Source: an uncultured cyanobacterium (GTDB lineage: Bacteria > Cyanobacteriota > Cyanobacteriia > Pseudanabaenales > Pseudanabaenaceae). From it: DNA of 64,000 bases. A program made the position numbers and the translations under genes. Location: positions 3,424,001-3,488,000 of the forward strand of contig OY969811.1 in assembly GCA_963703315.1 (NCBI GenBank), given 5' to 3'. Under the pieces are notes generated by a model that ran no database searches, had not been told where the DNA came from, and saw only the letters and a program-made list of their open reading frames with translations. This document shows positions 1-64,000 of the stretch, one piece after another. Every line of letters starts with the position of its first letter. Within the stretch, counting starts at the first letter, position 1.

Positions 1-269
1 AATTGATTTAATTATGACGCTCAGGTTTTAGCTATAAATTAGCTTCTATCCCTTGCCTAGATAGGATTTCAGTGATCCCGAACAAAAGATTAACTTAATA
101 ATGTTTTAACTCAATCCTGTAATGCTTTGGTGACAATCTTCTTGGGATTTTTGTTGATCTAAATTAATTACTTGAATAATTAAAAAAACATAAAAATCCC
201 TCCTAGATCCCCCTAATAAGGAAAGTATGCCCTGAACAAGCATATTTTTTTCACTCATCCCAAAATAAT

Positions 270-2705
270 TCATTTCTTGGTTTTGGATATGGCTGTTTTG
301 CCCTGTAATGTTTCCTCGGCTTTGACAGTAGTTGGTTGTGAGCAAAGATGCTCAGGCAATGCTGAGCCTGAAGGATCAAGCTTATCGGCTAGGTGAGGAT
401 ATTTAATCCTGCCATGATTGCGCTCTTGCCAGACTTTGATAAACACAGGGGCAATCCGATCTAAATCTTCCCAAGTTAATGAGCAATCCTTAAGTTGTCC
501 ATCATCCCATCGAGCTTGAAAAATTTTCATCAGTAAACTTTTAGCTGCTTCGAGCGTAGTTTCAGTACCAAGCGATCGCAAAGCCGCTTCACAAGCATCT
601 GCCAGCATCACAATCCCAGTTTCACGAGATTGGGGGATGGGACCAACATAGCGAAATTCCGACTCGACAACGTGGTCAGATCGCTTTTTAGCTTGATGAT
701 AGAAATATGCTATCGCAATTGTCCCTTGATGTTCTGGGATAAAGGCTTGCAACATTTCAGGAAGATGATACTTTTGGGCAAGTTTAATGCCTCCTGAAAC
801 GTGTTCTTTGACAATTTGAGCGCTTCGCCAAGGATCATTAAGGATGTCATGGGGATTAGGCTGTCCCATTTGATTTTCGATAAAATATTCAGGGCGAATC
901 GTCTTGCCAATGTCGTGATAGAGCGTACCTGTTCTCACTAGGGTCGTATCGGCTCCTAGTTCACGGGCGGCGGCTTCCGCAAGGTTTGCGACAAATAAAG
1001 TGTGCTGAAAGGTGCCGGGGGTTTCGCTGACTAAGCGCCGTAGTAAAGGGCGATCAAGGTTAGCTAGTTCCGCAAGCCGAAATGGGGTGAGGGCGTAAGA
1101 AATATGTTCTAGATAGGGAATTGCCCCAAGAGCGACGATCGCGGAAATTAGTCCTCCTGAAGCATACTGAAGTGCTGTGATTACGATCAAGATCGGTGGT
1201 GTAGAGCCGCCAATAATGACGATCGCCATGTATACAGCCGCTTGCAAAAATCCTATTAGTAAACCTGTAGCCGCAAGGTGCGATCGCGTGAGAGGACGGT
1301 TAGTAAGGGCGGCAGCGACGATTGCTCCAATCAGTACAGGTGTAAGAGCGAGTAAGTTAGGACTAATGGCGATCGCTAGCAAGCTCGATGTCAGACAGGT
1401 AATCAACAGGGCAAGGCGAGAGCTATAAAAACTACCGATGATTAAACCCATACTCGCTAAGGGGACAAATACCAGCATATTAGGAGCCATTAGCACTGTC
1501 GCTAAGATACTACCTGTGCAGATAATGCCAAGCGCTAACAGATCTTTAGTGTGGAGTCTGACCTTTAGTAAATATTGCCATCGTTGATTTGCATAACCCA
1601 AAATGCCAAAGGCGATCGCTGTAGTACCGACCATCAAAGCTAATCCCGTGAGATTAATTTGTCTTTGCGTCATTTTCAGTTCATCTAAAATCACAAACTG
1701 ACGCTCAGTAATTTTTTCGCCCCCTTTGACAATCACATCACCTGCTTTTAGGGAAATTCTATGCGGTTGCACTGATTCCGAAGCTTTGATTGCTCTTTCA
1801 GTTGTACTAACATAGTCAATTGTCATATTTGGCTTGACTGTAGCACTGAGCAATGCGATCGCCATTGCCCGATGTTCTTCACTAGTCGGTAAATTGTTGA
1901 GACTTCTGAGCCTTCTAACCAGCATTTCCTCGGGTAATCCCATCACCAAACCTGAAGACTGCATATCGAGTAATGCTTGGCGGGTCAGTTTTTTGTTAGT
2001 CTCCCACTCCTCATTGGTCATTTCTAAGAGGCGATCGCGAAACATGGCGGGACCTTTTGCTGCTTTCTCCTGAGTCATCGCATAGGCTTTGCGAACCTCA
2101 GTGATCTTATTGATCAGATTTTGATAATTTTGAGGAAGCGCATTGATTTTGTATAAAGTTAGCTCAGCCAATGCTACAGAAGGAGATTCTTGATCTTTAT
2201 TGATCGCGCTTGATATTGCCGAAACCTGATTATTAACACTAATGGCTAATCTATTCACTCGTCCCTGTAGCTGTTCCCACTCTAGGTCAGCAATGCGCCG
2301 TAAATACCTCTGGACATCATCACTGAGGATTGTGCGATCAACGTAGGGCAAACTACCAGAGGACACCCGCAATTTGTCACCAACTTGCAATAGCTCTTCC
2401 AAATGATTGACAGCGTTAGCATCAATCTCAGGATTTCGGCGATAGATGGGGATTACTTGCTGCTTGGCTAACTCTTGTGCCTGTTTGGTCGCCTCAATGT
2501 CAGTTGCGGTGATTGTTTTTGGTGCTTTTAAATCTTGATCAACAAATGTGCCAATAGTTAAGCGTGGTTCAGAATAAAACCTAATGCTCAAGGTTGAAAT
2601 GATGCAGACAAAGGTAATTCCGATAACAGCTCTACAAGACCACTTTCGAGATATGCGATGGGTCGTCTCAGGAAGAACCGATGAATGGGTGGGAGCAATT
2701 CCCAT
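270..2705 (-). CDS. 7TM-HD phosphohydrolase (PgpH-like, probable cyclic-di-AMP phosphodiesterase)
   Basis: Large extracytoplasmic N-terminal region, ~7 hydrophobic segments, then HD-domain motifs PGTFQHT, YHDIGK, EHQGT, MLADACEAA. Confidence 0.85.
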   Translation of the reverse strand: MGIAPTHSSVLPETTHRISRKWSCRAVIGITFVCIISTLSIRFYSEPRLTIGTFVDQDLKAPKTITATDIEATKQAQELAKQQVIPIYRRNPEIDANAVNHLEELLQVGDKLRVSSGSLPYVDRTILSDDVQRYLRRIADLEWEQLQGRVNRLAISVNNQVSAISSAINKDQESPSVALAELTLYKINALPQNYQNLINKITEVRKAYAMTQEKAAKGPAMFRDRLLEMTNEEWETNKKLTRQALLDMQSSGLVMGLPEEMLVRRLRSLNNLPTSEEHRAMAIALLSATVKPNMTIDYVSTTERAIKASESVQPHRISLKAGDVIVKGGEKITERQFVILDELKMTQRQINLTGLALMVGTTAIAFGILGYANQRWQYLLKVRLHTKDLLALGIICTGSILATVLMAPNMLVFVPLASMGLIIGSFYSSRLALLITCLTSSLLAIAISPNLLALTPVLIGAIVAAALTNRPLTRSHLAATGLLIGFLQAAVYMAIVIIGGSTPPILIVITALQYASGGLISAIVALGAIPYLEHISYALTPFRLAELANLDRPLLRRLVSETPGTFQHTLFVANLAEAAARELGADTTLVRTGTLYHDIGKTIRPEYFIENQMGQPNPHDILNDPWRSAQIVKEHVSGGIKLAQKYHLPEMLQAFIPEHQGTIAIAYFYHQAKKRSDHVVESEFRYVGPIPQSRETGIVMLADACEAALRSLGTETTLEAAKSLLMKIFQARWDDGQLKDCSLTWEDLDRIAPVFIKVWQERNHGRIKYPHLADKLDPSGSALPEHLCSQPTTVKAEETLQGKTAISKTKK

Positions 2706-2901
2706 AGTTTAATTACTCTTATTTAAAAGGGTGCGTGAATATTAAGTGCTATTTTTTTAAGATTGCCGTTATACAAGTTGCCGCTTGGTGATCTTTTGTA
2801 GTCTAGATGTACCAGATCCCCAAGGTTAATTTCAATCAAAAAACTTAAAATCTGCCTTTTGTTTTTTGACTGACTATGTTTGCCTGACTGTGACATATAG
2901 C

Positions 2902-2987
2902 TATAGCTGTCACCGAAGCAAGTTGTGGCGCGAAGCGCCGCAACTTGCTTTTGGTTTTGTGTCCTAACAAGACTTGCGACAGCTATA
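2902..2987. repeat. Shortened family-B MITE-like palindromic repeat
   Basis: Terminal inverted repeat tatagctgtc...gacagctata, central hairpin with GCGAAGC loop, and ggttttgtgtcctaa segment shared with the 4891, 22586 and 50520 copies. Confidence 0.7.
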
Positions 2988-3070
2988 AAAATCCAAAAAT
3001 ATTGGGTTTTTTAAGATGAGGATATATAACGTAAAGCTTCTCAAATCCTTATCTCTAAAGAATTTTAATA

Positions 3071-3524
3071 GGAAGAGCAAGACATAAGCCGGGTTCTGTT
3101 TTAGGAGTTTTAGAAACTGCCTTAGCGGTTATCTATCTGGGATATTTGTTACCAAATACCTCTTGCGGCACACACTTAATGGCGATCGCCTAGTTTTCAC
3201 TAGTCTCCGCATTAAGCAACGAATCCAAGATCAATTGAAGATCGCAACACTTGGCTCCTCTCGCCTTGCTTCCAACTGGGGTTTACCGAGCCAGAGCCTC
3301 ACGACTCTGCTGGTGCGCTCTTAACACACCTTTGCACCCTTACCGATTGTGGAATCCACAATCGGCGGTATTTTTCTGTGGCACTATCCTCACGATCACT
3401 CGCACTGGGAGTTATCCAGCAGCCTGATCTTCGTGGAAGCCCGGACTTTCCTCAAAACCTGTACTCAAAATAAACTTTAGGTAATATTCTGAGACAAATT
3501 TCGCAACCGCACGCTTACTCTTCC
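3071..3524 (-). ncRNA. rnpB: RNase P RNA (type A)
   Basis: Minus strand has GAGGAAAGUCCGGGCU near the 5' end and AACAGAACCCGGCUUA near the 3' end; termini GGAAGAG.../...CUCUUCC pair as helix P1. Confidence 0.97.
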
Positions 3525-3542
3525 TTAATTACCATTATGTAC

Positions 3543-3646
3543 TAAGTAGCTGGGCATAATTACAAAACAGAGCCAAAAGCTGTGGCGCACGCTGTGCGTG
3601 CGCCACAGCTTTTGGGATTTTATATTTAATTGCGCCTAGCTACTGA
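3543..3646. repeat. Family-A MITE-like palindromic repeat (~104 bp)
   Basis: Terminal IR agtagct.ggc..aatta / taattgcgcctagctact and central hairpin tgtggcgcacgc-tgt-gcgtgcgccaca; related copies at 15774, 18136, 22695 and 51183. Confidence 0.8.
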
Positions 3647-3886
3647 CAATCATGGGGAATAGAAATGGTTTCCTAAGATGAGTTGAGAGGGCGCAACAAA
3701 AGTCTGACTGGTAAAATCCATACAAAAGCTGCTATAAGTATGCGGAAATAATGTTTATCAAAATCAAATAGTTTTGCTAAACTATCTGGTTATTCGAGGT
3801 TTCACTAAAAAGCCTCAATTCAGCCGATCTAAATCACATTAAAAATCCAATACATTCTTTGCTTACAGGTGTGAGTGACTAACTAA

Positions 3887-4705
3887 ATGATGAAACACTT
3901 CTCCAAAGGGATGTACACGCTACTTTTGTCCTTGATAATAGTGCTAGTTGCAGGCGTATCTCAGGCTGCTGCATCTGGTTTATTGAGGGTTTTGGTTAAA
4001 GAGGAAAATAGCTCCAAAATGTCTGTAGCTGTAACTCAACCAGCAACTCTGCAAGCTTCAGGACAGGCAAGCCGCCGTCTTGACCCCGGTAAGTGGTATA
4101 CATTGCCCCTTACTTCGGCATATCGGATTACTCCTAGCAATAACGGATTGGTACAAGTCGGTAGCAATCTTTATCCAGGGGAAATCGAATTGCGGGCTTG
4201 GAATAATAAGGCGATCGCGGTTAACGTTTTATCCCTTGAGGAATATCTTCGCAGCGTTGTCCCTAGCGAAATGCCCGCCAGTTGGCACATGGATGCATTA
4301 ATGGCGCAAGCAGTGGCGGCTCGTAGCTATGCGATCAATACTCAACGTCAACGTAAATGGGGTGAGGCTCCTTACGATTTGGTAAGTGATACTCGCGATC
4401 AAGTGTACAAAGGCTTTTATCGCTTTGATCCGAAAACTGGTCAAGCGATCGCCTTAATCCATAGTCGTAGTGATCAAGCGGTTGCCTCAACCGCAGGTTA
4501 TATGCTTAAACCCGGATTTAAAGGCTACTATCGCGCCCGTCTACCCCGCAACTGGATTAGCTGGGGTGGTGGCTATATGCCCGTCTCCGATGGTCAGCAT
4601 CTTGATCAAGAGATGACTCAACAAATGGCAGAACAGGGTTGGAATTGGGTACAAATTTTAGCTTGGTGGTATCGAGATCAACCGATTACACCAAAGAAAA
4701 ATTAA
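3887..4705 (+). CDS. SpoIID/LytB-domain protein (compact form, N-terminal signal peptide)
   Basis: VNVLSLEEYLRSVVPSEMPASW...AQAVAARSYA...DQVYKG signature; C-terminal ILAWWY. Confidence 0.85.
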   Translation: MMKHFSKGMYTLLLSLIIVLVAGVSQAAASGLLRVLVKEENSSKMSVAVTQPATLQASGQASRRLDPGKWYTLPLTSAYRITPSNNGLVQVGSNLYPGEIELRAWNNKAIAVNVLSLEEYLRSVVPSEMPASWHMDALMAQAVAARSYAINTQRQRKWGEAPYDLVSDTRDQVYKGFYRFDPKTGQAIALIHSRSDQAVASTAGYMLKPGFKGYYRARLPRNWISWGGGYMPVSDGQHLDQEMTQQMAEQGWNWVQILAWWYRDQPITPKKN

Positions 4706-4806
4706 GTAGCTCAGCATAGTTAAAACCCAAAACCAGAGCTTGTGCCGCCCGCTACGCGGGCGGCACAAGCTTCTAGGTTTTAAGTTTACTTATGCCTAGC
4801 TAATTA
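4703..4806. repeat. Family-A MITE-like repeat; inverted near-identical copy at 57380-57483
   Basis: 104 bp, terminal IR taagtagct...agctaatta, central hairpin agcttgtgccgcccgc-tac-gcgggcggcacaagct; begins at the SpoIID stop codon. Confidence 0.85.
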
Positions 4807-4890
4807 AATGTTGATTTCTTCCAAAAGAAGGGGGGGTGACAGTTAGTGTTACCCCTCTTTTTTACTTTTATGTGACTATGGATTTAATCA

Positions 4891-5005
4891 TATAGCAAAG
4901 CAAGTTTTGCTTAGGACATAAAACCAGAAGATGAGTTGCGGCACGATGCGCCGCAACTCGCTTCTTGGGTTTTGGTTTGTACTAGCTAACTCTTTTTTTG
5001 CTATA
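4891..5005. repeat. Family-B MITE-like repeat (115 bp)
   Basis: tatagcaaa...tttgctata termini, central gagttgcggc...gccgcaactc hairpin; inverted 115-bp homologue at 50520-50634. Confidence 0.85.
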
Positions 5006-5023
5006 AATATTTTGAGAAAATCT

Positions 5024-5308
5024 ATGGCTATTAAGAAGTTATCTGAAGTGGAAATCTCATCAGCGATCGCCCAGTTAGCTGGCTGGGCAGTAGTCGATCA
5101 AAAGTTACAAAAAAACTTTAAATTTAGTAATTTTGTCGAAGCCTTTGGATTTATCAGCAAAGTGGCGATCGTTGCCGAAAAGATGGGACATCATCCCGAA
5201 CTTTTCAATGTATATAACAAAGTCAGAATTGACCTGACTACCCATGATGCTGATGGTATTAGCGCCCTTGATTTTGAACTAGCCCAAAAAATCGACAAGC
5301 TTTTATAA
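5024..5308 (+). CDS. phhB: Pterin-4-alpha-carbinolamine dehydratase
   Basis: [10 protein letters not shown]...[10 protein letters not shown] motifs; start moved to ATG 5024 because the upstream extension reads through a repeat. Confidence 0.9.
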
Positions 5309-5340
5309 GCAAAGAGTCGCGCAAAGCGCGACTCTTTGCT
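5308..5340. terminator. REP-like hairpin, probable bidirectional terminator between convergent phhB and galE
   Basis: Perfect stem agcaaagagtcgcgc-aaa-gcgcgactctttgct. Confidence 0.7.
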
Positions 5341-6330
5341 TTATGCATGGCGTTTTTGATGCCATTGCCATGCGTGTTGCAAAATCAGATTAATATCGGC
5401 ATATTTCGGTTGCCAATTCAAGGTTTTGCGAGCTTTATCAGCACTGCCCACTAAAGCAGGTGGATCACCTACGCGGCGATCGCCAAAAATCACATTAATC
5501 GGCTTCCCTGTAATTTGCTTGGCAGCATCAATCACTTCCTTTACCGAAAAGCCATTGCCATTACCAAGATTAAAAATTTCACTCTTGTTCCCGTTGAGCA
5601 AATATTGCAAGCCCAGTACATGAGCATCAGCAAGGTCATTCACATGAATATAGTCACGGATGCAAGTACCATCAGCAGTCGGATAATCCGTGCCATAGAC
5701 AGTAATTGCCTCCCGCTTGCCCAAAGCTGTTTGCAGGACTAATGGAATTAAGTGAGTTTCAGGATTGTGATCCTCACCGATCGCCCCATCAGGATCGGCT
5801 CCTGCGGCGTTGAAATATCTAAAAATTACAGACTTTAAGTTATAGGCAACATCAAAATCCTGCAAAATGCGCTCCACCATCAACTTAGTTGCCCCGTAAG
5901 GATTGATCGGTGATTGGGGATGATCTTCGGTAATTGGAGTTTGTTGTGGGACTCCGTAAGTCGCACAGGTGGAGGAAAAAACGAAAGTCTTAATATTCGC
6001 TGCCACCATTGCCTCTAACAGTGACAAAGTTCCCATTACATTGTTGCGATAGTACTTGTCGGGCTGATTTACCGACTCACCAACGTAGGCATAAGCGGCA
6101 AAGTGCATGACCGCGCTAATCGCGCGATCGCTAAATAATTGATCGAGCAATGCGCGATCGTTAGTATCACCAACAATTAATTCCGCCCCTAGTGTTTCCG
6201 CAATATCTTGGTGACCATAGACCAGATTATCTAAAATCAAAACCTCATAACCTGATCGTTGCAGCGCTTTGACTGCATGGGAGCCGATATAGCCCGCACC
6301 ACCTGTGACGAGAATTGTTTGCTTGCTCAT
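5341..6330 (-). CDS. galE: UDP-glucose 4-epimerase
   Basis: ILVTGGAGYIGSH, FSSTCATYG, YGATK, FRYFNAAGA, IRDYIHV; start set at MSKQ. Confidence 0.95.
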   Translation of the reverse strand: MSKQTILVTGGAGYIGSHAVKALQRSGYEVLILDNLVYGHQDIAETLGAELIVGDTNDRALLDQLFSDRAISAVMHFAAYAYVGESVNQPDKYYRNNVMGTLSLLEAMVAANIKTFVFSSTCATYGVPQQTPITEDHPQSPINPYGATKLMVERILQDFDVAYNLKSVIFRYFNAAGADPDGAIGEDHNPETHLIPLVLQTALGKREAITVYGTDYPTADGTCIRDYIHVNDLADAHVLGLQYLLNGNKSEIFNLGNGNGFSVKEVIDAAKQITGKPINVIFGDRRVGDPPALVGSADKARKTLNWQPKYADINLILQHAWQWHQKRHA

Positions 6331-6394
6331 GACTTTACTAGTTAGGGTAAGGAACCAAATTTTTGTGGCGAGGCAAAGCCTCGCCACAAACTTA

Positions 6395-6679
6395 CTAATT
6401 TAAACGCGATTTCAGAATATCAAAGATTTCAGGAGGAATAGGTGTACGCAGCGATCGCCCTAAGCGATTTTTCTTTTGAGCAATTTGCAAGCATTCTAGT
6501 TTCTTGCATAGGTATGCCGATCGCCCCAAGCCCTGATCAAGTTGAATTTGAAAATGTTTAGTATCGTTCTGATCAACAGGACTAGTCGAGGCGATCGGCA
6601 CACGTACTACTCGCCAGAAATGATCGCGCATGGCGATACATTGGCAACTAACACAACGACGGTGTAGCTTCAGAGCCAA
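6395..6679 (-). CDS. ylxR: YlxR/DUF448 RNA-binding protein (RnpM family)
   Basis: RRCVSC...GRSAYLC...C motif; directly downstream of nusA. Confidence 0.9.
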   Translation of the reverse strand: MALKLHRRCVSCQCIAMRDHFWRVVRVPIASTSPVDQNDTKHFQIQLDQGLGRSAYLCKKLECLQIAQKKNRLGRSLRTPIPPEIFDILKSRLN

Positions 6680-6685
6680 ACTGAT

Positions 6686-7915
6686 TTACTCCTCATTCTC
6701 TTCTTCATTTTCCTGCTCTTGGTCAAGGTTTCTCACCACCCTTGTCGAACTTTCCAGAGCCTTACGCTCTTCCTCATCGTAATCATATTTCGCCGAATTT
6801 TTGATATCGATTTTCCAACCCGTCAGACGCGCCGCCAATCGTACATTTTGTCCTTCTTTGCCGATCGCCAAACTTAGCTGATCTTCAGGCACAAGAACAT
6901 GGGCGATTCTCTCATCTGCATTAATCAACCGCACTTCCTGAATCCGTGCAGGACTGAGGGAGTTGGCAATATAGGTCGAAGGATCGGGAGACCATCGGAT
7001 CACATCAATTTTTTCGCCACGCAGTTCAGCTACAACCGCTTGAATTCTTGCTCCTCGCGCCCCAATGCAAGCACCTACAGGATCAACATCGCGCTCTAAT
7101 GTATCGACAGCAATTTTCGTGCGAGGACCAACGGCAGGCGATGGGGGATTGGCTTCTCTTGCCACAGCGACGATCCGTACAATTTCTTCCTCAATTTCAG
7201 GCACTTCATTGGCAAACAAATACACCACTAAGCCTGCATCTGCCCGTGAGACTAGTAGCTGTGGTCCCCGTCGTGAGCCTTCAAACACTTTCTTGAGATA
7301 AACCTTGATTGTCGTATTGGGGCGATAGGGTCTTTCCCCTGCCAGTTGCTCTCGCTTCGGTAATTCAGCCTCAACTTCAGGCTGTCCAAACCCACTGCTC
7401 ACTGCCACGATTACCGAAGTTGTTTCAAATCGCAGTACCCGACCTTGGAGAACAGTACCTTCAACATCTTGAAATTCTTCTTGGATGATCTTGCGTTGTT
7501 GATCTCTCAGTTTTTGAGCTAGGACTTGTTTAGTTTGGATCGCTGCCATGCGTCCAAAGTCGCCCTGTTCTGGAGTCACATCCACTACTACAGTTCCACC
7601 CGCTTGGGCTTCAGGAGCAACTTCACGCACTTCTGACAGTCCAATTTCATGATCCGAATCGCCTACTTCATCGACAATCGTTTTGGTCGCTAAAACCCGA
7701 AATCCCTCACCTTCGAGATCTAGCTCTACATCAAAATTATTGAAATGCTCTTCTTCAAAGTTAATGCCATCGGAACGGTAGGTCTTACGAAATTTTTCGT
7801 AGCCTTTCAGTAATGCCTCACGGAGAGCATTTTGGACAGCGTGCTTAGGAAGATTACGCTCCTTGCTAATCACTTCCACCATCTGACCTAATCCAGGTAA
7901 ATTCAACAATGACAT
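6686..7915 (-). CDS. nusA: Transcription termination/antitermination factor NusA
   Basis: FGRMAAIQTKQV, S1 domain, KH motifs DPVGACIGARG and LAIGKEGQNVRLAARLTGWKIDI. Confidence 0.98.
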   Translation of the reverse strand: MSLLNLPGLGQMVEVISKERNLPKHAVQNALREALLKGYEKFRKTYRSDGINFEEEHFNNFDVELDLEGEGFRVLATKTIVDEVGDSDHEIGLSEVREVAPEAQAGGTVVVDVTPEQGDFGRMAAIQTKQVLAQKLRDQQRKIIQEEFQDVEGTVLQGRVLRFETTSVIVAVSSGFGQPEVEAELPKREQLAGERPYRPNTTIKVYLKKVFEGSRRGPQLLVSRADAGLVVYLFANEVPEIEEEIVRIVAVAREANPPSPAVGPRTKIAVDTLERDVDPVGACIGARGARIQAVVAELRGEKIDVIRWSPDPSTYIANSLSPARIQEVRLINADERIAHVLVPEDQLSLAIGKEGQNVRLAARLTGWKIDIKNSAKYDYDEEERKALESSTRVVRNLDQEQENEEENEE

Positions 7916-8018
7916 AAGTTTTTCTCGTTTTTTGATTCTATTTAATTTTTATAAAAATTCAAAAACTGGCATTACCAGTTTTTGAATTTAAAAACCTTAC
8001 TGGGTTTAGTTGGCAGGA

Positions 8019-8480
8019 TTATTCGGCTTTTGCAAGCTCAACGCGATCAACAAGTTCACGAGGAATATTGACAATGCGCCCCTTGATGCTAATCGTGACC
8101 TGCGTCTCATTGCGTGAGACTAAATGCCCAACCCAACTTTGTTTGCCTTCATGGGGAACGGTCGTGCTAACTGTCACCATAAAACCTTTGAAAGCAATAA
8201 ATTCGCGATCGCCCTGTAACTGACGTTCTGCCCCTGGGCTAGAAATTTCTAACACATAGGCATGGGGAATTATATCAACCTCATCTAGAGTTGGCTCTAG
8301 CGCACGACTCATCCGTTCACAATCATCTAGCCCTGTATCTTGTTCAGGATTACGAATATCGACCCGCAACACCACAGGGTTTTTATTGGTATACAAAACC
8401 ACATCGACCACCTCTAACCCAAGGGGCGAGGCAACTTCTTCAGCAATTTGAAAAATTTGCGGAATTAGAGGATGACTCAT
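8019..8480 (-). CDS. rimP: Ribosome maturation factor RimP
   Basis: LDDCERMSR, YVLEISSPGAER; upstream of nusA. Confidence 0.96.
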   Translation of the reverse strand: MSHPLIPQIFQIAEEVASPLGLEVVDVVLYTNKNPVVLRVDIRNPEQDTGLDDCERMSRALEPTLDEVDIIPHAYVLEISSPGAERQLQGDREFIAFKGFMVTVSTTVPHEGKQSWVGHLVSRNETQVTISIKGRIVNIPRELVDRVELAKAE

Positions 8481-8635
8481 AGAATTTAAAATATGAACGT
8501 TTATTCTGGTTTTAATACCAAAACTAAAAATGGCTACGCCATTTTTAGTTTTGAGTCAAGCCGATAAAAAGCGAGTTTCAGAGCAGGTTTATTTGTAAAT
8601 TAAAAAAACAAACTTACAAAACAAGCCTACAAAAC

Positions 8636-8659
8636 AAAAAAGTGGGACAATCGCCCACT
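8636..8659 (-). promoter_or_regulatory. rimP-leader terminator/attenuator hairpin
   Basis: Minus strand AGUGGG-cgauugu-CCCACU followed by a U-tract, ~160 nt upstream of rimP; resembles the widespread rimP leader hairpin. Confidence 0.7.
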
Positions 8660-8946
8660 CTTTGAGTGCTTTTATCTGTAACCGATCGCAGCGAAAAAAC
8701 ATCACAGTTGCGATGCTTTTGCTGTTATAGACTCAAGCGTTACTTACAAAATATGTATCAAGTATCGATCGAGTGCATCTCTTCGGAGCTTGTGTACTAC
8801 AGGAAAAAACACGATTATCTCACGCACGATACTTAGTGTTTAGTCTTTACTGCTTACCTGTTAGCACTTAAATGTATCCTATCACGCGCTTTCCAAATCT
8901 GAAATAATTTAGGATCACTAGCCCGTGCTTGCGCCGCCCAGTCATC

Positions 8947-9168
8947 CTAGCATAATACTAATTCTGGTCGCTCTTCAGGCAAGATAGCACCTTGAATCGG
9001 ACATACTTGCAAACAAACACCACAGTCAATGCAAATTGAGGCATCAATCTTAAACCAAATCGTACCTTTGCTGTTTGCACCTTCTCCCTGTTCGATACAA
9101 GCAACTGGACAGGCAGGTACACAGTTGGCAATGCCTTCACAAATATTTGATGCGATCGTGTAAGCCAT
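8947..9168 (-). CDS. Small bacterial-type 4Fe-4S dicluster ferredoxin
   Basis: CEGIANCVPACP and CIDCGVCLQVCP motifs. Confidence 0.9.
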   Translation of the reverse strand: MAYTIASNICEGIANCVPACPVACIEQGEGANSKGTIWFKIDASICIDCGVCLQVCPIQGAILPEERPELVLC

Positions 9169-9206
9169 TTGGATTTCAACTACTAGAGCGTTACTACTGT
9201 ATCAAA

Positions 9207-9250
9207 AGTAACTAAATATAACTTATCCATAACCCAATATATAACTTTTT
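9207..9250 (+). promoter_or_regulatory. Tandem TAAC direct-repeat motif (4 copies, 10-12 bp spacing)
   Basis: TAAC at 9209, 9219, 9230 and 9242; same motif at 15348 and 18247. Confidence 0.45.
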
Positions 9251-9635
9251 TGTGAAAAATAGGATGAATTAGTCTCCCCATCGTAAATTTCTTCGTGTAG
9301 AATATGAGCATACAAGTATTACAGATAAACCGTAGGAAGTTCACTGTAAGAAATGTTTACATCCCTCTTATTCATTTGTGTGAATAGAGAAGATAAATCA
9401 ATCTCATGTAATTAGTCTATTCATTAAGAATGAAATCAGATAGATAGGGATATTTGATTTGTAAGGCTAAGTTACGATAGGTTTACGCAACCTATTCTTT
9501 TCTACTAGTTGAGTCCATACATAGATAGTAGTCTTAGCGTAAATAAGTATGTAACTGAAATATCAACACAACTTAACATCGGCTCTTTTGTGGATTACTT
9601 AAATACAAACTCTTAAAAAATAGGTTTATCCGATC

Positions 9636-10313
9636 ATGAAATATTTATCTTCTGCAATTATTTCCACCAGCGTTCTTGCTGTTGCTCTTGTTGCAGGTTC
9701 TGCCAACGCTGCTAGCATCAGTTACAGTTTTAGTCCTATTGACACTTCTGAACTATCTGCGTTTGATGATGGTACAACTCCTGGCTATACCTTTGAATTA
9801 GGTGGGCTATCGGCTGAACAAAATATTAGAACTGGCTCTGTTGAGTTTCAGAATGCTCAACCCGCAGGTGATCAGACTAATTACTTGGCAGTACAACCTG
9901 ATCCTACAATTGAAGATGGAGTTCCAGGATTTGCTTTAGGCGCTATCATCTACAACTCGCCTCAGCTACTTAGCAACTTCAGCATTTATTGGGGTTCTGC
10001 CGATAAGTCTAATAAAGTTGAATTTTTTAACGGTGACACTTTTATTCAAGCGCTCACTGGTTTAGATGTGTTTGGTAGCAACGCTAATGGTGATTGGTAC
10101 GATCCTGCGGCAAACCGTTATGTAACATTTACTGGGATCAATACCCAATTCAACAAGATCAGATTCTCTACAGGTCAAATCGCTTTCGAGTTTGATCAGA
10201 AGCGTCCTGTTCCTGTTCCTGCAATTGTTCCTGGTATTGCTTTGGCAGCAGCTTTCTTTGGTAGTAAGGCTCTCAAGCGTAAGCAAAATGAAGCTAGTAA
10301 GCTAATTGCTTAG
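9636..10313 (+). CDS. Exosortase-sorted surface protein (PEP-CTERM/PTPA-CTERM type, Npun_F0296-like)
   Basis: Signal peptide ending ANA, YWGSAD motif, C-terminal PVPVPA + transmembrane helix + basic tail KRK. Confidence 0.75.
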   Translation: MKYLSSAIISTSVLAVALVAGSANAASISYSFSPIDTSELSAFDDGTTPGYTFELGGLSAEQNIRTGSVEFQNAQPAGDQTNYLAVQPDPTIEDGVPGFALGAIIYNSPQLLSNFSIYWGSADKSNKVEFFNGDTFIQALTGLDVFGSNANGDWYDPAANRYVTFTGINTQFNKIRFSTGQIAFEFDQKRPVPVPAIVPGIALAAAFFGSKALKRKQNEASKLIA

Positions 10314-10338
10314 TTTTTCACATCAACTCACCTGTTGT

Positions 10339-10377
10339 AAAAGAGAGTGGCAGCGCATTGCGCCGCCACTCTCTTTT
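10339..10377 (+). terminator. REP-like hairpin, probable terminator after the surface protein gene
   Basis: aaaagagagtggc.gcgc-att-gcgc.gccactctctttt. Confidence 0.6.
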
Positions 10378-10393
10378 GGATTATTGAAAATTT

Positions 10394-11539
10394 ATGCAAA
10401 CATTACAGATAGGTACAAGCTGGTTTCCAGAAGAGGCAGGTGGTTTGGCGCGTGTTTATTATGGATGTGTAAACTATCTGCCAAAAGTTGGTGTTGAAGT
10501 AAATGGCTTAGTTACTGGTTCCGATCGCGTTATCCAAAGTTCAGGCGGCAAAGTGACAGCCTTTGCGATCGCCGATAGCTCAACATTGAGGCGATCGCTA
10601 GATCTTAGAAAGGCGGTTAAGCTAGCTTTAAGCAATTCTGATTATGATTTAGTTGCCACACATTTCGCACTCTATGCATTACCTGCACTAGATTTACTGG
10701 GTAGTCTGCCATTAGTGACACATTTTCATGGACCTTGGGCATTGGAGAGTAAAGCCGAAGGTGCGGGATCGTTATCGACTTGGGGAAAGTGGGCGATTGA
10801 GAAATTGGTTTATCAACGGTCAAATGGATTTATTGTGTTGTCGGAAGCATTTCGGCAAATTTTGCATCAGTATTACAATGTGCCGCTAGAAAAGATTTTT
10901 GTTGTGGGTGGGGGGATTGATACTGCCGCGTTTAATGTGGGGTTAACGATCGCCGAAGCTAGAGCCAAGCTGGGATGGCAGCAAGATCGACGGATCATTC
11001 TTTGTGTGCGTCGCTTAGTCCAGCGTATGGGGTTGGAGAATTTGATTGCGGCGATCGCTCTAGTCCGCAAAGAGCATCCCGATGTGTTGTTATTAATTGC
11101 AGGTAGAGGAGCGATCTCGGAATCATTGCGATCGCAAATTCAAGAGTTACAACTGGAAAATCACGTTCAACTATTGGGTTTTGTTGCCGATCAGGACTTG
11201 GCGATCGCCTATCGTGCTGCTGAGCTATCAATTGTACCAACTGTCTCCTTAGAAGGATTTGGACTGATTGTGATTGAGTCTTTGGCAGCAGGTACACCTG
11301 TTTTAGGCACGCCCATCGGTGGTATTCCTGAAATTTTACAGCCCTTAAATCCTGATCTGGTATTAGCAGGTACTCAGGTCGAGCAGTTAGCCCAAGGCAT
11401 GATCGAGGCTCTCTCAGGTGAGCGACAAATTCCTAGCGCTGAAGCTTGTCAAGACTATGTACGTCAACATTATGATTGGCAAGCGATCGCTGAACAAATG
11501 CGATCTGTGTATCAACAAGTCATCCAAAAAAGTGATTAA
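10394..11539 (+). CDS. Glycosyltransferase family 4
   Basis: RRLVQRMG, EGFGLIVIESLAAGTPV, GGIPE motifs. Confidence 0.93.
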   Translation: MQTLQIGTSWFPEEAGGLARVYYGCVNYLPKVGVEVNGLVTGSDRVIQSSGGKVTAFAIADSSTLRRSLDLRKAVKLALSNSDYDLVATHFALYALPALDLLGSLPLVTHFHGPWALESKAEGAGSLSTWGKWAIEKLVYQRSNGFIVLSEAFRQILHQYYNVPLEKIFVVGGGIDTAAFNVGLTIAEARAKLGWQQDRRIILCVRRLVQRMGLENLIAAIALVRKEHPDVLLLIAGRGAISESLRSQIQELQLENHVQLLGFVADQDLAIAYRAAELSIVPTVSLEGFGLIVIESLAAGTPVLGTPIGGIPEILQPLNPDLVLAGTQVEQLAQGMIEALSGERQIPSAEACQDYVRQHYDWQAIAEQMRSVYQQVIQKSD

Positions 11540-11576
11540 AAGCATTGCTTTGCAATGCTTTTAATCACTTTTTTGG
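11524..11576. terminator. 25-bp-stem hairpin between convergent GT4 and STAND genes
   Basis: ccaaaaaagtgattaaaagcattgc-ttt-gcaatgcttttaatcacttttttgg. Confidence 0.7.
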
Positions 11577-11599
11577 GAACGGTTTGCGCCGCCATTAGC

Positions 11600-14500
11600 C
11601 TAGTCTTCGATCGCTCCAAGAGCAATTAGCTTTGCTTTTTGAGCAGGAGTTAAACCCGATGCTTCTTTAATATTCAGTCCCTCATAGGGGCGGGGATCGC
11701 GATAGGTCATTATGCATTCTCCTGTGGCAATATCCCAAAGTTTGACAGTTTCATCACGACTACCACTTGCGATTAAATTGCCATGAGGAGCAAATGACAC
11801 TGCATAGACATTTCCAGTATGTCCAACTAGCGTATTGATAGCTTTACCAGTCTGCCAGTTCCAAATATTAATTTGGGTATCTTCACCTGCACTAGCTAGC
11901 AACATTCCTTTAGGGTCAGCCGCAACTGTTAAGACATTGCCCTCATGACCAATGGGTTCTTGGATTAGTTCACCACTTTTGAGATTCCATCGATAGATCA
12001 TTTTGTCACCACATCCAAAGGCAATATGGGGTTGCGATGGCATAAATGCAATATTAGAAGTAAGTGTAGGAAGTTGATCCATTGTTTGTAGACAACCTCC
12101 TGTTTGTGTATCCCAAATTTTTACAGTTTTATCGCGACTACTGCTGATGATATAGCGATCATCGGGACTAAAGGCGATCGCTAAAATTGCGGAACTATGA
12201 CCTTGCAAAACTTGGAAACAGTTGCCAGTGACGATATCTCTGAGTTTGATCACTTTACTCGTTTCACCCGTAGCCAGAAACTTACTATCATGACTAAATA
12301 CTAAGGTTCTCGCTAAATCAGGATGCTCGGTAATTGTAGCTAGGCAATTGCCACTACTGACATCCCATAGTTTGATCGTGCAGTCTTCGGCACAACTGGC
12401 GATGAGAGTCCCGCTAGGACTAAAGGCAACTTGCCAGACATGACCCGCATGACCATGCAAAGCCCGAATGCATTTACCTGACTTGATATCCCACAGACGA
12501 ATAATCGAGTCATCACCGCCACTCGCTAAGATGGTTTGCTCAAGGTTAAAAGCAACCGATCGCACCGCATTGGTATAGCCTTGCAAAATCCGAAATTGCT
12601 GTCCTGAAGTGACTTCCCACAGGTTTAGCAAATGTTCATTGGAGATATTACTGGTCGTTTGGCTCTCATTTTTGTCTGTCCACGATCGCCCCGTATGACC
12701 TTGAAACGTCCGCATACAAAAGCCTGTATCAATTTCCCAAAGCTTAACCATCTCATCACCACTACTACTAGCGAGAATCAAGCGTTCAGGGTGAAAAGCA
12801 ACGGAGCGAACCCAATGGTTATGTCCCGTTAAGGTTTTAAAGCATTGCGCTGTCTTCAGATCCCAAAGCCGAATCGTGCGATCGCCACTTCCCGTTGCCA
12901 ATGTCGAACCGTCGTGACTAAAACTGACAGCAAAAACAGTATGGGTATGCCCTGTAAAGGTTTTGATGCAAGCACCTGTTTCCGTATTCCATAGGCGTGT
13001 AGTTTTGTCTTCACTACCACTAGCTAACACATTGCCATTATGACTAAAGGCGATCGACCAGATGATATCTTCATGTCCTTGGAATACCCGCAGACATTCT
13101 CCAGTTTCAGTATCCCAAAGTCTCACCGAGCAGTCGTCACTACTGCTCGCCAGTAAGTTGCCCTTAGGGCTAAAAGCGACATCTTCAACAATATCTTCAT
13201 GTCCATACAATACTTTAATACATTGCCCCGATCGCCACAGTCTCACCGTGCGATCAGCATGACCACTAGCCAAAGTCGTACCATCGGGACTAAACCCTAC
13301 CGACATCACCGCACCGATATATCCTTGAAGAGTGCTGAGGCAATCCCCTGTCGATACATCCCATAACTTGATCGATTGATCGACACTACTGCTAGCTAAG
13401 ACAGTTCCTTCAGGATTGAAAGAGACGGAAACCACCCATCCCTTATGACCTCGATAAGTTAGCAAAGGCTTGCCATCACTGACTCGCCAAAGATGGATAT
13501 CGCCTTTAGTATCACCGATCGCTAATAACTTGCCATTAGCACTAAAGGCAACTGACAGGACACCACCAATTACTTCCGCAAATACCGATTTAATCAAAGC
13601 CGTTTGAGCAAAGTTTACTCGGTGTAATTTGACTTCGGGTAAATAAGCTTGACGGATCGCCAGATAGGAAAAGTCAGTACCTGTTAAGTCAATCCCCAGA
13701 TTGCATAACAAATTGATAATGTTCCCACCGCCATAGCCAAAGGTGGATTTAAGTTCCCCTTCAGGTCGCAGTTCTCTTCTGCGTAATTCGGCAACGGTTT
13801 GGAATAGTTCTTTCACCACCATTTGCTTACTACCCAAACGCCCTAACAGCTTTGTCACCAAAGGTTCGAGAATCAGGCGAATTTGACTTTGGCGAATATA
13901 GTCTTTAGCAGTGGCTTTAATCAGTGCATAATGCCGTAGATAGAAAAGTTGTCTATTGAGCTTAGATTGAATACCTGGTAAAACGCCGAGGGGATGCTCT
14001 TGAGTAATTTCTTGATAAATTTGATCGATTAATAGATTAGTCACAAACTCCATGACTACAGGCTGCTGGGTAAAACCTGCGGCAGTTTGTTCAACTAGCG
14101 ATCGCCGCTTTAGCGATCGTAGAGACATCATTAAATAGTTTTGTTCGATTGTTGGCACAATGTCCGAACGTAACTCACTAGGCTGGACTGGCTCACGATT
14201 AATTGCCAGCCACAACATAATTTGCTTTTCATAGGCAGTCAGTCTCTGGTATTGCTGCTCAATGAGATTGCCAATCCCACTAAAAATAATGGTCTTCTGT
14301 TCTAAAAACCGATCAATACTCCCTGAATAAAGATCCTTAATCGAAGTTGCCGCAATTTTCAGAGCCAAGGGATTACCGCGATACCAGTCCACTAAACGAT
14401 GCAAATCGGTTGCCATCGCTTTGATCCCCTTGGCTTCAAGGACTCGCTCTGCCGCCGATTCATCTAGCCCCGTTAATTGCAACGCTCTGACGGGCAGAAT

Positions 14501-15328
14501 ATCGCCCTCTAGGGTTGCCACTTCCTCAGGCATTTCACGACTGGTAATAATCACACAACTGCGATGGACAACTTCACCCGCCCTTCTTAATAGAGAGCCA
14601 TAACCTTCATAATCCTTGCGGTATGCTCCCGCTTGAGCTTCATCTTTGAGGACTGACTCAAAATTGTCTAACACTAATAAACAGCGATAGCGCTGCAAAT
14701 ATTCCATCAGGCGGGAAATGAGGGCATTGGTATCGGTGGTATCAGGGGTTTCACGCTGGTGAGAGAGAAAATGGATCACCGCCGTTAACATCTCACTTGG
14801 CGTTTTGGCATTATTTAGCGATCGCCACACCACAAAGTCAAATTTTTCTTGCAACTGCTGAGCTAGTTTCACGGATAGCGCTGTTTTACCCAAACCACCC
14901 ATACCCAAAAGGGCGATCAACCGACAGCGATCGCGGTCAACCCATTGCTCTAGAGTATTTAGCTCTGCTTCCCGTCCATAGAAAAAAGAGACATCAATAA
15001 CCTCACCCCAATCTTGGTGACCATTTGGTACAGGATTTAAATCAGGGATTGTCGCAGCAGTAGCATCTACTTTTTGACTTTGCAGCTTGCGACGGATTAT
15101 GCTCTGCACTGTACTTTTAGTGACTTTTTCACCAAAAGTTTCTGTCAATAAGTGCCAAAGCTTATGGCTAACTAATTTAATGTAACCTGCATCATAGCCA
15201 GTCTGCTTCGCGATCTCAGAGTAAGACTGCCCTTGCCATACACCAAGAAAGACAGACTGCTCAACTCGAGTCAGACTGCGCTGTGCTAAAGACAACTCTA
15301 TAAATGCTACCGCTTCATCAGCCGTCAT
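11600..15328 (-). CDS. STAND protein: N-terminal HTH, NB-ARC NTPase, C-terminal WD40 repeats
   Basis: WQGQSYSEIAKQTGYDAGYIK HTH-like segment, Walker A GMGGLGKT, Walker B LLVLDNFE, GNPLAL, many GH...WD repeats, terminal RPYEGLNI...LGA. Confidence 0.92.
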   Translation of the reverse strand: MTADEAVAFIELSLAQRSLTRVEQSVFLGVWQGQSYSEIAKQTGYDAGYIKLVSHKLWHLLTETFGEKVTKSTVQSIIRRKLQSQKVDATAATIPDLNPVPNGHQDWGEVIDVSFFYGREAELNTLEQWVDRDRCRLIALLGMGGLGKTALSVKLAQQLQEKFDFVVWRSLNNAKTPSEMLTAVIHFLSHQRETPDTTDTNALISRLMEYLQRYRCLLVLDNFESVLKDEAQAGAYRKDYEGYGSLLRRAGEVVHRSCVIITSREMPEEVATLEGDILPVRALQLTGLDESAAERVLEAKGIKAMATDLHRLVDWYRGNPLALKIAATSIKDLYSGSIDRFLEQKTIIFSGIGNLIEQQYQRLTAYEKQIMLWLAINREPVQPSELRSDIVPTIEQNYLMMSLRSLKRRSLVEQTAAGFTQQPVVMEFVTNLLIDQIYQEITQEHPLGVLPGIQSKLNRQLFYLRHYALIKATAKDYIRQSQIRLILEPLVTKLLGRLGSKQMVVKELFQTVAELRRRELRPEGELKSTFGYGGGNIINLLCNLGIDLTGTDFSYLAIRQAYLPEVKLHRVNFAQTALIKSVFAEVIGGVLSVAFSANGKLLAIGDTKGDIHLWRVSDGKPLLTYRGHKGWVVSVSFNPEGTVLASSSVDQSIKLWDVSTGDCLSTLQGYIGAVMSVGFSPDGTTLASGHADRTVRLWRSGQCIKVLYGHEDIVEDVAFSPKGNLLASSSDDCSVRLWDTETGECLRVFQGHEDIIWSIAFSHNGNVLASGSEDKTTRLWNTETGACIKTFTGHTHTVFAVSFSHDGSTLATGSGDRTIRLWDLKTAQCFKTLTGHNHWVRSVAFHPERLILASSSGDEMVKLWEIDTGFCMRTFQGHTGRSWTDKNESQTTSNISNEHLLNLWEVTSGQQFRILQGYTNAVRSVAFNLEQTILASGGDDSIIRLWDIKSGKCIRALHGHAGHVWQVAFSPSGTLIASCAEDCTIKLWDVSSGNCLATITEHPDLARTLVFSHDSKFLATGETSKVIKLRDIVTGNCFQVLQGHSSAILAIAFSPDDRYIISSSRDKTVKIWDTQTGGCLQTMDQLPTLTSNIAFMPSQPHIAFGCGDKMIYRWNLKSGELIQEPIGHEGNVLTVAADPKGMLLASAGEDTQINIWNWQTGKAINTLVGHTGNVYAVSFAPHGNLIASGSRDETVKLWDIATGECIMTYRDPRPYEGLNIKEASGLTPAQKAKLIALGAIED

Positions 15329-15347
15329 AGATGCGCCTTAAATATAC

Positions 15348-15367
15348 CAATATAACTTTTATATAAC
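15348..15367 (+). promoter_or_regulatory. 20-nt direct-repeat site identical to 18247-18266
   Basis: caatataacttttatataac occurs exactly at both positions. Confidence 0.6.
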
Positions 15368-15614
15368 CTCGCTCTTGTCATTCTATGACGTTTTATGGTT
15401 TGTGGTATTTTGTTGCAAATATTGTTTTTTGTGGTTAGCAACCCTAGATAGCCCAATTACACCCAAATAGTCTCTGCATCTATAGTTATTGGAGGTTTGT
15501 GTGAGTGATTTCTAACTAAGTATGCTTAAGCCTTAAAAGTTGTGGCAACAGGCTGTGTGATCGCCACAGCTTTGAGATCTGGTCATCGTGACGAGGTAAT
15601 TAGTTTAGTAATTA

Positions 15615-15650
15615 CATTCATAGTGCCATTCATAGTGCCATTCATAGTGC
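15615..15650 (+). repeat. Perfect tandem repeat (CATTCATAGTGC)x3
   Basis: Three exact 12-bp units. Confidence 0.9.
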
Positions 15651-15895
15651 TAAAGCAAAGGCACTTACAAGTATTGCTATACCACACTTGTTCAATGATT
15701 GCTATATACTCTCCCAATGCATAGTTATCATAAAGGCAAGAATTGCTATACAGGATAAAATTTTCATGTTCTCTAAGTAACTGGGCGCAATTAAATATAA
15801 AACTCCAAAATCTGTGGCGCGACTACCCACAAGAAATCTAGTTATCAAATCGCAGAAACTTTTAGTATTTCTAAAGACCAACAAAGTATAAAACT

Positions 15896-18085
15896 ATGAA
15901 TGTCAATACTGCTAAATTACCTAGCTCAGCGATCGCTGAACAAGATCCAGGATATGGGAAAATTTTTGCAGTTCTACTTCGTAGGCGGTTTTGGTTTTTA
16001 GGAGGCTTAGGGCTAGGACTAGTAATTGCCATTTTTATGAACATTTACGCCAAACCCAAATACACAAGTATTATGCGACTATTGGTCGAGTCAACTTATA
16101 AGTCTCGCTCCACCTCCTTTATTGACTCCAATGTGCAAATTGACTACGCAACGCAACTTAACTTGCTGCAAAGTTCATCAATGTTTCAAAAAGCAGCGAA
16201 TTTACTAGCTACTGAGTATCCAGGTATTACTGGCTCTGAGCTGCAATCATTAAAAATTGGAATGTTAGGAGGTAAAGAGGCTCCAACTAAAATTGTTGAA
16301 GTGCAATATACTGCCTTAGATCCTGTCAAAACCCGACAAGTTTTAAGAGCTTTTCAAAAAGTATATACAGACTATAATCGAGAGCAACAAGAAAAGCGCT
16401 TGCAAACGGGTTTAGCAGGTATTGATGAGCAAGTTACGAATGTTCGCAAAAGCATTGCCGAAGCCACTGAGGCCATTGAGGTCTTTCGGCGAAAAAACAA
16501 CTTATTTGATGCGAATCAACGGGTTACAGAAGTTACTTCGGCTCTAAATGGAATCGAACAACAAAAACGTGCCGCCAAATTAGAATATGAGCAAGCAACT
16601 ACGAAGTTAAACTCCTTACAGGAAAAACTAAATCTATCTTCACAAGATGCTGTATTAATAACTCGATTAAATCAGTCTCAACGCTATCAAACTCTCATTT
16701 CAGAAATGCAAGGAATTGAAGTTGCCCTAAATCGTGAAAAGTCGAGATTTCAGTCTAATAGCCCTGTTGTTGATGCTCTAGAACTACGATTTAAACAGCA
16801 ACAAGCTAGTCTTGAAGAAGAAAGAAGAAGTATTCTCGGAGATGCAAAATTAGCGAGTTATCCTAAATGGAATGGGGATCAACTGAGCGGTATTGACTTG
16901 AGTTTGGCAAATCAAATTGTTGAGACCCAAAGTCAACTTACTCTGTTACAGTCACGTCTTGAATCTTTATCATCTCAAGAAGCATCTCTGCGTAACGAGA
17001 TTAATCGCTTGCCCAAGTTACTTGGTGAATATGAAACGTTAAAACCAAAACTCCAAATTCAACAGGAGACTTTGCAAACACTACTCAAAAATCGCCAAGA
17101 GTTGAGTTTAGAGATTGCACGTGGTGGTTTTGATTGGCAGGTAGTTGAGGAACCTAGTCTTGGTTCGAGCGATGCTTCTGAGAGTCTACGCAGAAATTTA
17201 TTGTTGGGTGTAGTTGCTGGTTTATTTATTGGGGGATCAGCCGCCTTTATTCGAGATATGCAGGATGACACGATGCATACCTATGATGAGTTAGAGCAGC
17301 AAATTTCTTCCATATCTTTATTAGGTATGACTCCTCAATATTTACAAACTGAAGAGTCTGGATCTAATTTTTTACCACAGTTTCTCAAGGGGCAGTCAGT
17401 TTCACCACTTACGCTGGAGATCATTCAATGGTTACCTTTCCGTGAGTCGTTAGATCTGATTTATAAAAATATTCAGCTCAATACCTATGCCCAAGAAACC
17501 GAACTGCGATCGCTGGTGATCACCTCAGCAATACCTAGTGAGGGCAAATCAACGATCGCCCTCGGACTCGCCACTAGTGCCGCAAGGCTGCACAAACGGG
17601 TGCTACTAATTGATGGTGATATGCGATCGCCATCTTTACATAAGCAGCTTAACCTTCCTAATGAAAGAGGTTTGTCAACATTACTAGCGAGCAAAGGTAG
17701 CGTGGATAGCCGCGATGTGATCCAGTCATCTAACTCAGCGATCGATATCCTGACCGCAGGACCAATTCCTAGTGATTCCGTAACCTTACTTAGTTCAGAA
17801 TGGATGCAAAAGTTAATTGCTAGTTTTGAGCAGGATTATGATCTGGTGATTATTGACTCGCCACCGATTTTGGGGACAGTTGATACCATTCAAATTGCTT
17901 CTTGTAGTGGTGGTGTCGTTGCTGTTGCGAGGATTGATCGCATTACTCGTGGTGACTTTTCGCAAGCAATTTCTGTTCTCCAAAAGCTAAATTTGATTGG
18001 GGTAATTGCTAACGCCGCGAAAGATCTACCCCACAGTTATAAATCAGTTACCACCAACGATGATGACGATGAAGAAGAGGAATAA
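15896..18085 (+). CDS. wzc: GumC/Wzc-family polysaccharide co-polymerase / BY-kinase
   Basis: Two transmembrane segments flanking a coiled coil, Walker A AIPSEGKS, VLLIDGDMRSP, VIIDSPP. Confidence 0.88.
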   Translation: MNVNTAKLPSSAIAEQDPGYGKIFAVLLRRRFWFLGGLGLGLVIAIFMNIYAKPKYTSIMRLLVESTYKSRSTSFIDSNVQIDYATQLNLLQSSSMFQKAANLLATEYPGITGSELQSLKIGMLGGKEAPTKIVEVQYTALDPVKTRQVLRAFQKVYTDYNREQQEKRLQTGLAGIDEQVTNVRKSIAEATEAIEVFRRKNNLFDANQRVTEVTSALNGIEQQKRAAKLEYEQATTKLNSLQEKLNLSSQDAVLITRLNQSQRYQTLISEMQGIEVALNREKSRFQSNSPVVDALELRFKQQQASLEEERRSILGDAKLASYPKWNGDQLSGIDLSLANQIVETQSQLTLLQSRLESLSSQEASLRNEINRLPKLLGEYETLKPKLQIQQETLQTLLKNRQELSLEIARGGFDWQVVEEPSLGSSDASESLRRNLLLGVVAGLFIGGSAAFIRDMQDDTMHTYDELEQQISSISLLGMTPQYLQTEESGSNFLPQFLKGQSVSPLTLEIIQWLPFRESLDLIYKNIQLNTYAQETELRSLVITSAIPSEGKSTIALGLATSAARLHKRVLLIDGDMRSPSLHKQLNLPNERGLSTLLASKGSVDSRDVIQSSNSAIDILTAGPIPSDSVTLLSSEWMQKLIASFEQDYDLVIIDSPPILGTVDTIQIASCSGGVVAVARIDRITRGDFSQAISVLQKLNLIGVIANAAKDLPHSYKSVTTNDDDDEEEE

Positions 18086-18135
18086 TCCCCAATCCGAATA
18101 ATTTGTACAGCGAAGCCACACAAATTATTTGGATG

Positions 18136-18190
18136 AAAACCCTAAAAGCTGTGGCGCACGCTCCGCGTGCGCCACAGCTTTTAGGGTTTT
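18136..18190. repeat. Family-A core hairpin
   Basis: aaaaccctaaaagctgtggcgcacgc-tcc-gcgtgcgccacagcttttagggtttt perfect stem. Confidence 0.8.
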
Positions 18191-18246
18191 CATTTTGTCC
18201 TCACTTGGCTAGAAATATTCCTAAATTTTCAGCAAAATATCTTTAG

Positions 18247-18292
18247 CAATATAACTTTTATATAACTTTTAGTATGACCTTTTAGTAACTTA
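18247..18292 (+). promoter_or_regulatory. Tandem TAAC/TGAC direct-repeat motif (4 copies, 11-12 bp spacing)
   Basis: Cores at 18252, 18263, 18275 and 18286, upstream of the sugar transferase. Confidence 0.6.
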
Positions 18293-18579
18293 TAGTGGTT
18301 GCTATATCTATGGAATTAATGGATAAGTATAGATAGAAATATACGATATCTATCTTGCAAGTTATTGAAATATAGATACAGATATTCGCACTGAACGAAC
18401 ACGGAATACTGATTCACTCAACCCTATTTGGTGAATTCCTGTTTAGTGAAAGTGTATTTGTTTTTAGGGTTCCTCTAACATTCCTACTAACTTATTGGGA
18501 CTCTTAAATTCATATCAATACCGAATTTTTTAATTTACTTCGTTACAAGCAAGCTAAATAGAAGCTGGCACAGAGAGAC

Positions 18580-19533
18580 ATGAAATTGATTGTGAGGGAA
18601 AGTATGACTAGTTTTACTGCAAATAGTCCAGAAGCTATTGAGCTTACAGGTGAATCTCAAAGAAGTTCTTTGGCATCTGAATTAATGCTCAAACTAAAGC
18701 AAGGTCAAACTTTCGTAGATTCTTTTTTCCGTAGCCATCTCAACATATTTAGGTTTCTTGCAACGGATAGTTCTTATTTCGGTAGCCTTGTTCATAAGCC
18801 TAACTTCAAATTGATGCGCGTTGAGCCTGAGATTGGTGAAGCTGAACTTAAGCATTTGGCTGATGTCTGCCACAGATCTGACAAAGCTGTATTTCTCAAT
18901 TTGCCTCAAGCTCATGAACTACCACAGCAACACAAGGCGATCGCTTGGTCAGTAAAACGTGCTTTGGATTGGTTAGCGGCTTTCGTGATTCTGACAGTCC
19001 TTAGCCCAGTCATGCTTTGCTTAGCGGTGATCATCTCTAGCACATCAAGTGGTTCCATTTTCTTCCATCAATGGCGTGTTGGGGAGGGTGGCAAGCTATT
19101 TCGGATTATTAAGTTTCGCACCATGATCACCGATGCTGACAAACTACACCATCTCGTCATGAGTGGTCAAACAGGTCTGCATAAGTGTGAGGATGATCCC
19201 CGCATTACACCCGTCGGACGATGGATGCGTAAATATAGCCTTGATGAACTGCCTCAACTATTTAATGTGTTGCGTGGTGAAATGAGTCTTGTCGGTCCTC
19301 GTCCTTGGGCTTTGTATGACGCTTTACGCATTAATGGCAATGGTAAAAGAAGATTAAATTCATTACCAGGAGTGACAGGAGCTTGGCAAGTAAGTCTGAG
19401 ATCGACCATGCTTGATCTAGATGCAGTTACAGAGTGCGATTTAAATTACCTGCGTAATTGGACTTTATGGTCAGACTTGAAAATTCTATTAATGACCGTT
19501 CCTAAAGTTTTGTCTGGATTTGGAGCTTGCTAA
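18580..19533 (+). CDS. Priming sugar transferase (HepC-like phosphoglycosyl transferase)
   Basis: KRALDW, FRIIKFRTM, DDPRIT, SLDELPQLFNVLRGEMSLVGPRP; N-terminal extension typical of cyanobacterial HepC-like proteins. Confidence 0.9.
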   Translation: MKLIVRESMTSFTANSPEAIELTGESQRSSLASELMLKLKQGQTFVDSFFRSHLNIFRFLATDSSYFGSLVHKPNFKLMRVEPEIGEAELKHLADVCHRSDKAVFLNLPQAHELPQQHKAIAWSVKRALDWLAAFVILTVLSPVMLCLAVIISSTSSGSIFFHQWRVGEGGKLFRIIKFRTMITDADKLHHLVMSGQTGLHKCEDDPRITPVGRWMRKYSLDELPQLFNVLRGEMSLVGPRPWALYDALRINGNGKRRLNSLPGVTGAWQVSLRSTMLDLDAVTECDLNYLRNWTLWSDLKILLMTVPKVLSGFGAC

Positions 19534-19759
19534 ATTTTCCCAAGGTTTGTAGGTAGATGAGCAGATATTTACTATCTTTTCAGAGCTGATTTGGAAGTAA
19601 TGCTTGAATTAAATTAATCACTTTATTTCACAAAAATATCTGTCTGTCATATATCAAAAAGTTTGCCCATGTATTTACGTGGGCTTTTCTGTATTTACTA
19701 GTAGCAATGCAAGTTTTGCTATATGGGTTATAGTGGCGGCGCAAAGCGCCGCCACTATA

Positions 19760-20050
19760 TTAACGGTTATGCAATCGTGGATGCATAATCGATGGAATTT
19801 TTGCATTTCCGAGTAAATGTTTTTCAATAATTGTCTGAGCTTTTTTCGGTGTGATATGCCAGTAATAAACTTCGTCAGGCAAAACAACCACAATTGGACC
19901 AGAGCCGCATAGTCCTAGACAGCCACAAGCTTCTACCGTTACATTATCAATTTCCTGTTGTTGGAAAGTTGCCAACACTTCAACCGCACCATCTTTAGCG
20001 CAGGTGCGATGTTGACATACAAGAACTTTACGCACAGGAACATCATCCAC
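19760..20050 (-). CDS. Thioredoxin-like (2Fe-2S) ferredoxin
   Basis: VLVCQHRTC...GCLGLCGSGP motif. Confidence 0.85.
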   Translation of the reverse strand: MDDVPVRKVLVCQHRTCAKDGAVEVLATFQQQEIDNVTVEACGCLGLCGSGPIVVVLPDEVYYWHITPKKAQTIIEKHLLGNAKIPSIMHPRLHNR

Positions 20051-20095
20051 AATCGCGATCGCTATTTTGACTAGAGTTTTTTAAATTTTTAAATT

Positions 20096-20186
20096 TAGGA
20101 CTTACGCAAAAAACTTGAAACCCATATTTTACTGTAGGGGCAATTCATGAATTGCCCCTACAGTTCGTCCTTTTGCGTAAGTCCTA
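20096..20186. repeat. Family-C MITE/REP-like element
   Basis: Terminal IR taggacttacgcaaaa / ttttgcgtaagtccta; internal perfect palindrome actgtaggggcaattcatgaattgcccctacagt (20131-20164). Confidence 0.85.
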
Positions 20187-20245
20187 AAATTGTCTCAAAC
20201 AAATCGGAACCTCAAAAAACTAACAAAAATTTAGAGTAGAAAATC

Positions 20246-20698
20246 TTAGCGTACGACTAAAACAGGTGAAACGCAGTGGTGTACAACATAATCACTGACA
20301 CTGCCTAACATCAACCGTTCAAGGGAGCCGAGTCCCCGTGATCCCAAGATTACTAAGTCAGGATTTTCCTCTTTTGCCACATAACAAATTACATCACGAG
20401 GTTGACCTGTCTCTAATCGGGTACGACTCTCTAGTTTGGCAGCTTGAGCAGTGTCTTGAGCTTTTTGGAGTAGCGCTTGTCCTGCACTCAAGATTTTGCG
20501 CTCTAGTTCGACATCGGGCAAGCCACGCCAGCCAACCCAATCGCCTGTGGGTAGCATCACTTCAGGAACATAGCTACTGAGTGGCTCAACCACAGTCAGC
20601 AAGACAATTTCAGCCTTGAGAGGCTCTGCAAAAACTAACGCTTTAGCCAGAGCGTGTTCGCTAGCTTGAGAGCCATCAATGGGAACTAAGAATTTCAT
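20246..20698 (-). CDS. Universal stress protein
   Basis: LVPIDGS...ILGSRG...LGSVSDYVVHH.PVLVVR. Confidence 0.95.
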   Translation of the reverse strand: MKFLVPIDGSQASEHALAKALVFAEPLKAEIVLLTVVEPLSSYVPEVMLPTGDWVGWRGLPDVELERKILSAGQALLQKAQDTAQAAKLESRTRLETGQPRDVICYVAKEENPDLVILGSRGLGSLERLMLGSVSDYVVHHCVSPVLVVR

Positions 20699-21050
20699 AT
20701 ATTTATTCAGGTATAGAGCTTATATTGTCTGTAATGCATTTTGCAATGCATCCGTAATGCTTGGCAAATGTGTAATATCAAAGGGTAACTAACTTAGGCT
20801 ACCTACAAGACATCTGTAAAACATATATAGCGATCGCATGACCCATTTAACTTCTGAAATAAATTTACTGGAAAATTTTGAAGATATGGTTAATTAAATG
20901 CGTTTTTTTACAATTGACGGCGTTTATCCTTAATAAACCAAAGAAAATGAGAATTTGCAAATCCCTATATAACTAATTACAGACCCAAATATACTGAAGT
21001 TGATAAACAAGTTGTAAATCTTTGCTGTAGTTCATCTCTTGTAATATTCC

Positions 21051-22058
21051 ATGACACGTGATATTCGTATTGGTTTTGCAAACTCTGTGGGTAACACCCC
21101 TTTAATTGAAATTGAGTCACTTTCTAAGGCGACAGGATGCACCATTTTGGGTAAAGCCGAATTTTTAAATCCTGGTGGCAGTGTTAAAGATCGAGCAGCG
21201 CTATTTATGGTGCTAGAAGCTGAAAAAGCAGGAACCATTCAGGCTGGTGGCACAATTGTAGAAGGGACGGCGGGTAATACTGGTATTGGACTGTCGCTAG
21301 TTGCCAATGCTCGTGGTTATCGCAGCGTGATCGTCATGCCTAGCAACCAATCTCAAGAAAAAATTGATTTGCTAAGGACTTTAGGTGCTGAAGTAGAACT
21401 AACTAACCCTGTACCTTTCTCTAATCCTGACAATTACTATCACGTTGCCCGTAGACGTGCCGAAGAAATTGAGAATGCGTTTTGGGCAAATCAGTTTGAA
21501 AATTTATCTAACTCTGACGCGCATTACCATACGACTGCCCCTGAAATCTGGAGACAAACAGGTGGTGAACTAGATGGAGTGGTGATGTCTTCTGGTACGG
21601 GTGGTACGATTGGCGGCGTGACGGCTTATCTCAAAGAGCAGAATCCTAAAATTGCGACTTATTTAATTGATCCCACTGGTTCTGGTTTATATAGTTACAT
21701 CACTACGGGTGAATTTAAAGCTGAAGGTAATTCGATTACTGAGGGTATCGGCATTAACCGAGCCACTGCAAATTTTAATCGCGCTCAATTAGATGGTGCT
21801 TTTCAGGGAACCGATCAGCAGGTAATTGAGATGGCACAATATTTACTAAAGCATGATGGCTTGTTTGTAGGAAGTTCGGCAGCGCTGAATGTAGTTGGAG
21901 CCGTAAAGTTAGCAAGGAAACTCGGTAAAGGACATACGATCGCTACAATTCTCTGTGATGGTGGTGGGCGATATCAGAGTCGAATGTATAACCCAGAGTG
22001 GCTAGCCGAAAAGGGCTTAACTCCTGTGGCTCAAGGATTGGAGTTTATTGATGAGTAA
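21051..22058 (+). CDS. cysK: Cysteine synthase A-type PLP enzyme
   Basis: GNTPLI, NPGGSVKDR, EGTAGNTG, GTGGT. Confidence 0.9.
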   Translation: MTRDIRIGFANSVGNTPLIEIESLSKATGCTILGKAEFLNPGGSVKDRAALFMVLEAEKAGTIQAGGTIVEGTAGNTGIGLSLVANARGYRSVIVMPSNQSQEKIDLLRTLGAEVELTNPVPFSNPDNYYHVARRRAEEIENAFWANQFENLSNSDAHYHTTAPEIWRQTGGELDGVVMSSGTGGTIGGVTAYLKEQNPKIATYLIDPTGSGLYSYITTGEFKAEGNSITEGIGINRATANFNRAQLDGAFQGTDQQVIEMAQYLLKHDGLFVGSSAALNVVGAVKLARKLGKGHTIATILCDGGGRYQSRMYNPEWLAEKGLTPVAQGLEFIDE

Positions 22059-22506
22059 TGCAGCTGTGAATCTAGAGACTAATCCTGAACCACCTCCCAA
22101 AAAATATCGACGTATTGGTGTCGGTGTGGTCTGGGATCGCGATCGCCAAAGGATCTTAATTGATCGCCGTTTACCTGAAGGTGAATTGGCAGGATATTGG
22201 GAATTCCCTGGGGGCAAGATTGAGCCTCATGAAGATGCGGCAACTTGCATCAAGCGGGAATTGCTAGAGGAATTAGCGATCAATATAGAGGTGGGCGATC
22301 ACTTGATTACGGTTGATCATGAATATCAGACTCTGAAGGTAAGTTTGATTGTGCATCATTGTATTCATGTTTCAGGTGAACCACAGGCGATCGCTTGTTC
22401 AGAATTTCTCTGGGTCACAGTTAATGATTTAGAAACCTATCAATTGCCAGCCGCCAATTATCAAATTGTCCAAGCTTTAAAGTTATCGCCATTCCCATTT
22501 TCCTAA
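22051..22506 (+). CDS. mutT: 8-oxo-dGTP diphosphatase (Nudix)
   Basis: WEFPGGKIE...RELLEEL Nudix box, PAAN C-terminus. Confidence 0.88.
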   Translation: MSNAAVNLETNPEPPPKKYRRIGVGVVWDRDRQRILIDRRLPEGELAGYWEFPGGKIEPHEDAATCIKRELLEELAINIEVGDHLITVDHEYQTLKVSLIVHHCIHVSGEPQAIACSEFLWVTVNDLETYQLPAANYQIVQALKLSPFPFS

Positions 22507-22513
22507 AGCCTCT

Positions 22514-22750
22514 CAAAAGATTGATAGCGGCGCTTCGCGCCGCTATCAATCTTTTGGCTTTTTGCTTCTTACCTAGCCAGACCCAGCAAGAGTTAGCTAG
22601 TACAAATCAAAACCCCAGAAATGAGTTGCGGCGCAAAGCGCCGCAACTCATTTCTGGTTTTATGTCCTAAGCAAAACTTGCATTGTTATAGATCTAAAAC
22701 CTGTAGCGCACGCTGCGCGTGCGCTACAGGTTTTAATTATGCCTACTTAA
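22514..22750. repeat. Cluster of three adjacent palindromic repeats (short REP, family B, family A core)
   Basis: Hairpins at 22514-22556, ~22586-22690 and ~22695-22750. Confidence 0.8.
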
Positions 22751-22891
22751 TTATGTAAAGAAATAAAACTAAATACAAATATTTCTTTACACTTTGCCTT
22801 TAAGCAAAAATCCTTAGAGAGATTGAATTATCAAGTTTTTTTAATGCCCCGCATAAGTTCTGCTCATAATCTGGGGATAACAGCGCGAACT

Positions 22892-22909
22892 TTGCACTAA
22901 ATCTGCACA
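22892..22909 (+). promoter_or_regulatory. L-box-like direct repeat (candidate RcaC site)
   Basis: TTGCACT-aaat-CTGCACA versus L-box TTGCACA-N4-TTGCACA, 6/7 match in each half, upstream of the linker genes. Confidence 0.55.
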
Positions 22910-23104
22910 AATTAGCTGTTTTAATCGCTCTATTAGGAATCAGCGTGAATGACTTTAATTATTACACCTGAATCTTAAATTTTTAGTTGATCTTTTTTTA
23001 TCTTTTTCACTAAGTTTCTATTTAATGTTTGGGAAATTATCTTTCTCAAACATCATCAAACATAAAAAACATCATAAAAAACATATTTTCAGGAGCTTCA
23101 ATAT

Positions 23105-23923
23105 ATGACAAGTTCTGCGGCAGCTACCCAGTTGGGATTTGAGCCTTTTGTTAATTTTTCTCCTCTAGAACTACGCACATATCGGAGTGATGCCGATGTT
23201 CAAGCCGTAATTAATGGTGCTTATCGTCAGGTTTTTGGGAATGAATACATCACTCTTTCCCAACGCCTCACTAGTGCTGAATCTTTGCTAACTAATGGCA
23301 GTATTTCCGTTCGGGATTTTGTCCGCGCTTTGGCTCAGTCAGAATTGTACCGCGACAAGTTCTTTTCTTCTACACCACAAGTTCGTTTCATCGAATTGAA
23401 CTTCAAACATCTCTTGGGTCGCGCTCCCAATGATGAGGCAGAGATTACAGAACACGTCAATCTCTATATTGAGAAAGGCTATGAAGCTGAAATCAATTCC
23501 TATGTTGATTCTGCTGAATATGAAGAGAGCTTTGGTGATGCGATCGTTCCTTACTACCGCACATTTGCCACTCAGCGTGGTCAAAAAACTGTAGCGTTTA
23601 ATCGCATTTTCCAACTCTATCGTGGTTATGCTAACAGCGATCGCTCTCAAGGCAAAAACAAATCTGCATGGTTGACTAACGACCTTGCTCAAAACAGTTC
23701 TAACCCCATTCGCACTGCCAATTTTGGACAAGGACTGGCTGGTAATACCAGTGATGATCGTGGACAACTTTATCGCATCAGTGCCGTTCAAGCTGAACGT
23801 GGAAAGACTACGCAAATTCGTCGCAGTGTCACTGAGTATTTAGTTCCCTATGATCAGCTATCTTCCATGTTGCAAAGGTTGAATAAGCGCGGTAGCCGTA
23901 TCACCCAAGTTGCCCTTGCTTAA
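23105..23923 (+). CDS. cpcH: Phycocyanin rod linker (CpcC family, CpcH-like)
   Basis: [32 protein letters not shown] and C-terminal CpcD-like domain; as I recall, closely resembles Fremyella CpcH2 (SQGKNKSAWLT). Confidence 0.85.
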   Translation: MTSSAAATQLGFEPFVNFSPLELRTYRSDADVQAVINGAYRQVFGNEYITLSQRLTSAESLLTNGSISVRDFVRALAQSELYRDKFFSSTPQVRFIELNFKHLLGRAPNDEAEITEHVNLYIEKGYEAEINSYVDSAEYEESFGDAIVPYYRTFATQRGQKTVAFNRIFQLYRGYANSDRSQGKNKSAWLTNDLAQNSSNPIRTANFGQGLAGNTSDDRGQLYRISAVQAERGKTTQIRRSVTEYLVPYDQLSSMLQRLNKRGSRITQVALA

Positions 23924-24028
23924 CGAGATTGTATTTATCACCGTTGGCAATTGCAATTTGTCAGGACTTCCGTAATAACTGTAGAGGCAATGTATTATTT
24001 GCCTCTACTAAGTTTCTTGTATATTCTT

Positions 24029-24105
24029 TATAGCGTTTTTCAGCCTAGTGAAGTACGGGTTTAGGAAACAAACCTATGTATCTCTCTTGCTTGAGAAGCA
24101 CTATA
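24029..24105. repeat. Degenerate tatagcg...cactata-bounded MITE-like remnant
   Basis: Imperfect terminal IR tatagcgtttttca / tgagaagcactata. Confidence 0.45.
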
Positions 24106-24283
24106 TAACAAGCAAATTGCAGTAAATAAGATATTTTGTAATTATTACTAATGTAATCACCCATATTTTTGTTAAAATGATCGTATAGTAACGATTTTGG
24201 CAAAAATACTGATTTTATTTCAAATCAATTATTACTTCAGCCTCAAGCGCTAGAATCTATCTAAAATTTAAGGAAAACAAACT

Positions 24284-25153
24284 ATGGCAATTACCGATGC
24301 CGCATCTCGTTTAGGAACTGCTCCTTTTAGCGATTTCAAACCAGTGGAACTACGTCCCAACTTTTCTCCAGAGGACGCTCAAATTGTGATCAATGCTGTC
24401 TATCGCCATGTATTAGGCAATGATTACATCTTGGCAGCCGATCGCTTGGTTGGACTAGAATCTTTGCTAACCAATGGTCAAATCACCGTGCGTGATTTTG
24501 TACGTGCAGTTGCCAAGTCTGACCTATACAAAACTAAGTTCCTCTATAGCAACTTCCATACTCGTGTCATTGAATTAAACTTCAAGCACTTGTTAGGACG
24601 CGCTCCCTATGCAGAAACTGAAGTAGTTGAGCATCTTGATCGCTATCAGAACGAAGGTTTTGATGCTGATATTGATTCTTTCATCGATTCTGATGAGTAC
24701 GAAGCAAGCTTTGGTGATTCCATCGTTCCTTACTATCGCAGTTTCAAAGTTGGCACTGGCGATAGAACCGTTGGCTTTACCAGAATCTTCCGTCTCTATC
24801 GTGGTTATGCCAACAGCGATCGCGCTCAAGTTGCTGGAGATGCTTCCAGACTAGCAACTGAACTTGCTCAAAATAGCATTTCCCCAATCGTTGGCGCTTC
24901 TGGCGGTAATGATGGTTGGGCATATCAACCTGCTAAGCAAGGTAATGCTCCTAACCGTGCATTTGGTCGTTCTTCTGTCGGTTCTACAGATCGTCTATAC
25001 AGAATCGAAGTTTCTGCGATCTCTCTACCTAGATACCCTCAAGTTCGTCGCAGCAACAGAGAGTACATTGTCTCCTACAAAGAGTTGAACAACACCCTAG
25101 CACGCATCAGCAAGTTGGGTGGCAAAGTCGCAAGTATTACGATCGCTCAATAG
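24284..25153 (+). CDS. cpcC: Phycocyanin rod linker (CpcC family, CpcI-like)
   Basis: [35 protein letters not shown]...LGGKVASIT. Confidence 0.9.
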
Positions 25154-25350
25154 TTAGAGGCATTTGCACTCTTGCTGTACTTCCTTCGTAGTAATGCTTA
25201 ATTCCCAAAAGTGTGCCAATACTTTTGGGAATTAAAAACCAAATCCAGCAATGGTTTTAAAAGCTAAAAATAATTAGTGTGGCGCGGCTTTGCCGTGTAG
25301 CACTAATTATTCATTTCTATTTCCAAAATATACATTCAAAATTTATTACT

Positions 25351-25572
25351 ATGGCTCTTTCTACTTCAGCTACAGATACTCGTGTTTTTCTCTATGAAGT
25401 GTCAGGATTACGTCAAAATGATGTAACCGATAAAAACACCTATCCTATTCGCAACAGCAGTAACTTCTTTGTTCGTGTGCCTTTCAGCCGCCTCAATGAG
25501 CAAACACGTAAAATCACTCGTCTCGGTGGCACAATCGTGAGCATTCGCCCACTTACTGAGTCTGCATCTTAG
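25351..25572 (+). CDS. cpcD: Rod-capping linker CpcD
   Basis: FLYEVSGLRQ...IRNS...VPFSRLNEQTRKITRLGGTIVSIRP; start set at ATG 25351. Confidence 0.92.
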   Translation: MALSTSATDTRVFLYEVSGLRQNDVTDKNTYPIRNSSNFFVRVPFSRLNEQTRKITRLGGTIVSIRPLTESAS

Positions 25573-25613
25573 GCTGCTAAGCATCTCCATCAATTAATTT
25601 TCACATCAACAAA

Positions 25614-25697
25614 CACAAAATCAGAAAGAGAGTTGCGGCGCTCCGCGCCGCAACTCTCTTTCTGATTTTGTGTCCTAAGCAAAACTTTTTTCCTATA
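25614..25697. repeat. Family-B partial repeat, probable terminator of the linker genes
   Basis: cacaaaatcagaaagagagttgcggcgc-tcc-gcgccgcaactctctttctgattttgtg followed by tcctaagcaaaact. Confidence 0.75.
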
Positions 25698-25893
25698 AAG
25701 AAGAAGAGGTTGCACTAAGTGCAACCTCTTCTTCTTTATAGGAAATATCCCATCTCAACACAAAAAACTTCATTATCCCCGTTTGCCCTTTCTGTATGAA
25801 AATGGGCAAGCCACAAAAATATATAAATAGAACTTTTGTGGTTTTCAAGTTGTCTCTAACAGCTTGAAAATCGCGGTAGAGTAATTTAAACAA

Positions 25894-26346
25894 TTACCAC
25901 AAGGCAGGGACAGGACGGTTAGGTACTGCCGCTGGAGGCTCAAATCTGGGCATGGGAACCGCAGGAGCAGGTTCTTCAGGAGCAGCACAAGCATTAAATC
26001 CTTCAGAAAGCAAAGAAGAACAGTAAGAACTTGGCAAATCACGGGTACGAATAGTCGCATCGCTAAGAGTTTGCAAGTCTAGCATTTCTCGATTAATTGC
26101 TCGAACAGCATTGGCTTGACGTTCAATCCATTGATCCCTAAAGGTAGTTTGTATATAGGGATTAGGCAAGTTCGGATCAGAGGTCATATCTAAAACTTTG
26201 TTCTGTACCTGAGGATAGGTAGGAGGAAAGTTCCGAGGATATTGATCTTGATCCGTGAGTAGGGGATCGGCAAAAGCTGCACCACTAGCTAACAGCGTTG
26301 AAGCTACAACCATTGATGAAGCGAGCCACGAGAACCTAGTATTCAT
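25894..26346 (-). CDS. Secreted hypothetical protein
   Basis: Signal peptide MNTRFSW...AAFA; IRTRDLPSSY motif and Pro-rich tail ending VPALW. Confidence 0.7.
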   Translation of the reverse strand: MNTRFSWLASSMVVASTLLASGAAFADPLLTDQDQYPRNFPPTYPQVQNKVLDMTSDPNLPNPYIQTTFRDQWIERQANAVRAINREMLDLQTLSDATIRTRDLPSSYCSSLLSEGFNACAAPEEPAPAVPMPRFEPPAAVPNRPVPALW

Positions 26347-26533
26347 ATAAATAGGCATCCTCACAGTTGGACGCTGACTAATGTAGCAGATCCAGTCATA
26401 AATTGACTGGTTTCTCAAAATTAGGTGGGGCAATTCAAAAAATAGCAGTGCCATTTTTTGAATCGGTATTAAGCAAGTGACAAGCGTTTACACTTAAAAA
26501 GGAATTTACAAACTCAAAATTTAATTCAACGTT

Positions 26534-27103
26534 GTGGAACATTCAAATCGTGAAAAGTTACTAGACCTGTTTTGTCGTCTGGCTTATAAAAGTGGGGACT
26601 TTACCCTGTCTTCTGGACAAAAAAGTACTTACTACATCAATGGCAAACTAGTTACACTGCATCCCTTTGGCGGACTATGGACTGGACAGGTATTACTGTC
26701 TCAGTTGCCAGAAGGCACAGGTGCAGTAGCGGGTTTAACCCTCGGTGCTGACCCGATTGTTAGCGCTGTCAGCGTAGTCTCTGCTTACGAAAATCGCCCG
26801 ATTCCTGCCCTAATTATTCGGAAGCAGCCTAAGGGTCATGGCACTGCGGCATGGATTGAGGGACCTGAACTTGCACCGAATACGAATGTGGTCGTACTAG
26901 AAGATGTCGTCACAACAGGTCAATCAGCCTTGTTTGCTGTTGAGAAGTTGCGTGATGCAGGTTATACCGTGACCCACGTATTAACACTAGTCGATCGCCA
27001 GCAGGGTGGTGCTGAGCTTTATGCTAAAGAAGGATTAAAGTTTGGAGCCGTATTTGAGATTAGCGAAATTCAAAGCTATGCCAAAGACACCCTAAAAAAT
27101 TAA
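26534..27103 (+). CDS. pyrE: Orotate phosphoribosyltransferase
   Basis: FTLSSGQKSTYY, IRKQPKGHG, PRPP-binding VVVLEDVVTTG. Confidence 0.96.
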   Translation: MEHSNREKLLDLFCRLAYKSGDFTLSSGQKSTYYINGKLVTLHPFGGLWTGQVLLSQLPEGTGAVAGLTLGADPIVSAVSVVSAYENRPIPALIIRKQPKGHGTAAWIEGPELAPNTNVVVLEDVVTTGQSALFAVEKLRDAGYTVTHVLTLVDRQQGGAELYAKEGLKFGAVFEISEIQSYAKDTLKN

Positions 27104-27139
27104 AAATGCACCGCGCAAAGCGCGGTGCATTTTTAATTT
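27097..27139. terminator. REP-like hairpin between convergent genes
   Basis: aaattaaaaatgcaccgcgc-aaa-gcgcggtgcatttttaattt. Confidence 0.7.
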
Positions 27140-27929
27140 AATAAATAGCTTCCTTGGGCTTAACTAAATTAATTGCTCTCAAGCCTGAAATTACACCCGT
27201 GCCAATGACTGCTCCAGACAAGCCTCGCATCGCATTCTCGACAGGAACAATCGGAATCAGCGCATTCCAAATTGGTTCTGGCCAGTTGAAGAGATAGTAA
27301 GTAAAGGGAACTTGACTAAGGTGAGCCAGTCCACACACAGTCCAAGTACCAGCAAATATTCCGATCGCCACTTTGACAAGATTATCACTGCTAATTAAAT
27401 TGGCAAATAATGTCCGTGTTGGCAATGCAAACAACAGTAGCCCTGACCAATCGATAAAGGCTCCTAAAATAAAAGTATTTACAGGAATAGCATTACGGGC
27501 GATCGCTAAATAGGCATAGGTTACTAATTCCAGAACAAAGAGAACTGTTAAGCCTAAATACCAAAATTGTCTACTGCGATTTGTACCCATTGCTCCTGCC
27601 GCAAAACTAGCGATCACTGCGCCCCAAATCGCAACTGCGGGAACACTCCCTGCTGTATGGGGCGCAAGGAAGATGCCGATAAAAGTACCAATGCCACTTG
27701 CCAAAGCGCCTGCTAACGAGCCAAGTATCCAACCCAGCAAAGGATAGATACTTTGGCTGAGGGGAATACCTTTACCAGAGCCAAGCACAATCGAAAAAGG
27801 GATAAATGCTAACACCGTGACGACAGCAGCGAGGACGATGATGTAAGCGATCGGCGTGCCATCGATCGCCGCACCTCCGATCGTCTTTACTTCACGCTCT
27901 GAGCCTTCTGGGGTATGGTTTTCAGTCAT
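27138..27929 (-). CDS. Multi-pass membrane protein, ECF S-component-like
   Basis: ~7 hydrophobic helices; GWILGSLAGALASGIG resembles the S-component pattern. Confidence 0.6.
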   Translation of the reverse strand: MTENHTPEGSEREVKTIGGAAIDGTPIAYIIVLAAVVTVLAFIPFSIVLGSGKGIPLSQSIYPLLGWILGSLAGALASGIGTFIGIFLAPHTAGSVPAVAIWGAVIASFAAGAMGTNRSRQFWYLGLTVLFVLELVTYAYLAIARNAIPVNTFILGAFIDWSGLLLFALPTRTLFANLISSDNLVKVAIGIFAGTWTVCGLAHLSQVPFTYYLFNWPEPIWNALIPIVPVENAMRGLSGAVIGTGVISGLRAINLVKPKEAIY

Positions 27930-28219
27930 GACAATTATTATAAGCTTTGATATTCTTGGCGATCGGAGTCTAGATACAAAGAATATACCTTATCCCTTAC
28001 CTCTAATCTTTACCAACAAAGTAAAACTATCATTCCATAGGATTTAGCTGTAAAGCTTACTAAACAAAGGCTTGAGTAGATATTAATAGATGGCTGCAAT
28101 AAAAATTTGATCAAAGTTTGGTCAAGTTATTGACTTAAATTCTCAAATAGGTTTAAGCTGTATTTAATAGTTATTGCGAGTAATTCTTTTTAATGCAGCG
28201 ATCTCTTTCTCCAAAATTA

Positions 28220-29239
28220 ATGAAAAAAAACTTGTTATCACCTATTCATTTTGCTGTAACCATAGGATTAGTAACATTAGTTGGCTTGACTTCCTGTAGC
28301 AACAATGAGCAAGCACCAACATCACAGCCTAATCCAACAACGACTAAAGCTGCTGATAAAGAACCTGCCAAAGACGCTAAACCTGCTCAAACTCAAGCAG
28401 CCCAAGCTCCCATTTCCGAAATCACGATCGCCTTTGCCACTCGTCGTGACACCAAAGATTTACAAACCAAAGTTGACCAAGTTGCCGCCATCCTATCCAA
28501 AGAAGTTGGCATTCCTGTTAAAGGTGTAATCGGTGACGAAACCGCATCAGTGGAAGCCCTCAGAGCTAATCGCGCTAGTGTTGCTTTTCTTAGTGGTCGT
28601 GCTGCACTCAAGGCAGAACAACTATCAGGCGCAAAAATGTACTTAGCAGAAGTACGCACTGATTATTCGGGTGGTAAATCTTACAATGCTGTATTTGTTG
28701 TTCCTGAAGAGAGTCCTTTAAAATCTCTGTCCGATCCTCAAAAAACTCTAGAACAGTTACGTGGTAAACGGATGGCATTTACTTCCCGTTCTTCTGGTTC
28801 AGGATTTATCTTTCCTGTGAGCGAATTGGTAGGGCTGAAGTTTGTAGATGGTCCTGATCGCTTAGAGCAGTTTTTTGGGAAAGTTACCTATGGGGATGGC
28901 TATAGCAGCGCCTTGCAAGCAGTATTGCGTGACCAAGCGGATGTGGCTGTAGTTTCAGAATATGCGTTGCTTCCACCTTGGATTACTGCCGAAGAGGGGA
29001 AAAAGTTGCGGGTTCTCCATGCTGTTCCCAATGTACCTGCTCATGGAATTTCCATTGATGACAGTGTGCCTGCGGATGTGCGCGAAAAGCTAGTTAATGC
29101 TTTTCTAAAACTAAATGAGCCTGCCAATAATGAACTATTCCGCAGTCTTTACAATTCCACGCAGCTAGTCAAGGTTGATCACGAGGCGCACTTGGCGACT
29201 ATGCGTACCGCTATTCAACGGGCGGGATTAAAACCATAA
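28220..29239 (+). CDS. phnD: Phosphate/phosphite/phosphonate ABC transporter substrate-binding lipoprotein (PhnD family)
   Basis: Lipobox LTSC, AFTSRSSGSGFIFP, operon with ATPase and permease. Confidence 0.8.
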   Translation: MKKNLLSPIHFAVTIGLVTLVGLTSCSNNEQAPTSQPNPTTTKAADKEPAKDAKPAQTQAAQAPISEITIAFATRRDTKDLQTKVDQVAAILSKEVGIPVKGVIGDETASVEALRANRASVAFLSGRAALKAEQLSGAKMYLAEVRTDYSGGKSYNAVFVVPEESPLKSLSDPQKTLEQLRGKRMAFTSRSSGSGFIFPVSELVGLKFVDGPDRLEQFFGKVTYGDGYSSALQAVLRDQADVAVVSEYALLPPWITAEEGKKLRVLHAVPNVPAHGISIDDSVPADVREKLVNAFLKLNEPANNELFRSLYNSTQLVKVDHEAHLATMRTAIQRAGLKP

Positions 29240-29283
29240 ATTTATTGCCTAGCTTTGCTAGGCAATAAATTTATTTATATAAA

Positions 29284-29350
29284 TAGGACTTACGCAGAAA
29301 TTGATTAAGCCCTCACCCCTCTCCCGCAGGAGAGGGGGAACAAGAAAAAA
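29284..29350. repeat. Family-C end with a ccctctccc...ggagaggg hairpin; inverted homologue at 63745-63821
   Basis: taggacttacgcagaa...ccctcacccc...ggagaggggg aacaagaaaaa matches the reverse complement of the 63.8 kb copy. Confidence 0.7.
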
Positions 29351-29366
29351 TTAGAATTTCAAAACG

Positions 29367-30146
29367 ATGGAACCTTTACCAGATAACAATTTGCCTGCGA
29401 TCGCTTGTCACAATATCCGCACTGAATATCAATCAACTTTACATCGCCCAATTTTGAATGGAATTGATCTCCAAATCAATCATGGGGAATTTGTCGCTTT
29501 ATTGGGAATGAATGGAGCAGGAAAATCCACCTTACTGCGATCGCTTGTTGGCTTAGTGCCGATTAAACAAGGCGAAATTCAAATATGCGGTATTCCCGTT
29601 GAGCAGAGACATATTGGCGCTGTTCGCAAAAATATTGGCTTCCTCTTTCAAGGTGGTGGGCTAGTTGATCAGTTGACCTGTTTAGATAATGTCCTCTGTG
29701 GTTGTCTTGGTGAGTTGACTACGTGGCAGAGCCTCTGGGGATTTCCTCAACGCGATCGCCGTGTGGCTATGCAGCTATTGCAAAAAATGGGCTTGCAAGA
29801 GCAAATCTATCAAAAAGCGCGACAGCTAAGCGGTGGTCAACGTCAGAGAGTAGCGATCGCCCGTACCTTAATTCAGTCTCCCCATATTTTACTTGCCGAT
29901 GAGCCAACTACAGGCTTGGATGTATCAGGGATTAATCAAGTGATGGAATCTCTCTCAGAAATGCACAGCAAAGGCTTAACGGTAGTGGTGGTGATGCATG
30001 ATCTCGCACTGGCTGCCCAGTATGCTCAGAGAGCGATTATTCTCGATGAAGGGAAGGTCTGGTATGATGGGGATTGTCAAAATATTGAAAGACAGTTTGC
30101 CCGATTGCAAAGCCTGTCTCAATTTCCGTCCGCTAGCGCTGCCTAA
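29367..30146 (+). CDS. phnC: Phosphonate-type ABC transporter ATPase
   Basis: GMNGAGKS, LSGGQRQRVAIAR, LLADEPT. Confidence 0.85.
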   Translation: MEPLPDNNLPAIACHNIRTEYQSTLHRPILNGIDLQINHGEFVALLGMNGAGKSTLLRSLVGLVPIKQGEIQICGIPVEQRHIGAVRKNIGFLFQGGGLVDQLTCLDNVLCGCLGELTTWQSLWGFPQRDRRVAMQLLQKMGLQEQIYQKARQLSGGQRQRVAIARTLIQSPHILLADEPTTGLDVSGINQVMESLSEMHSKGLTVVVVMHDLALAAQYAQRAIILDEGKVWYDGDCQNIERQFARLQSLSQFPSASAA

Positions 30147-30961
30147 TGAAATTTTCTGATTGGATTCGCCATAACATTTCTAAATTTACCTCTAACCATC
30201 ACCATATCTGGTTTGTCAGAGTTGGCATAATTGTTGGTTTAGGATGGGCTTATATCTGGTCATTAAATGGACTAAAGGTTAATCTAGAATTAATCAAAAC
30301 TAGTCTGCCCTACATGACAGATTTTCTGTCTAGGCTATTACCACCTGATTTGAGCATCCTTGATGTGGCGGTTAAAGCCCTAATTGAGACTGTGCAAATG
30401 TCTCTATGGGGAACGACTATTGGCGCAATTCTTTCCATTCCCCTTGCACTTTTATCTGCCCGCAATCTTTCTCCTTTTTGGTTGCGATCGCTTGCTAACT
30501 TATTCCAAAATGCAATCCGTTCGGTTCCATCAATTATTTTAGGATTATTCTTTGTGGCAGCGACAGGTTTAGGTGCGCCCGCAGGAACTCTTGCCCTAGG
30601 GATTTATACGATTGGCTATTTAGCCAAGTTCTATCAAGAAGCGATCGAATCTGTAGATCAGCGATCGCTAGAAGCCTTGCAAGTGAGCCGTGCCTCATGG
30701 TGGCAAATTGCTCAATATGGCGTGATGCCTCAAGTTTTGCCGCTTTGCCTTGGTTATACTATCTATATGTTTGAATATAATATTCGTGCCGCCTCAGTTT
30801 TAGGTGTAGTCGGTGCGGGTGGGATTGGCTTCGAGCTAGTTAGCTATATTCGTGGTTTTGAATATAACAAAGCGACAACAATGATGTTGGTTTTGTTAGT
30901 AGTTGTCACTAGTATTGATGCCCTCAGCAGTCAATTGCGGAATAAGTTTAAATCTAATTAA
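30146..30961 (+). CDS. phnE: Phosphonate-type ABC transporter permease
   Basis: FEYNIRAASVLGVVGAGGIG signature. Confidence 0.9.
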   Translation: MKFSDWIRHNISKFTSNHHHIWFVRVGIIVGLGWAYIWSLNGLKVNLELIKTSLPYMTDFLSRLLPPDLSILDVAVKALIETVQMSLWGTTIGAILSIPLALLSARNLSPFWLRSLANLFQNAIRSVPSIILGLFFVAATGLGAPAGTLALGIYTIGYLAKFYQEAIESVDQRSLEALQVSRASWWQIAQYGVMPQVLPLCLGYTIYMFEYNIRAASVLGVVGAGGIGFELVSYIRGFEYNKATTMMLVLLVVVTSIDALSSQLRNKFKSN

Positions 30962-30966
30962 TCCGC

Positions 30967-31698
30967 CTAGATAAATACCATAGGCTTGTTCTTAAATGGA
31001 GCGAAAGCTTCGGCATCAAAACGGTATAGGCTAGCAGGGCGACCTGCCCCCCGTGACGCTTTGATTCCTGTATCACTGAGAAATCCTAATTTCAATAAGC
31101 GAGTGCGGAAATTGGAATAGTCAGAAAAATTTTCGCCCAAAACTGTTGTATAGAGTTGATAGAGATCGCTAAGAGTAAATGCTTCAGGCAAGACATCAAA
31201 GGCAACAGGGCTATATTCCAATTTGTTGCAGAGGCGGCAATGTCCATATTCAAGAATGCGATTGTGATCAAAGGCAAGTTCAGGAACTTGCTTCACAGGA
31301 TACCATGCGATGCCACTAACTCCATCGGCAATTAGTTCCGCTTGAGAGAATGGAACTAGCGCAAAATAGCTAACGGATAGATAGCGCACAGCATAACTAT
31401 CAGGTGCTTCGCGAGGATCGCGTCCGATATCGCCAAAGGTGAAGAGTTGCTCCAAATAGAGATTTTTAGCACGGATTTTTTCCGAGAGGATGCGATAGGC
31501 GGCTTCTTCGAGGGATTCACCTTGTCGCACGAGGGTTCCGGGGAGACACCAGCGATCGCGATAGGGTTCATGGTGTCGCATCACCAGTAGCACCAATAGA
31601 CGATTCTGCTCAGTATCTACGGAAAAGATCACGTTATCGACACCGACCTTGAAGTCTGCCAAGGGTTTGGGGGCTATGGGGCGGGAATTGTCTGCCAT
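30967..31698 (-). CDS. nrtR: Nudix-related transcriptional regulator NrtR
   Basis: Degenerate Nudix domain (LEQLFTFG..GRDPR, LAFDH) plus wHTH (FTLSDL, NFR, GRPASLYRF); next to nadD. Confidence 0.88.
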   Translation of the reverse strand: MADNSRPIAPKPLADFKVGVDNVIFSVDTEQNRLLVLLVMRHHEPYRDRWCLPGTLVRQGESLEEAAYRILSEKIRAKNLYLEQLFTFGDIGRDPREAPDSYAVRYLSVSYFALVPFSQAELIADGVSGIAWYPVKQVPELAFDHNRILEYGHCRLCNKLEYSPVAFDVLPEAFTLSDLYQLYTTVLGENFSDYSNFRTRLLKLGFLSDTGIKASRGAGRPASLYRFDAEAFAPFKNKPMVFI

Positions 31699-32255
31699 GC
31701 GTAAAGCGACTCTTGTTGGATATATGCTGCGACTGTGGGTATTATGACTGAACTGTTGCCATTGTTGCGATAGTCTGACGAAGAAACATTAGGTATCGAG
31801 GTGGACTCAGGCGCGATCGCGACTTCAGTACCCATATTCACAAGGCGATCGATATCTGCATCAGCAATAGTTACACCTTGACGGGGAACTACTAGCAACT
31901 TAACCTGAGTGAGCAAATCTTCGGCGCGATACCATGTTGGTAACTGCGACACAAGGTCACCACCGATGACGAGGGTGAAGGTTGCCTCATGCCAGATTTG
32001 TTTAGCTTGTTCGACTGTATTGATCGTGCGTGGATGACTTAGTTCAGGATGGATCGTAATGGTATGGGCTTGGATCGCAGCGATGGTTAGCTCCATCATT
32101 TTGAGGCGATCGCTGAGGCTTGCCTGATGGGTTTTAAAAGGATTATCAGATACCCAAACCAATACGCGATCGTAATGGTTATCTAACCATTGCAAGATCT
32201 GTTGATGTCCAATACTAGGCGGATCAGCACTAGTTCCAAAAAGAGCAATATTCAT
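31674..32255 (-). CDS. nadD: Nicotinate-nucleotide adenylyltransferase
   Basis: ALFGTSADPPSIGH, LVIGGDL, VSSSDYR. Confidence 0.92.
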   Translation of the reverse strand: MNIALFGTSADPPSIGHQQILQWLDNHYDRVLVWVSDNPFKTHQASLSDRLKMMELTIAAIQAHTITIHPELSHPRTINTVEQAKQIWHEATFTLVIGGDLVSQLPTWYRAEDLLTQVKLLVVPRQGVTIADADIDRLVNMGTEVAIAPESTSIPNVSSSDYRNNGNSSVIIPTVAAYIQQESLYAWQTIPAP

Positions 32256-32274
32256 TTTTCCTGTAACTACACCA

Positions 32275-32445
32275 TTATCGCGATCGCCTATCTAATCTCT
32301 CATAAACAGCGATCATTGTAGCGCCACTGTCTACCAATCCAACTGTTTCAACTATCCGATCGCCTTGCTTTAACATCAGTGGAATTCTTGGAAGGCTATC
32401 AAACTCCTTTTGATTTGGGCTAGTGGTGGAATACTTGAAGCGCCT
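32275..32445 (-). pseudogene. Truncated retropepsin-like aspartic protease gene
   Basis: Unannotated frame reads RFKYSTTSPNQKEFDSLPRIPLMLKQGDRIVETVGLVDSGAT (DSG catalytic motif) and runs into a HIP1-bounded module at ATGATCGC; AGG stands where a start codon is expected. Confidence 0.7.
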
Positions 32446-32451
32446 AGGTTA

Positions 32452-32664
32452 TTAATGGTTTGTGTCTGATTGTTTAAGGGCTTCCATTAAGATTGCACCA
32501 GCACCAAACATATCGTAGGGTGTCGGCAGGTCATAGGTTTTAAATGGTTCGATTGGTGCAATATCTTCAGCAATATCCAAGTCTTCTACAAGCACCCGAA
32601 TTAGTTTGAGCTTTTCAATGGCAGTAAGCCGCCGCGCTGCTGGAATTACTTCGGCTAATGTCAT
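32452..32664 (-). CDS. Small hypothetical protein (antitoxin-like partner upstream of the retropepsin remnant)
   Basis: 70 aa; N-terminal helical motif similar to the 40846 protein. Confidence 0.65.
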   Translation of the reverse strand: MTLAEVIPAARRLTAIEKLKLIRVLVEDLDIAEDIAPIEPFKTYDLPTPYDMFGAGAILMEALKQSDTNH

Positions 32665-32716
32665 GTTGTTGTCTCCATAATTTGAAAACTCGTACTTCTA
32701 GCTTACTTGATAAACA

Positions 32717-32755
32717 GCGATCGCCCCTCAAAAAAATCAATCAACCAGCGATCGC
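32717..32755. repeat. HIP1-spacer-HIP1 module
   Basis: GCGATCGC-ccctcaaaaaaatcaatcaacca-GCGATCGC; related spacers at 33241 and 33296. Confidence 0.75.
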
Positions 32756-32772
32756 GATTTCAAGTTTTTGAA

Positions 32773-32961
32773 TTATTTTGGTAATGGAACGCTTAAATCT
32801 TTGCAAATCTTTTTTGCTAGGTTTTCATCAATTTCAGTATGACGCGGTATGGAGGAGCGACGGTTTTGGCTAGGATTTCCCCACCATGAATGTCTTCCAC
32901 CTTCTCTAATTAGCTCACAGCCATGATTACGAAGATGACGCAGTAAGTCAGAACGTTTCAT
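32773..32961 (-). CDS. hicA: HicA-family toxin
   Basis: REGGRHSWW...IPRHTEIDENLAKKICKDL. Confidence 0.9.
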   Translation of the reverse strand: MKRSDLLRHLRNHGCELIREGGRHSWWGNPSQNRRSSIPRHTEIDENLAKKICKDLSVPLPK

Positions 32962-33170
32962 AGTGCTATTAGTTCTTCTTCATAAACATCGCCAGCAGCT
33001 TCTATTGCTTCATAACGATTAAAGTCAAGTGCTTCTTTTAGGGTTACACGAAGGCTTTCTAAAAGTTCTTCTTTTGTAGCTTCTTGACAATTTATGCCTG
33101 ATATTTCTTCAATCCAGCCAATCCACCAGTTGTTAGATTGCTTTATAACTGCGGTAAATGATTCTTTCAT
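32958..33170 (-). CDS. hicB: HicB-family antitoxin (short form)
   Basis: WIGWIEEISGINCQEATKEELLESL; 4-bp overlap with hicA. Confidence 0.88.
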   Translation of the reverse strand: MKESFTAVIKQSNNWWIGWIEEISGINCQEATKEELLESLRVTLKEALDFNRYEAIEAAGDVYEEELIAL

Positions 33171-33232
33171 TATGGCTAAATCCTCAATGATTTGCATCCA
33201 TCATAACTCATCAGCAATCTCTATACAAGATA

Positions 33233-33325
33233 GCGATCGCCCCTCTAAAAAATCAACCAGCGATCGCCTCTCCATCACCACAAACATCGGATCGCCCCTC
33301 TAGAAATCAATCAAACAGCGATCGC
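33233..33325. repeat. Four HIP1/HIP1-like sites separated by 19-22-nt spacers
   Basis: Sites at 33233, 33260, 33288 (CGGATCGC) and 33318; last base overlaps the relE stop codon. Confidence 0.8.
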
Positions 33326-33585
33326 TATCTATATACATCTCTCCGATGAGCAACTTTCACCACAGTAACCAAAAGTATTCGATCCTGTATTTCGTAAACA
33401 ACGCGATAGTTACTAAAAACGCGAATTCTATACAGATTAACTTCCCCTTTTAACTTCTTGCATCCATCAGGGCGTGGGTTATTCGCTAGTAACTCAATCT
33501 CTGAAATAATTACTTTCCTAGCAGTTTCATCAAGCTTGCGAATCTCTTTCAAAACAGAGGGCTTAAAGCCAATTTCGTATGGCAT
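33325..33585 (-). CDS. relE: RelE/ParE-family toxin
   Basis: NPRPDGCKKLKG..YRIRV..YRVVYEI...VAHRRDVYR. Confidence 0.92.
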   Translation of the reverse strand: MPYEIGFKPSVLKEIRKLDETARKVIISEIELLANNPRPDGCKKLKGEVNLYRIRVFSNYRVVYEIQDRILLVTVVKVAHRRDVYR

Positions 33586-33846
33586 CTAAATAATTCCCAA
33601 TTCCTTTTTGACATCTGCCAAAGTAATAAATCCATCCTCCTGTAAAGCGATTTTTGCATCCGCAATATCTTCAGCATCTTCCATTTCCTCTAAAACTTGG
33701 TTTAGTATCGTCTTAGAAGAAATGGAGCCTATGGCGGTATTTATCTGACTCTGACGAAACAGGCGAACTAGCCTCAATAATTCTGGAATATACTCTTCGG
33801 GAGTTTGTTCAAGTTCTGATAATAGTTCAAGACGTGGGTTTACCAT
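33586..33846 (-). CDS. Antitoxin (DUF2281-like N-terminus, acidic C-terminus)
   Basis: Immediately upstream of relE; EMEDAEDIADA...ITLADVKKELG. Confidence 0.75.
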   Translation of the reverse strand: MVNPRLELLSELEQTPEEYIPELLRLVRLFRQSQINTAIGSISSKTILNQVLEEMEDAEDIADAKIALQEDGFITLADVKKELGII

Positions 33847-33929
33847 TAAATTCACCTTGCACAAATTTTGTAAAAATCAAGGTGAGCCATTTATAGACTC
33901 ACCCTAAATATTATACGCAAATCAACTAA

Positions 33930-36530
33930 CTACTTCGCGATCGCAGGCATACCCAAAATGTCCTCAATGCGAGGCATATCCTCCAATGAAATCACCCGAC
34001 CTTGATCTTCAAAATTGGAGATTTGATCAAAATTGAGATAGCGGTAGAGGTCACTGGCAAAGGGATCGATCTTCTTAGTGACGATCGCTTGATATTCTTC
34101 CACGGTTGGAATCTTACCTAGCAAGGCACAGACCGCCGCGAGTTCGGCGGAACCGAGATAGACTTGAGCATCCTTGCCCATGCGATTATTGAAGTTGCGG
34201 GTGGAAGTGGAGAAGACGGTTGCGCCATCGGCAACACGAGCTTGATTACCCATGCAGAGAGAGCAGCCAGGGACTTCCGTTCTGGCTCCAGCGACACCGA
34301 AGGTGCTGTAGATTCCTTCTTCTTTGAGTTGGAACTCGTCCATGCGGGTAGGTGGTGCGACCCAGAGACGGGCTTTCACGGCGGCTTCCTTTTCGAGAAC
34401 CTTAGCGGCGGCGCGGTAATGTCCGATATTGGTCATGCAGGAACCGATAAAGACCTCATCCACGCGATCGCCTGCTACTTCGGAGAGCAACTTCACATTA
34501 TCAGGATCGTTAGGTGCAGCGACAATTGGCTCCTTGATTTCATTGAGATCGATCTCGATGATTTCTGCATATTCGGCATCAGGATCGGCTTCCATTAATA
34601 CAGGATTAGCGAGCCATTCTTCCATTTTAGCGATACGGCGCAAGAGCGTCTTGGCATCGCTGTAGCCACGAGCGATCATGTTCTTCATGAGCGCGACATT
34701 CGATCGCAAGTACTCGGCAACGGTTTCTGTACTGAGCTTAATCGTGCTGCCAGAGCAGGAACGTTCGGCAGTGGCATCAGTGAGTTCAAAGGCTTGTTCC
34801 ACTTTCAGATTGGGTAAACCTTCGATTTCCATAATCCGACCTGCGAAGACATTCTTTTTGTTCTTTTTCTCAACGGTGAGCAAGCCTCGTTGAATGGCAA
34901 TATAAGGAATGGCATTGACGACATCGCGGAGGGTGACACCAGCTTGCAACTCGCCTGTGAAGCGCACTAGAACGGACTCAGGCATATCGAGGGGCATGAT
35001 GCCAAGGGCGGCGGCGAAGGCGACTAGTCCTGAACCTGCGGGGAAAGAAATGCCCAAGGGGAAACGGGTATGGGAATCGCCACCAGTACCGACGGTATCG
35101 GGCATGAGCATTCTATTTAACCAAGAATGGATAATACCATCGTTGGGACGTAGGGCAACGCCGCCACGATTGGAGAAGAAGTCGGGAAGTTCCTTATGGG
35201 TTTTGATGTCGGTGGGTTTGGGATAGGCGGCAGTATGGCAGAAGCTCTGCATCACCAAGTCAGCGCTAAATCCTAAGCAAGCGAGTTCCTGCAATTCATC
35301 GCGGGTCATTGGTCCCGTTGTATCTTGGGAACCAACGGTTGTCATTAAGGGTTCGCAGGAAGTGTAGGGACGCACACCAGCAACGCCGCAAGCTTTGCCC
35401 ACCATCTTTTGGGCGAGGGTGTAGCCTTTGCCTGTGTCGGCAGGAGTGGCGGGAAGGATGAACACATCGCTAGCGGGAAGTCCTAAAGCTTGACGGGTTC
35501 TGGCGGTGAGGCTGCGACCAATCAAGAGAGGAATGCGACCACCTGCGCGAACTTCATCGGCGATCGTGTCAGGGGTGAGGCTGAAGGTGGAGAGAGTTTC
35601 ACCTGCGGCGTTCGTGATTTTACCTTCGCGAGTATGAATCGTAATCACATCGCCTGTTTCCAATTTGGTGACATCGCACTGAATTGGTAAGGCTCCCGCA
35701 TCTTCAGCAGTGTTAAAGAAGATCGGTGCGATCGTGCTTCCCAAAATTACACCGCCCGATCGCTTGTTGGGAATAAAGGGAATATCGTTGCCAATGTGCC
35801 ACAGCACCGAGTTAATCGCCGATTTGCGCGAAGAACCTGTTCCCACCACATCACCGACAAAGGCGACGGGATGCCCTTTTTGCTTGAGTTCGGCAATGGT
35901 TTGCAGACCCGTTGGCATCATTGATTCCAACATACAGAGCGCGTGGAGGGGAATGTCAGGACGCGAGAATGCCTGAGAAGCAGGAGAGAAGTCATCGGTA
36001 TTGATTTCTCCTGTGACTTTAAATACGGTCACGGTCACAGTTTCAGGTAAGGCAGGACGGCTAGTAAACCATTCCGCCGCCGCCCATGAATCGATGACCG
36101 CTTTAGCTCTGGCGTTAGTTTTCGATAATTCTAAAACTTGATTAAAAGCATCAAATACTAGCAGCGTCTTCTTGAGAGCCGTCGCCGCCAAGTCACCTAA
36201 ATCATCATTAGTTAACAAATCGATCAGGGTCTGCACGTTATAGCCACCGACCATCGTGCCGAGCAATTCCACCGCATAGGCTGGACTAACTAGGGAGGAT
36301 GTGAGTTCACCCTTAGCGATCGCCGTTAGCCATCCTGCTTTCACATAAGCAGCTTGATCGACCCCAGGGGGAATGCGATCGCGTAGTAAGGCTAGTAAAA
36401 ACTCCTCTTCGCCTGTGGGGGGATTTTGCAATAGCTCACAAAGGGCTGAGGCTTGTTGAGCATTGAGGGGTAGAGGGGGGATTCCTTGGGCTGCGCGTTC
36501 GGCAACATGATCACGGTAGGCTGATAACAT
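33930..36530 (-). CDS. acnB: Aconitate hydratase B
   Basis: [40 protein letters not shown]. Confidence 0.98.
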
Positions 36531-36679
36531 ACTTCGTTATTTCTGATTCTTTGACAAGTTTGTACAAGTGTGAGTGTGCTAAGCACGCTCACACTTGTTT
36601 AAATATTATCGATCCTAATCAACTTTGGTGCGTAAATTCTGTTTGCTACGATGCGATCACCGAAATTGACAATTCGTGA

Positions 36680-38287
36680 TTATAAATTTTCCTGAAAAGT
36701 GAAATGAAAACTTGTACCTACAGAACAGGATAAATCTAAATTAGCTCTCAATTGTTGCGCCAAAATTTTCACTAATCGGAGTCCGAGCGAATTAGTTCCA
36801 CTAAAGTCAACATTTTCAGGAAGACCAATTCCATTATCTCGAATAATCAAATGTAAATTGCGATCATCGGTAGACTCGTATAAAATCACCTCAATTAATC
36901 CTGTCATCTTGTTTGGAAATGCATATTTAAAAGCATTAGTTAATAGCTCATTCACGATTAGCCCCATGGAAATTGCCATGTCGATATTTAGTAAAGTGGA
37001 ACTAATATCTAGCTTTAATTCAATTTGAGTGATATTAAAACTTGTAGAACTATAGAGATTACTAACCAAACGCTGTAAATATTCACAAAAATCAACTTTA
37101 TCCACATCATGAGATTGATATAACTGCTCATGAATCAGTGACATTGTGTGAATCCGACGTTGGCTGTCTGAGAGTGATTTGAGGGCTTCTACATCATTGA
37201 CATACCGAGCTTGCATTGATAGTAAACTATCAATCACACTCAGATTGTTCTTAACACGATGATGGACTTCTCTTAACAGAACTTCCTTTTCTACAAGGGA
37301 TGCTTGTAGCCTTGTTTCTACTTCCTTTAACTCAGTAATATCTGAAGCAGAACCAATTATTTGCTTAACCGTGCCATCAGAATTGCGTAGAAATACAGTC
37401 TCTTGGCTATAAAACCATTTCCACTTACCATGAACATCTTTCATCCGATATTCAATAAGAAACAAATCTTCCAGTTTTTGATTACGGATATGATGATGAT
37501 GTTCTGCTATTTTTACCAAATCATCAGGATGCATAATAATTGCAAGCATTGACGCACCCATTGCATGAACCTCTAAGGAAGAATAACCAAGAATATGGTT
37601 AATTGTCTGGTTGCAATAAATATTACGTTTTTCTTCAAGATCGTAAATATAGAGAATATTGGGAATTGTATCGGCAATCCTTTGGATAAATTGCTGACTT
37701 TCTTTGAGTGCTTGTTCAGCTTGTTTGCGTGTCAGGGCGATCGCGATATAAGTAACGACTGTCTGCATTAATTGAACTTCTTCTTCTGTAAACTGTCGCG
37801 GCGTATCGAAATACGCGACAATATCACCTAAATGTCGATGTTCGTACTCTAATGGGAAGACAGCGATCGCACCAATACTTTCAGATTGACAGATACTCTG
37901 CAAGGTAGAATCGCTAGGTAGGATCGCGCAATAAGGGAAAGACCGAAATCTTGCTTCTACTTGATGGGATGGATCTTCAAAAAAAGTCTCGATAGATCGC
38001 TTATATCCTTGACTAATACCAATCGATGCTCGGTATTTTAGACTGTGATAAGCATTCGTAGTGATTACGGCTGCTCGTGAAGTTCGTAAAGCAGGACAGA
38101 TTCCATTTAAAGCAATTTGATAGATTTCATTAATTGTTTGCGCGGCATTCAAAGCCGATACAAAATCGTACATTAACTTTAAACGATGCAGTTGCAAATT
38201 TAAGCGATCTTCAGCCATTTGCTGATCGGCGATCGTTTGCACTAATTGAAGATTGACCTCTCTAAGTTCAGGATGTAGTTTAGGCAT
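36680..38287 (-). CDS. GAF-PAS sensor histidine kinase (HisKA_2/HWE type)
   Basis: EVHHRVKNNL, NELLTNAFKYAF, DNGIG; PAS HPDD; start placed at MPKL. Confidence 0.9.
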   Translation of the reverse strand: MPKLHPELREVNLQLVQTIADQQMAEDRLNLQLHRLKLMYDFVSALNAAQTINEIYQIALNGICPALRTSRAAVITTNAYHSLKYRASIGISQGYKRSIETFFEDPSHQVEARFRSFPYCAILPSDSTLQSICQSESIGAIAVFPLEYEHRHLGDIVAYFDTPRQFTEEEVQLMQTVVTYIAIALTRKQAEQALKESQQFIQRIADTIPNILYIYDLEEKRNIYCNQTINHILGYSSLEVHAMGASMLAIIMHPDDLVKIAEHHHHIRNQKLEDLFLIEYRMKDVHGKWKWFYSQETVFLRNSDGTVKQIIGSASDITELKEVETRLQASLVEKEVLLREVHHRVKNNLSVIDSLLSMQARYVNDVEALKSLSDSQRRIHTMSLIHEQLYQSHDVDKVDFCEYLQRLVSNLYSSTSFNITQIELKLDISSTLLNIDMAISMGLIVNELLTNAFKYAFPNKMTGLIEVILYESTDDRNLHLIIRDNGIGLPENVDFSGTNSLGLRLVKILAQQLRANLDLSCSVGTSFHFTFQENL

Positions 38288-39668
38288 GGGACTCACCTCC
38301 AACGATCGCATTCTTAATTCTCAAACTAGGAGAACCGCAACCAACGGCTAATCCACTTTGTCCACCTTTGCCACAGCCGCCCGACTCATCCCATAAGAAG
38401 TCATTACCGATCGCCTCAATATCTGCAAGAGTTTCAAACACATTTCCTGACAGGGTTACATCTTTGACAGGCTCAGCGATTTGACCATTGCGAATCATCC
38501 AAGCTTCACCTGCGGTAAACGTGAACATCTCGCCATTAGTCATGCCACCTTGCCAGTTTTTGGCATAGACACCCACAGGAATATCGTTAAACAACTCAGC
38601 CACAGGCGTTTTACCACGCTCAATCCAAGTATTAGTCATGCGAACAATCGGTGGGTAATGGTAATCGAGACATCGGGCGTTGCCAGTTACTTGTTCACCC
38701 AATTTCCCTGCGGTCTCACGGGAATGGAGTCTGCCAACTAATACGCCATCTTGAATTAATTGAGTTGTGGTCGCGGGGACACCTTCATCGTCATAGAGAT
38801 AACTGCCGCGATGTTCAGGGGGGGCAGCACCATCAAAAATCTGTAAGTCGGCGGAACCAAATTTGCGACCGATACTCATGGTTTCGAGCATATCGGGATT
38901 TTCGTACAGCATATCGGCTTCGGAAAGATGTCCAAAAGCTTCATGGACAAATAATCCTGCCAAAATCGGATCGAGCACCACCGTATAGGCATTGCCCTGA
39001 ACCACTGGTAAATCAAGCGCCGTTACTGCTCGTTGGGCTGCACCAATTACCTGCGCGTCCAAATTAACTAAATCTGTATAGGAACGCCTTGAGCCAAAGG
39101 TTTCTCGACCAGTCTGGACAGTATCACCATTCCTCGCGGTTGCCGAGCAGCGCATTTCCCAATCCGCCCATTCTTGTTCAATGATCGTTCCTTCGGAAGT
39201 GGCAAATAAAACCTGCTGGGTACAGTCACCATAGCGCACAGCAGTACTAACTACGCGGTCAGATACCGATCGCAAAATTTCCCCATAATGAGCGCATAAA
39301 TTCTTTTTATCAATTAGTGCAATCTGTTGCGGACTTTCTTGAATGAGGGATACTTTTGCTTGAATGGGTTCGACTGCTGCTAGCACAGTTTCCTCATTGC
39401 CAACCCATTTAGCAGCAGCGATCGCCTCTTGTAATTTAATTTCTAAACTATTCAGATCATTAAAACTTGCAAATCCCCACCCGCCGCGATGACAAGCTCT
39501 CACCTGCCCACCAATTGAAATGCCCGTACTCAGAGTTTCGATTTTGCCACTGCGTAAAAATATATCTGCCCCCTGCGATCGCTCTAATCGAATTGCCAAA
39601 AAATCTACATGGGGCTTGTATTGCTGCACTAAACTCGAAATCTGATCTTTAACTTGCCATATATCCAT
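38280..39668 (-). CDS. tldD: TldD-family metalloprotease
   Basis: HEAFGHLSEAD, YDDEG, RMTNT, CGKGGQ. Confidence 0.93.
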   Translation of the reverse strand: MDIWQVKDQISSLVQQYKPHVDFLAIRLERSQGADIFLRSGKIETLSTGISIGGQVRACHRGGWGFASFNDLNSLEIKLQEAIAAAKWVGNEETVLAAVEPIQAKVSLIQESPQQIALIDKKNLCAHYGEILRSVSDRVVSTAVRYGDCTQQVLFATSEGTIIEQEWADWEMRCSATARNGDTVQTGRETFGSRRSYTDLVNLDAQVIGAAQRAVTALDLPVVQGNAYTVVLDPILAGLFVHEAFGHLSEADMLYENPDMLETMSIGRKFGSADLQIFDGAAPPEHRGSYLYDDEGVPATTTQLIQDGVLVGRLHSRETAGKLGEQVTGNARCLDYHYPPIVRMTNTWIERGKTPVAELFNDIPVGVYAKNWQGGMTNGEMFTFTAGEAWMIRNGQIAEPVKDVTLSGNVFETLADIEAIGNDFLWDESGGCGKGGQSGLAVGCGSPSLRIKNAIVGGESHA

Positions 39669-39763
39669 GTGTAAAGCTCACCAAAAAGATCTATATGCGT
39701 CTCAGAGCTAATTATTACACAAAAAAATCGCCTTTATATCTAAAATATGTATTCAAATTAATA

Positions 39764-39793
39764 TTGACAACTGAATATTTAAAGTGTGATGAT
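39764..39793 (+). promoter_or_regulatory. Sigma70-type promoter upstream of the Abi gene
   Basis: TTGACA at 39764 and TGn-GATGAT at 39785-39793. Confidence 0.5.
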
Positions 39794-39799
39794 GTGTCT

Positions 39800-39858
39800 A
39801 ACAAAACCCGCCAAGGCTATGCGAAAGTACCCTGAAACTGTGCGGGTTCCTTAGTTTT
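39800..39858 (+). ncRNA. Candidate abiF-associated structured RNA (possible RNA antitoxin)
   Basis: GC-rich outer stem AACCCGC (39805)/GCGGGTT (39842) enclosing a GAAA-capped inner hairpin, between promoter and AbiF start. Confidence 0.55.
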
Positions 39859-39868
39859 TAAGATATTA

Positions 39869-40765
39869 ATGTCACGCGATTTCGCCAAACCTGCTAAAAC
39901 TTTTGAAGAGCAGGTGCAATTACTTCAGTCACGGGGAATGATAGTTGACGATTTACAAGAAGCGAGATTTTATCTTCAGCATCTTAACTACTACAGACTT
40001 GGTGCATATTGGCTTGATTTTGAATTAGACCATGCTACACATCAGTTTAAGCCTGATACAAATTTTAAAGATGTGCTTAAACTTTATATTTTTGACCGAG
40101 AGCTTCGGTTGTTAGTTTTGGATGGTATTGAACGAATAGAAGTATCTGTGAGGAGTCAATGGGCTTATTATTTGGCGCATCGCCATAGTCCTCATGCTCA
40201 TCTCGATTCTACTCTGTTCGATCCTAAATATTGGAGAATGAACCTAAATGATTTAACGAAGGAAGTAAATCGTTCAAAAGAGATTTTTATTCAACATCTA
40301 ACAAACAATTACAATGAGGCACTTCCACCAGTTTGGGCAATATGTGAGGTTATGTCTTTGGGCTTGCTTTCTCGATGGTATGACAGCCTTAAACCTGTTC
40401 AAACTCGTCGGGTGATTTCGCGTGTTTATGGAATAAATGAAGATGTTTTGGAGTCTTGGCTTCGTCACCTTTCAGCAGTGCGAAATCTTTGCGCTCATCA
40501 TTCGCGATTATGGAATCGTCAATTTGGGATTACGATAAAAAGCCCTCCCCGCAAGGGTAATGTGATCGCTGGTCAGTTAGTCAAAGGATCTCGCAACCTG
40601 TATAACACTTTGGTGATTCTGTTGTACTTTATGGATACGATCGCCCCAAACCATCATTTGCGATCGCGTCTTCTCAAGTTACTTTCTGAGCAGCCAGAGA
40701 GATTAGTTGCTATGGGTTTTCCTGTTAATTGGCAGCAGATGGGTATTTGGCAAGATATCGTATAG
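39869..40765 (+). CDS. Abi_2 (AbiD/AbiF) family HEPN protein
   Basis: [42 protein letters not shown] motif [13 protein letters not shown]. Confidence 0.92.
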
Positions 40766-40802
40766 CGCACCTTCAATCTCTGTGAAAATAAATAGCGATC
40801 GC
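40761..40802 (+). repeat. Cassette-junction module alpha, copy 1 (left HIP1 degenerate)
   Basis: accttcaatctctgtgaaaataaata (26 nt) + GCGATCGC at 40795. Confidence 0.75.
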
Positions 40803-40845
40803 AAGCCAGTAAAATAAATAGCATCGTTATTTTAGGTTTGTAGTT

Positions 40846-41097
40846 ATGACCTTCACCGAGTTATTGCCGAAGCTTCAAAAACTAAACCCTTCCGATAAAC
40901 TTAGGGCTATTCAGTTTTTAGCGACTGAATTATCAAAAATAGAAAATTTTGCCATTGATGATACTGAATCTCAATCTTGGTTAGAAGCTGATTTGACTAA
41001 TGATTTGCCTGAGTATGACTGGGGAGAAGAGGGAATACCAAGTATGAAGCCTGTGGAATATGTTTCTGGTATTGGTTTAGTGGTAAAGGCAGGATAG
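40846..41097 (+). CDS. Putative antitoxin of the PemK/MazF toxin
   Basis: 83 aa acidic protein 5 bp upstream of the toxin. Confidence 0.7.
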   Translation: MTFTELLPKLQKLNPSDKLRAIQFLATELSKIENFAIDDTESQSWLEADLTNDLPEYDWGEEGIPSMKPVEYVSGIGLVVKAG

Positions 41098-41102
41098 AGA
41101 TT

Positions 41103-41468
41103 TTGAATAATCAGCTTCTCAAATGTGGTGATGTTGTTTTTGTTAACCTGCCGTCTCATAACCCTAAAGGACATGAACAGGAAGGGAGAAGACCTGCTGT
41201 AATTGTTGGTGTACCTTTGGGAGATGTGCGTTATCCTGTTGCGGTTGTGGTTCCCTTAACTACTCAATTTGGTGGCTGGGTCAATAGAAATTCTGCACTA
41301 TATCCAATTATTCAAGCTGGAACTGCGGGATTACCTCAGAAATCAGTTGCTTTGTGCGATCAAATAAGGGCGGTGGATATCCAGAGAGTAATTGGATATT
41401 TGGGTAGCCTAAGTTTTGAGCAATATTTGCCGATTATTGATGGAGTAAGACGGGTTTTGGATTTGTAA
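41103..41468 (+). CDS. PemK/MazF-family toxin
   Basis: GDVVFVNL...GHEQEGRRPAVIV...VVPLTT...SVALCDQIRAVD. Confidence 0.92.
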   Translation: MNNQLLKCGDVVFVNLPSHNPKGHEQEGRRPAVIVGVPLGDVRYPVAVVVPLTTQFGGWVNRNSALYPIIQAGTAGLPQKSVALCDQIRAVDIQRVIGYLGSLSFEQYLPIIDGVRRVLDL

Positions 41469-41479
41469 TAATTTATAAG

Positions 41480-41521
41480 GCGATCGCCTCTTTAAGCTCT
41501 GTGCAGGTAAAGTGCGATCGC
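41480..41521 (+). repeat. Cassette-junction module alpha, copy 2
   Basis: GCGATCGC-ctctttaagctctgtgcaggtaaagt-GCGATCGC. Confidence 0.85.
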
Positions 41522-41530
41522 CTAAGTTTT

Positions 41531-42085
41531 TTAGTTAAACCTACCCACAAAATTTGGCACAGAGGTTTTTAAAACATTGAGCAAGTCTGTAACCGACATG
41601 GGTGGCTTTTTTAAATCACTTGCCTGAGTCTGGAGAACTTGCCTGATCTCTTGAGGGAATAAATCATGTAGATAGGTTAAAAATTGATCGGCGCTTTGGG
41701 CTTCAACTTGATATTGGCTCAGAACTACTGCGGGAAAGTGCTTCAGATTTTCGGTGACAATTACATGAGCTTTGGCAATCAAAGCCGCCGCTAAAACATG
41801 GCGATCGCCTTCATGGTTATCCATACAAGGAATTAAGCGATCGGTCACATTGAGCATCGCATCAGGGAAAGCCCGATTAATTTGCACTTCTAGCCGATTC
41901 ACTTGCTGGCTCTGCATTTTCTGATTTGCTACTAAATTTCGTAGCGCCCCGTCTAAGATTTCTTGTGACCAATGCACTTGATACAGTCCAGCCTCAGCAG
42001 CACGAAGCAAAGTATCTCTCAAATACATTGGATAAAGCACACAGGAGTCAAGCACAACGGGAAATCGAGAGGATTGCAAACTCAT
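41531..42085 (-). CDS. PIN-domain toxin (PIN_3/VapC50-like)
   Basis: VVLDSCVL, DRHVLAAA, IVTENLKHFP. Confidence 0.9.
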   Translation of the reverse strand: MSLQSSRFPVVLDSCVLYPMYLRDTLLRAAEAGLYQVHWSQEILDGALRNLVANQKMQSQQVNRLEVQINRAFPDAMLNVTDRLIPCMDNHEGDRHVLAAALIAKAHVIVTENLKHFPAVVLSQYQVEAQSADQFLTYLHDLFPQEIRQVLQTQASDLKKPPMSVTDLLNVLKTSVPNFVGRFN

Positions 42086-42561
42086 TACGCTGGTGAAATA
42101 GCCTCGGTTAAGGGGACATCCTCTGGCGTATAAAATCCCAACTCTTGACTAAGTTCAGTAAGCTCACTCAAAGCCTGATGACGCTGAGCATCTCTCTGTT
42201 TTTTGTACTGCATTAAATCTTGAAACTGGATACGGCGATGCGTACCCACCTTGATATAGGGGATATCGCCTTGATCTAACAATTTATATAAATAAGGACG
42301 GGAAACATTGAGCAAGTCAGAAGCTTGAATCGTACTCAAATGCAAGTTATAAGGAACCAAGGATATAACTTGTCCCAATGCCATCATGTGAATAACTTGC
42401 CGAAGGGCTTGATATATGGAGTCTGGCAACATGATTTCTTCACCGTCTAGACCGACAAGCTTGGGATATGCTTTTTCTAGCATTGCCTCTAGGCGCTGTA
42501 TTGGTAAGGTGTCTGGCTCAGGCGCAAAGACAGAATCTGGTAGGTCGTTCAACATATACAT
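42085..42561 (-). CDS. Excisionase-like HTH_17 DNA-binding protein (antitoxin/regulator)
   Basis: LSTIQASDLLNVSRPYLYKLLDQGDIP...VGTHRRI; coupled to the PIN gene. Confidence 0.9.
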   Translation of the reverse strand: MYMLNDLPDSVFAPEPDTLPIQRLEAMLEKAYPKLVGLDGEEIMLPDSIYQALRQVIHMMALGQVISLVPYNLHLSTIQASDLLNVSRPYLYKLLDQGDIPYIKVGTHRRIQFQDLMQYKKQRDAQRHQALSELTELSQELGFYTPEDVPLTEAISPA

Positions 42562-42601
42562 ATTAAAGATTGCTGATGTTGAGATGGGTTGATTTTTGAA
42601 G

Positions 42602-42619
42602 TAAGTGTAATAAGTGTAA
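42602..42619. promoter_or_regulatory. Direct repeat TAAGTGTAA x2, candidate operator of the HTH_17 protein
   Basis: Exact 9-bp tandem repeat ~40 bp upstream of the start codon. Confidence 0.45.
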
Positions 42620-42640
42620 ATATACTATATGCCAATAAGA

Positions 42641-42690
42641 GCGATCGCGCGATCGCCCCTTTAATCTCTGTGAAAGTAAAGGGCGATCGC
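42641..42690 (+). repeat. Tandem HIP1 plus cassette-junction module alpha, copy 3
   Basis: GCGATCGC-GCGATCGC-ccctttaatctctgtgaaagtaaagg-GCGATCGC. Confidence 0.85.
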
Positions 42691-42748
42691 AACTATTTAA
42701 CTCAATCAAATTGATAAAATTTTTGTTAGTAGATTTAGTGACTAAGAA

Positions 42749-43888
42749 ATGACAAATCAGGACAGTCCAATATTACCTAGATTTCGTGTTTATGGGGAGA
42801 ATGCAGAGTTTGAGACTGAAAGACATCTAGAATGGTTGTTTTGGTATACGGTTCTTCCCAAAATTGGACTGAAGCCACTAAAAAGTCAGCATACTTGCAG
42901 AGAGGGGATTTGTGACATATTGGCGAAAGGAACCCAGAATCAACTCGTCATCATAGAGTTAAAAAATGTTGAAGATTCTCATGTTATTGAACAAATTACT
43001 GCATATTTCGATGCCCTTATCGAAGAAAAGCCCTTTAGCGAACAAATTGATTATACTAAACCTATTGACCTATACACTGTCTGTCCAACCTATAGGAATC
43101 GTACTGTAACAACATTAAAACACCACAAACTTAAATTTACTCTCTTAGCCTATGCAGTAAAAAGCAGCAATCAAGGCTTTATACTCACATTGTACGAATG
43201 GCTCACAAAGACAGAAATAGCCAAAATAGATATCCCAATAGCTGCTGAAATCGAACCTACAATTAATTTGCCTGATCCTCCAAAAGCTTTTGTTAACCTT
43301 TTAGGGAACTGTTCAGAGAATGAAAAGAAATGGGCTATTGAAATTCGTGATCAGATTTATCAATTGTCGCAATCTTTAAACTATAGAATTTATGAGAAGC
43401 CAGATGGTAAATGGGTTCGTTTTGAAAGAAACAAACAAAATCCTATCGCTGAGATAGGTTGGGAAAACAAAAGAGAAAGTCTTGCTGTTTATCTATGGCT
43501 GCCATTTGTGACTATTAATGGACAATGGAACATGAAGGCAAGAGCAAGAGATAGCTATAAAAGAACTGCCATGATGAGACTTTGGATAGTTGATGGCACT
43601 GTTCAATATGTTGCTTACATAGAAAATCAGAGAAAAAGTTGGCTAGTTGTTACTGATGAAGAAATTCAAACGAGCAAATTTACTAAGCCAGTAAAGTTAC
43701 AGAGAAAAGCTGACAGTGCTTACTGGAAAGGTCTAGCAATGCCTACAGATGTCTACCTTAATTTAATGGAATTGACTGCTCGTTCTCATTCTCTAAATGC
43801 TTTTGTAGAGTTGGCACTTGAACATTCTTTACAGAGACTAACTAAAAGTCGCCAGAAGAATATTATCGAAGTAGAATCTGACTTTTAG
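42749..43888 (+). CDS. PD-(D/E)xK nuclease (NucS/EndoMS-like N-terminus) with unknown C-terminal region
   Basis: FETERHLE...GICDILAK...LVIIELKN...QITAY. Confidence 0.75.
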   Translation: MTNQDSPILPRFRVYGENAEFETERHLEWLFWYTVLPKIGLKPLKSQHTCREGICDILAKGTQNQLVIIELKNVEDSHVIEQITAYFDALIEEKPFSEQIDYTKPIDLYTVCPTYRNRTVTTLKHHKLKFTLLAYAVKSSNQGFILTLYEWLTKTEIAKIDIPIAAEIEPTINLPDPPKAFVNLLGNCSENEKKWAIEIRDQIYQLSQSLNYRIYEKPDGKWVRFERNKQNPIAEIGWENKRESLAVYLWLPFVTINGQWNMKARARDSYKRTAMMRLWIVDGTVQYVAYIENQRKSWLVVTDEEIQTSKFTKPVKLQRKADSAYWKGLAMPTDVYLNLMELTARSHSLNAFVELALEHSLQRLTKSRQKNIIEVESDF

Positions 43889-44028
43889 TGATCGCCTTTA
43901 CTACACTTATTTAGCTAAAATTTCATAAACCAATCAATTGTTTAACATCATTTAAAACGATCGCCCCTCTAATCATGATTTTACTTTTAGCAAATAGCGA
44001 TCGCCTTGTGATGTGATTATTTGAGAAG
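43888..44028 (+). repeat. Cassette-junction modules beta-gamma-delta (delta interrupted by the IS)
   Basis: HIP1-like sites at 43888 (GTGATCGC), 43957 (ACGATCGC) and 43997; homologous to the 46048, 47081 and 47779 spacers. Confidence 0.85.
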
Positions 44029-45321
44029 TAGGGCAACCGCACACGTTTCTTAACAAACTAGCGAACATTTCTTAACGAGGAAAAAAGGGAGAAACGGGAG
44101 AATTGAGGATATTTAGAAAGATAAGTCCAAAATGCTAGCAACAGTCAGTCCCGTCGGATTAATCGAAACCCACTTTGGGAACTTGCAAGATCCCAGAGCA
44201 GCACACAGTATCCTGCATAAGCTACTCGACATATTGATAATCACGATTTGTGCAGTGATCTGTGGAGCCGATAACTTCGTAGCAATCGCCGAATATGGCA
44301 AAGAGAAAGAAGAATGGTTAAAGACATTTTTGGAATTAGCAAACGGCATACCGTCAGTAGATACATTCGAGAGATTATTTGCGAGACTGAAGCCAGAAGC
44401 ATTGCAAAAAAGCTTTATTAGCTGGATGGAAGCAGTCCATGAATCCACCGACGGAGAATTGATAAACATAGATGGCAAAACCCTGAGAGGAGCAAAGGAA
44501 GCAGGAAATTCGCGTAGTCTGATTCATATGGTGAGTGTGTGGTCAGCATCACAACATTTGGTATTGGGACAGCAAAAAGTGGACGAGAAATCCAATGAAA
44601 TAACAGCGATTCCATCATTGCTAAAAATGTTAGCGATACGAGGTTGTGTGGTGAGCATAGATGCAATGGGATGTCAGACCGAAATCGCGAAAACAATCAT
44701 CGAAGAGGGAGCAGATTATGTGTTAGCACTGAAAGGCAATCAAGGTAATCTCCATAAAGATGTGCGTGAACTATTTACCTCTGCACGAGAACAGAACTTC
44801 AAAAATATTGAACATCAGTTCTATGAAACGGTTGAGAAAGGACATGGGCGCATTGAAACTCGTCGCTATTGGACAATGGGTAATACCGAATACTTAATCG
44901 GTGCAGAGAAATGGATAGGTTTGAAAAGTATTGGTATGGTTGAATCAGAGCGCATTATAAATGGAATTATTTCTACTGAGCAGCGATACTATCTGCTTAG
45001 TCTTGAGAGTGATGTCCACAGATTTTCCCAATCTGTCAGAAATCACTGGAGTATTGAAAATCAACTACATTGGATTCTTGATGTTGGTTTTGGTGAAGAT
45101 GCTTCGCAATCCTGCCGAGGCTATATTGCCGAAAACTTGGCTGTTATACGTCATATCAGTTTAAATTTGTTGTCAAGAGATAAAAACAGTAAGGTCGGTG
45201 TCAAGACAAAACGTCTTAAAGCTGGCTGGAACAACAACTATCTTAAGGATATCCTGAGTACCTTAAACATAGTCGCTGTCTAAATCTCGTTAATTGTTAA
45301 GAAACGTGTGCGGTTGCCCTA
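44029..45321 (+). mobile_element. ISAs1-family insertion sequence, 1293 bp
   Basis: Perfect 28-bp TIR tagggcaaccgcacacgtttcttaacaa (44029-44056 / 45294-45321); 10-bp target duplication ATTTGAGAAG (44019-44028 / 45322-45331). Confidence 0.97.
44132..45283 (+). CDS. ISAs1-family transposase
   Basis: IDGKTLRG, KSNEITAIP, IDAMGCQ, LKGNQ, HGRIETR, HWSIENQLHWILDV. Confidence 0.97.
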   Translation: MLATVSPVGLIETHFGNLQDPRAAHSILHKLLDILIITICAVICGADNFVAIAEYGKEKEEWLKTFLELANGIPSVDTFERLFARLKPEALQKSFISWMEAVHESTDGELINIDGKTLRGAKEAGNSRSLIHMVSVWSASQHLVLGQQKVDEKSNEITAIPSLLKMLAIRGCVVSIDAMGCQTEIAKTIIEEGADYVLALKGNQGNLHKDVRELFTSAREQNFKNIEHQFYETVEKGHGRIETRRYWTMGNTEYLIGAEKWIGLKSIGMVESERIINGIISTEQRYYLLSLESDVHRFSQSVRNHWSIENQLHWILDVGFGEDASQSCRGYIAENLAVIRHISLNLLSRDKNSKVGVKTKRLKAGWNNNYLKDILSTLNIVAV

Positions 45322-45397
45322 ATTTGAGAAGCGATCGCCCCAAACCATTCAAGACGGATATGTTACTCTAGCAATACGTTACTGGTGCTGTAAAACT

Positions 45398-45649
45398 ATG
45401 AAACTACAAATTCAAGGCATTAAATCAGGGCAGACGATTCAACTGCTAGATATAGTTAATATTCCTGATGGAACAGTATTTCTGGAAATTGAAGCAGATA
45501 AACCTAAAGATAAAAGCGCAAGAATAGCAAGACTAAATCGTATATTCGGCGCATGGCGCAACCAGCAAGACATTGATCTAATATTTGCGGATATTGACAC
45601 ACAACGCCATCGTGACTATGGCAGAAAAATCGACTCCTTTGACTTCTAA
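45398..45649 (+). CDS. Putative antitoxin of VapC
   Basis: 83 aa, 6 bp upstream of vapC; GQTIQL...IPDG and FGAW motifs common in VapC partners. Confidence 0.7.
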   Translation: MKLQIQGIKSGQTIQLLDIVNIPDGTVFLEIEADKPKDKSARIARLNRIFGAWRNQQDIDLIFADIDTQRHRDYGRKIDSFDF

Positions 45650-45655
45650 TTATCC

Positions 45656-46048
45656 ATGTATTTACTTGACACCAACATCTGTATTGCACTGCTAAAAGGC
45701 AATTCTCAAGTTATTTCATCTTTTAATGCTTGTGCTGATGAATGCTATATTTCCACAATTAATGTTGCCGAACTTTATAAGGGAGTCTACTGCTCACAAC
45801 GAATAGAACAGAACCTTGCATCACTTGAGCTTTTTCTCCAAGATATGTCAATTGTCAGCTTCGATCTATTAGCTGCCAAAGAATTTGGCAAAATCCAATC
45901 AGAACTTAGACAAATCGGTAAACCCACAGGCGAACTAGATACCATGATTGCAGCTATAGCGCGATCGCGTCATGATCGAGTAGTTACGAATAACACAAAA
46001 GACTTTATCAATATTTCTGGATTAGGGTTGGAAAATTGGATCGTTTAG
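45656..46048 (+). CDS. vapC: VapC PIN toxin
   Basis: YLLDTNICI, ELYKG, DTMIAAIA, VTNNTKDF, LENW. Confidence 0.95.
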   Translation: MYLLDTNICIALLKGNSQVISSFNACADECYISTINVAELYKGVYCSQRIEQNLASLELFLQDMSIVSFDLLAAKEFGKIQSELRQIGKPTGELDTMIAAIARSRHDRVVTNNTKDFINISGLGLENWIV

Positions 46049-46164
46049 CGATCGCCTTTACTGCACTTATTCAAATAGCGATTTGGCTAAAATCTGATAA
46101 ACCAAGCATTTGTTTAACATCATTTAAAGCGATCGCGATTTTACTTTTAGCAAATTGCGATCTA
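46048..46164 (+). repeat. Cassette-junction modules beta-gamma
   Basis: HIP1 at 46048 (shares G with vapC TAG), 46129 and degenerate 46157. Confidence 0.88.
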
Positions 46165-46222
46165 CCTATAATAACAACTATATAACCTCTATAATAGGTA
46201 GATAGTCTTAGACTTAAAACCT

Positions 46223-46579
46223 ATGCTCAAAGAACTTTTTGGTGGTAAAATACCCGAACAGGTTTTGCTATATCTGGAAAATTATGAAGAAGGCTACGGC
46301 AAAGCGATCGCCGATACCTTTGAGATATCCTTGAGTTCAGTACAGAAACAACTGCAAAAATTTGAAGACTCAGGCTTATTAGTTAGTCGCTTAGTCGGCA
46401 AAACTCGCCTCTATACATGGAACCCGCGATCGCCCTTTGTAACGACCGTTAGAAACCTACTAGCCCAGCGTCTCAAAGTCACCCCACCCGAAGAAATCAA
46501 AGCTTACTACCGCCAACGCCGTCGCCCTCGCAAAGCTGATAAACCCCTTGGAAATACACAAAACCTCATCCCTAGCTGA
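46223..46579 (+). CDS. Winged-HTH (ArsR-like) protein, partner of the nucleotidyltransferase
   Basis: IADTFEISLSSVQKQLQKFEDSGLLVSRLVGKTRLY. Confidence 0.8.
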   Translation: MLKELFGGKIPEQVLLYLENYEEGYGKAIADTFEISLSSVQKQLQKFEDSGLLVSRLVGKTRLYTWNPRSPFVTTVRNLLAQRLKVTPPEEIKAYYRQRRRPRKADKPLGNTQNLIPS

Positions 46580-47081
46580 AATCGCTGCGATCGTCTCAGA
46601 TACGCTTACCAAAGCAAACATTATCGCCGTGCTAACAGGTGGCGGAGTCGTTACAGTGTACTCAGAAAACGAATATCAATCTGACGATCTCGACTTTATT
46701 TCTCCCGCTAGTTCTCAAAAGCTAGAAGCAGCCATGTCTCAAATAGGATTTAGCAAGGAAAGCAGATATTTTATCCATCCAAATACAACTTATTATGTTG
46801 AGTTCCCTCCATCCCCCCTAATGATTGGGGAACAGTACATTGATTACAAAGAATGCACCGTGCAGAAAATTGGTGAATTAGAATTACACATTCTGACCCC
46901 GACTTTATGCGTCATGGATCGCCTTGCAGGTTTCTATCACTGGAACGATCGTCAAAGTCTTGATCAAGCAGTCATGGTTGCAAAACGTCATCCGATAGAT
47001 TTTAAAAGAGTGAAGTTATGGTCAACCAAGGAAAAGCAACAGAAAAAATATCAGGACTTTTTAGATAGGCTGCAAGATTAG
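46548..47081 (+). CDS. Nucleotidyltransferase-fold protein (AbiEii/DUF6036-like)
   Basis: VLTGGG...YQSDDLDFI Pol-beta-type motif; overlaps the wHTH gene. Confidence 0.7.
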   Translation: MEIHKTSSLAEIAAIVSDTLTKANIIAVLTGGGVVTVYSENEYQSDDLDFISPASSQKLEAAMSQIGFSKESRYFIHPNTTYYVEFPPSPLMIGEQYIDYKECTVQKIGELELHILTPTLCVMDRLAGFYHWNDRQSLDQAVMVAKRHPIDFKRVKLWSTKEKQQKKYQDFLDRLQD

Positions 47082-47209
47082 CGATCGCCCTTACTGCACT
47101 TATTCAAATAACGATTTAGCTAAAATCTCATAAACCAAGCATTTGTTTAACATCATTTAAGGCGATCGTCATTGATCGTTTATGGCATACAGCTTGGATA
47201 GGCGATCGC
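47081..47209 (+). repeat. Cassette-junction module beta plus epsilon-like module
   Basis: HIP1 at 47081 (shares G with TAG), 47162 (GCGATCGT) and 47202. Confidence 0.88.
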
Positions 47210-47214
47210 TAAAT

Positions 47215-47499
47215 TTAATAAACCTCATCATGAGAGCCAATATTTAACAATAAAATCGCATCCAGATCAGATTCAGACTTCTGTACAAACTCAAACAAAA
47301 TGCGATAGTTATAATCCACAGAACAAGCCCAAATATCTGAGAGATCGCCAACCAGTTTATGCGTTCTCAAACTTGGATGATAAGGATCTTCCACTAGTTG
47401 ACGCAACGTTTTTTCAATTAAAGGACGCAGTTGCGGACTTTTGCGAATTAGACGTTTAAAAGCTCGCTGAGATTTAGCAGTCCAATCAATATTTCTCAA
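47215..47499 (-). CDS. RelE/YafQ-family mRNA interferase
   Basis: PSLRTHKLVG...WACSVDYNYRILF...NIGSHDEVY. Confidence 0.9.
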   Translation of the reverse strand: MRNIDWTAKSQRAFKRLIRKSPQLRPLIEKTLRQLVEDPYHPSLRTHKLVGDLSDIWACSVDYNYRILFEFVQKSESDLDAILLLNIGSHDEVY

Positions 47500-47720
47500 C
47501 TATCCAACTCCGCCAAAAAATCATCAACAGAACCAGATTTGAATTTACCTTCTCGGTACTCCTGCTGAACCTCTCGAACTTCTTTAACAACTTGCTGCCG
47601 TTGACGCAACTTTAAACGATTATTCAACACGTCAATTAAAGCAACTTGATCATCCAAAGACAAAGCATCTACGGCATTGAGAGCTTCTTGAAATAGGGAT
47701 GTTTTTAAGGCTTGACTCAT
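47496..47720 (-). CDS. Antitoxin of the YafQ-like toxin
   Basis: 74 aa, 4-bp overlap with the toxin, GSVDDFLAEL tail. Confidence 0.8.
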   Translation of the reverse strand: MSQALKTSLFQEALNAVDALSLDDQVALIDVLNNRLKLRQRQQVVKEVREVQQEYREGKFKSGSVDDFLAELDS

Positions 47721-47778
47721 AGGATTATTTATGAAAATTTACACTATAACCTCGGTTGTCATTATACTTCAGAAAAAA

Positions 47779-47973
47779 GCGATCGCCCTTCACAGCAATT
47801 TATTCAAATAGCGATTTAGCCAAAATCTCATAAACCAAGCATTTGTTTAACATCATTTAAAGCGATCGCGATTTTACTTCACTCAACTTGTGATCGCCTT
47901 GTGATGAGATTATTTGAAAGGCGATCGCTGTTCATGGGATGGATAGGCGATCGCAGTGACTAAAAACTAATTA
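47779..47973 (+). repeat. Most complete junction: modules beta-gamma-delta-epsilon-zeta
   Basis: HIP1/HIP1-like sites at 47779, 47862, 47890, 47921 and 47947. Confidence 0.88.
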
Positions 47974-48495
47974 GCGAAAAACTTCTCTAATAGCCTCTAT
48001 AGGAAGACAAACCGACAAAGTTTCATTAAAAGGGACAAACTGAAATTTCTGAATGTAGTAGCTTTGCTTAATCTCATTACTAGGATCAACCCTAATCGCA
48101 TAAACACCAACATTTTGAGAACCATCAAGTATTCTCAAGAAAGCATCAATCATTAAGGCTTGCCCTATACCCATACCCTGACAGCTTTTATCTACTGCCA
48201 ACTTGCCAATCAAAACCACTGGGATCGGGTAACTAGGGAGCTTATCTTTATTGGGAAATGATTCGGGGAAATCAATCAAGCTCGCACTGAGAGTGTAATA
48301 GCCTAAAACTTTTAGATCATCCGCGATCGCGACAAATATTTTTGCAACACCCAACTGATCATTTTTGAGAGCATATTGCTTGATATATATCGATAGCTCT
48401 TGCTCATCATGTTCATCACCACAATCAAAAGCAAGCTTTCTCAAACCGCTCTTACTGAAACCACACTCAGCCAAAGACTTGATTACAAAATTCAT
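47971..48495 (-). CDS. GNAT acetyltransferase toxin (AtaT/TacT-like)
   Basis: FDCG, LGYYTLSAS, IPVVLIGKLAVDKSCQGMGIG. Confidence 0.88.
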   Translation of the reverse strand: MNFVIKSLAECGFSKSGLRKLAFDCGDEHDEQELSIYIKQYALKNDQLGVAKIFVAIADDLKVLGYYTLSASLIDFPESFPNKDKLPSYPIPVVLIGKLAVDKSCQGMGIGQALMIDAFLRILDGSQNVGVYAIRVDPSNEIKQSYYIQKFQFVPFNETLSVCLPIEAIREVFR

Positions 48496-48498
48496 TAA

Positions 48499-48768
48499 CT
48501 ATCGAGTTTGACTGGTTCTTAACAATGCTGCTAATTCCTGAGATAGCTTAGGCGGATTTTGCATCATTTCCACAAACTTTTGCGCGTCATTTTCAGACAG
48601 CACTAATACTTGATTGTCATAAGAAGCTTTCTCAAGGCTTTGAGACTGTACCGACTCTCTAGCAAGCCTAGAATTGCCAAAACCACGCATGAGACGTTTC
48701 CGCACCGAAAAACTCAATGCAGACCTAAAAACTTTGCGATTTACCTGTAAGGGAATCTGAGCCTTCAT
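48499..48768 (-). CDS. DUF1778-like antitoxin (only the C-terminal part recognisable)
   Basis: LVLSENDAQKFVEMMQNPPKLSQELAALL; upstream of the GNAT toxin. Confidence 0.65.
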   Translation of the reverse strand: MKAQIPLQVNRKVFRSALSFSVRKRLMRGFGNSRLARESVQSQSLEKASYDNQVLVLSENDAQKFVEMMQNPPKLSQELAALLRTSQTR

Positions 48769-48860
48769 TATTTTGCACTGCTTTAACTCGCTCTAATGCT
48801 TTTGCAGTAACACAATTTTTACACACATAGCTGCTAAATAGGTAGATAAAAACAAATTAA

Positions 48861-48946
48861 GCGATCGCGGTTTTATTTTTTAGCAAGTAGCGATCGCCTT
48901 AAATGAGATTATTTGAGAGGCGATCGCAGTAACTAAAAAGTAATTA
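48861..48946 (+). repeat. Cassette-junction modules gamma-delta-zeta (right end of the array)
   Basis: HIP1 at 48861, 48890 and 48920; agtaactaaaaagtaatta matches agtgactaaaaactaatta at 47955. Confidence 0.85.
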
Positions 48947-48971
48947 CAATTTTTACGAGTCGTGAAGCGTA

Positions 48972-49025
48972 AAGCCCCCGTCTTTCAATCTGCCCTGTAC
49001 ACAAAGTGGATTGAAAGACGGGGAA
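48972..49025. repeat. Palindrome resembling an IS200/IS605-type end hairpin
   Basis: aagcccccgtctttcaatc...gattgaaagacgggg. Confidence 0.45.
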
Positions 49026-49029
49026 TATG

Positions 49030-50421
49030 TCAATAACTGGTTAATTCTGCGCTAGCTGGTGGCTCCTTTGTTGTACCAAATGCAATTCGTAAAAATGGTG
49101 GTGCGAGGAACGTGGTCAAAATCACCATGATGATAATCGCCACTTCTAGAGGTTTGTCGATCGCACCACTAGCCGTACCAATACCAGCAAAGACTAGACC
49201 AACTTCACCACGCGGAACCATACCAATACCGATCGCTAAGCGGTTGACATTAGGTATACCGAAAACCACCCAACCTGTGATCACTTTGCCCACGATCGCC
49301 ACTAACAGCAGGAACACGGCAATCAACAAGCCACTTCGATTTTCAGGAATCATCGGATTGAGGACACTGAGATCGGCTCTAGCACCGACAGTTACAAAGA
49401 ATACGGGTACGAGTAAATCCGCTACAGGTTTAATCAGTTCATCTAACTCATGGCGAGCATCGGTTTCATCTAGCACCAATCCTGCGGCAAAAGCTCCTAA
49501 GATTGCTTCCAGATGGATGGCATTGCCGATAAATGCCATCGCATAGGCAAAGATAAAAGCAGGAATGATGATACTGCCACGAGTTTGGAGTTTATCAACT
49601 ATTGCCACAAAACTTTTGTTAAAAAAGCCACCTAAAAGGATCGCACCAAATAAGAAGGCGATCGCGCTGATTAACAGAATTGCCACATTGGTAATATCAA
49701 CTTCACCTGTTTTCGCCAAACTTGCGACTACTGCTAAAACGATGATCCCTAATACATCATCAATGACAGCCGCACCCACGATGATTTGCCCCTCTTTCGA
49801 TTTTAGCTGACCGATTTCGGCAAGCACCTTAGAAGTAATGCCAATACTGGTTGCCGTGAGTGCCGCCCCTGCAAAAATCGCAGGAATTGCCGCAACATGG
49901 AAAAAGTACATTAGTCCCATTGTCCCTGCCGCAAAGGGAGCCGTCACACCGATAAAAGCAACTACGAAAGCTTGAATGCCGACTTCCTTGAGTTGACGGA
50001 TATCTGACTCTAAACCAATCTCAAACAGAAGGACAATCACGCCCAATTCTGCAATAACAGAAATTACTTCACTTTGTTCTGCAAATATGCTGTTGACGGC
50101 TTCGGGTGACAATTGATTCAACCACTGCAATCCCGACATTACTACAGAGTCCGATGCGGTAAAACCGCCTTCAGGAAAGATGACTAAGCGTAATGCTGAG
50201 ACCCCAATGATTACACCAGCTACTAATTCTCCTAAAACAGGAGGTAAGTCTAGTCGCTTGGCAATTTCACTGCCAATTTTGCTCGCAACGTAAATTAGGA
50301 CTAAGGTGAGCAATACCCCTGAAAGAATTATTGGCGCATTTTCTGACTCGGCAGTAGCAAGTAACGGTTGCGGTATCCGAAGTCCAGATAAATGATGCGC
50401 GATCGCCGCGATCGAAAACAT
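49030..50421 (-). CDS. CPA2 cation:proton antiporter (NhaS3-like)
   Basis: ALTATSIGIT, GAAVIDDVLG, GMVPRGEVG; many transmembrane helices. Confidence 0.93.
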   Translation of the reverse strand: MFSIAAIAHHLSGLRIPQPLLATAESENAPIILSGVLLTLVLIYVASKIGSEIAKRLDLPPVLGELVAGVIIGVSALRLVIFPEGGFTASDSVVMSGLQWLNQLSPEAVNSIFAEQSEVISVIAELGVIVLLFEIGLESDIRQLKEVGIQAFVVAFIGVTAPFAAGTMGLMYFFHVAAIPAIFAGAALTATSIGITSKVLAEIGQLKSKEGQIIVGAAVIDDVLGIIVLAVVASLAKTGEVDITNVAILLISAIAFLFGAILLGGFFNKSFVAIVDKLQTRGSIIIPAFIFAYAMAFIGNAIHLEAILGAFAAGLVLDETDARHELDELIKPVADLLVPVFFVTVGARADLSVLNPMIPENRSGLLIAVFLLLVAIVGKVITGWVVFGIPNVNRLAIGIGMVPRGEVGLVFAGIGTASGAIDKPLEVAIIIMVILTTFLAPPFLRIAFGTTKEPPASAELTSY

Positions 50422-50519
50422 AAACTATTTTCCTTTAGAGATAGGGATACTTCAAAAAACCAGATTTCACATTATTACGGTTTCGGCTATTTGTCTCTAG
50501 TACTGTCAGTTACAGTTTT

Positions 50520-50634
50520 TATAGCAAAGCAAGAGTTGGTTAGTACAAACTAAAACCCAAGAAGCGAGTTGCGGCGCGGAGCGCCGCAACTCGCCTTCTG
50601 GTTTTGTGTCCTAAGCAAAACTTTTTTTGCTATA
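50520..50634. repeat. Family-B MITE-like repeat (115 bp), inverted relative to 4891-5005
   Basis: tatagcaaa...tttgctata termini, GCGGAGC-looped central hairpin. Confidence 0.85.
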
Positions 50635-50817
50635 CAAGAAATTTCTCTGTATCGCTAGCCATAGAACCTCATTAGTTACAACGCTTTGCTCTCAAACCCA
50701 AAACAAGAGATTTGTTTGCTCGAAAATTGCTTTAAAAAAGAGAGTTGCCTCAAGGGGCAACTCTCTTTTAGATATAAATTTAGATATAAAAAAGTGACAG
50801 GATGTGTCACTTTTTTA

Positions 50818-51078
50818 CTAGGCTTGTGGCTTTCCACCAATATCGCCATCACCATCAATATCCTTGCCAGTAGCTGTTTCTAGAGCATCAACAGCTTTAC
50901 CCGCAGAGTCCTTAGCGATCGCTCCAACATCTGTATGTAACACATCAGTAGCTTTTTTCAGGTTCTCTTCACCAACAACGTCTTCAACCTTATCTTTAAC
51001 GGCTTCAGCAATTTCTCCAGCTTTTTGCTGTAAACCACTGACGAATCCGCCAAGCCCTGATTTTTGTTCTTCGCTCAT
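50818..51078 (-). CDS. Small hydrophilic hypothetical protein with C-terminal DxDxDG loop
   Basis: Lys/Asp/Ala-rich helix, KDIDGDGDIG. Confidence 0.7.
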   Translation of the reverse strand: MSEEQKSGLGGFVSGLQQKAGEIAEAVKDKVEDVVGEENLKKATDVLHTDVGAIAKDSAGKAVDALETATGKDIDGDGDIGGKPQA

Positions 51079-51182
51079 TTTGATTTACTCTGTAAAGTAT
51101 TTTGGTTAGCTTGCCCCTCGATTATAACTATGCATTTCTAAAAATTATGTTGTTTGTAACACTCCTTAGTCTTACAACCCTT

Positions 51183-51275
51183 TAAGTAGCTGGGCGCAAT
51201 TAAATATAAAACCCAAAAACCTGTGGCGCACGCTGCGCTTGCACCACAAGTTTTTACTCTGGGTTTTAATTGCGA
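51183..51275. repeat. Degenerate family-A repeat
   Basis: taagtagctgggcgcaattaaatataaaa...tgtggcgcacgc. Confidence 0.7.
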
Positions 51276-51286
51276 CAACTTGAGAA

Positions 51287-51316
51287 TTCATCCATTCGGG
51301 CTTAGGATGCGTATAT
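51287..51316 (+). promoter_or_regulatory. Candidate ECF-sigma promoter 1 (autoregulatory)
   Basis: TTCATCCA-N15-CGTATAT; same architecture at 52803. Confidence 0.75.
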
Positions 51317-51374
51317 ATGCATGAGGCTTGCAAATGTTAATGCTTAAACCCACGACTCTATTTTTCTGTCCCCT

Positions 51375-51962
51375 ATGAAAATTACTGGGAAAATTGCTGA
51401 TCAAGCTGATCAAACAGATGCAGAAATATTGCAAGCTTGGCGATCAGGAAGCAGTCAAGCTTTTGGTGTGTTTTACGATCGCTATGGTGAATTGGTTTAC
51501 CGCGTATCCTTAAGGATTTTGGGTAGTTCTCAAGAAGCTGAGGACTTGACTCAGGAAATTTTTATTTTACTTAGTCGGACTACCACCTATGACAGTAAGC
51601 GTGGGTCGATCGCCACTTTTCTGTCAGTCCTGACCCGATCTAGGGCAATTGACCGTCTGCGTAAAATGCGATCGCAACAGCAACATCTACAAAAATGGGA
51701 ACAAAGTATTTCTTCAGAACCTGACCTTAAAAACTCATCGCTCATGGAAAATGCGTCACTTGCCGAACGCTCCGAAAAAGTAAAAGCAGCGTTAGCAAAT
51801 TTGCCTGATAAGCATCGTCAAGTTTTAGAGATGGCATATTTTGATGGACTCAGCCAATCGGAAATTGCTAAAGCTCTAGATACGCCTCTGGGAACGGTCA
51901 AATCTTGGGCGCGAAATGGATTGATTCGATTGAGAGAAAGTTTGCAGGATTCGCTGGAATAA
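51375..51962 (+). CDS. ECF sigma factor (SigK-like)
   Basis: EAEDLTQEIF, RSRAIDRLR, region 4 AYFDGLSQSEIA...PLGTVKS. Confidence 0.95.
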   Translation: MKITGKIADQADQTDAEILQAWRSGSSQAFGVFYDRYGELVYRVSLRILGSSQEAEDLTQEIFILLSRTTTYDSKRGSIATFLSVLTRSRAIDRLRKMRSQQQHLQKWEQSISSEPDLKNSSLMENASLAERSEKVKAALANLPDKHRQVLEMAYFDGLSQSEIAKALDTPLGTVKSWARNGLIRLRESLQDSLE

Positions 51963-51964
51963 TT

Positions 51965-52762
51965 ATGAAAAATGATCAGTATCCCCAAGCATGGGAAGAA
52001 CTATTAGCAGGTTATGTTCTTGGTGATTTAGAAACTGAAGAGATCACCGAGATGCATCAAATTATTGCGGAACACCCCGAAATAATTAAAGAGATTGATA
52101 GCTTACAAGAGACGTTAGCACTACTTCCCCTTGGTTTAAATGAGAGTTATCCTGCTGAAGATCTACGCGATCGCATTGCGGCAGCAGCTATGCCGATAAA
52201 TGAAGATCTATTAGCTGATTCATTAGATCCAGCCCTAAATTTAGCAGTACCAAAAGTTAAGCGATCGCCAAGTCTGCAAAAATTATGGAAATTTGGATGG
52301 ATTGGTTTTGGGACTATTGGGGCGATCGCTCTGGTTGGATTAGGTTTTGATAATTACCAAATGCGTCAACAAATCGCCACTAATCAAATAGAACTGCAAA
52401 AATATCGTCAAACCATTGCGATGTTGCAGGGGGCGGATAATCGGATGATCTCCCTTAAAGGTATGGGCGCAATTCCTGCGGCTTCTGGCAGTGTGATGAT
52501 TGCACCTACTGAAAAAACAGCAATGATTAGTATTCAGAACCTCATGCCAATTCCCCAAGAAAATAGCTATCGACTTTGGGCGATCGTGGATGGCAAGAAA
52601 GTAGATTGTGCTAAGTTTCGACCTGATGATCAAGGTAAAGTATTTCTCAAAGTGCCATTAGCAAGCGCTCTCAAGCAATCTACCACCTTAATCATCACCA
52701 TTGAACCCAACAAAGATATGCCAGAACCCACTGGCGAAATGGTCATGAAAGGAGAAGTGTAG
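51965..52762 (+). CDS. Anti-sigma factor (RskA-like)
   Basis: LLAGYVLGDL N-terminal ASD, one transmembrane helix, YRLWAI...ITIEP...PTG. Confidence 0.9.
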   Translation: MKNDQYPQAWEELLAGYVLGDLETEEITEMHQIIAEHPEIIKEIDSLQETLALLPLGLNESYPAEDLRDRIAAAAMPINEDLLADSLDPALNLAVPKVKRSPSLQKLWKFGWIGFGTIGAIALVGLGFDNYQMRQQIATNQIELQKYRQTIAMLQGADNRMISLKGMGAIPAASGSVMIAPTEKTAMISIQNLMPIPQENSYRLWAIVDGKKVDCAKFRPDDQGKVFLKVPLASALKQSTTLIITIEPNKDMPEPTGEMVMKGEV

Positions 52763-52802
52763 CAATTAGAGATAGATGCAAAGCATCTATCTCTAAAATT
52801 AT

Positions 52803-52832
52803 TTCATCCAATTTACTAGCTCATTCGTATAT
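52803..52832 (+). promoter_or_regulatory. Candidate ECF-sigma promoter 2
   Basis: TTCATCCA-N15-CGTATAT upstream of the Met-rich lipoprotein operon. Confidence 0.75.
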
Positions 52833-52894
52833 CCAATAAGTGAACCCTGAACAGGTTACTTCCCATTAATGTTTTGGAAAGAGAGCTTATAACG

Positions 52895-53320
52895 ATGAAC
52901 TATAGAATTCTTGGACTGATTGCTGGTTTGACTCTTACTGCTGGAATTGTTTCATGTAGCGCAACATCAACTCCTACTCAGCAAACAACTCCCGCCACTC
53001 AATCCACAGCTAAACCTGCTGATGCGATGAAAAGCGATGCCATGAAAAATGATGCCATGAAAAGCGATAAACCTGCGGATGCCATGAAAAGCGATGCCAT
53101 GAAAGATAAAACTGGCGATGCCATGAAAAGCGATGCTATGAAGAGTGACAAGCCTGCTGACGCAATGAAAAGTGACGCAATGAAAGGCGATGCGATGAAA
53201 AGTGACGCAATGAAAGGTGATGCAATGAAGAATGACGCAATGAAGAATGACAAGCCTGCGGATGCCATGAAAAACGATGCGATGAAAAGCGACAAACCTG
53301 CCGATGCGATGAAGCAATAG
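52895..53320 (+). CDS. Methionine-rich pentapeptide (MXKDX-type, DAMK[S/N/G/D]) repeat lipoprotein
   Basis: Lipobox IVSC followed by ~16 DAMK repeats. Confidence 0.85.
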   Translation: MNYRILGLIAGLTLTAGIVSCSATSTPTQQTTPATQSTAKPADAMKSDAMKNDAMKSDKPADAMKSDAMKDKTGDAMKSDAMKSDKPADAMKSDAMKGDAMKSDAMKGDAMKNDAMKNDKPADAMKNDAMKSDKPADAMKQ

Positions 53321-53409
53321 TTTTGTCAAAATTCCGAGGCAATGAATTTTGATAGTCAATTACTCAAAATTCATTGCCATAATAATTGTCATTTTATAGA
53401 GAGTCTACA

Positions 53410-54057
53410 ATGGATAGAAATTTGCTAAGTCGTCGTCGATTGATGACTTATATGGGATTGGGAACATTAGGAATTGGTAGTGCGGCGATCGCTACTCAAT
53501 TAGGTTCCACCAAAACATCTAACCTCATAACTTCTGCTATTTCTCCACAGACAACTCCTAATTCTGAACTTCCTAAATCCACTAATTCTGAAATCCCATC
53601 TGTGGCTCAAAATTCTCAATCAAGCAGTCAAAAATTACCAGAATTTCAAGGGATTTCCCAATGGTTAAATTCTGCTCCATTATCTATTGCAGACTTAAAG
53701 GGAAATGTAGTCATGGTTCAATTCTGGACTTTTGGTTGCATTAACTGTCAGCGTACATTGCCATATATGACGCGCTGGCATGAGCAGTATGCCGCCAAAG
53801 GATTGAAGATTATTGGTGTGCATACTCCAGAATTTGCTTTTGAGCGCGATGTCAATAATATCAAAGATGCCATGCAGAAACATGGTATTAATTATGCAGT
53901 CGCCCTTGATAATGAGTTTAAAACTTGGAAAGCGTACAAAAATGAGTACTGGCCGCACCTGTTTTTAGCCGATCGCCAAGGTAATCTTGTATACGATCAT
54001 ATTGGCGAAGGGGCTTATGCCAAAACTGAACAATTGATTCAAAAATTACTGGGATAA
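53410..54057 (+). CDS. Tat-exported thioredoxin-like protein (DipZ/redoxin type)
   Basis: SRRRLM Tat motif, FWTFGCINC, GVHTPEF, YWP. Confidence 0.9.
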   Translation: MDRNLLSRRRLMTYMGLGTLGIGSAAIATQLGSTKTSNLITSAISPQTTPNSELPKSTNSEIPSVAQNSQSSSQKLPEFQGISQWLNSAPLSIADLKGNVVMVQFWTFGCINCQRTLPYMTRWHEQYAAKGLKIIGVHTPEFAFERDVNNIKDAMQKHGINYAVALDNEFKTWKAYKNEYWPHLFLADRQGNLVYDHIGEGAYAKTEQLIQKLLG

Positions 54058-54062
54058 GTGCG

Positions 54063-54752
54063 ATGGGAATCTCTCCTCTAGGGATTATTTTAGCGATATC
54101 AGGTGGCTTGCTAACTGCATTTTCGCCCTGTGTATTACCAATTTTGCCAATTCTAATCGGGCGATCGCTACAGACTCATCGTTATGGACCAGTTGCACTT
54201 GTCTCAGGAACTATCAGTGGTTTTACGATCGCAGGTAGTTTATTGGGCATCGCTAGCCTTTGGTTAGTTGACTTAGCTAATTTTATGCGAGTTTTCGCGA
54301 TCGCGCTTTTGCTAATCCTCGGATTGTTATCCATATTCCCTAAGTTAAGTTATTTTTTGTTAGCGAAGTTACCACTTCCCAAATTTAAAGAACCTGTACG
54401 CATCAATTTAGCGGGTGAATTTCTGCTAGGTTCTCAACTGGGTCTATTATGGACTCCCTGTGCGGGACCCGTATTAGGTAGCATCTTAGTCCTAGCCGCC
54501 GCCGATCAGCAAATTTTGAGTGCTTTTATTTTGCTGATGTTTTACGGCGTTGGGGCGGGTATACCGATGTTATTGATTGCTTATACTAGTCGATATTTTA
54601 GTAAGTCTTTCTTGCGACTACGCGCTCATAGTCTGCTTTTACAAAAAATTGGTGGCGTGATGATATCTATGACCGCGATCGCCATTATTCTCGGATGGGA
54701 TGTCAAAATTCAACTTTGGCTAGCACCATTCTTTCCTGAGTTGCCATTATGA
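54063..54752 (+). CDS. ccdA: CcdA/DsbD-family transmembrane electron transporter
   Basis: FSPCVLPILP and WTPCAGPVLG. Confidence 0.9.
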   Translation: MGISPLGIILAISGGLLTAFSPCVLPILPILIGRSLQTHRYGPVALVSGTISGFTIAGSLLGIASLWLVDLANFMRVFAIALLLILGLLSIFPKLSYFLLAKLPLPKFKEPVRINLAGEFLLGSQLGLLWTPCAGPVLGSILVLAAADQQILSAFILLMFYGVGAGIPMLLIAYTSRYFSKSFLRLRAHSLLLQKIGGVMISMTAIAIILGWDVKIQLWLAPFFPELPL

Positions 54753-54771
54753 ACTTACATTAATTAAACCT

Positions 54772-55371
54772 ATGAGTACCCAATCTGCAAAGCCAAAATC
54801 GCCTCCTGCTCCCAAGCAAGCGATATTTATTAAAGCATTCCATTCCATCAATCTCATCGCTCTAGTTTTGATGACAGCTAGCGGACTCCAAATCTACAAT
54901 GCTAATCCTGTCTTTGGTGGTCGTGCGGGTTGGCGTTTCCCCAAGGAATTACTCTTAGGTGGGTGGTTAGGTGCAGGTAGAAATTGGCACTTTGCTTCGA
55001 TGTGGGTATTTTCCATGAGCTTACTGATCTATGGAATATATATCTTCCTCACCCGCCGATGGAAGCATCGATTTGCTTCTGAAAAAGATATTCAAGCACT
55101 GCAAGCCAAAAATCCTAAACGGAAGAACTATGCTTGGCATCGGCTGGCTTATACGGCGATTATTCCCATTTTACTCTTAGCAATTCTCTCTGGTTTATGT
55201 ATGTATAAACCTGTGCAGTTTGCATGGATTTCAGGATTATTCGGTAACTGGCAAAATCTCCGTGTTGCTCATTTTTTGACAATTCCAATAGTGCTGATTT
55301 TTGCGATCGCGCATATATTTCTATCGTTTAGAGTGGGTGGGTTGAAAATGATTCGCTCCATGTTTATTTAG
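54772..55371 (+). CDS. Cytochrome b subunit (MsrQ-like role)
   Basis: Four transmembrane helices with His ligands (FHSIN, WHFASM, AHFL, AHIF); adjacent to the Mo enzyme. Confidence 0.85.
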   Translation: MSTQSAKPKSPPAPKQAIFIKAFHSINLIALVLMTASGLQIYNANPVFGGRAGWRFPKELLLGGWLGAGRNWHFASMWVFSMSLLIYGIYIFLTRRWKHRFASEKDIQALQAKNPKRKNYAWHRLAYTAIIPILLLAILSGLCMYKPVQFAWISGLFGNWQNLRVAHFLTIPIVLIFAIAHIFLSFRVGGLKMIRSMFI

Positions 55372-55388
55372 TTATAGAGATTACAACA

Positions 55389-56165
55389 ATGCAATTTGAT
55401 AAAAAGCACTTTGATCAACATCTGCACCGTCGGTTTTCGCGTCGTCAACTGATGCAATATGCCAGCTTGTCAGGCATGGGCTTATTTTTAGGAAGTTGCT
55501 CTAGTGATGCTAGTAGAGTCAGTCCTATTTTTAAGCCACTCAATCAACAATCAGACAAGGTAAGAGCTTTATTTGAACCTCTTAATCAAAGTATTGAAGA
55601 ATTAATCTTTCAAGCGAAAACCCCTGCACCTGAATATCCTATTAGTGCGATCGAGCCTGAGGCATTACTGATTAATTCCTTTGATACCACACCTGTGATT
55701 GATCCTAATTCATTTAAATTAATTGTTGATGGTGCGGTGGAGCATCCCATGCAATTGAGTATGAAGGACATTCAATCACTCCCATTAACTTCGATGGTGA
55801 TTCGTCATGTGTGTGTAGAAGGTTGGGCGGCGATCGTGCAGTGGGGAGGCTTACGGCTATACGATTTAGCGAAGTTAGTCCAGCCCAAAGCAGGAGCGCG
55901 TTATGTCTATTTTGAATCTGCTGATAAGTATTATGAGAGTTGGGATATTGCTTCGGCTTTGCATCCACAAACTTTACTCGCTTATCAAAAAAATGGTCAG
56001 CCGCTACCAGTTGAGAATGGCGCACCGATCCGTTTAGCTTCTCCAATTAAGCTTGGCTATAAGCAATCAAAATGGGTAGTTCGCGTTACCTTCACTAATG
56101 AGCTAGCCCAAAAGCGGCGTGGTTATTGGGTAGATGAGGGTTATGAATGGTTTGCAGGATTATGA
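55389..56165 (+). CDS. Tat-exported molybdopterin oxidoreductase (sulfite oxidase family, MsrP-like)
   Basis: SRRQLM Tat motif plus LGSC lipobox, HVCVEGW, GAPIRL...KLGYKQSKW, GYW. Confidence 0.9.
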   Translation: MQFDKKHFDQHLHRRFSRRQLMQYASLSGMGLFLGSCSSDASRVSPIFKPLNQQSDKVRALFEPLNQSIEELIFQAKTPAPEYPISAIEPEALLINSFDTTPVIDPNSFKLIVDGAVEHPMQLSMKDIQSLPLTSMVIRHVCVEGWAAIVQWGGLRLYDLAKLVQPKAGARYVYFESADKYYESWDIASALHPQTLLAYQKNGQPLPVENGAPIRLASPIKLGYKQSKWVVRVTFTNELAQKRRGYWVDEGYEWFAGL

Positions 56166-56305
56166 GGCGGCACAAAACTTTGCCTCATAATTTTAAAAAG
56201 TTGAGTGTAATGTATCTATCAAGCTTTGGAAAGAAGAATTACAATTGAGACGCATCAGATTGTAAATAATCAAATTCATCGCTGTGCGATAGGTAAAATG
56301 CAACT

Positions 56306-57379
56306 ATGCTAAAACTCTTTAATTCATCTCAGACTAAGATTGTCCAAGCCGTAAACTCCCTGAGTCAATATGGAGTTAGCGCAACGGAGCAAGAGCATTT
56401 TATTGATTTTTTACAGACTCCAGATAGCCGATCGCTTTATCATACAAATCCGCGCCTAATTGCGGAGCAGCTAAAACTCTCAGAGCGCGATACTTTAAAA
56501 TTATTAGTAATTGCGCTTAAGGAAGGAATTGTGACTTTGAACTGGGATATTCAATGTCCAGCCTGTCAAGGAGTTGATTTTGCGGCAACCCAATTAGGAA
56601 AGTTAAGGACATTTCATATTTGCCCAGTCTGTCATCATAAGCATGAGTCCGATGCCGATCATCAGGTGCGCGTTACCTTTAGTATTGACGAAAGATTGCG
56701 ATCGCTACCAAAGGAAGCCAATGATCCTGAATTTCGGAAGCAGATTGATGCGAAGTATGGTGTGGTGTCAGGACATCGCCTGTTAACTTTGCAGATATTT
56801 CGTGAACTATTTCCTCGCGAAACCATACCGCCTAATGAAAGTTTACTAATTCGGCAAGTCACGATTCTATTTACTGATCTAGCTGGCTCAACCGCGCTCT
56901 ATAGTCAGAGAGGTGATTCTCAAGCCTATGGTTTAGTGCGTCAACATTTCAATCTTCTCTTTGAAATTGTCGATCAGCATAATGGAGCCGTCATCAAAAC
57001 CATTGGTGACGCGATTATGGCAAGTTTTACATCGCCTGATGATGGACTCAAAGCAGCGATCGCCATGCAATCAAGAATGCAGGAATTTAATCGTAGTCTT
57101 AAATCTTTAGAACAGGAACTAATTCTCAAAGTGGGAGTGCATACAGGTGCTTGCATTAGTGTTAATCTCAACGATCGCTCGGACTACTTTGGTACAACGG
57201 TCAACACCGCCGCACGAGTGCAAGGATTAAGTCAAGGTAATGACATTGTATTTACTGAATCTTTGCGAAGTAAGGCTATGGCGATCACGGCGATCAAACA
57301 TTCTATTTGCGAAGAGAGTTCTGTAATTTTAAAAGGTTTGAGTGAACCCATATCTGTTTTTCGGGTGCGCGGGAATTAA
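56306..57379 (+). CDS. Class III adenylate cyclase with N-terminal Cys-rich (DUF5939-like) domain
   Basis: FTDLAGST, KTIGDAIMA, DYFGTTVNTAAR; CPAC and CPVC motifs. Confidence 0.9.
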   Translation: MLKLFNSSQTKIVQAVNSLSQYGVSATEQEHFIDFLQTPDSRSLYHTNPRLIAEQLKLSERDTLKLLVIALKEGIVTLNWDIQCPACQGVDFAATQLGKLRTFHICPVCHHKHESDADHQVRVTFSIDERLRSLPKEANDPEFRKQIDAKYGVVSGHRLLTLQIFRELFPRETIPPNESLLIRQVTILFTDLAGSTALYSQRGDSQAYGLVRQHFNLLFEIVDQHNGAVIKTIGDAIMASFTSPDDGLKAAIAMQSRMQEFNRSLKSLEQELILKVGVHTGACISVNLNDRSDYFGTTVNTAARVQGLSQGNDIVFTESLRSKAMAITAIKHSICEESSVILKGLSEPISVFRVRGN

Positions 57380-57483
57380 TAAGTAGCTAGGCATAAGTAA
57401 ACTTAAAACCTAGAAGCTTGTGCCGCCCGCTACGCGGGCGGCACAAGCTCTGGTTTTGGTTTTTAACTATGCTGAGCTACTTA
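57380..57483. repeat. Family-A MITE-like repeat, inverted copy of 4703-4806
   Basis: 104 bp; flanks are the near-exact reverse complement of the 4.7 kb copy. Confidence 0.88.
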
Positions 57484-57514
57484 CAGAGAGTTGCGCTTTG
57501 CTGCAACTCTCTAG

Positions 57515-60500
57515 CTACTGATGCTCAATGGGTAAAGAGATAACAAACTCTGTGCCTTTGCCTATTTCCGAGTTGACAAGAATTGAACCCTGATGCTTAT
57601 CAACAATAATTTGCTGGGCGATCGCTAAGCCTAACCCCGTTCCCTTGCCAACCTCTTTCGTCGTAAATAAATGATCAAAAATATGTTCTCTTATCTCTTC
57701 GCTCATGCCTTTGCCATTGTCCGCAATCTGAATCTTTACTTGCTGCTCAGCAACCGAGGTACGAATGGTAATCCGATTAGGATTGGCTAAGAGATCGTTA
57801 TAACTACTGCCTTGATTGGATTCTTCGATCGCATCGATCGCATTGGCTAAGAGGTTCATAAAGACTTGATTGAGTTGACCTGCAAAGCATTCCACCTGTG
57901 GTAAATTACCATATTCCTTAATTACTTGAATTTCTGGGCGATCGCTATCGGCTTTGAGGCGATGTTTGAGAATCAAGATCGTACTATCAATCCCATCATG
58001 GATATTGTAAGCAACGGGGCGATCGCTATCGGCACGAGAAAAGGTTCTCAGACTATTACTAATATCGCGAATTCGTTTGATACCTTCACGCATGGAACCG
58101 ACTAACTTTGGCAAATCCTCGCGAATGTACTCCAGATCAATATTTTCGATTTCACTTTGGATATCAGGATCGGAATTGGGATATTTCTGCTGATAGAGAT
58201 CAAGCAAGCCAAAGAGATCATTGATGTAATCTAAAGCTGGTCTAATGTTGCCTCCAAGAAAGCCAATCGGATTATTGATTTCGTGGGCTACCCCAGCCAC
58301 TAAGTTACCTAAGGCGGACATTTTTTCGCCTTGAATGAGTTGTAACTGCGTTTGTTGAAGTTGGCGTAAAGCTTGCTCTAACTCTTCAGACTTTTGCTGA
58401 CGCTCTAGCTCGATCCGCTTGCGTTCGGTAATATCCTGTACCATCGAATATGCCCCCACTAGATTTCCCTTTTCATCTAGTAAGGGCGTATTAATCCATT
58501 CACAAATGATGGTTCGACCATCCTTTGTCAAGTTCTCATTGCTGTTATAAATGCCGCCTTGCTGATTAATCAGATTTTGGAATATTTTAATGACATCAGC
58601 ATGACTAGCTTCAGGCACAATTGTCAAGCCGTGACCATGTAAAATTTCACTAGCTTGGTAACCAAAGATTCTTTCTGCGGCGGCGTTCCAACTAGTAACT
58701 CTAAAATCGGTATCCCATTCAATTAATGCCACTGGTGTACGTTCAATCAAGAACATTAACTTGGCTCGAAACTTCTCTAGTTCTCTAGCTGATTGTTGAA
58801 TAATTTGTGCTTTTTCCTGCTCGTTGGCATAGAGACGCGCATTTTGTAAAGAAATAGCTGCTTGCACACAAATAGAGTTCAGAACTTTGACGCGATCGCT
58901 GGTAAATGCTCCCACCGTCAAATTATTTTCTAAGTATAAAATTGCAATCAATTTTCCTTGATTGAGAATTGGATTACATAAAACACTTTTGGGCTGTTGA
59001 GCGCGAATATAGGGATCATTGGCGAAACTCGGATGTAAGGTAGCATCCCAAATTACTAGAGGATTAATTGTATTTTTAACCGTATTAATCAAAGCCAATG
59101 GTACTAATTGACCATCATCAATGGGAATAGACTGCATAATTTGCTCAGGTTGTCCCAATTGAGATAATGCTTCAATTACCCATTCATGCTCTGATGAATG
59201 ACTATTGGGCATTAATAACACACACTTATCTGCACCCGCATTCTCAGTAACAATATGGAGTAAGGTCGAAAGCAATTTTTCTAATTCAATGGCACTAGAG
59301 AGACTTTGAGAAGCTTGGAGAATGGTCGATAGATCAAGGGATTCAGAAATATTTGTACTACTAGTAGAAGCTTTACTCGCATGGGAGGGAGCAGTAAAGA
59401 TCGTTTCTGTGGAATTAAAAGACTGCTGTTGGCGTTGGAGAATCGGCAACAGAAGCTGTGGGTAACGCATTTCTAAATCCTCCACCTTGGCTTTTGCTCC
59501 CCAACGGCTATAGGCATAGTAGGCCTCGGTCATATAGGACTGAGCAATTTTTTCTTTACCCCATCCTAAATAGAACTTGGCGGCGAGTTCACAAGCTAAG
59601 GCTTCTTCTTGGATATATTGATGGTCTTGAGCTAGTTGGATTGCCAAATCATAGGCGGCGATCGCCTCAGCTTTATTCCCGATCGCACGGTAACGTTCTG
59701 CTTCTACCAATTGGAATTTGTGGGCATAGTTCATCGGTGCGTGCCTTGCCCACTCGGTCATGGATTTTTGATTTGCAGATACTCTGGTTAAGATTGCCGT
59801 TTGACTCGTATGTTCATCTGGATTTACTGGATCTAGATGATTACACAGCGCTAGATGAGCAAGAGAATCATAGAAGTTAAAGAAAGAACCTAAAACAAAT
59901 GCAGCACCGCTATCTAAATATTTCTTACATATGTCAGCGTAGTAGGTGGCTTTTTCCAAATCTTCCATGAGGTAATAGACCATTAACCGACTAATCGAAA
60001 ACATGAAAACCGTTGTGCGATCGTTGGCAGTCAAATAGTAATTTAGTAACTTCGGATCACTATAGTCATCATCGTGCCAACCCATTGGCGGCTGTGACTG
60101 TCCCATCAGCATTAAAACAGCCCAGCGAAACACCTCATTTTTATGTAAGATTGCGGACTGCTTCACGCCATTCATAACTTGGCTGTAATTCGCCATTTCT
60201 ACTTCAATGGCGGGTAAGTTCTGTCCTGATAGTAAAGAATGACAGCCATATTGAAACGATGAACGGGAAGCATACTCAAAATCACCGATTGCCATACCAC
60301 TTTGATAGCTATCTAGCAAAGGTTTTAAGGTTTGATGGAGATGCTCTTTGTGATAGCGAATAAATACATTAAAGGCAAAGATGGTTTTGGTCTCAAACTC
60401 TTTAGCATCAAATTTTTCCAACAGACTGAGTGCCAGTTGCCCAAATTGATAGCCTCCATCGATATCGCCCACCAGTCCTGCTAATACCAACCCATACCAA

Positions 60501-63394
60501 GCATAGGAAGATGCTGCCACAGGGGCATTACCATAGGCGACTAGTAGCTTGACCTGTTGCATTGCCAGTAATTGCGCGATGATTGGGGCAGCGTTGTAGG
60601 CACTAGTCATGGCACTGGACATGAGCATAATCGCCGCTAAAACACGAGGATCGGTGAGAGTCGGCAAGTCTATTAGGGACAAAGCTGATTTACCCTGTAA
60701 CTGTAGCTGCAATTCCCGATAACTTAGTTGCACATCGGCGGCTGTAGGCTGCGAGGGAAACTCAATTCCCAATCGCTTCAAAATCTCTAGGGTTGTATCA
60801 ACGGCTTGGCGCATCTCATTTTGAGCCGCACAGGCTTGAATTTTGATTTCATAGACCTTCACTTGATCAAGTATCGTTTGAGAATGTTTGACCACCACCT
60901 GCACCCATTGTTCCATCTCCTCAAATTCACCGTTGAGGTAGGCGACTTCGGTGGATTCTTCAAACAAGGCTAGGGTCAATGTATATTGTGTTTCCCAGCT
61001 ATCTGCTGCTAGTAAACTCCGTCCGATCGCACAATAATTAGCGGCGGCACTGTAGGCTGTAGACTGTTTAGCTTTACGAGATGCTGATAAATTCAATTGG
61101 GCAAGTTCTTCACGCTCGACGGCATTATCAATTAAATCGATCGCTGTATTCAAATGATTGACCAGTTCAAATAGACGTTCTTCTCGTTCGGTGGGGCTGC
61201 TATGCTGCAAAAGGCGTTGACCAATACGGTAATGAATCAGCGTGCGTTGTTGAGGTTGAATCAGGGAATAGGCAGCTTGCTGGACGCGGTCATGGAGAAA
61301 TCGATAGTTAACCGCGATCTCCTGAGCCTTGACTTGGTTTTGTACCTTAGAACGTTGTTGGGCAGATTCACCTACCTCAGAATGAAAGAATTTGTACACA
61401 TCATTTTGAGGCAGTACTAAGCCTTCTTGCAGCGATCGCCATAGATCATCTGCGGTCTCTGTTTCTGATTTCTGATGAACGATCGCCAATGTTGCGAGAT
61501 CAAACTGTGCGCCAATACAAGCCGCTAATTGGAGAACCTCTTGAGTTTCTATTGGCAATTTCTGTAATTGGATTGCCATGAATTCCACGACATCATCAGT
61601 GGTTGCCAAAGATTTGATTTGAGCAATATCACATTGCCAATAGCGTGCTTCTAGATCAAAGGCAATCTGTCCAGATTCATTCAATGATTTGAGAAACTGG
61701 GTAGCAAAGAAAGGATTGCCTTGGGTTTTTTGAACTACTAATTTTGTGAGGACATGGGCATAGTCGCGATCGCAATTGAGGGTATCGGCAACTAATTGAT
61801 TCATGTGATCTAAGCTCAAGGGTTGCAACGTAATTGTGTTCACAATTGCCCCCATCTTGTGCAGTTTTTCTAAGGTAATCACAAAGGGATGCGTCGCCGA
61901 AATTTCATTATCGCGGTAAGCCCCAATCACTAACAAATGTCCTGAATCTTGAATTAGCAATTGCATTAACTTCAATGATGCAGAATCTGCCCACTGCAAA
62001 TCATCTAAGAACATCACCAGAGGATGGGCGGCACAGGTAAATACCTGTACAAATTTCTGCATTAATAAATTAAAACGATTCTGCGCAGCATTGCCTGATA
62101 ACTCTTGAGAGATCGGTGGTTGAGAACCAATAATGCGTTCCAAATTAGGAATTACTTCAATTAACACCTGTCCGTTATCACCAACGGCGGCAAGAATTTT
62201 GTTTTTCCAAGTTTGCAGTTGGGCATCTGATTCTGCCAGCAGTTTGTCAATCAAATCATTAAACGCTTGTACAAACGCTGAAAAGGGAATATTGCGCTGA
62301 AACTGATCATATTTACCCTGAATAAAATAGCCGCGTTGTCTGGCAATGGGTTTATGAACTTCGTTGACCACTGTGGTTTTGCCAATACCTGAAAAGCCAG
62401 CAACAAGCAGCATTTCCGTATTCCCTTGACTGACTCGATCAAAGGCATTCAGCAATGTTTGCACTTCCTGTTCACGACCATAGAGTTTTTCAGGAATGAG
62501 AAAGCGATCGCTAATATCGCGCTCACCCAGCACAAAAGATCTAATTTCTTTAGAGTTTTGTAACTGTTCGAGACAAAACTCTAAGTCGGCTCTAATGCCC
62601 AATGCACTTTGATAGCGATTTTCGGCATTCTTCGCCATCAACTTACTTACGATTTCTGATAAAGCTACGGGAATTTTGGGATTAACCTGATGTACAGGAG
62701 TAGGATTTCTGGCTAAATGGCAATGGATTAATTCCATTGGATCATTTGATTCAAAAGGTAGCTTTTTGGTCAATAATTCGTAAAAAGTAATTCCTAATGA
62801 ATAAAAATCACTCCGATAATCAATACCACGATTCATCCGTCCAGTTTGCTCTGGAGACAGATAGGCAAGGGTTCCTTCTAAATTATTCGCATTTTGAATT
62901 TCTAAGGTTTCTCTAGGAAGTAGAGAGGCAATGCTAAAGTCAATGAGCTTGACCTGCTTAGTGATTGGGTTAACTAAAATATTGGCAGGTTTGATATCTT
63001 TATGAATGATCTTATTGAGATAGAGAATATCGAGGATGTCAGAGAGGGTAATGGCAACCTCCAAAAAATCACTTAAAGATATTTCTGCTTTCCCTTTAAT
63101 TGCCCATTCCTTTAGAGAAACCCCTCCAAAATCTTCCATAATGAGGGCATAGCTATTATGCTGTGGCTCTAAACTATAGGTGGTAATAATATTGGGAGAG
63201 TTGAGGTTTTTGGCGATCGCATATTGATTGCGGAATTGGGCTAACTCATTAAAACTAGGGTATTCATTGCGTAATAGCTTGATTACAACAGGTTGTTGAT
63301 CATGTTCTCGAATTCCTCGATACACTAAGGTTCTATGTCCTGCGTAAAGCTGCTCAGTAATCCGATAACCCGATAAGTTCGTGATTACATCCAT
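57515..63394 (-). CDS. Multidomain Ser/Thr kinase - AAA ATPase - GAF - PAS - histidine kinase
   Basis: HKDIKPAN, DFS, SPEQTGR; GFSGIGKT, FLDDLQWAD; YLENN GAF; VAHEINNP, NLLANA, DNGKG, GTGLGL. Confidence 0.95.
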   Translation of the reverse strand: MDVITNLSGYRITEQLYAGHRTLVYRGIREHDQQPVVIKLLRNEYPSFNELAQFRNQYAIAKNLNSPNIITTYSLEPQHNSYALIMEDFGGVSLKEWAIKGKAEISLSDFLEVAITLSDILDILYLNKIIHKDIKPANILVNPITKQVKLIDFSIASLLPRETLEIQNANNLEGTLAYLSPEQTGRMNRGIDYRSDFYSLGITFYELLTKKLPFESNDPMELIHCHLARNPTPVHQVNPKIPVALSEIVSKLMAKNAENRYQSALGIRADLEFCLEQLQNSKEIRSFVLGERDISDRFLIPEKLYGREQEVQTLLNAFDRVSQGNTEMLLVAGFSGIGKTTVVNEVHKPIARQRGYFIQGKYDQFQRNIPFSAFVQAFNDLIDKLLAESDAQLQTWKNKILAAVGDNGQVLIEVIPNLERIIGSQPPISQELSGNAAQNRFNLLMQKFVQVFTCAAHPLVMFLDDLQWADSASLKLMQLLIQDSGHLLVIGAYRDNEISATHPFVITLEKLHKMGAIVNTITLQPLSLDHMNQLVADTLNCDRDYAHVLTKLVVQKTQGNPFFATQFLKSLNESGQIAFDLEARYWQCDIAQIKSLATTDDVVEFMAIQLQKLPIETQEVLQLAACIGAQFDLATLAIVHQKSETETADDLWRSLQEGLVLPQNDVYKFFHSEVGESAQQRSKVQNQVKAQEIAVNYRFLHDRVQQAAYSLIQPQQRTLIHYRIGQRLLQHSSPTEREERLFELVNHLNTAIDLIDNAVEREELAQLNLSASRKAKQSTAYSAAANYCAIGRSLLAADSWETQYTLTLALFEESTEVAYLNGEFEEMEQWVQVVVKHSQTILDQVKVYEIKIQACAAQNEMRQAVDTTLEILKRLGIEFPSQPTAADVQLSYRELQLQLQGKSALSLIDLPTLTDPRVLAAIMLMSSAMTSAYNAAPIIAQLLAMQQVKLLVAYGNAPVAASSYAWYGLVLAGLVGDIDGGYQFGQLALSLLEKFDAKEFETKTIFAFNVFIRYHKEHLHQTLKPLLDSYQSGMAIGDFEYASRSSFQYGCHSLLSGQNLPAIEVEMANYSQVMNGVKQSAILHKNEVFRWAVLMLMGQSQPPMGWHDDDYSDPKLLNYYLTANDRTTVFMFSISRLMVYYLMEDLEKATYYADICKKYLDSGAAFVLGSFFNFYDSLAHLALCNHLDPVNPDEHTSQTAILTRVSANQKSMTEWARHAPMNYAHKFQLVEAERYRAIGNKAEAIAAYDLAIQLAQDHQYIQEEALACELAAKFYLGWGKEKIAQSYMTEAYYAYSRWGAKAKVEDLEMRYPQLLLPILQRQQQSFNSTETIFTAPSHASKASTSSTNISESLDLSTILQASQSLSSAIELEKLLSTLLHIVTENAGADKCVLLMPNSHSSEHEWVIEALSQLGQPEQIMQSIPIDDGQLVPLALINTVKNTINPLVIWDATLHPSFANDPYIRAQQPKSVLCNPILNQGKLIAILYLENNLTVGAFTSDRVKVLNSICVQAAISLQNARLYANEQEKAQIIQQSARELEKFRAKLMFLIERTPVALIEWDTDFRVTSWNAAAERIFGYQASEILHGHGLTIVPEASHADVIKIFQNLINQQGGIYNSNENLTKDGRTIICEWINTPLLDEKGNLVGAYSMVQDITERKRIELERQQKSEELEQALRQLQQTQLQLIQGEKMSALGNLVAGVAHEINNPIGFLGGNIRPALDYINDLFGLLDLYQQKYPNSDPDIQSEIENIDLEYIREDLPKLVGSMREGIKRIRDISNSLRTFSRADSDRPVAYNIHDGIDSTILILKHRLKADSDRPEIQVIKEYGNLPQVECFAGQLNQVFMNLLANAIDAIEESNQGSSYNDLLANPNRITIRTSVAEQQVKIQIADNGKGMSEEIREHIFDHLFTTKEVGKGTGLGLAIAQQIIVDKHQGSILVNSEIGKGTEFVISLPIEHQ

Positions 63395-63696
63395 AGCCTT
63401 CTCCCTTCTCCCTTTGCTAATTTGCGTTTCTAATTTGCGTTTCTAATTTGCCAGATGCTAGATGATACCCAAATGTCATATATATGCCCACCCTGACTTT
63501 TGTAGCAACACAGCGTCAACAGAAAAAGCTCTAAAAATTGTTAACTAGGCAAATCCTGATATTCAGAATCCAAGTTGATGAACTTTCTTAACTTAAATAG
63601 CCCGTAACTCTACAATCTTATTTGATTCTTGTCTATTTTTGTTGCTAAGTATAAATTTAGTTGCCTAAAAAGTAAAGGCAATCGCTACACCAATCG

Positions 63697-63822
63697 TCGG
63701 TGCAATTCATGAATTGCACCCAGAACGGGAGAAGGGGAGTAAGAGATTTTTCTTGTTCCCCTCTCCCTTTTTGGGAGAGGGGCTAGGGGTGAGGGTCTTA
63801 GAAAATTCTGCGTAAGTCCTGA
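63697..63822. repeat. Composite family-C element (gcaattcatgaattgc palindrome + ccctctccc hairpin + tgcgtaagtcct end)
   Basis: Shares parts with both the 20096 and 29284 elements. Confidence 0.7.
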
Positions 63823-63825
63823 TAT

Positions 63826-64000
63826 TTATGCTCTTTTTTGAGATTGCAAAACTTGTAAACTACCCCCCGCATAGAGTTGACAGGATTTAACTTGAAATCC
63901 TGACTTGATTAGTAGCTGCTGGAGGTCAGTTTTGAGCAATTGCCACGCGGTTTCCGTCTCAAATAACCATAGAAAAGTGGCGATCGGTAACCAAAATAGG
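63826..64000 (-). CDS. 3' end of a probable class I SAM-dependent methyltransferase (runs off the window)
   Basis: Frame reads ...FLWLFETETAWQLL...LYAGGSLQVLQSQKRA*, a C-terminus I recognise from cyanobacterial methyltransferases. Confidence 0.6.
   Translation of the reverse strand, partial: LFWLPIATFLWLFETETAWQLLKTDLQQLLIKSGFQVKSCQLYAGGSLQVLQSQKRA

What the first reader, a model, noticed from the sequence alone, without database searches (positions are those of the whole stretch)
39869..48946. Integron-like array of toxin-antitoxin/defence cassettes joined by modular HIP1-bounded repeats, with no integrase in the window
Seen: eight unrelated modules lie between tldD and the antiporter (AbiF, antitoxin-PemK, HTH_17-PIN, PD-(D/E)xK nuclease, antitoxin-VapC, wHTH-nucleotidyltransferase, antitoxin-YafQ, DUF1778-GNAT). 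Every junction consists of reused segments delimited by GCGATCGC or a degenerate variant. Alpha (26 nt) is at 40769, 41488 and 42657. Beta (~73 nt, ctttactgcacttattcaaata...catcatttaa) is at 43896, 46056, 47089 and 47787. Gamma (~20 nt, gattttacttttagcaaat) is at ~43977, 46137, 47870 and 48869. Delta (~23 nt, cttgtgatgagattatttga) is at 44005, 47898 and 48898. Epsilon and zeta lie at the right end. All modules have the same orientation whatever the strand of the flanking genes. Established: HIP1 is over-represented in many cyanobacteria and has been linked to deletions and recombination, and integron arrays are rich in TA cassettes. Inference: this is a cassette-capture hotspot in which HIP1-bounded modules act like attC sites or homology arms. 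I know of no described system with this architecture.
Basis: partly seen in the sequence, partly recalled or inferred. Interest (0 to 1): 0.85.

Follow-up and report, generated by a model that had tools for sequence, protein, structure and literature searches.

The report
HIP1-jointed, integrase-free gene cassette arrays
Toxin-antitoxin and defence genes in this cyanobacterium sit as swappable cassettes between short one-way linkers built from the HIP1 eight-base palindrome, the same design recurs in other cyanobacterial families, and the cassettes are likely shuffled by recombination at HIP1 without an integrase, which would give this long-unexplained motif a concrete job.

Summary
Real, and wider than the window. 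Eight cassettes (plus an unmentioned ISAs1) are joined by HIP1-bracketed linkers, all on one strand. The same linkers occur in 43 of 47 other same-genus genomes, as arrays at different loci that draw on a shared cassette pool. Each shared gene family keeps one orientation relative to the linkers (30 of 30), yet 10 of 30 co-occurring cassette pairs swap order. Homology ends fall at HIP1 (222 of 460 in arrays, 3 of 217 in flanks). Metagenome contigs covering this locus skip cassettes at HIP1 or inside linkers. The genome holds 17 loci with repeated HIP1-bounded segments, mostly locus-specific; 8 genomes from 5 other families show the design. It is not an integron: no IntI here, no attC boxes, and genus integrons lack these linkers. 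Best reading (inferred): HIP1-assisted short-homology recombination swaps cassettes. No circle or recombination event was observed directly. Nine literature searches found no description. The scan noted a similar repeat joint elsewhere in this genome (e1-5267858) and HIP1 linkers in a phage (e1-6285127).

The parts
38280..39668 (-). tldD, left anchor gene (not part of the array)
   Evidence: Pfam PmbA_TldD; no cassette or linker next to tldD in 20 relatives; metagenome contigs join this side directly to an alpha linker
39753..39758 (.). 6-bp microhomology at the left junction; likely scar of a deletion that removed the first alpha linker (a non-HIP1 breakpoint)
   Evidence: tldD-side homology ends at 39758 and AbiF-side homology starts at 39753 in contigs that carry alpha between them
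39869..40765 (+). Cassette 1: AbiF/AbiD-family abortive-infection protein
   Evidence: Pfam Abi_2 E 2e-57; PADLOC AbiD
40761..40802 (+). alpha linker 1 (left HIP1 degenerate)
40846..41468 (+). Cassette 2: 83-aa candidate antitoxin + PemK/MazF toxin
   Evidence: Pfam PemK; HIP1 at homologous ends in 5 of 6 and 3 of 3 relatives' copies
41480..41521 (+). alpha linker 2 (HIP1-26 nt-HIP1)
41531..42561 (-). Cassette 3: HTH_17 protein + PIN_3 toxin
42641..42690 (+). extra HIP1 + alpha linker 3
   Evidence: loose contig ends at 42647-42651 and 42690
42749..43888 (+). Cassette 4: NucS-like nuclease, bridging the alpha and beta zones
   Evidence: Pfam NucS_C; alpha-to-beta class in 2 of 2 arrays
43888..44028 (+). 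linker beta(short)-gamma-delta
44029..45321 (+). ISAs1 insertion sequence inserted in delta, 10-bp target duplication at 44019-44028 and 45322-45331
   Evidence: NCBIfam ISAs1; inverted repeats; 7 full copies in the genome
45331..46048 (+). Cassette 5: HIP1, 83-aa candidate antitoxin (45398-45649) + VapC/PIN toxin (45656-46048)
   Evidence: Pfam PIN; ends
46048..46164 (+). linker beta-gamma
   Evidence: found in 43 of 47 other same-genus genomes
46223..47081 (+). Cassette 6: winged-helix protein + 177-aa partner (no family hit)
   Evidence: right end at HIP1 in 7 of 7 copies
47081..47209 (+). linker beta-epsilon variant
47215..47720 (-). Cassette 7: 74-aa candidate antitoxin + YafQ/ParE-like toxin
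   Evidence: ends at HIP1 in 5 of 5 and 7 of 8 copies
47779..47954 (+). full linker beta-gamma-delta-epsilon (five HIP1-like sites)
47971..48768 (-). Cassette 8: TacA1/DUF1778 antitoxin + GNAT toxin
   Evidence: skipped in contigs of related strains
48861..48956 (+). linker gamma-delta followed by zeta, a copy of the GNAT cassette's flank
48957..49030 (+). single-copy strong hairpin; resembles an IS200/IS605 end (resemblance recalled, untested)
   Evidence: fold z -6.4; one copy in the genome
49030..50421 (-). Na+/H+ antiporter, right anchor gene
   Evidence: contigs of related strains join delta to it
32280..33944 (.). second small array in the window with a different linker family; holds a HicAB-like cassette that relatives carry in beta-class arrays

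Best explanation
This is one of many chromosomal cassette arrays in which toxin-antitoxin and defence genes, each with fixed flanks that mostly end at HIP1, sit between directional HIP1-bracketed linkers, and cassettes are likely gained, lost and reordered by short-homology recombination that crosses over at or beside HIP1, with no dedicated integrase. Shown: fixed cassette ends, one-way linkers, a shared pool, changed order, and gain or loss at this locus with joints at HIP1 or inside linkers. Inferred: (1) the palindromic HIP1 marks the crossover point and the non-palindromic linker between HIP1 sites supplies pairing and direction, which explains the fixed orientation and the alpha-then-beta zoning; (2) donor DNA arrives by natural transformation or as small circles looped out between two linkers; (3) a crossover at HIP1 can carry along one HIP1-delimited piece of the donor's linker, which builds the mosaic beta-gamma-delta-epsilon linkers and lets a cassette occasionally change linker family; (4) toxin-antitoxin cargo persists because its loss is penalised and because it may defend against phage.
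For: Orientation fixed for 30 of 30 gene families shared by two or more of 31 loci; most families are purely alpha-alpha, beta-beta or alpha-beta. 10 of 30 co-occurring cassette pairs are discordant in order. 222 of 460 unique intergenic homology ends in arrays lie within 5 nt of a HIP1-like site, against 3 of 217 in flanks and nulls of 14.5% and 23%. 45 of 66 homologous cassette ends have HIP1 within 1 mismatch. Contigs skip cassettes 7-8 (47078 to 48888, 11 shared letters spanning HIP1) and cassette 8 (47905 to 48905, inside delta). A HicAB-like cassette (89-94% identical) keeps its HIP1 ends between two different linker families, and L069 carries a piece of each. The 5' third of beta tracks the upstream cassette (permutation p 0.04). 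In the genome, 131 of 131 local similar linker pairs are same-strand; 58 of 117 repeated segments lie within 1 kb of a TA-family hit, against 50 of 241 singletons and 10.6% of random non-coding positions. No IntI over cut-off, no resolvase; ComEC and DprA present. Literature: methylated, homologous HIP1 sites raise integration over 100-fold and were likened to Chi (bioRxiv 10.1101/2024.09.10.611283, abstract); HIP1-flanked excision and site-specific recombination are cited in PMC13756078 (passages) and PMC4390886 (section 3.3).
Against: No recombination event, circle or enzyme was observed. The run most like this genome shows no joint, though contigs drop rare variants. 21 of 66 cassette ends lack a HIP1 within 1 mismatch (my position mapping was poor for two ends). 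The RelE and Phd-YoeB cassettes run into mid-beta without a HIP1. The window's own left junction is a non-HIP1 microhomology. Alpha offers only 42 bp of homology, short for RecA alone (own knowledge). The 3' part of beta tracks the downstream cassette only weakly (p 0.06), and same-genome copies are hardly more alike than others. Only 30 of 125 TA-family hits lie near a repeated linker. The genomes compared are kin, so the counts are not independent. Metagenome joints at 90% likeness can come from other organisms or repeats. No clean empty site was found in this genome for relatives' arrays.
Confidence: 0.58

Rival explanations
1. A site-specific recombinase encoded elsewhere recognises the HIP1-bracketed linkers as att-like sites and excises and inserts cassettes, as an integron integrase does in trans.
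For: Precise cassette ends. Alpha is strongly conserved in 48 copies and folds into a HIP1-closed stem. Beta stays about 80-90% identical over its last two thirds across species. Site-specific recombination at HIP1 is cited in PMC4390886.
Against: Linker sequences differ between loci and families, so one protein could only read HIP1, which occurs 8189 times. No covariation in the alpha stem. The genome's one clear tyrosine recombinase is not found at E 1e-60 in array-bearing G117, G143, G068 and G129, but is found in genomes with no triple-HIP1 match. No resolvase. Cassettes rarely mix between alpha and beta zones.
Confidence: 0.22
2. The linkers are passive leftovers: TA genes arrive by other routes at tolerant spots and HIP1-to-HIP1 deletions trim them, leaving repeated stubs; arrays descend from ancestral clusters by loss only.
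For: Zeta and an epsilon variant are cassette flanks. HIP1-flanked deletion is documented (PMC13756078 passage). Most TA genes lie away from detected linkers.
Against: Loss alone cannot reverse order: 10 of 30 pairs are discordant. The same linker follows unrelated genes at unrelated loci in 43 of 47 genomes. Stubs of unrelated genes would not share sequence or strand.
Confidence: 0.1
3. The linkers are tiny mobile elements of the SDR5 kind, or regulatory insulators, that insert at HIP1 sites on their own and merely collect between TA operons.
For: SDR5 inserts precisely in HIP1 (PMC4390886 section 3.3). A few solo delta and gamma copies exist outside arrays. Linkers can form hairpins.
Against: Copies are local and strictly same-strand (131 of 131), whereas insertion into a palindrome should be two-way (inference). 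Linker direction ignores gene direction. It does not explain reordering of cargo. PMC5861425 says no SDR-like repeat was found outside the Nostocaceae lineage (passage cut short).
Confidence: 0.07
4. An orphan integron array (CALIN) with degenerate attC sites.
For: Cassette size (median 627 nt between linkers), TA-rich cargo, and IntI over cut-off in 23 of 48 genus genomes.
Against: attC box pair in 2 of 153 linkers. 0 of 10 IntI loci carry these linkers, while one shows a canonical attC-like site. IntI lies 0.48 Mb or more from the linkers in three genomes with chromosome-length contigs. None in this genome.
Confidence: 0.03

Closest known systems
PeSL elements of T4-type phages (Arbiol et al. 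2010, PMC2839356; abstract and one results section read)
   Same: Repeated short intergenic elements flank variable genes; recombination between them inserts, deletes and shuffles cassettes without an integrase.
   Different: PeSLs are phage promoter-plus-terminator units of about 100 bp. Here the linkers are chromosomal, built from HIP1-delimited pieces, differ by locus, ignore gene direction and carry TA/defence cargo. PeSL mini-circles were shown; none were seen here.
Sedentary chromosomal integrons and CALINs
   Same: Directional repeats separate 0.5-1.5 kb cassettes rich in TA and defence genes, drawn from a shared pool in changing order.
   Different: No IntI, no attI, no attC boxes or covarying hairpin; several unrelated linker families per genome; cassette genes on both strands; real integrons in the genus are separate.
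SDR5 small dispersed repeat of Nostocaceae (Elhai et al. 2008; not held, known only from passages in PMC4390886 and PMC5861425)
   Same: A short module found between HIP1 sequences.
   Different: As cited, SDR5 is dispersed and cargo-free. These linkers are clustered, one-way and bracket exchangeable genes.
HIP1-flanked excision of smtB and HIP1 plasmid recombination (cited in PMC13756078, PMC4390886, PMC9239245; passages)
   Same: Breakpoints at HIP1.
   Different: Single events, not organised arrays with reusable linkers.
Acinetobacter pdif modules, Neisseria minimal mobile elements, pneumococcal BOX repeats (recalled, not looked up)
   Same: Site-bounded TA modules; transformation-driven cassette exchange; modular repeats.
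   Different: These use XerC/D sites, conserved flanking genes or carry no cargo; none uses HIP1.

Membership tests
Integron / CALIN | Integron integrase adjacent to the array or in the genome | tested here: not met
   TIGR02249 best E 2e-7, below cut-off, in this 99.7% complete single-contig genome
Integron / CALIN | attC sites with paired R boxes (box pattern recalled) and a bottom-strand hairpin | tested here: not met
   2 of 153 linkers match the box pair; no compensatory changes in 48 alpha copies; the IntegronFinder model itself was not available
Integron / CALIN | Directional array of exchangeable cassettes | tested here: met
Integron / CALIN | Same sites present at true integrons of the lineage | tested here: not met
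   0 of 10 IntI loci
PeSL-type shuffling elements | Repeated element flanks strain-variable genes, with gain or loss at the repeat | tested here: met
PeSL-type shuffling elements | Element is a promoter plus terminator driving the cargo | not tested
   No expression data laid; linker direction is independent of gene direction, which argues against it
PeSL-type shuffling elements | Excised mini-circles | tested here: inconclusive
   No joint in the closest run; 'goes back' joints in other runs may be altered order; contigs only
SDR5-type repeat | Dispersed, cargo-free module inserted within HIP1 | tested here: not met
   Clustered and same-strand, bracketing genes; sequence comparison with SDR5 not possible (paper not held)
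Rfam structured RNA | Match to a curated RNA family | tested here: not met
   One sub-threshold hit at E 0.5, inside a gene
pdif modules | XerC/XerD binding sites flanking modules | not tested
   No site model was run; the linkers show HIP1 brackets instead

The most novel reading that the evidence does not exclude
HIP1 is the crossover code of a phylum-wide, integrase-free gene-capture system: cyanobacteria build locus-specific HIP1-bracketed linkers that let transforming DNA from other cyanobacteria drop toxin-antitoxin and defence cassettes into ordered arrays, an integron equivalent run by methylated HIP1 and host recombination.
Probability: 0.45. Interest if true: 0.93.

Novelty: new variant of a known kind. 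Interest (0 to 1): 0.82.

Why it matters
HIP1's function has been open for about 30 years (abstracts of PMC5861425 and PMC13756078). These arrays give it a defined substrate, with predictable crossover points and a direct transformation test. They would also explain how part of the large cyanobacterial TA and defence repertoire is stockpiled and traded, mark the unnamed cassettes as candidate defence genes, and suggest 40-180 bp landing pads for cyanobacterial engineering.

Tried and rejected
Aligning the tldD-antiporter interval across GTDB relatives: the two genes are not neighbours there, and 40 anchor loci gave no cassette hit and one weak linker hit 11 kb or more from the anchor (several contigs were short; the output was cut). 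Empty-site search in this genome for relatives' arrays: left and right anchors mostly map far apart, so it was uninformative. Beta outside the genus: only weak 24-35 nt hits in 5 of 399 other phylum genomes, with 2 candidates scored per genome. Rfam: nothing. Linker hairpins: largely a by-product of two palindromes, no covariation. Candidate recombinases: the 507-aa XerC-like protein does not track arrays; the weak second hit is a TetR fusion; one Y1 transposase hit, far from the array. The triple-HIP1 pattern is enriched here (33 against a null mean of 7) but is not specific: GC-rich G261 and a coding repeat (L168) also match, and 9 of 20 regions picked with it showed no cassette between repeated linkers. 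Circles: not seen; contigs cannot show absence. Elhai 2008 could not be read; it and its supplement may bear on novelty. Structure and complex prediction were not needed.
Full report
Observation. The window is G000:C1:3424001-3488000 of a single-contig 4.57 Mb genome with 8189 HIP1 copies. An earlier scan note calls the genus Pseudanabaena; I did not test that. The eight cassettes and the alpha to epsilon modules are at the stated places and all modules face the same way. An ISAs1 has inserted into one delta, the left junction has no module, and zeta is a stub of the GNAT cassette's flank. Alpha and beta are rare in the genome (6 and 5 copies); most of the outside copies lie in a small TA cluster after tuf and another at 4.29 Mb.

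Relatives. The beta-gamma linker hits 43 of 47 other same-genus genomes, usually as same-strand copies 0.5-1.5 kb apart. I fetched 30 such loci, chosen for high copy number or long contigs. They lie beside different housekeeping genes and hold a common pool of cassettes. Of 68 gene families between linkers, 30 occur in two or more loci, and all 30 keep one orientation relative to the linkers. Most are purely alpha-alpha, beta-beta or alpha-beta. Alpha precedes beta in 19 of 23 loci with both; three are mixed and one is split by an inversion (the detector missed some degenerate linkers). Ten of 30 cassette pairs seen together at least twice are in opposite order (inverted locus L068 left out), which excludes loss alone.

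Breakpoints. Each cassette carries fixed flanks up to a HIP1, beyond which linker pieces and neighbours vary. 45 of 66 homologous ends have HIP1 within one mismatch and 51 within two. 222 of 460 unique intergenic homology ends inside arrays are within 5 nt of a HIP1-like site, against 3 of 217 outside, 14.5% for random array spacers and 23% for linker surroundings. Kinship inflates these counts. GTDB relatives lack this particular locus, but 3 of 4 metagenome runs laid on it hold related contigs with joints. One joins tldD's flank to alpha, one skips cassettes 7-8 with 11 shared letters spanning HIP1, and one skips cassette 8 inside delta and runs on into the antiporter (90% likeness). Counter-cases: the window's left junction is a 6-bp non-HIP1 microhomology, and two cassette types merge into mid-beta without a HIP1.

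Beyond this linker family. Clustering 358 short intergenic HIP1-bounded segments gave 22 clusters, 13 with three or more members, most concentrated in one to three loci. 117 repeated segments fall in 29 loci, 17 with at least two. All 131 local similar pairs are same-strand. 58 of 117 lie within 1 kb of a hit to six TA-type families, against 50 of 241 singletons and 10.6% of random non-coding positions; conversely only 30 of 125 such hits are near a repeated linker. Of 71 genes inside these arrays (hand-picked from 100, dropping IS, housekeeping and likely spurious ORFs), 24 hit named toxin or antitoxin families, 19 hit DUFs I recall as TA-associated, 10 hit other families and 18 had no hit. 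A second small array in the window (32.3-33.9 kb) has its own linker and holds a HicAB-like cassette 89-94% identical to copies in four relatives' beta arrays, mostly with the same HIP1 ends; L069 carries a piece of both linker types. Of 20 regions hand-picked from triple-HIP1 matches in other families, 11 (8 genomes, 5 families) show same-strand repeated linkers around small genes. 30 of 47 of those genes hit Pfam, mostly TA, TA-associated DUFs and XisH/XisI. G149, from another family, shares a linker family with this genome's 2.73 Mb array.

Not an integron. No IntI here; 23 of 48 genus genomes have one, but 0 of 10 IntI loci carry these linkers and one shows a canonical attC-like site. Two of 153 linkers match the attC box pair, and 48 alpha copies show no compensatory change. 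No resolvase was found and the one clear tyrosine recombinase does not track arrays. ComEC and DprA are present.

Mechanism. HIP1 is a palindrome and very common, so it cannot by itself give direction or targeting; the linker between HIP1 sites can. Linkers are short (alpha 42 bp, many locus-specific pieces 18-30 nt), so plain RecA pairing looks marginal and help from HIP1 is plausible. Homologous, methylated HIP1 sites boost integration over 100-fold in Synechococcus PCC 7002 and were likened to Chi (bioRxiv 10.1101/2024.09.10.611283, abstract). Elhai 2015 cites evidence for site-specific recombination at HIP1 and states there was then no evidence for a role in homologous recombination (section 3.3). 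Among 86 beta matches (two of them spurious by eye), the 5' third follows the upstream cassette (p 0.04) and the 3' part weakly the downstream one (p 0.06), as expected if crossovers fall in or at the edge of beta. I put HIP1-assisted short-homology recombination at 0.58, a trans-acting site-specific recombinase at 0.22, passive relics at 0.10, SDR-like or regulatory repeats at 0.07 and a CALIN at 0.03. The event itself is inferred, not observed.

Known or new. It works like T4 PeSL shuffling (PMC2839356, abstract and one section) and looks like an integron array, but is not an integron by the tests above and was not shown to have PeSL's promoter-terminator role. Nine searches of the held open-access library (listings and abstract starts) found no description. 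A term search of the Synechocystis TA survey PMC4963859 gave no mention of HIP1 or integrons. Subscription papers, Elhai 2008 and supplements were not seen. The scan had noted a similar HIP1-starting joint elsewhere in this genome and HIP1 linkers in a phage; these are unchecked notes, not support. I class it as a new variant of repeat-mediated cassette shuffling, with a 0.45 chance that it is a distinct phylum-wide, HIP1-coded gene-capture system.

Noticed in passing
window:32280-33944: Second TA array (antitoxin-like gene, HicAB-like pair, RelE/ParE pair) with its own HIP1-bounded linker, directly downstream of aconitase B.
   Followed up: partly
window:44029-45321: ISAs1 with a 10-bp target duplication; seven near-identical full copies in the genome suggest recent spread.
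   Followed up: partly
window:48957-49030: Single-copy strong hairpin at the array's right end, resembling an IS200/IS605-family end (recalled).
   Followed up: partly
window:39790-39855: Conserved element upstream of the AbiF gene, also in L062; may be the non-coding RNA or leader of an AbiF system (recalled). No Rfam hit.
   Followed up: no
L081-L090: Integron integrases over cut-off in 23 of 48 genus genomes; a canonical attC-like site at L083:7666, few others detected, so many may be solo integrases.
   Followed up: partly
L111 (G000:C1:2729501-2749500) and L149: A long array carrying non-TA cargo (MerR, TauE, LysE, GNAT, DUF1993) whose linker family is shared with a genome of another family.
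   Followed up: partly
L169:7585-8832: TetR regulator fused to a degenerate tyrosine-recombinase-like domain, beside a gene that looks like a fatty-acid desaturase.
   Followed up: partly
L061-L100 array anchors: Left and right anchors of relatives' arrays usually map far apart in this genome, and the same anchors pair differently between genomes; arrays may act as rearrangement breakpoints.
   Followed up: partly
window:52874-53320: Predicted lipoprotein with a tandem five-residue repeat.
   Followed up: no
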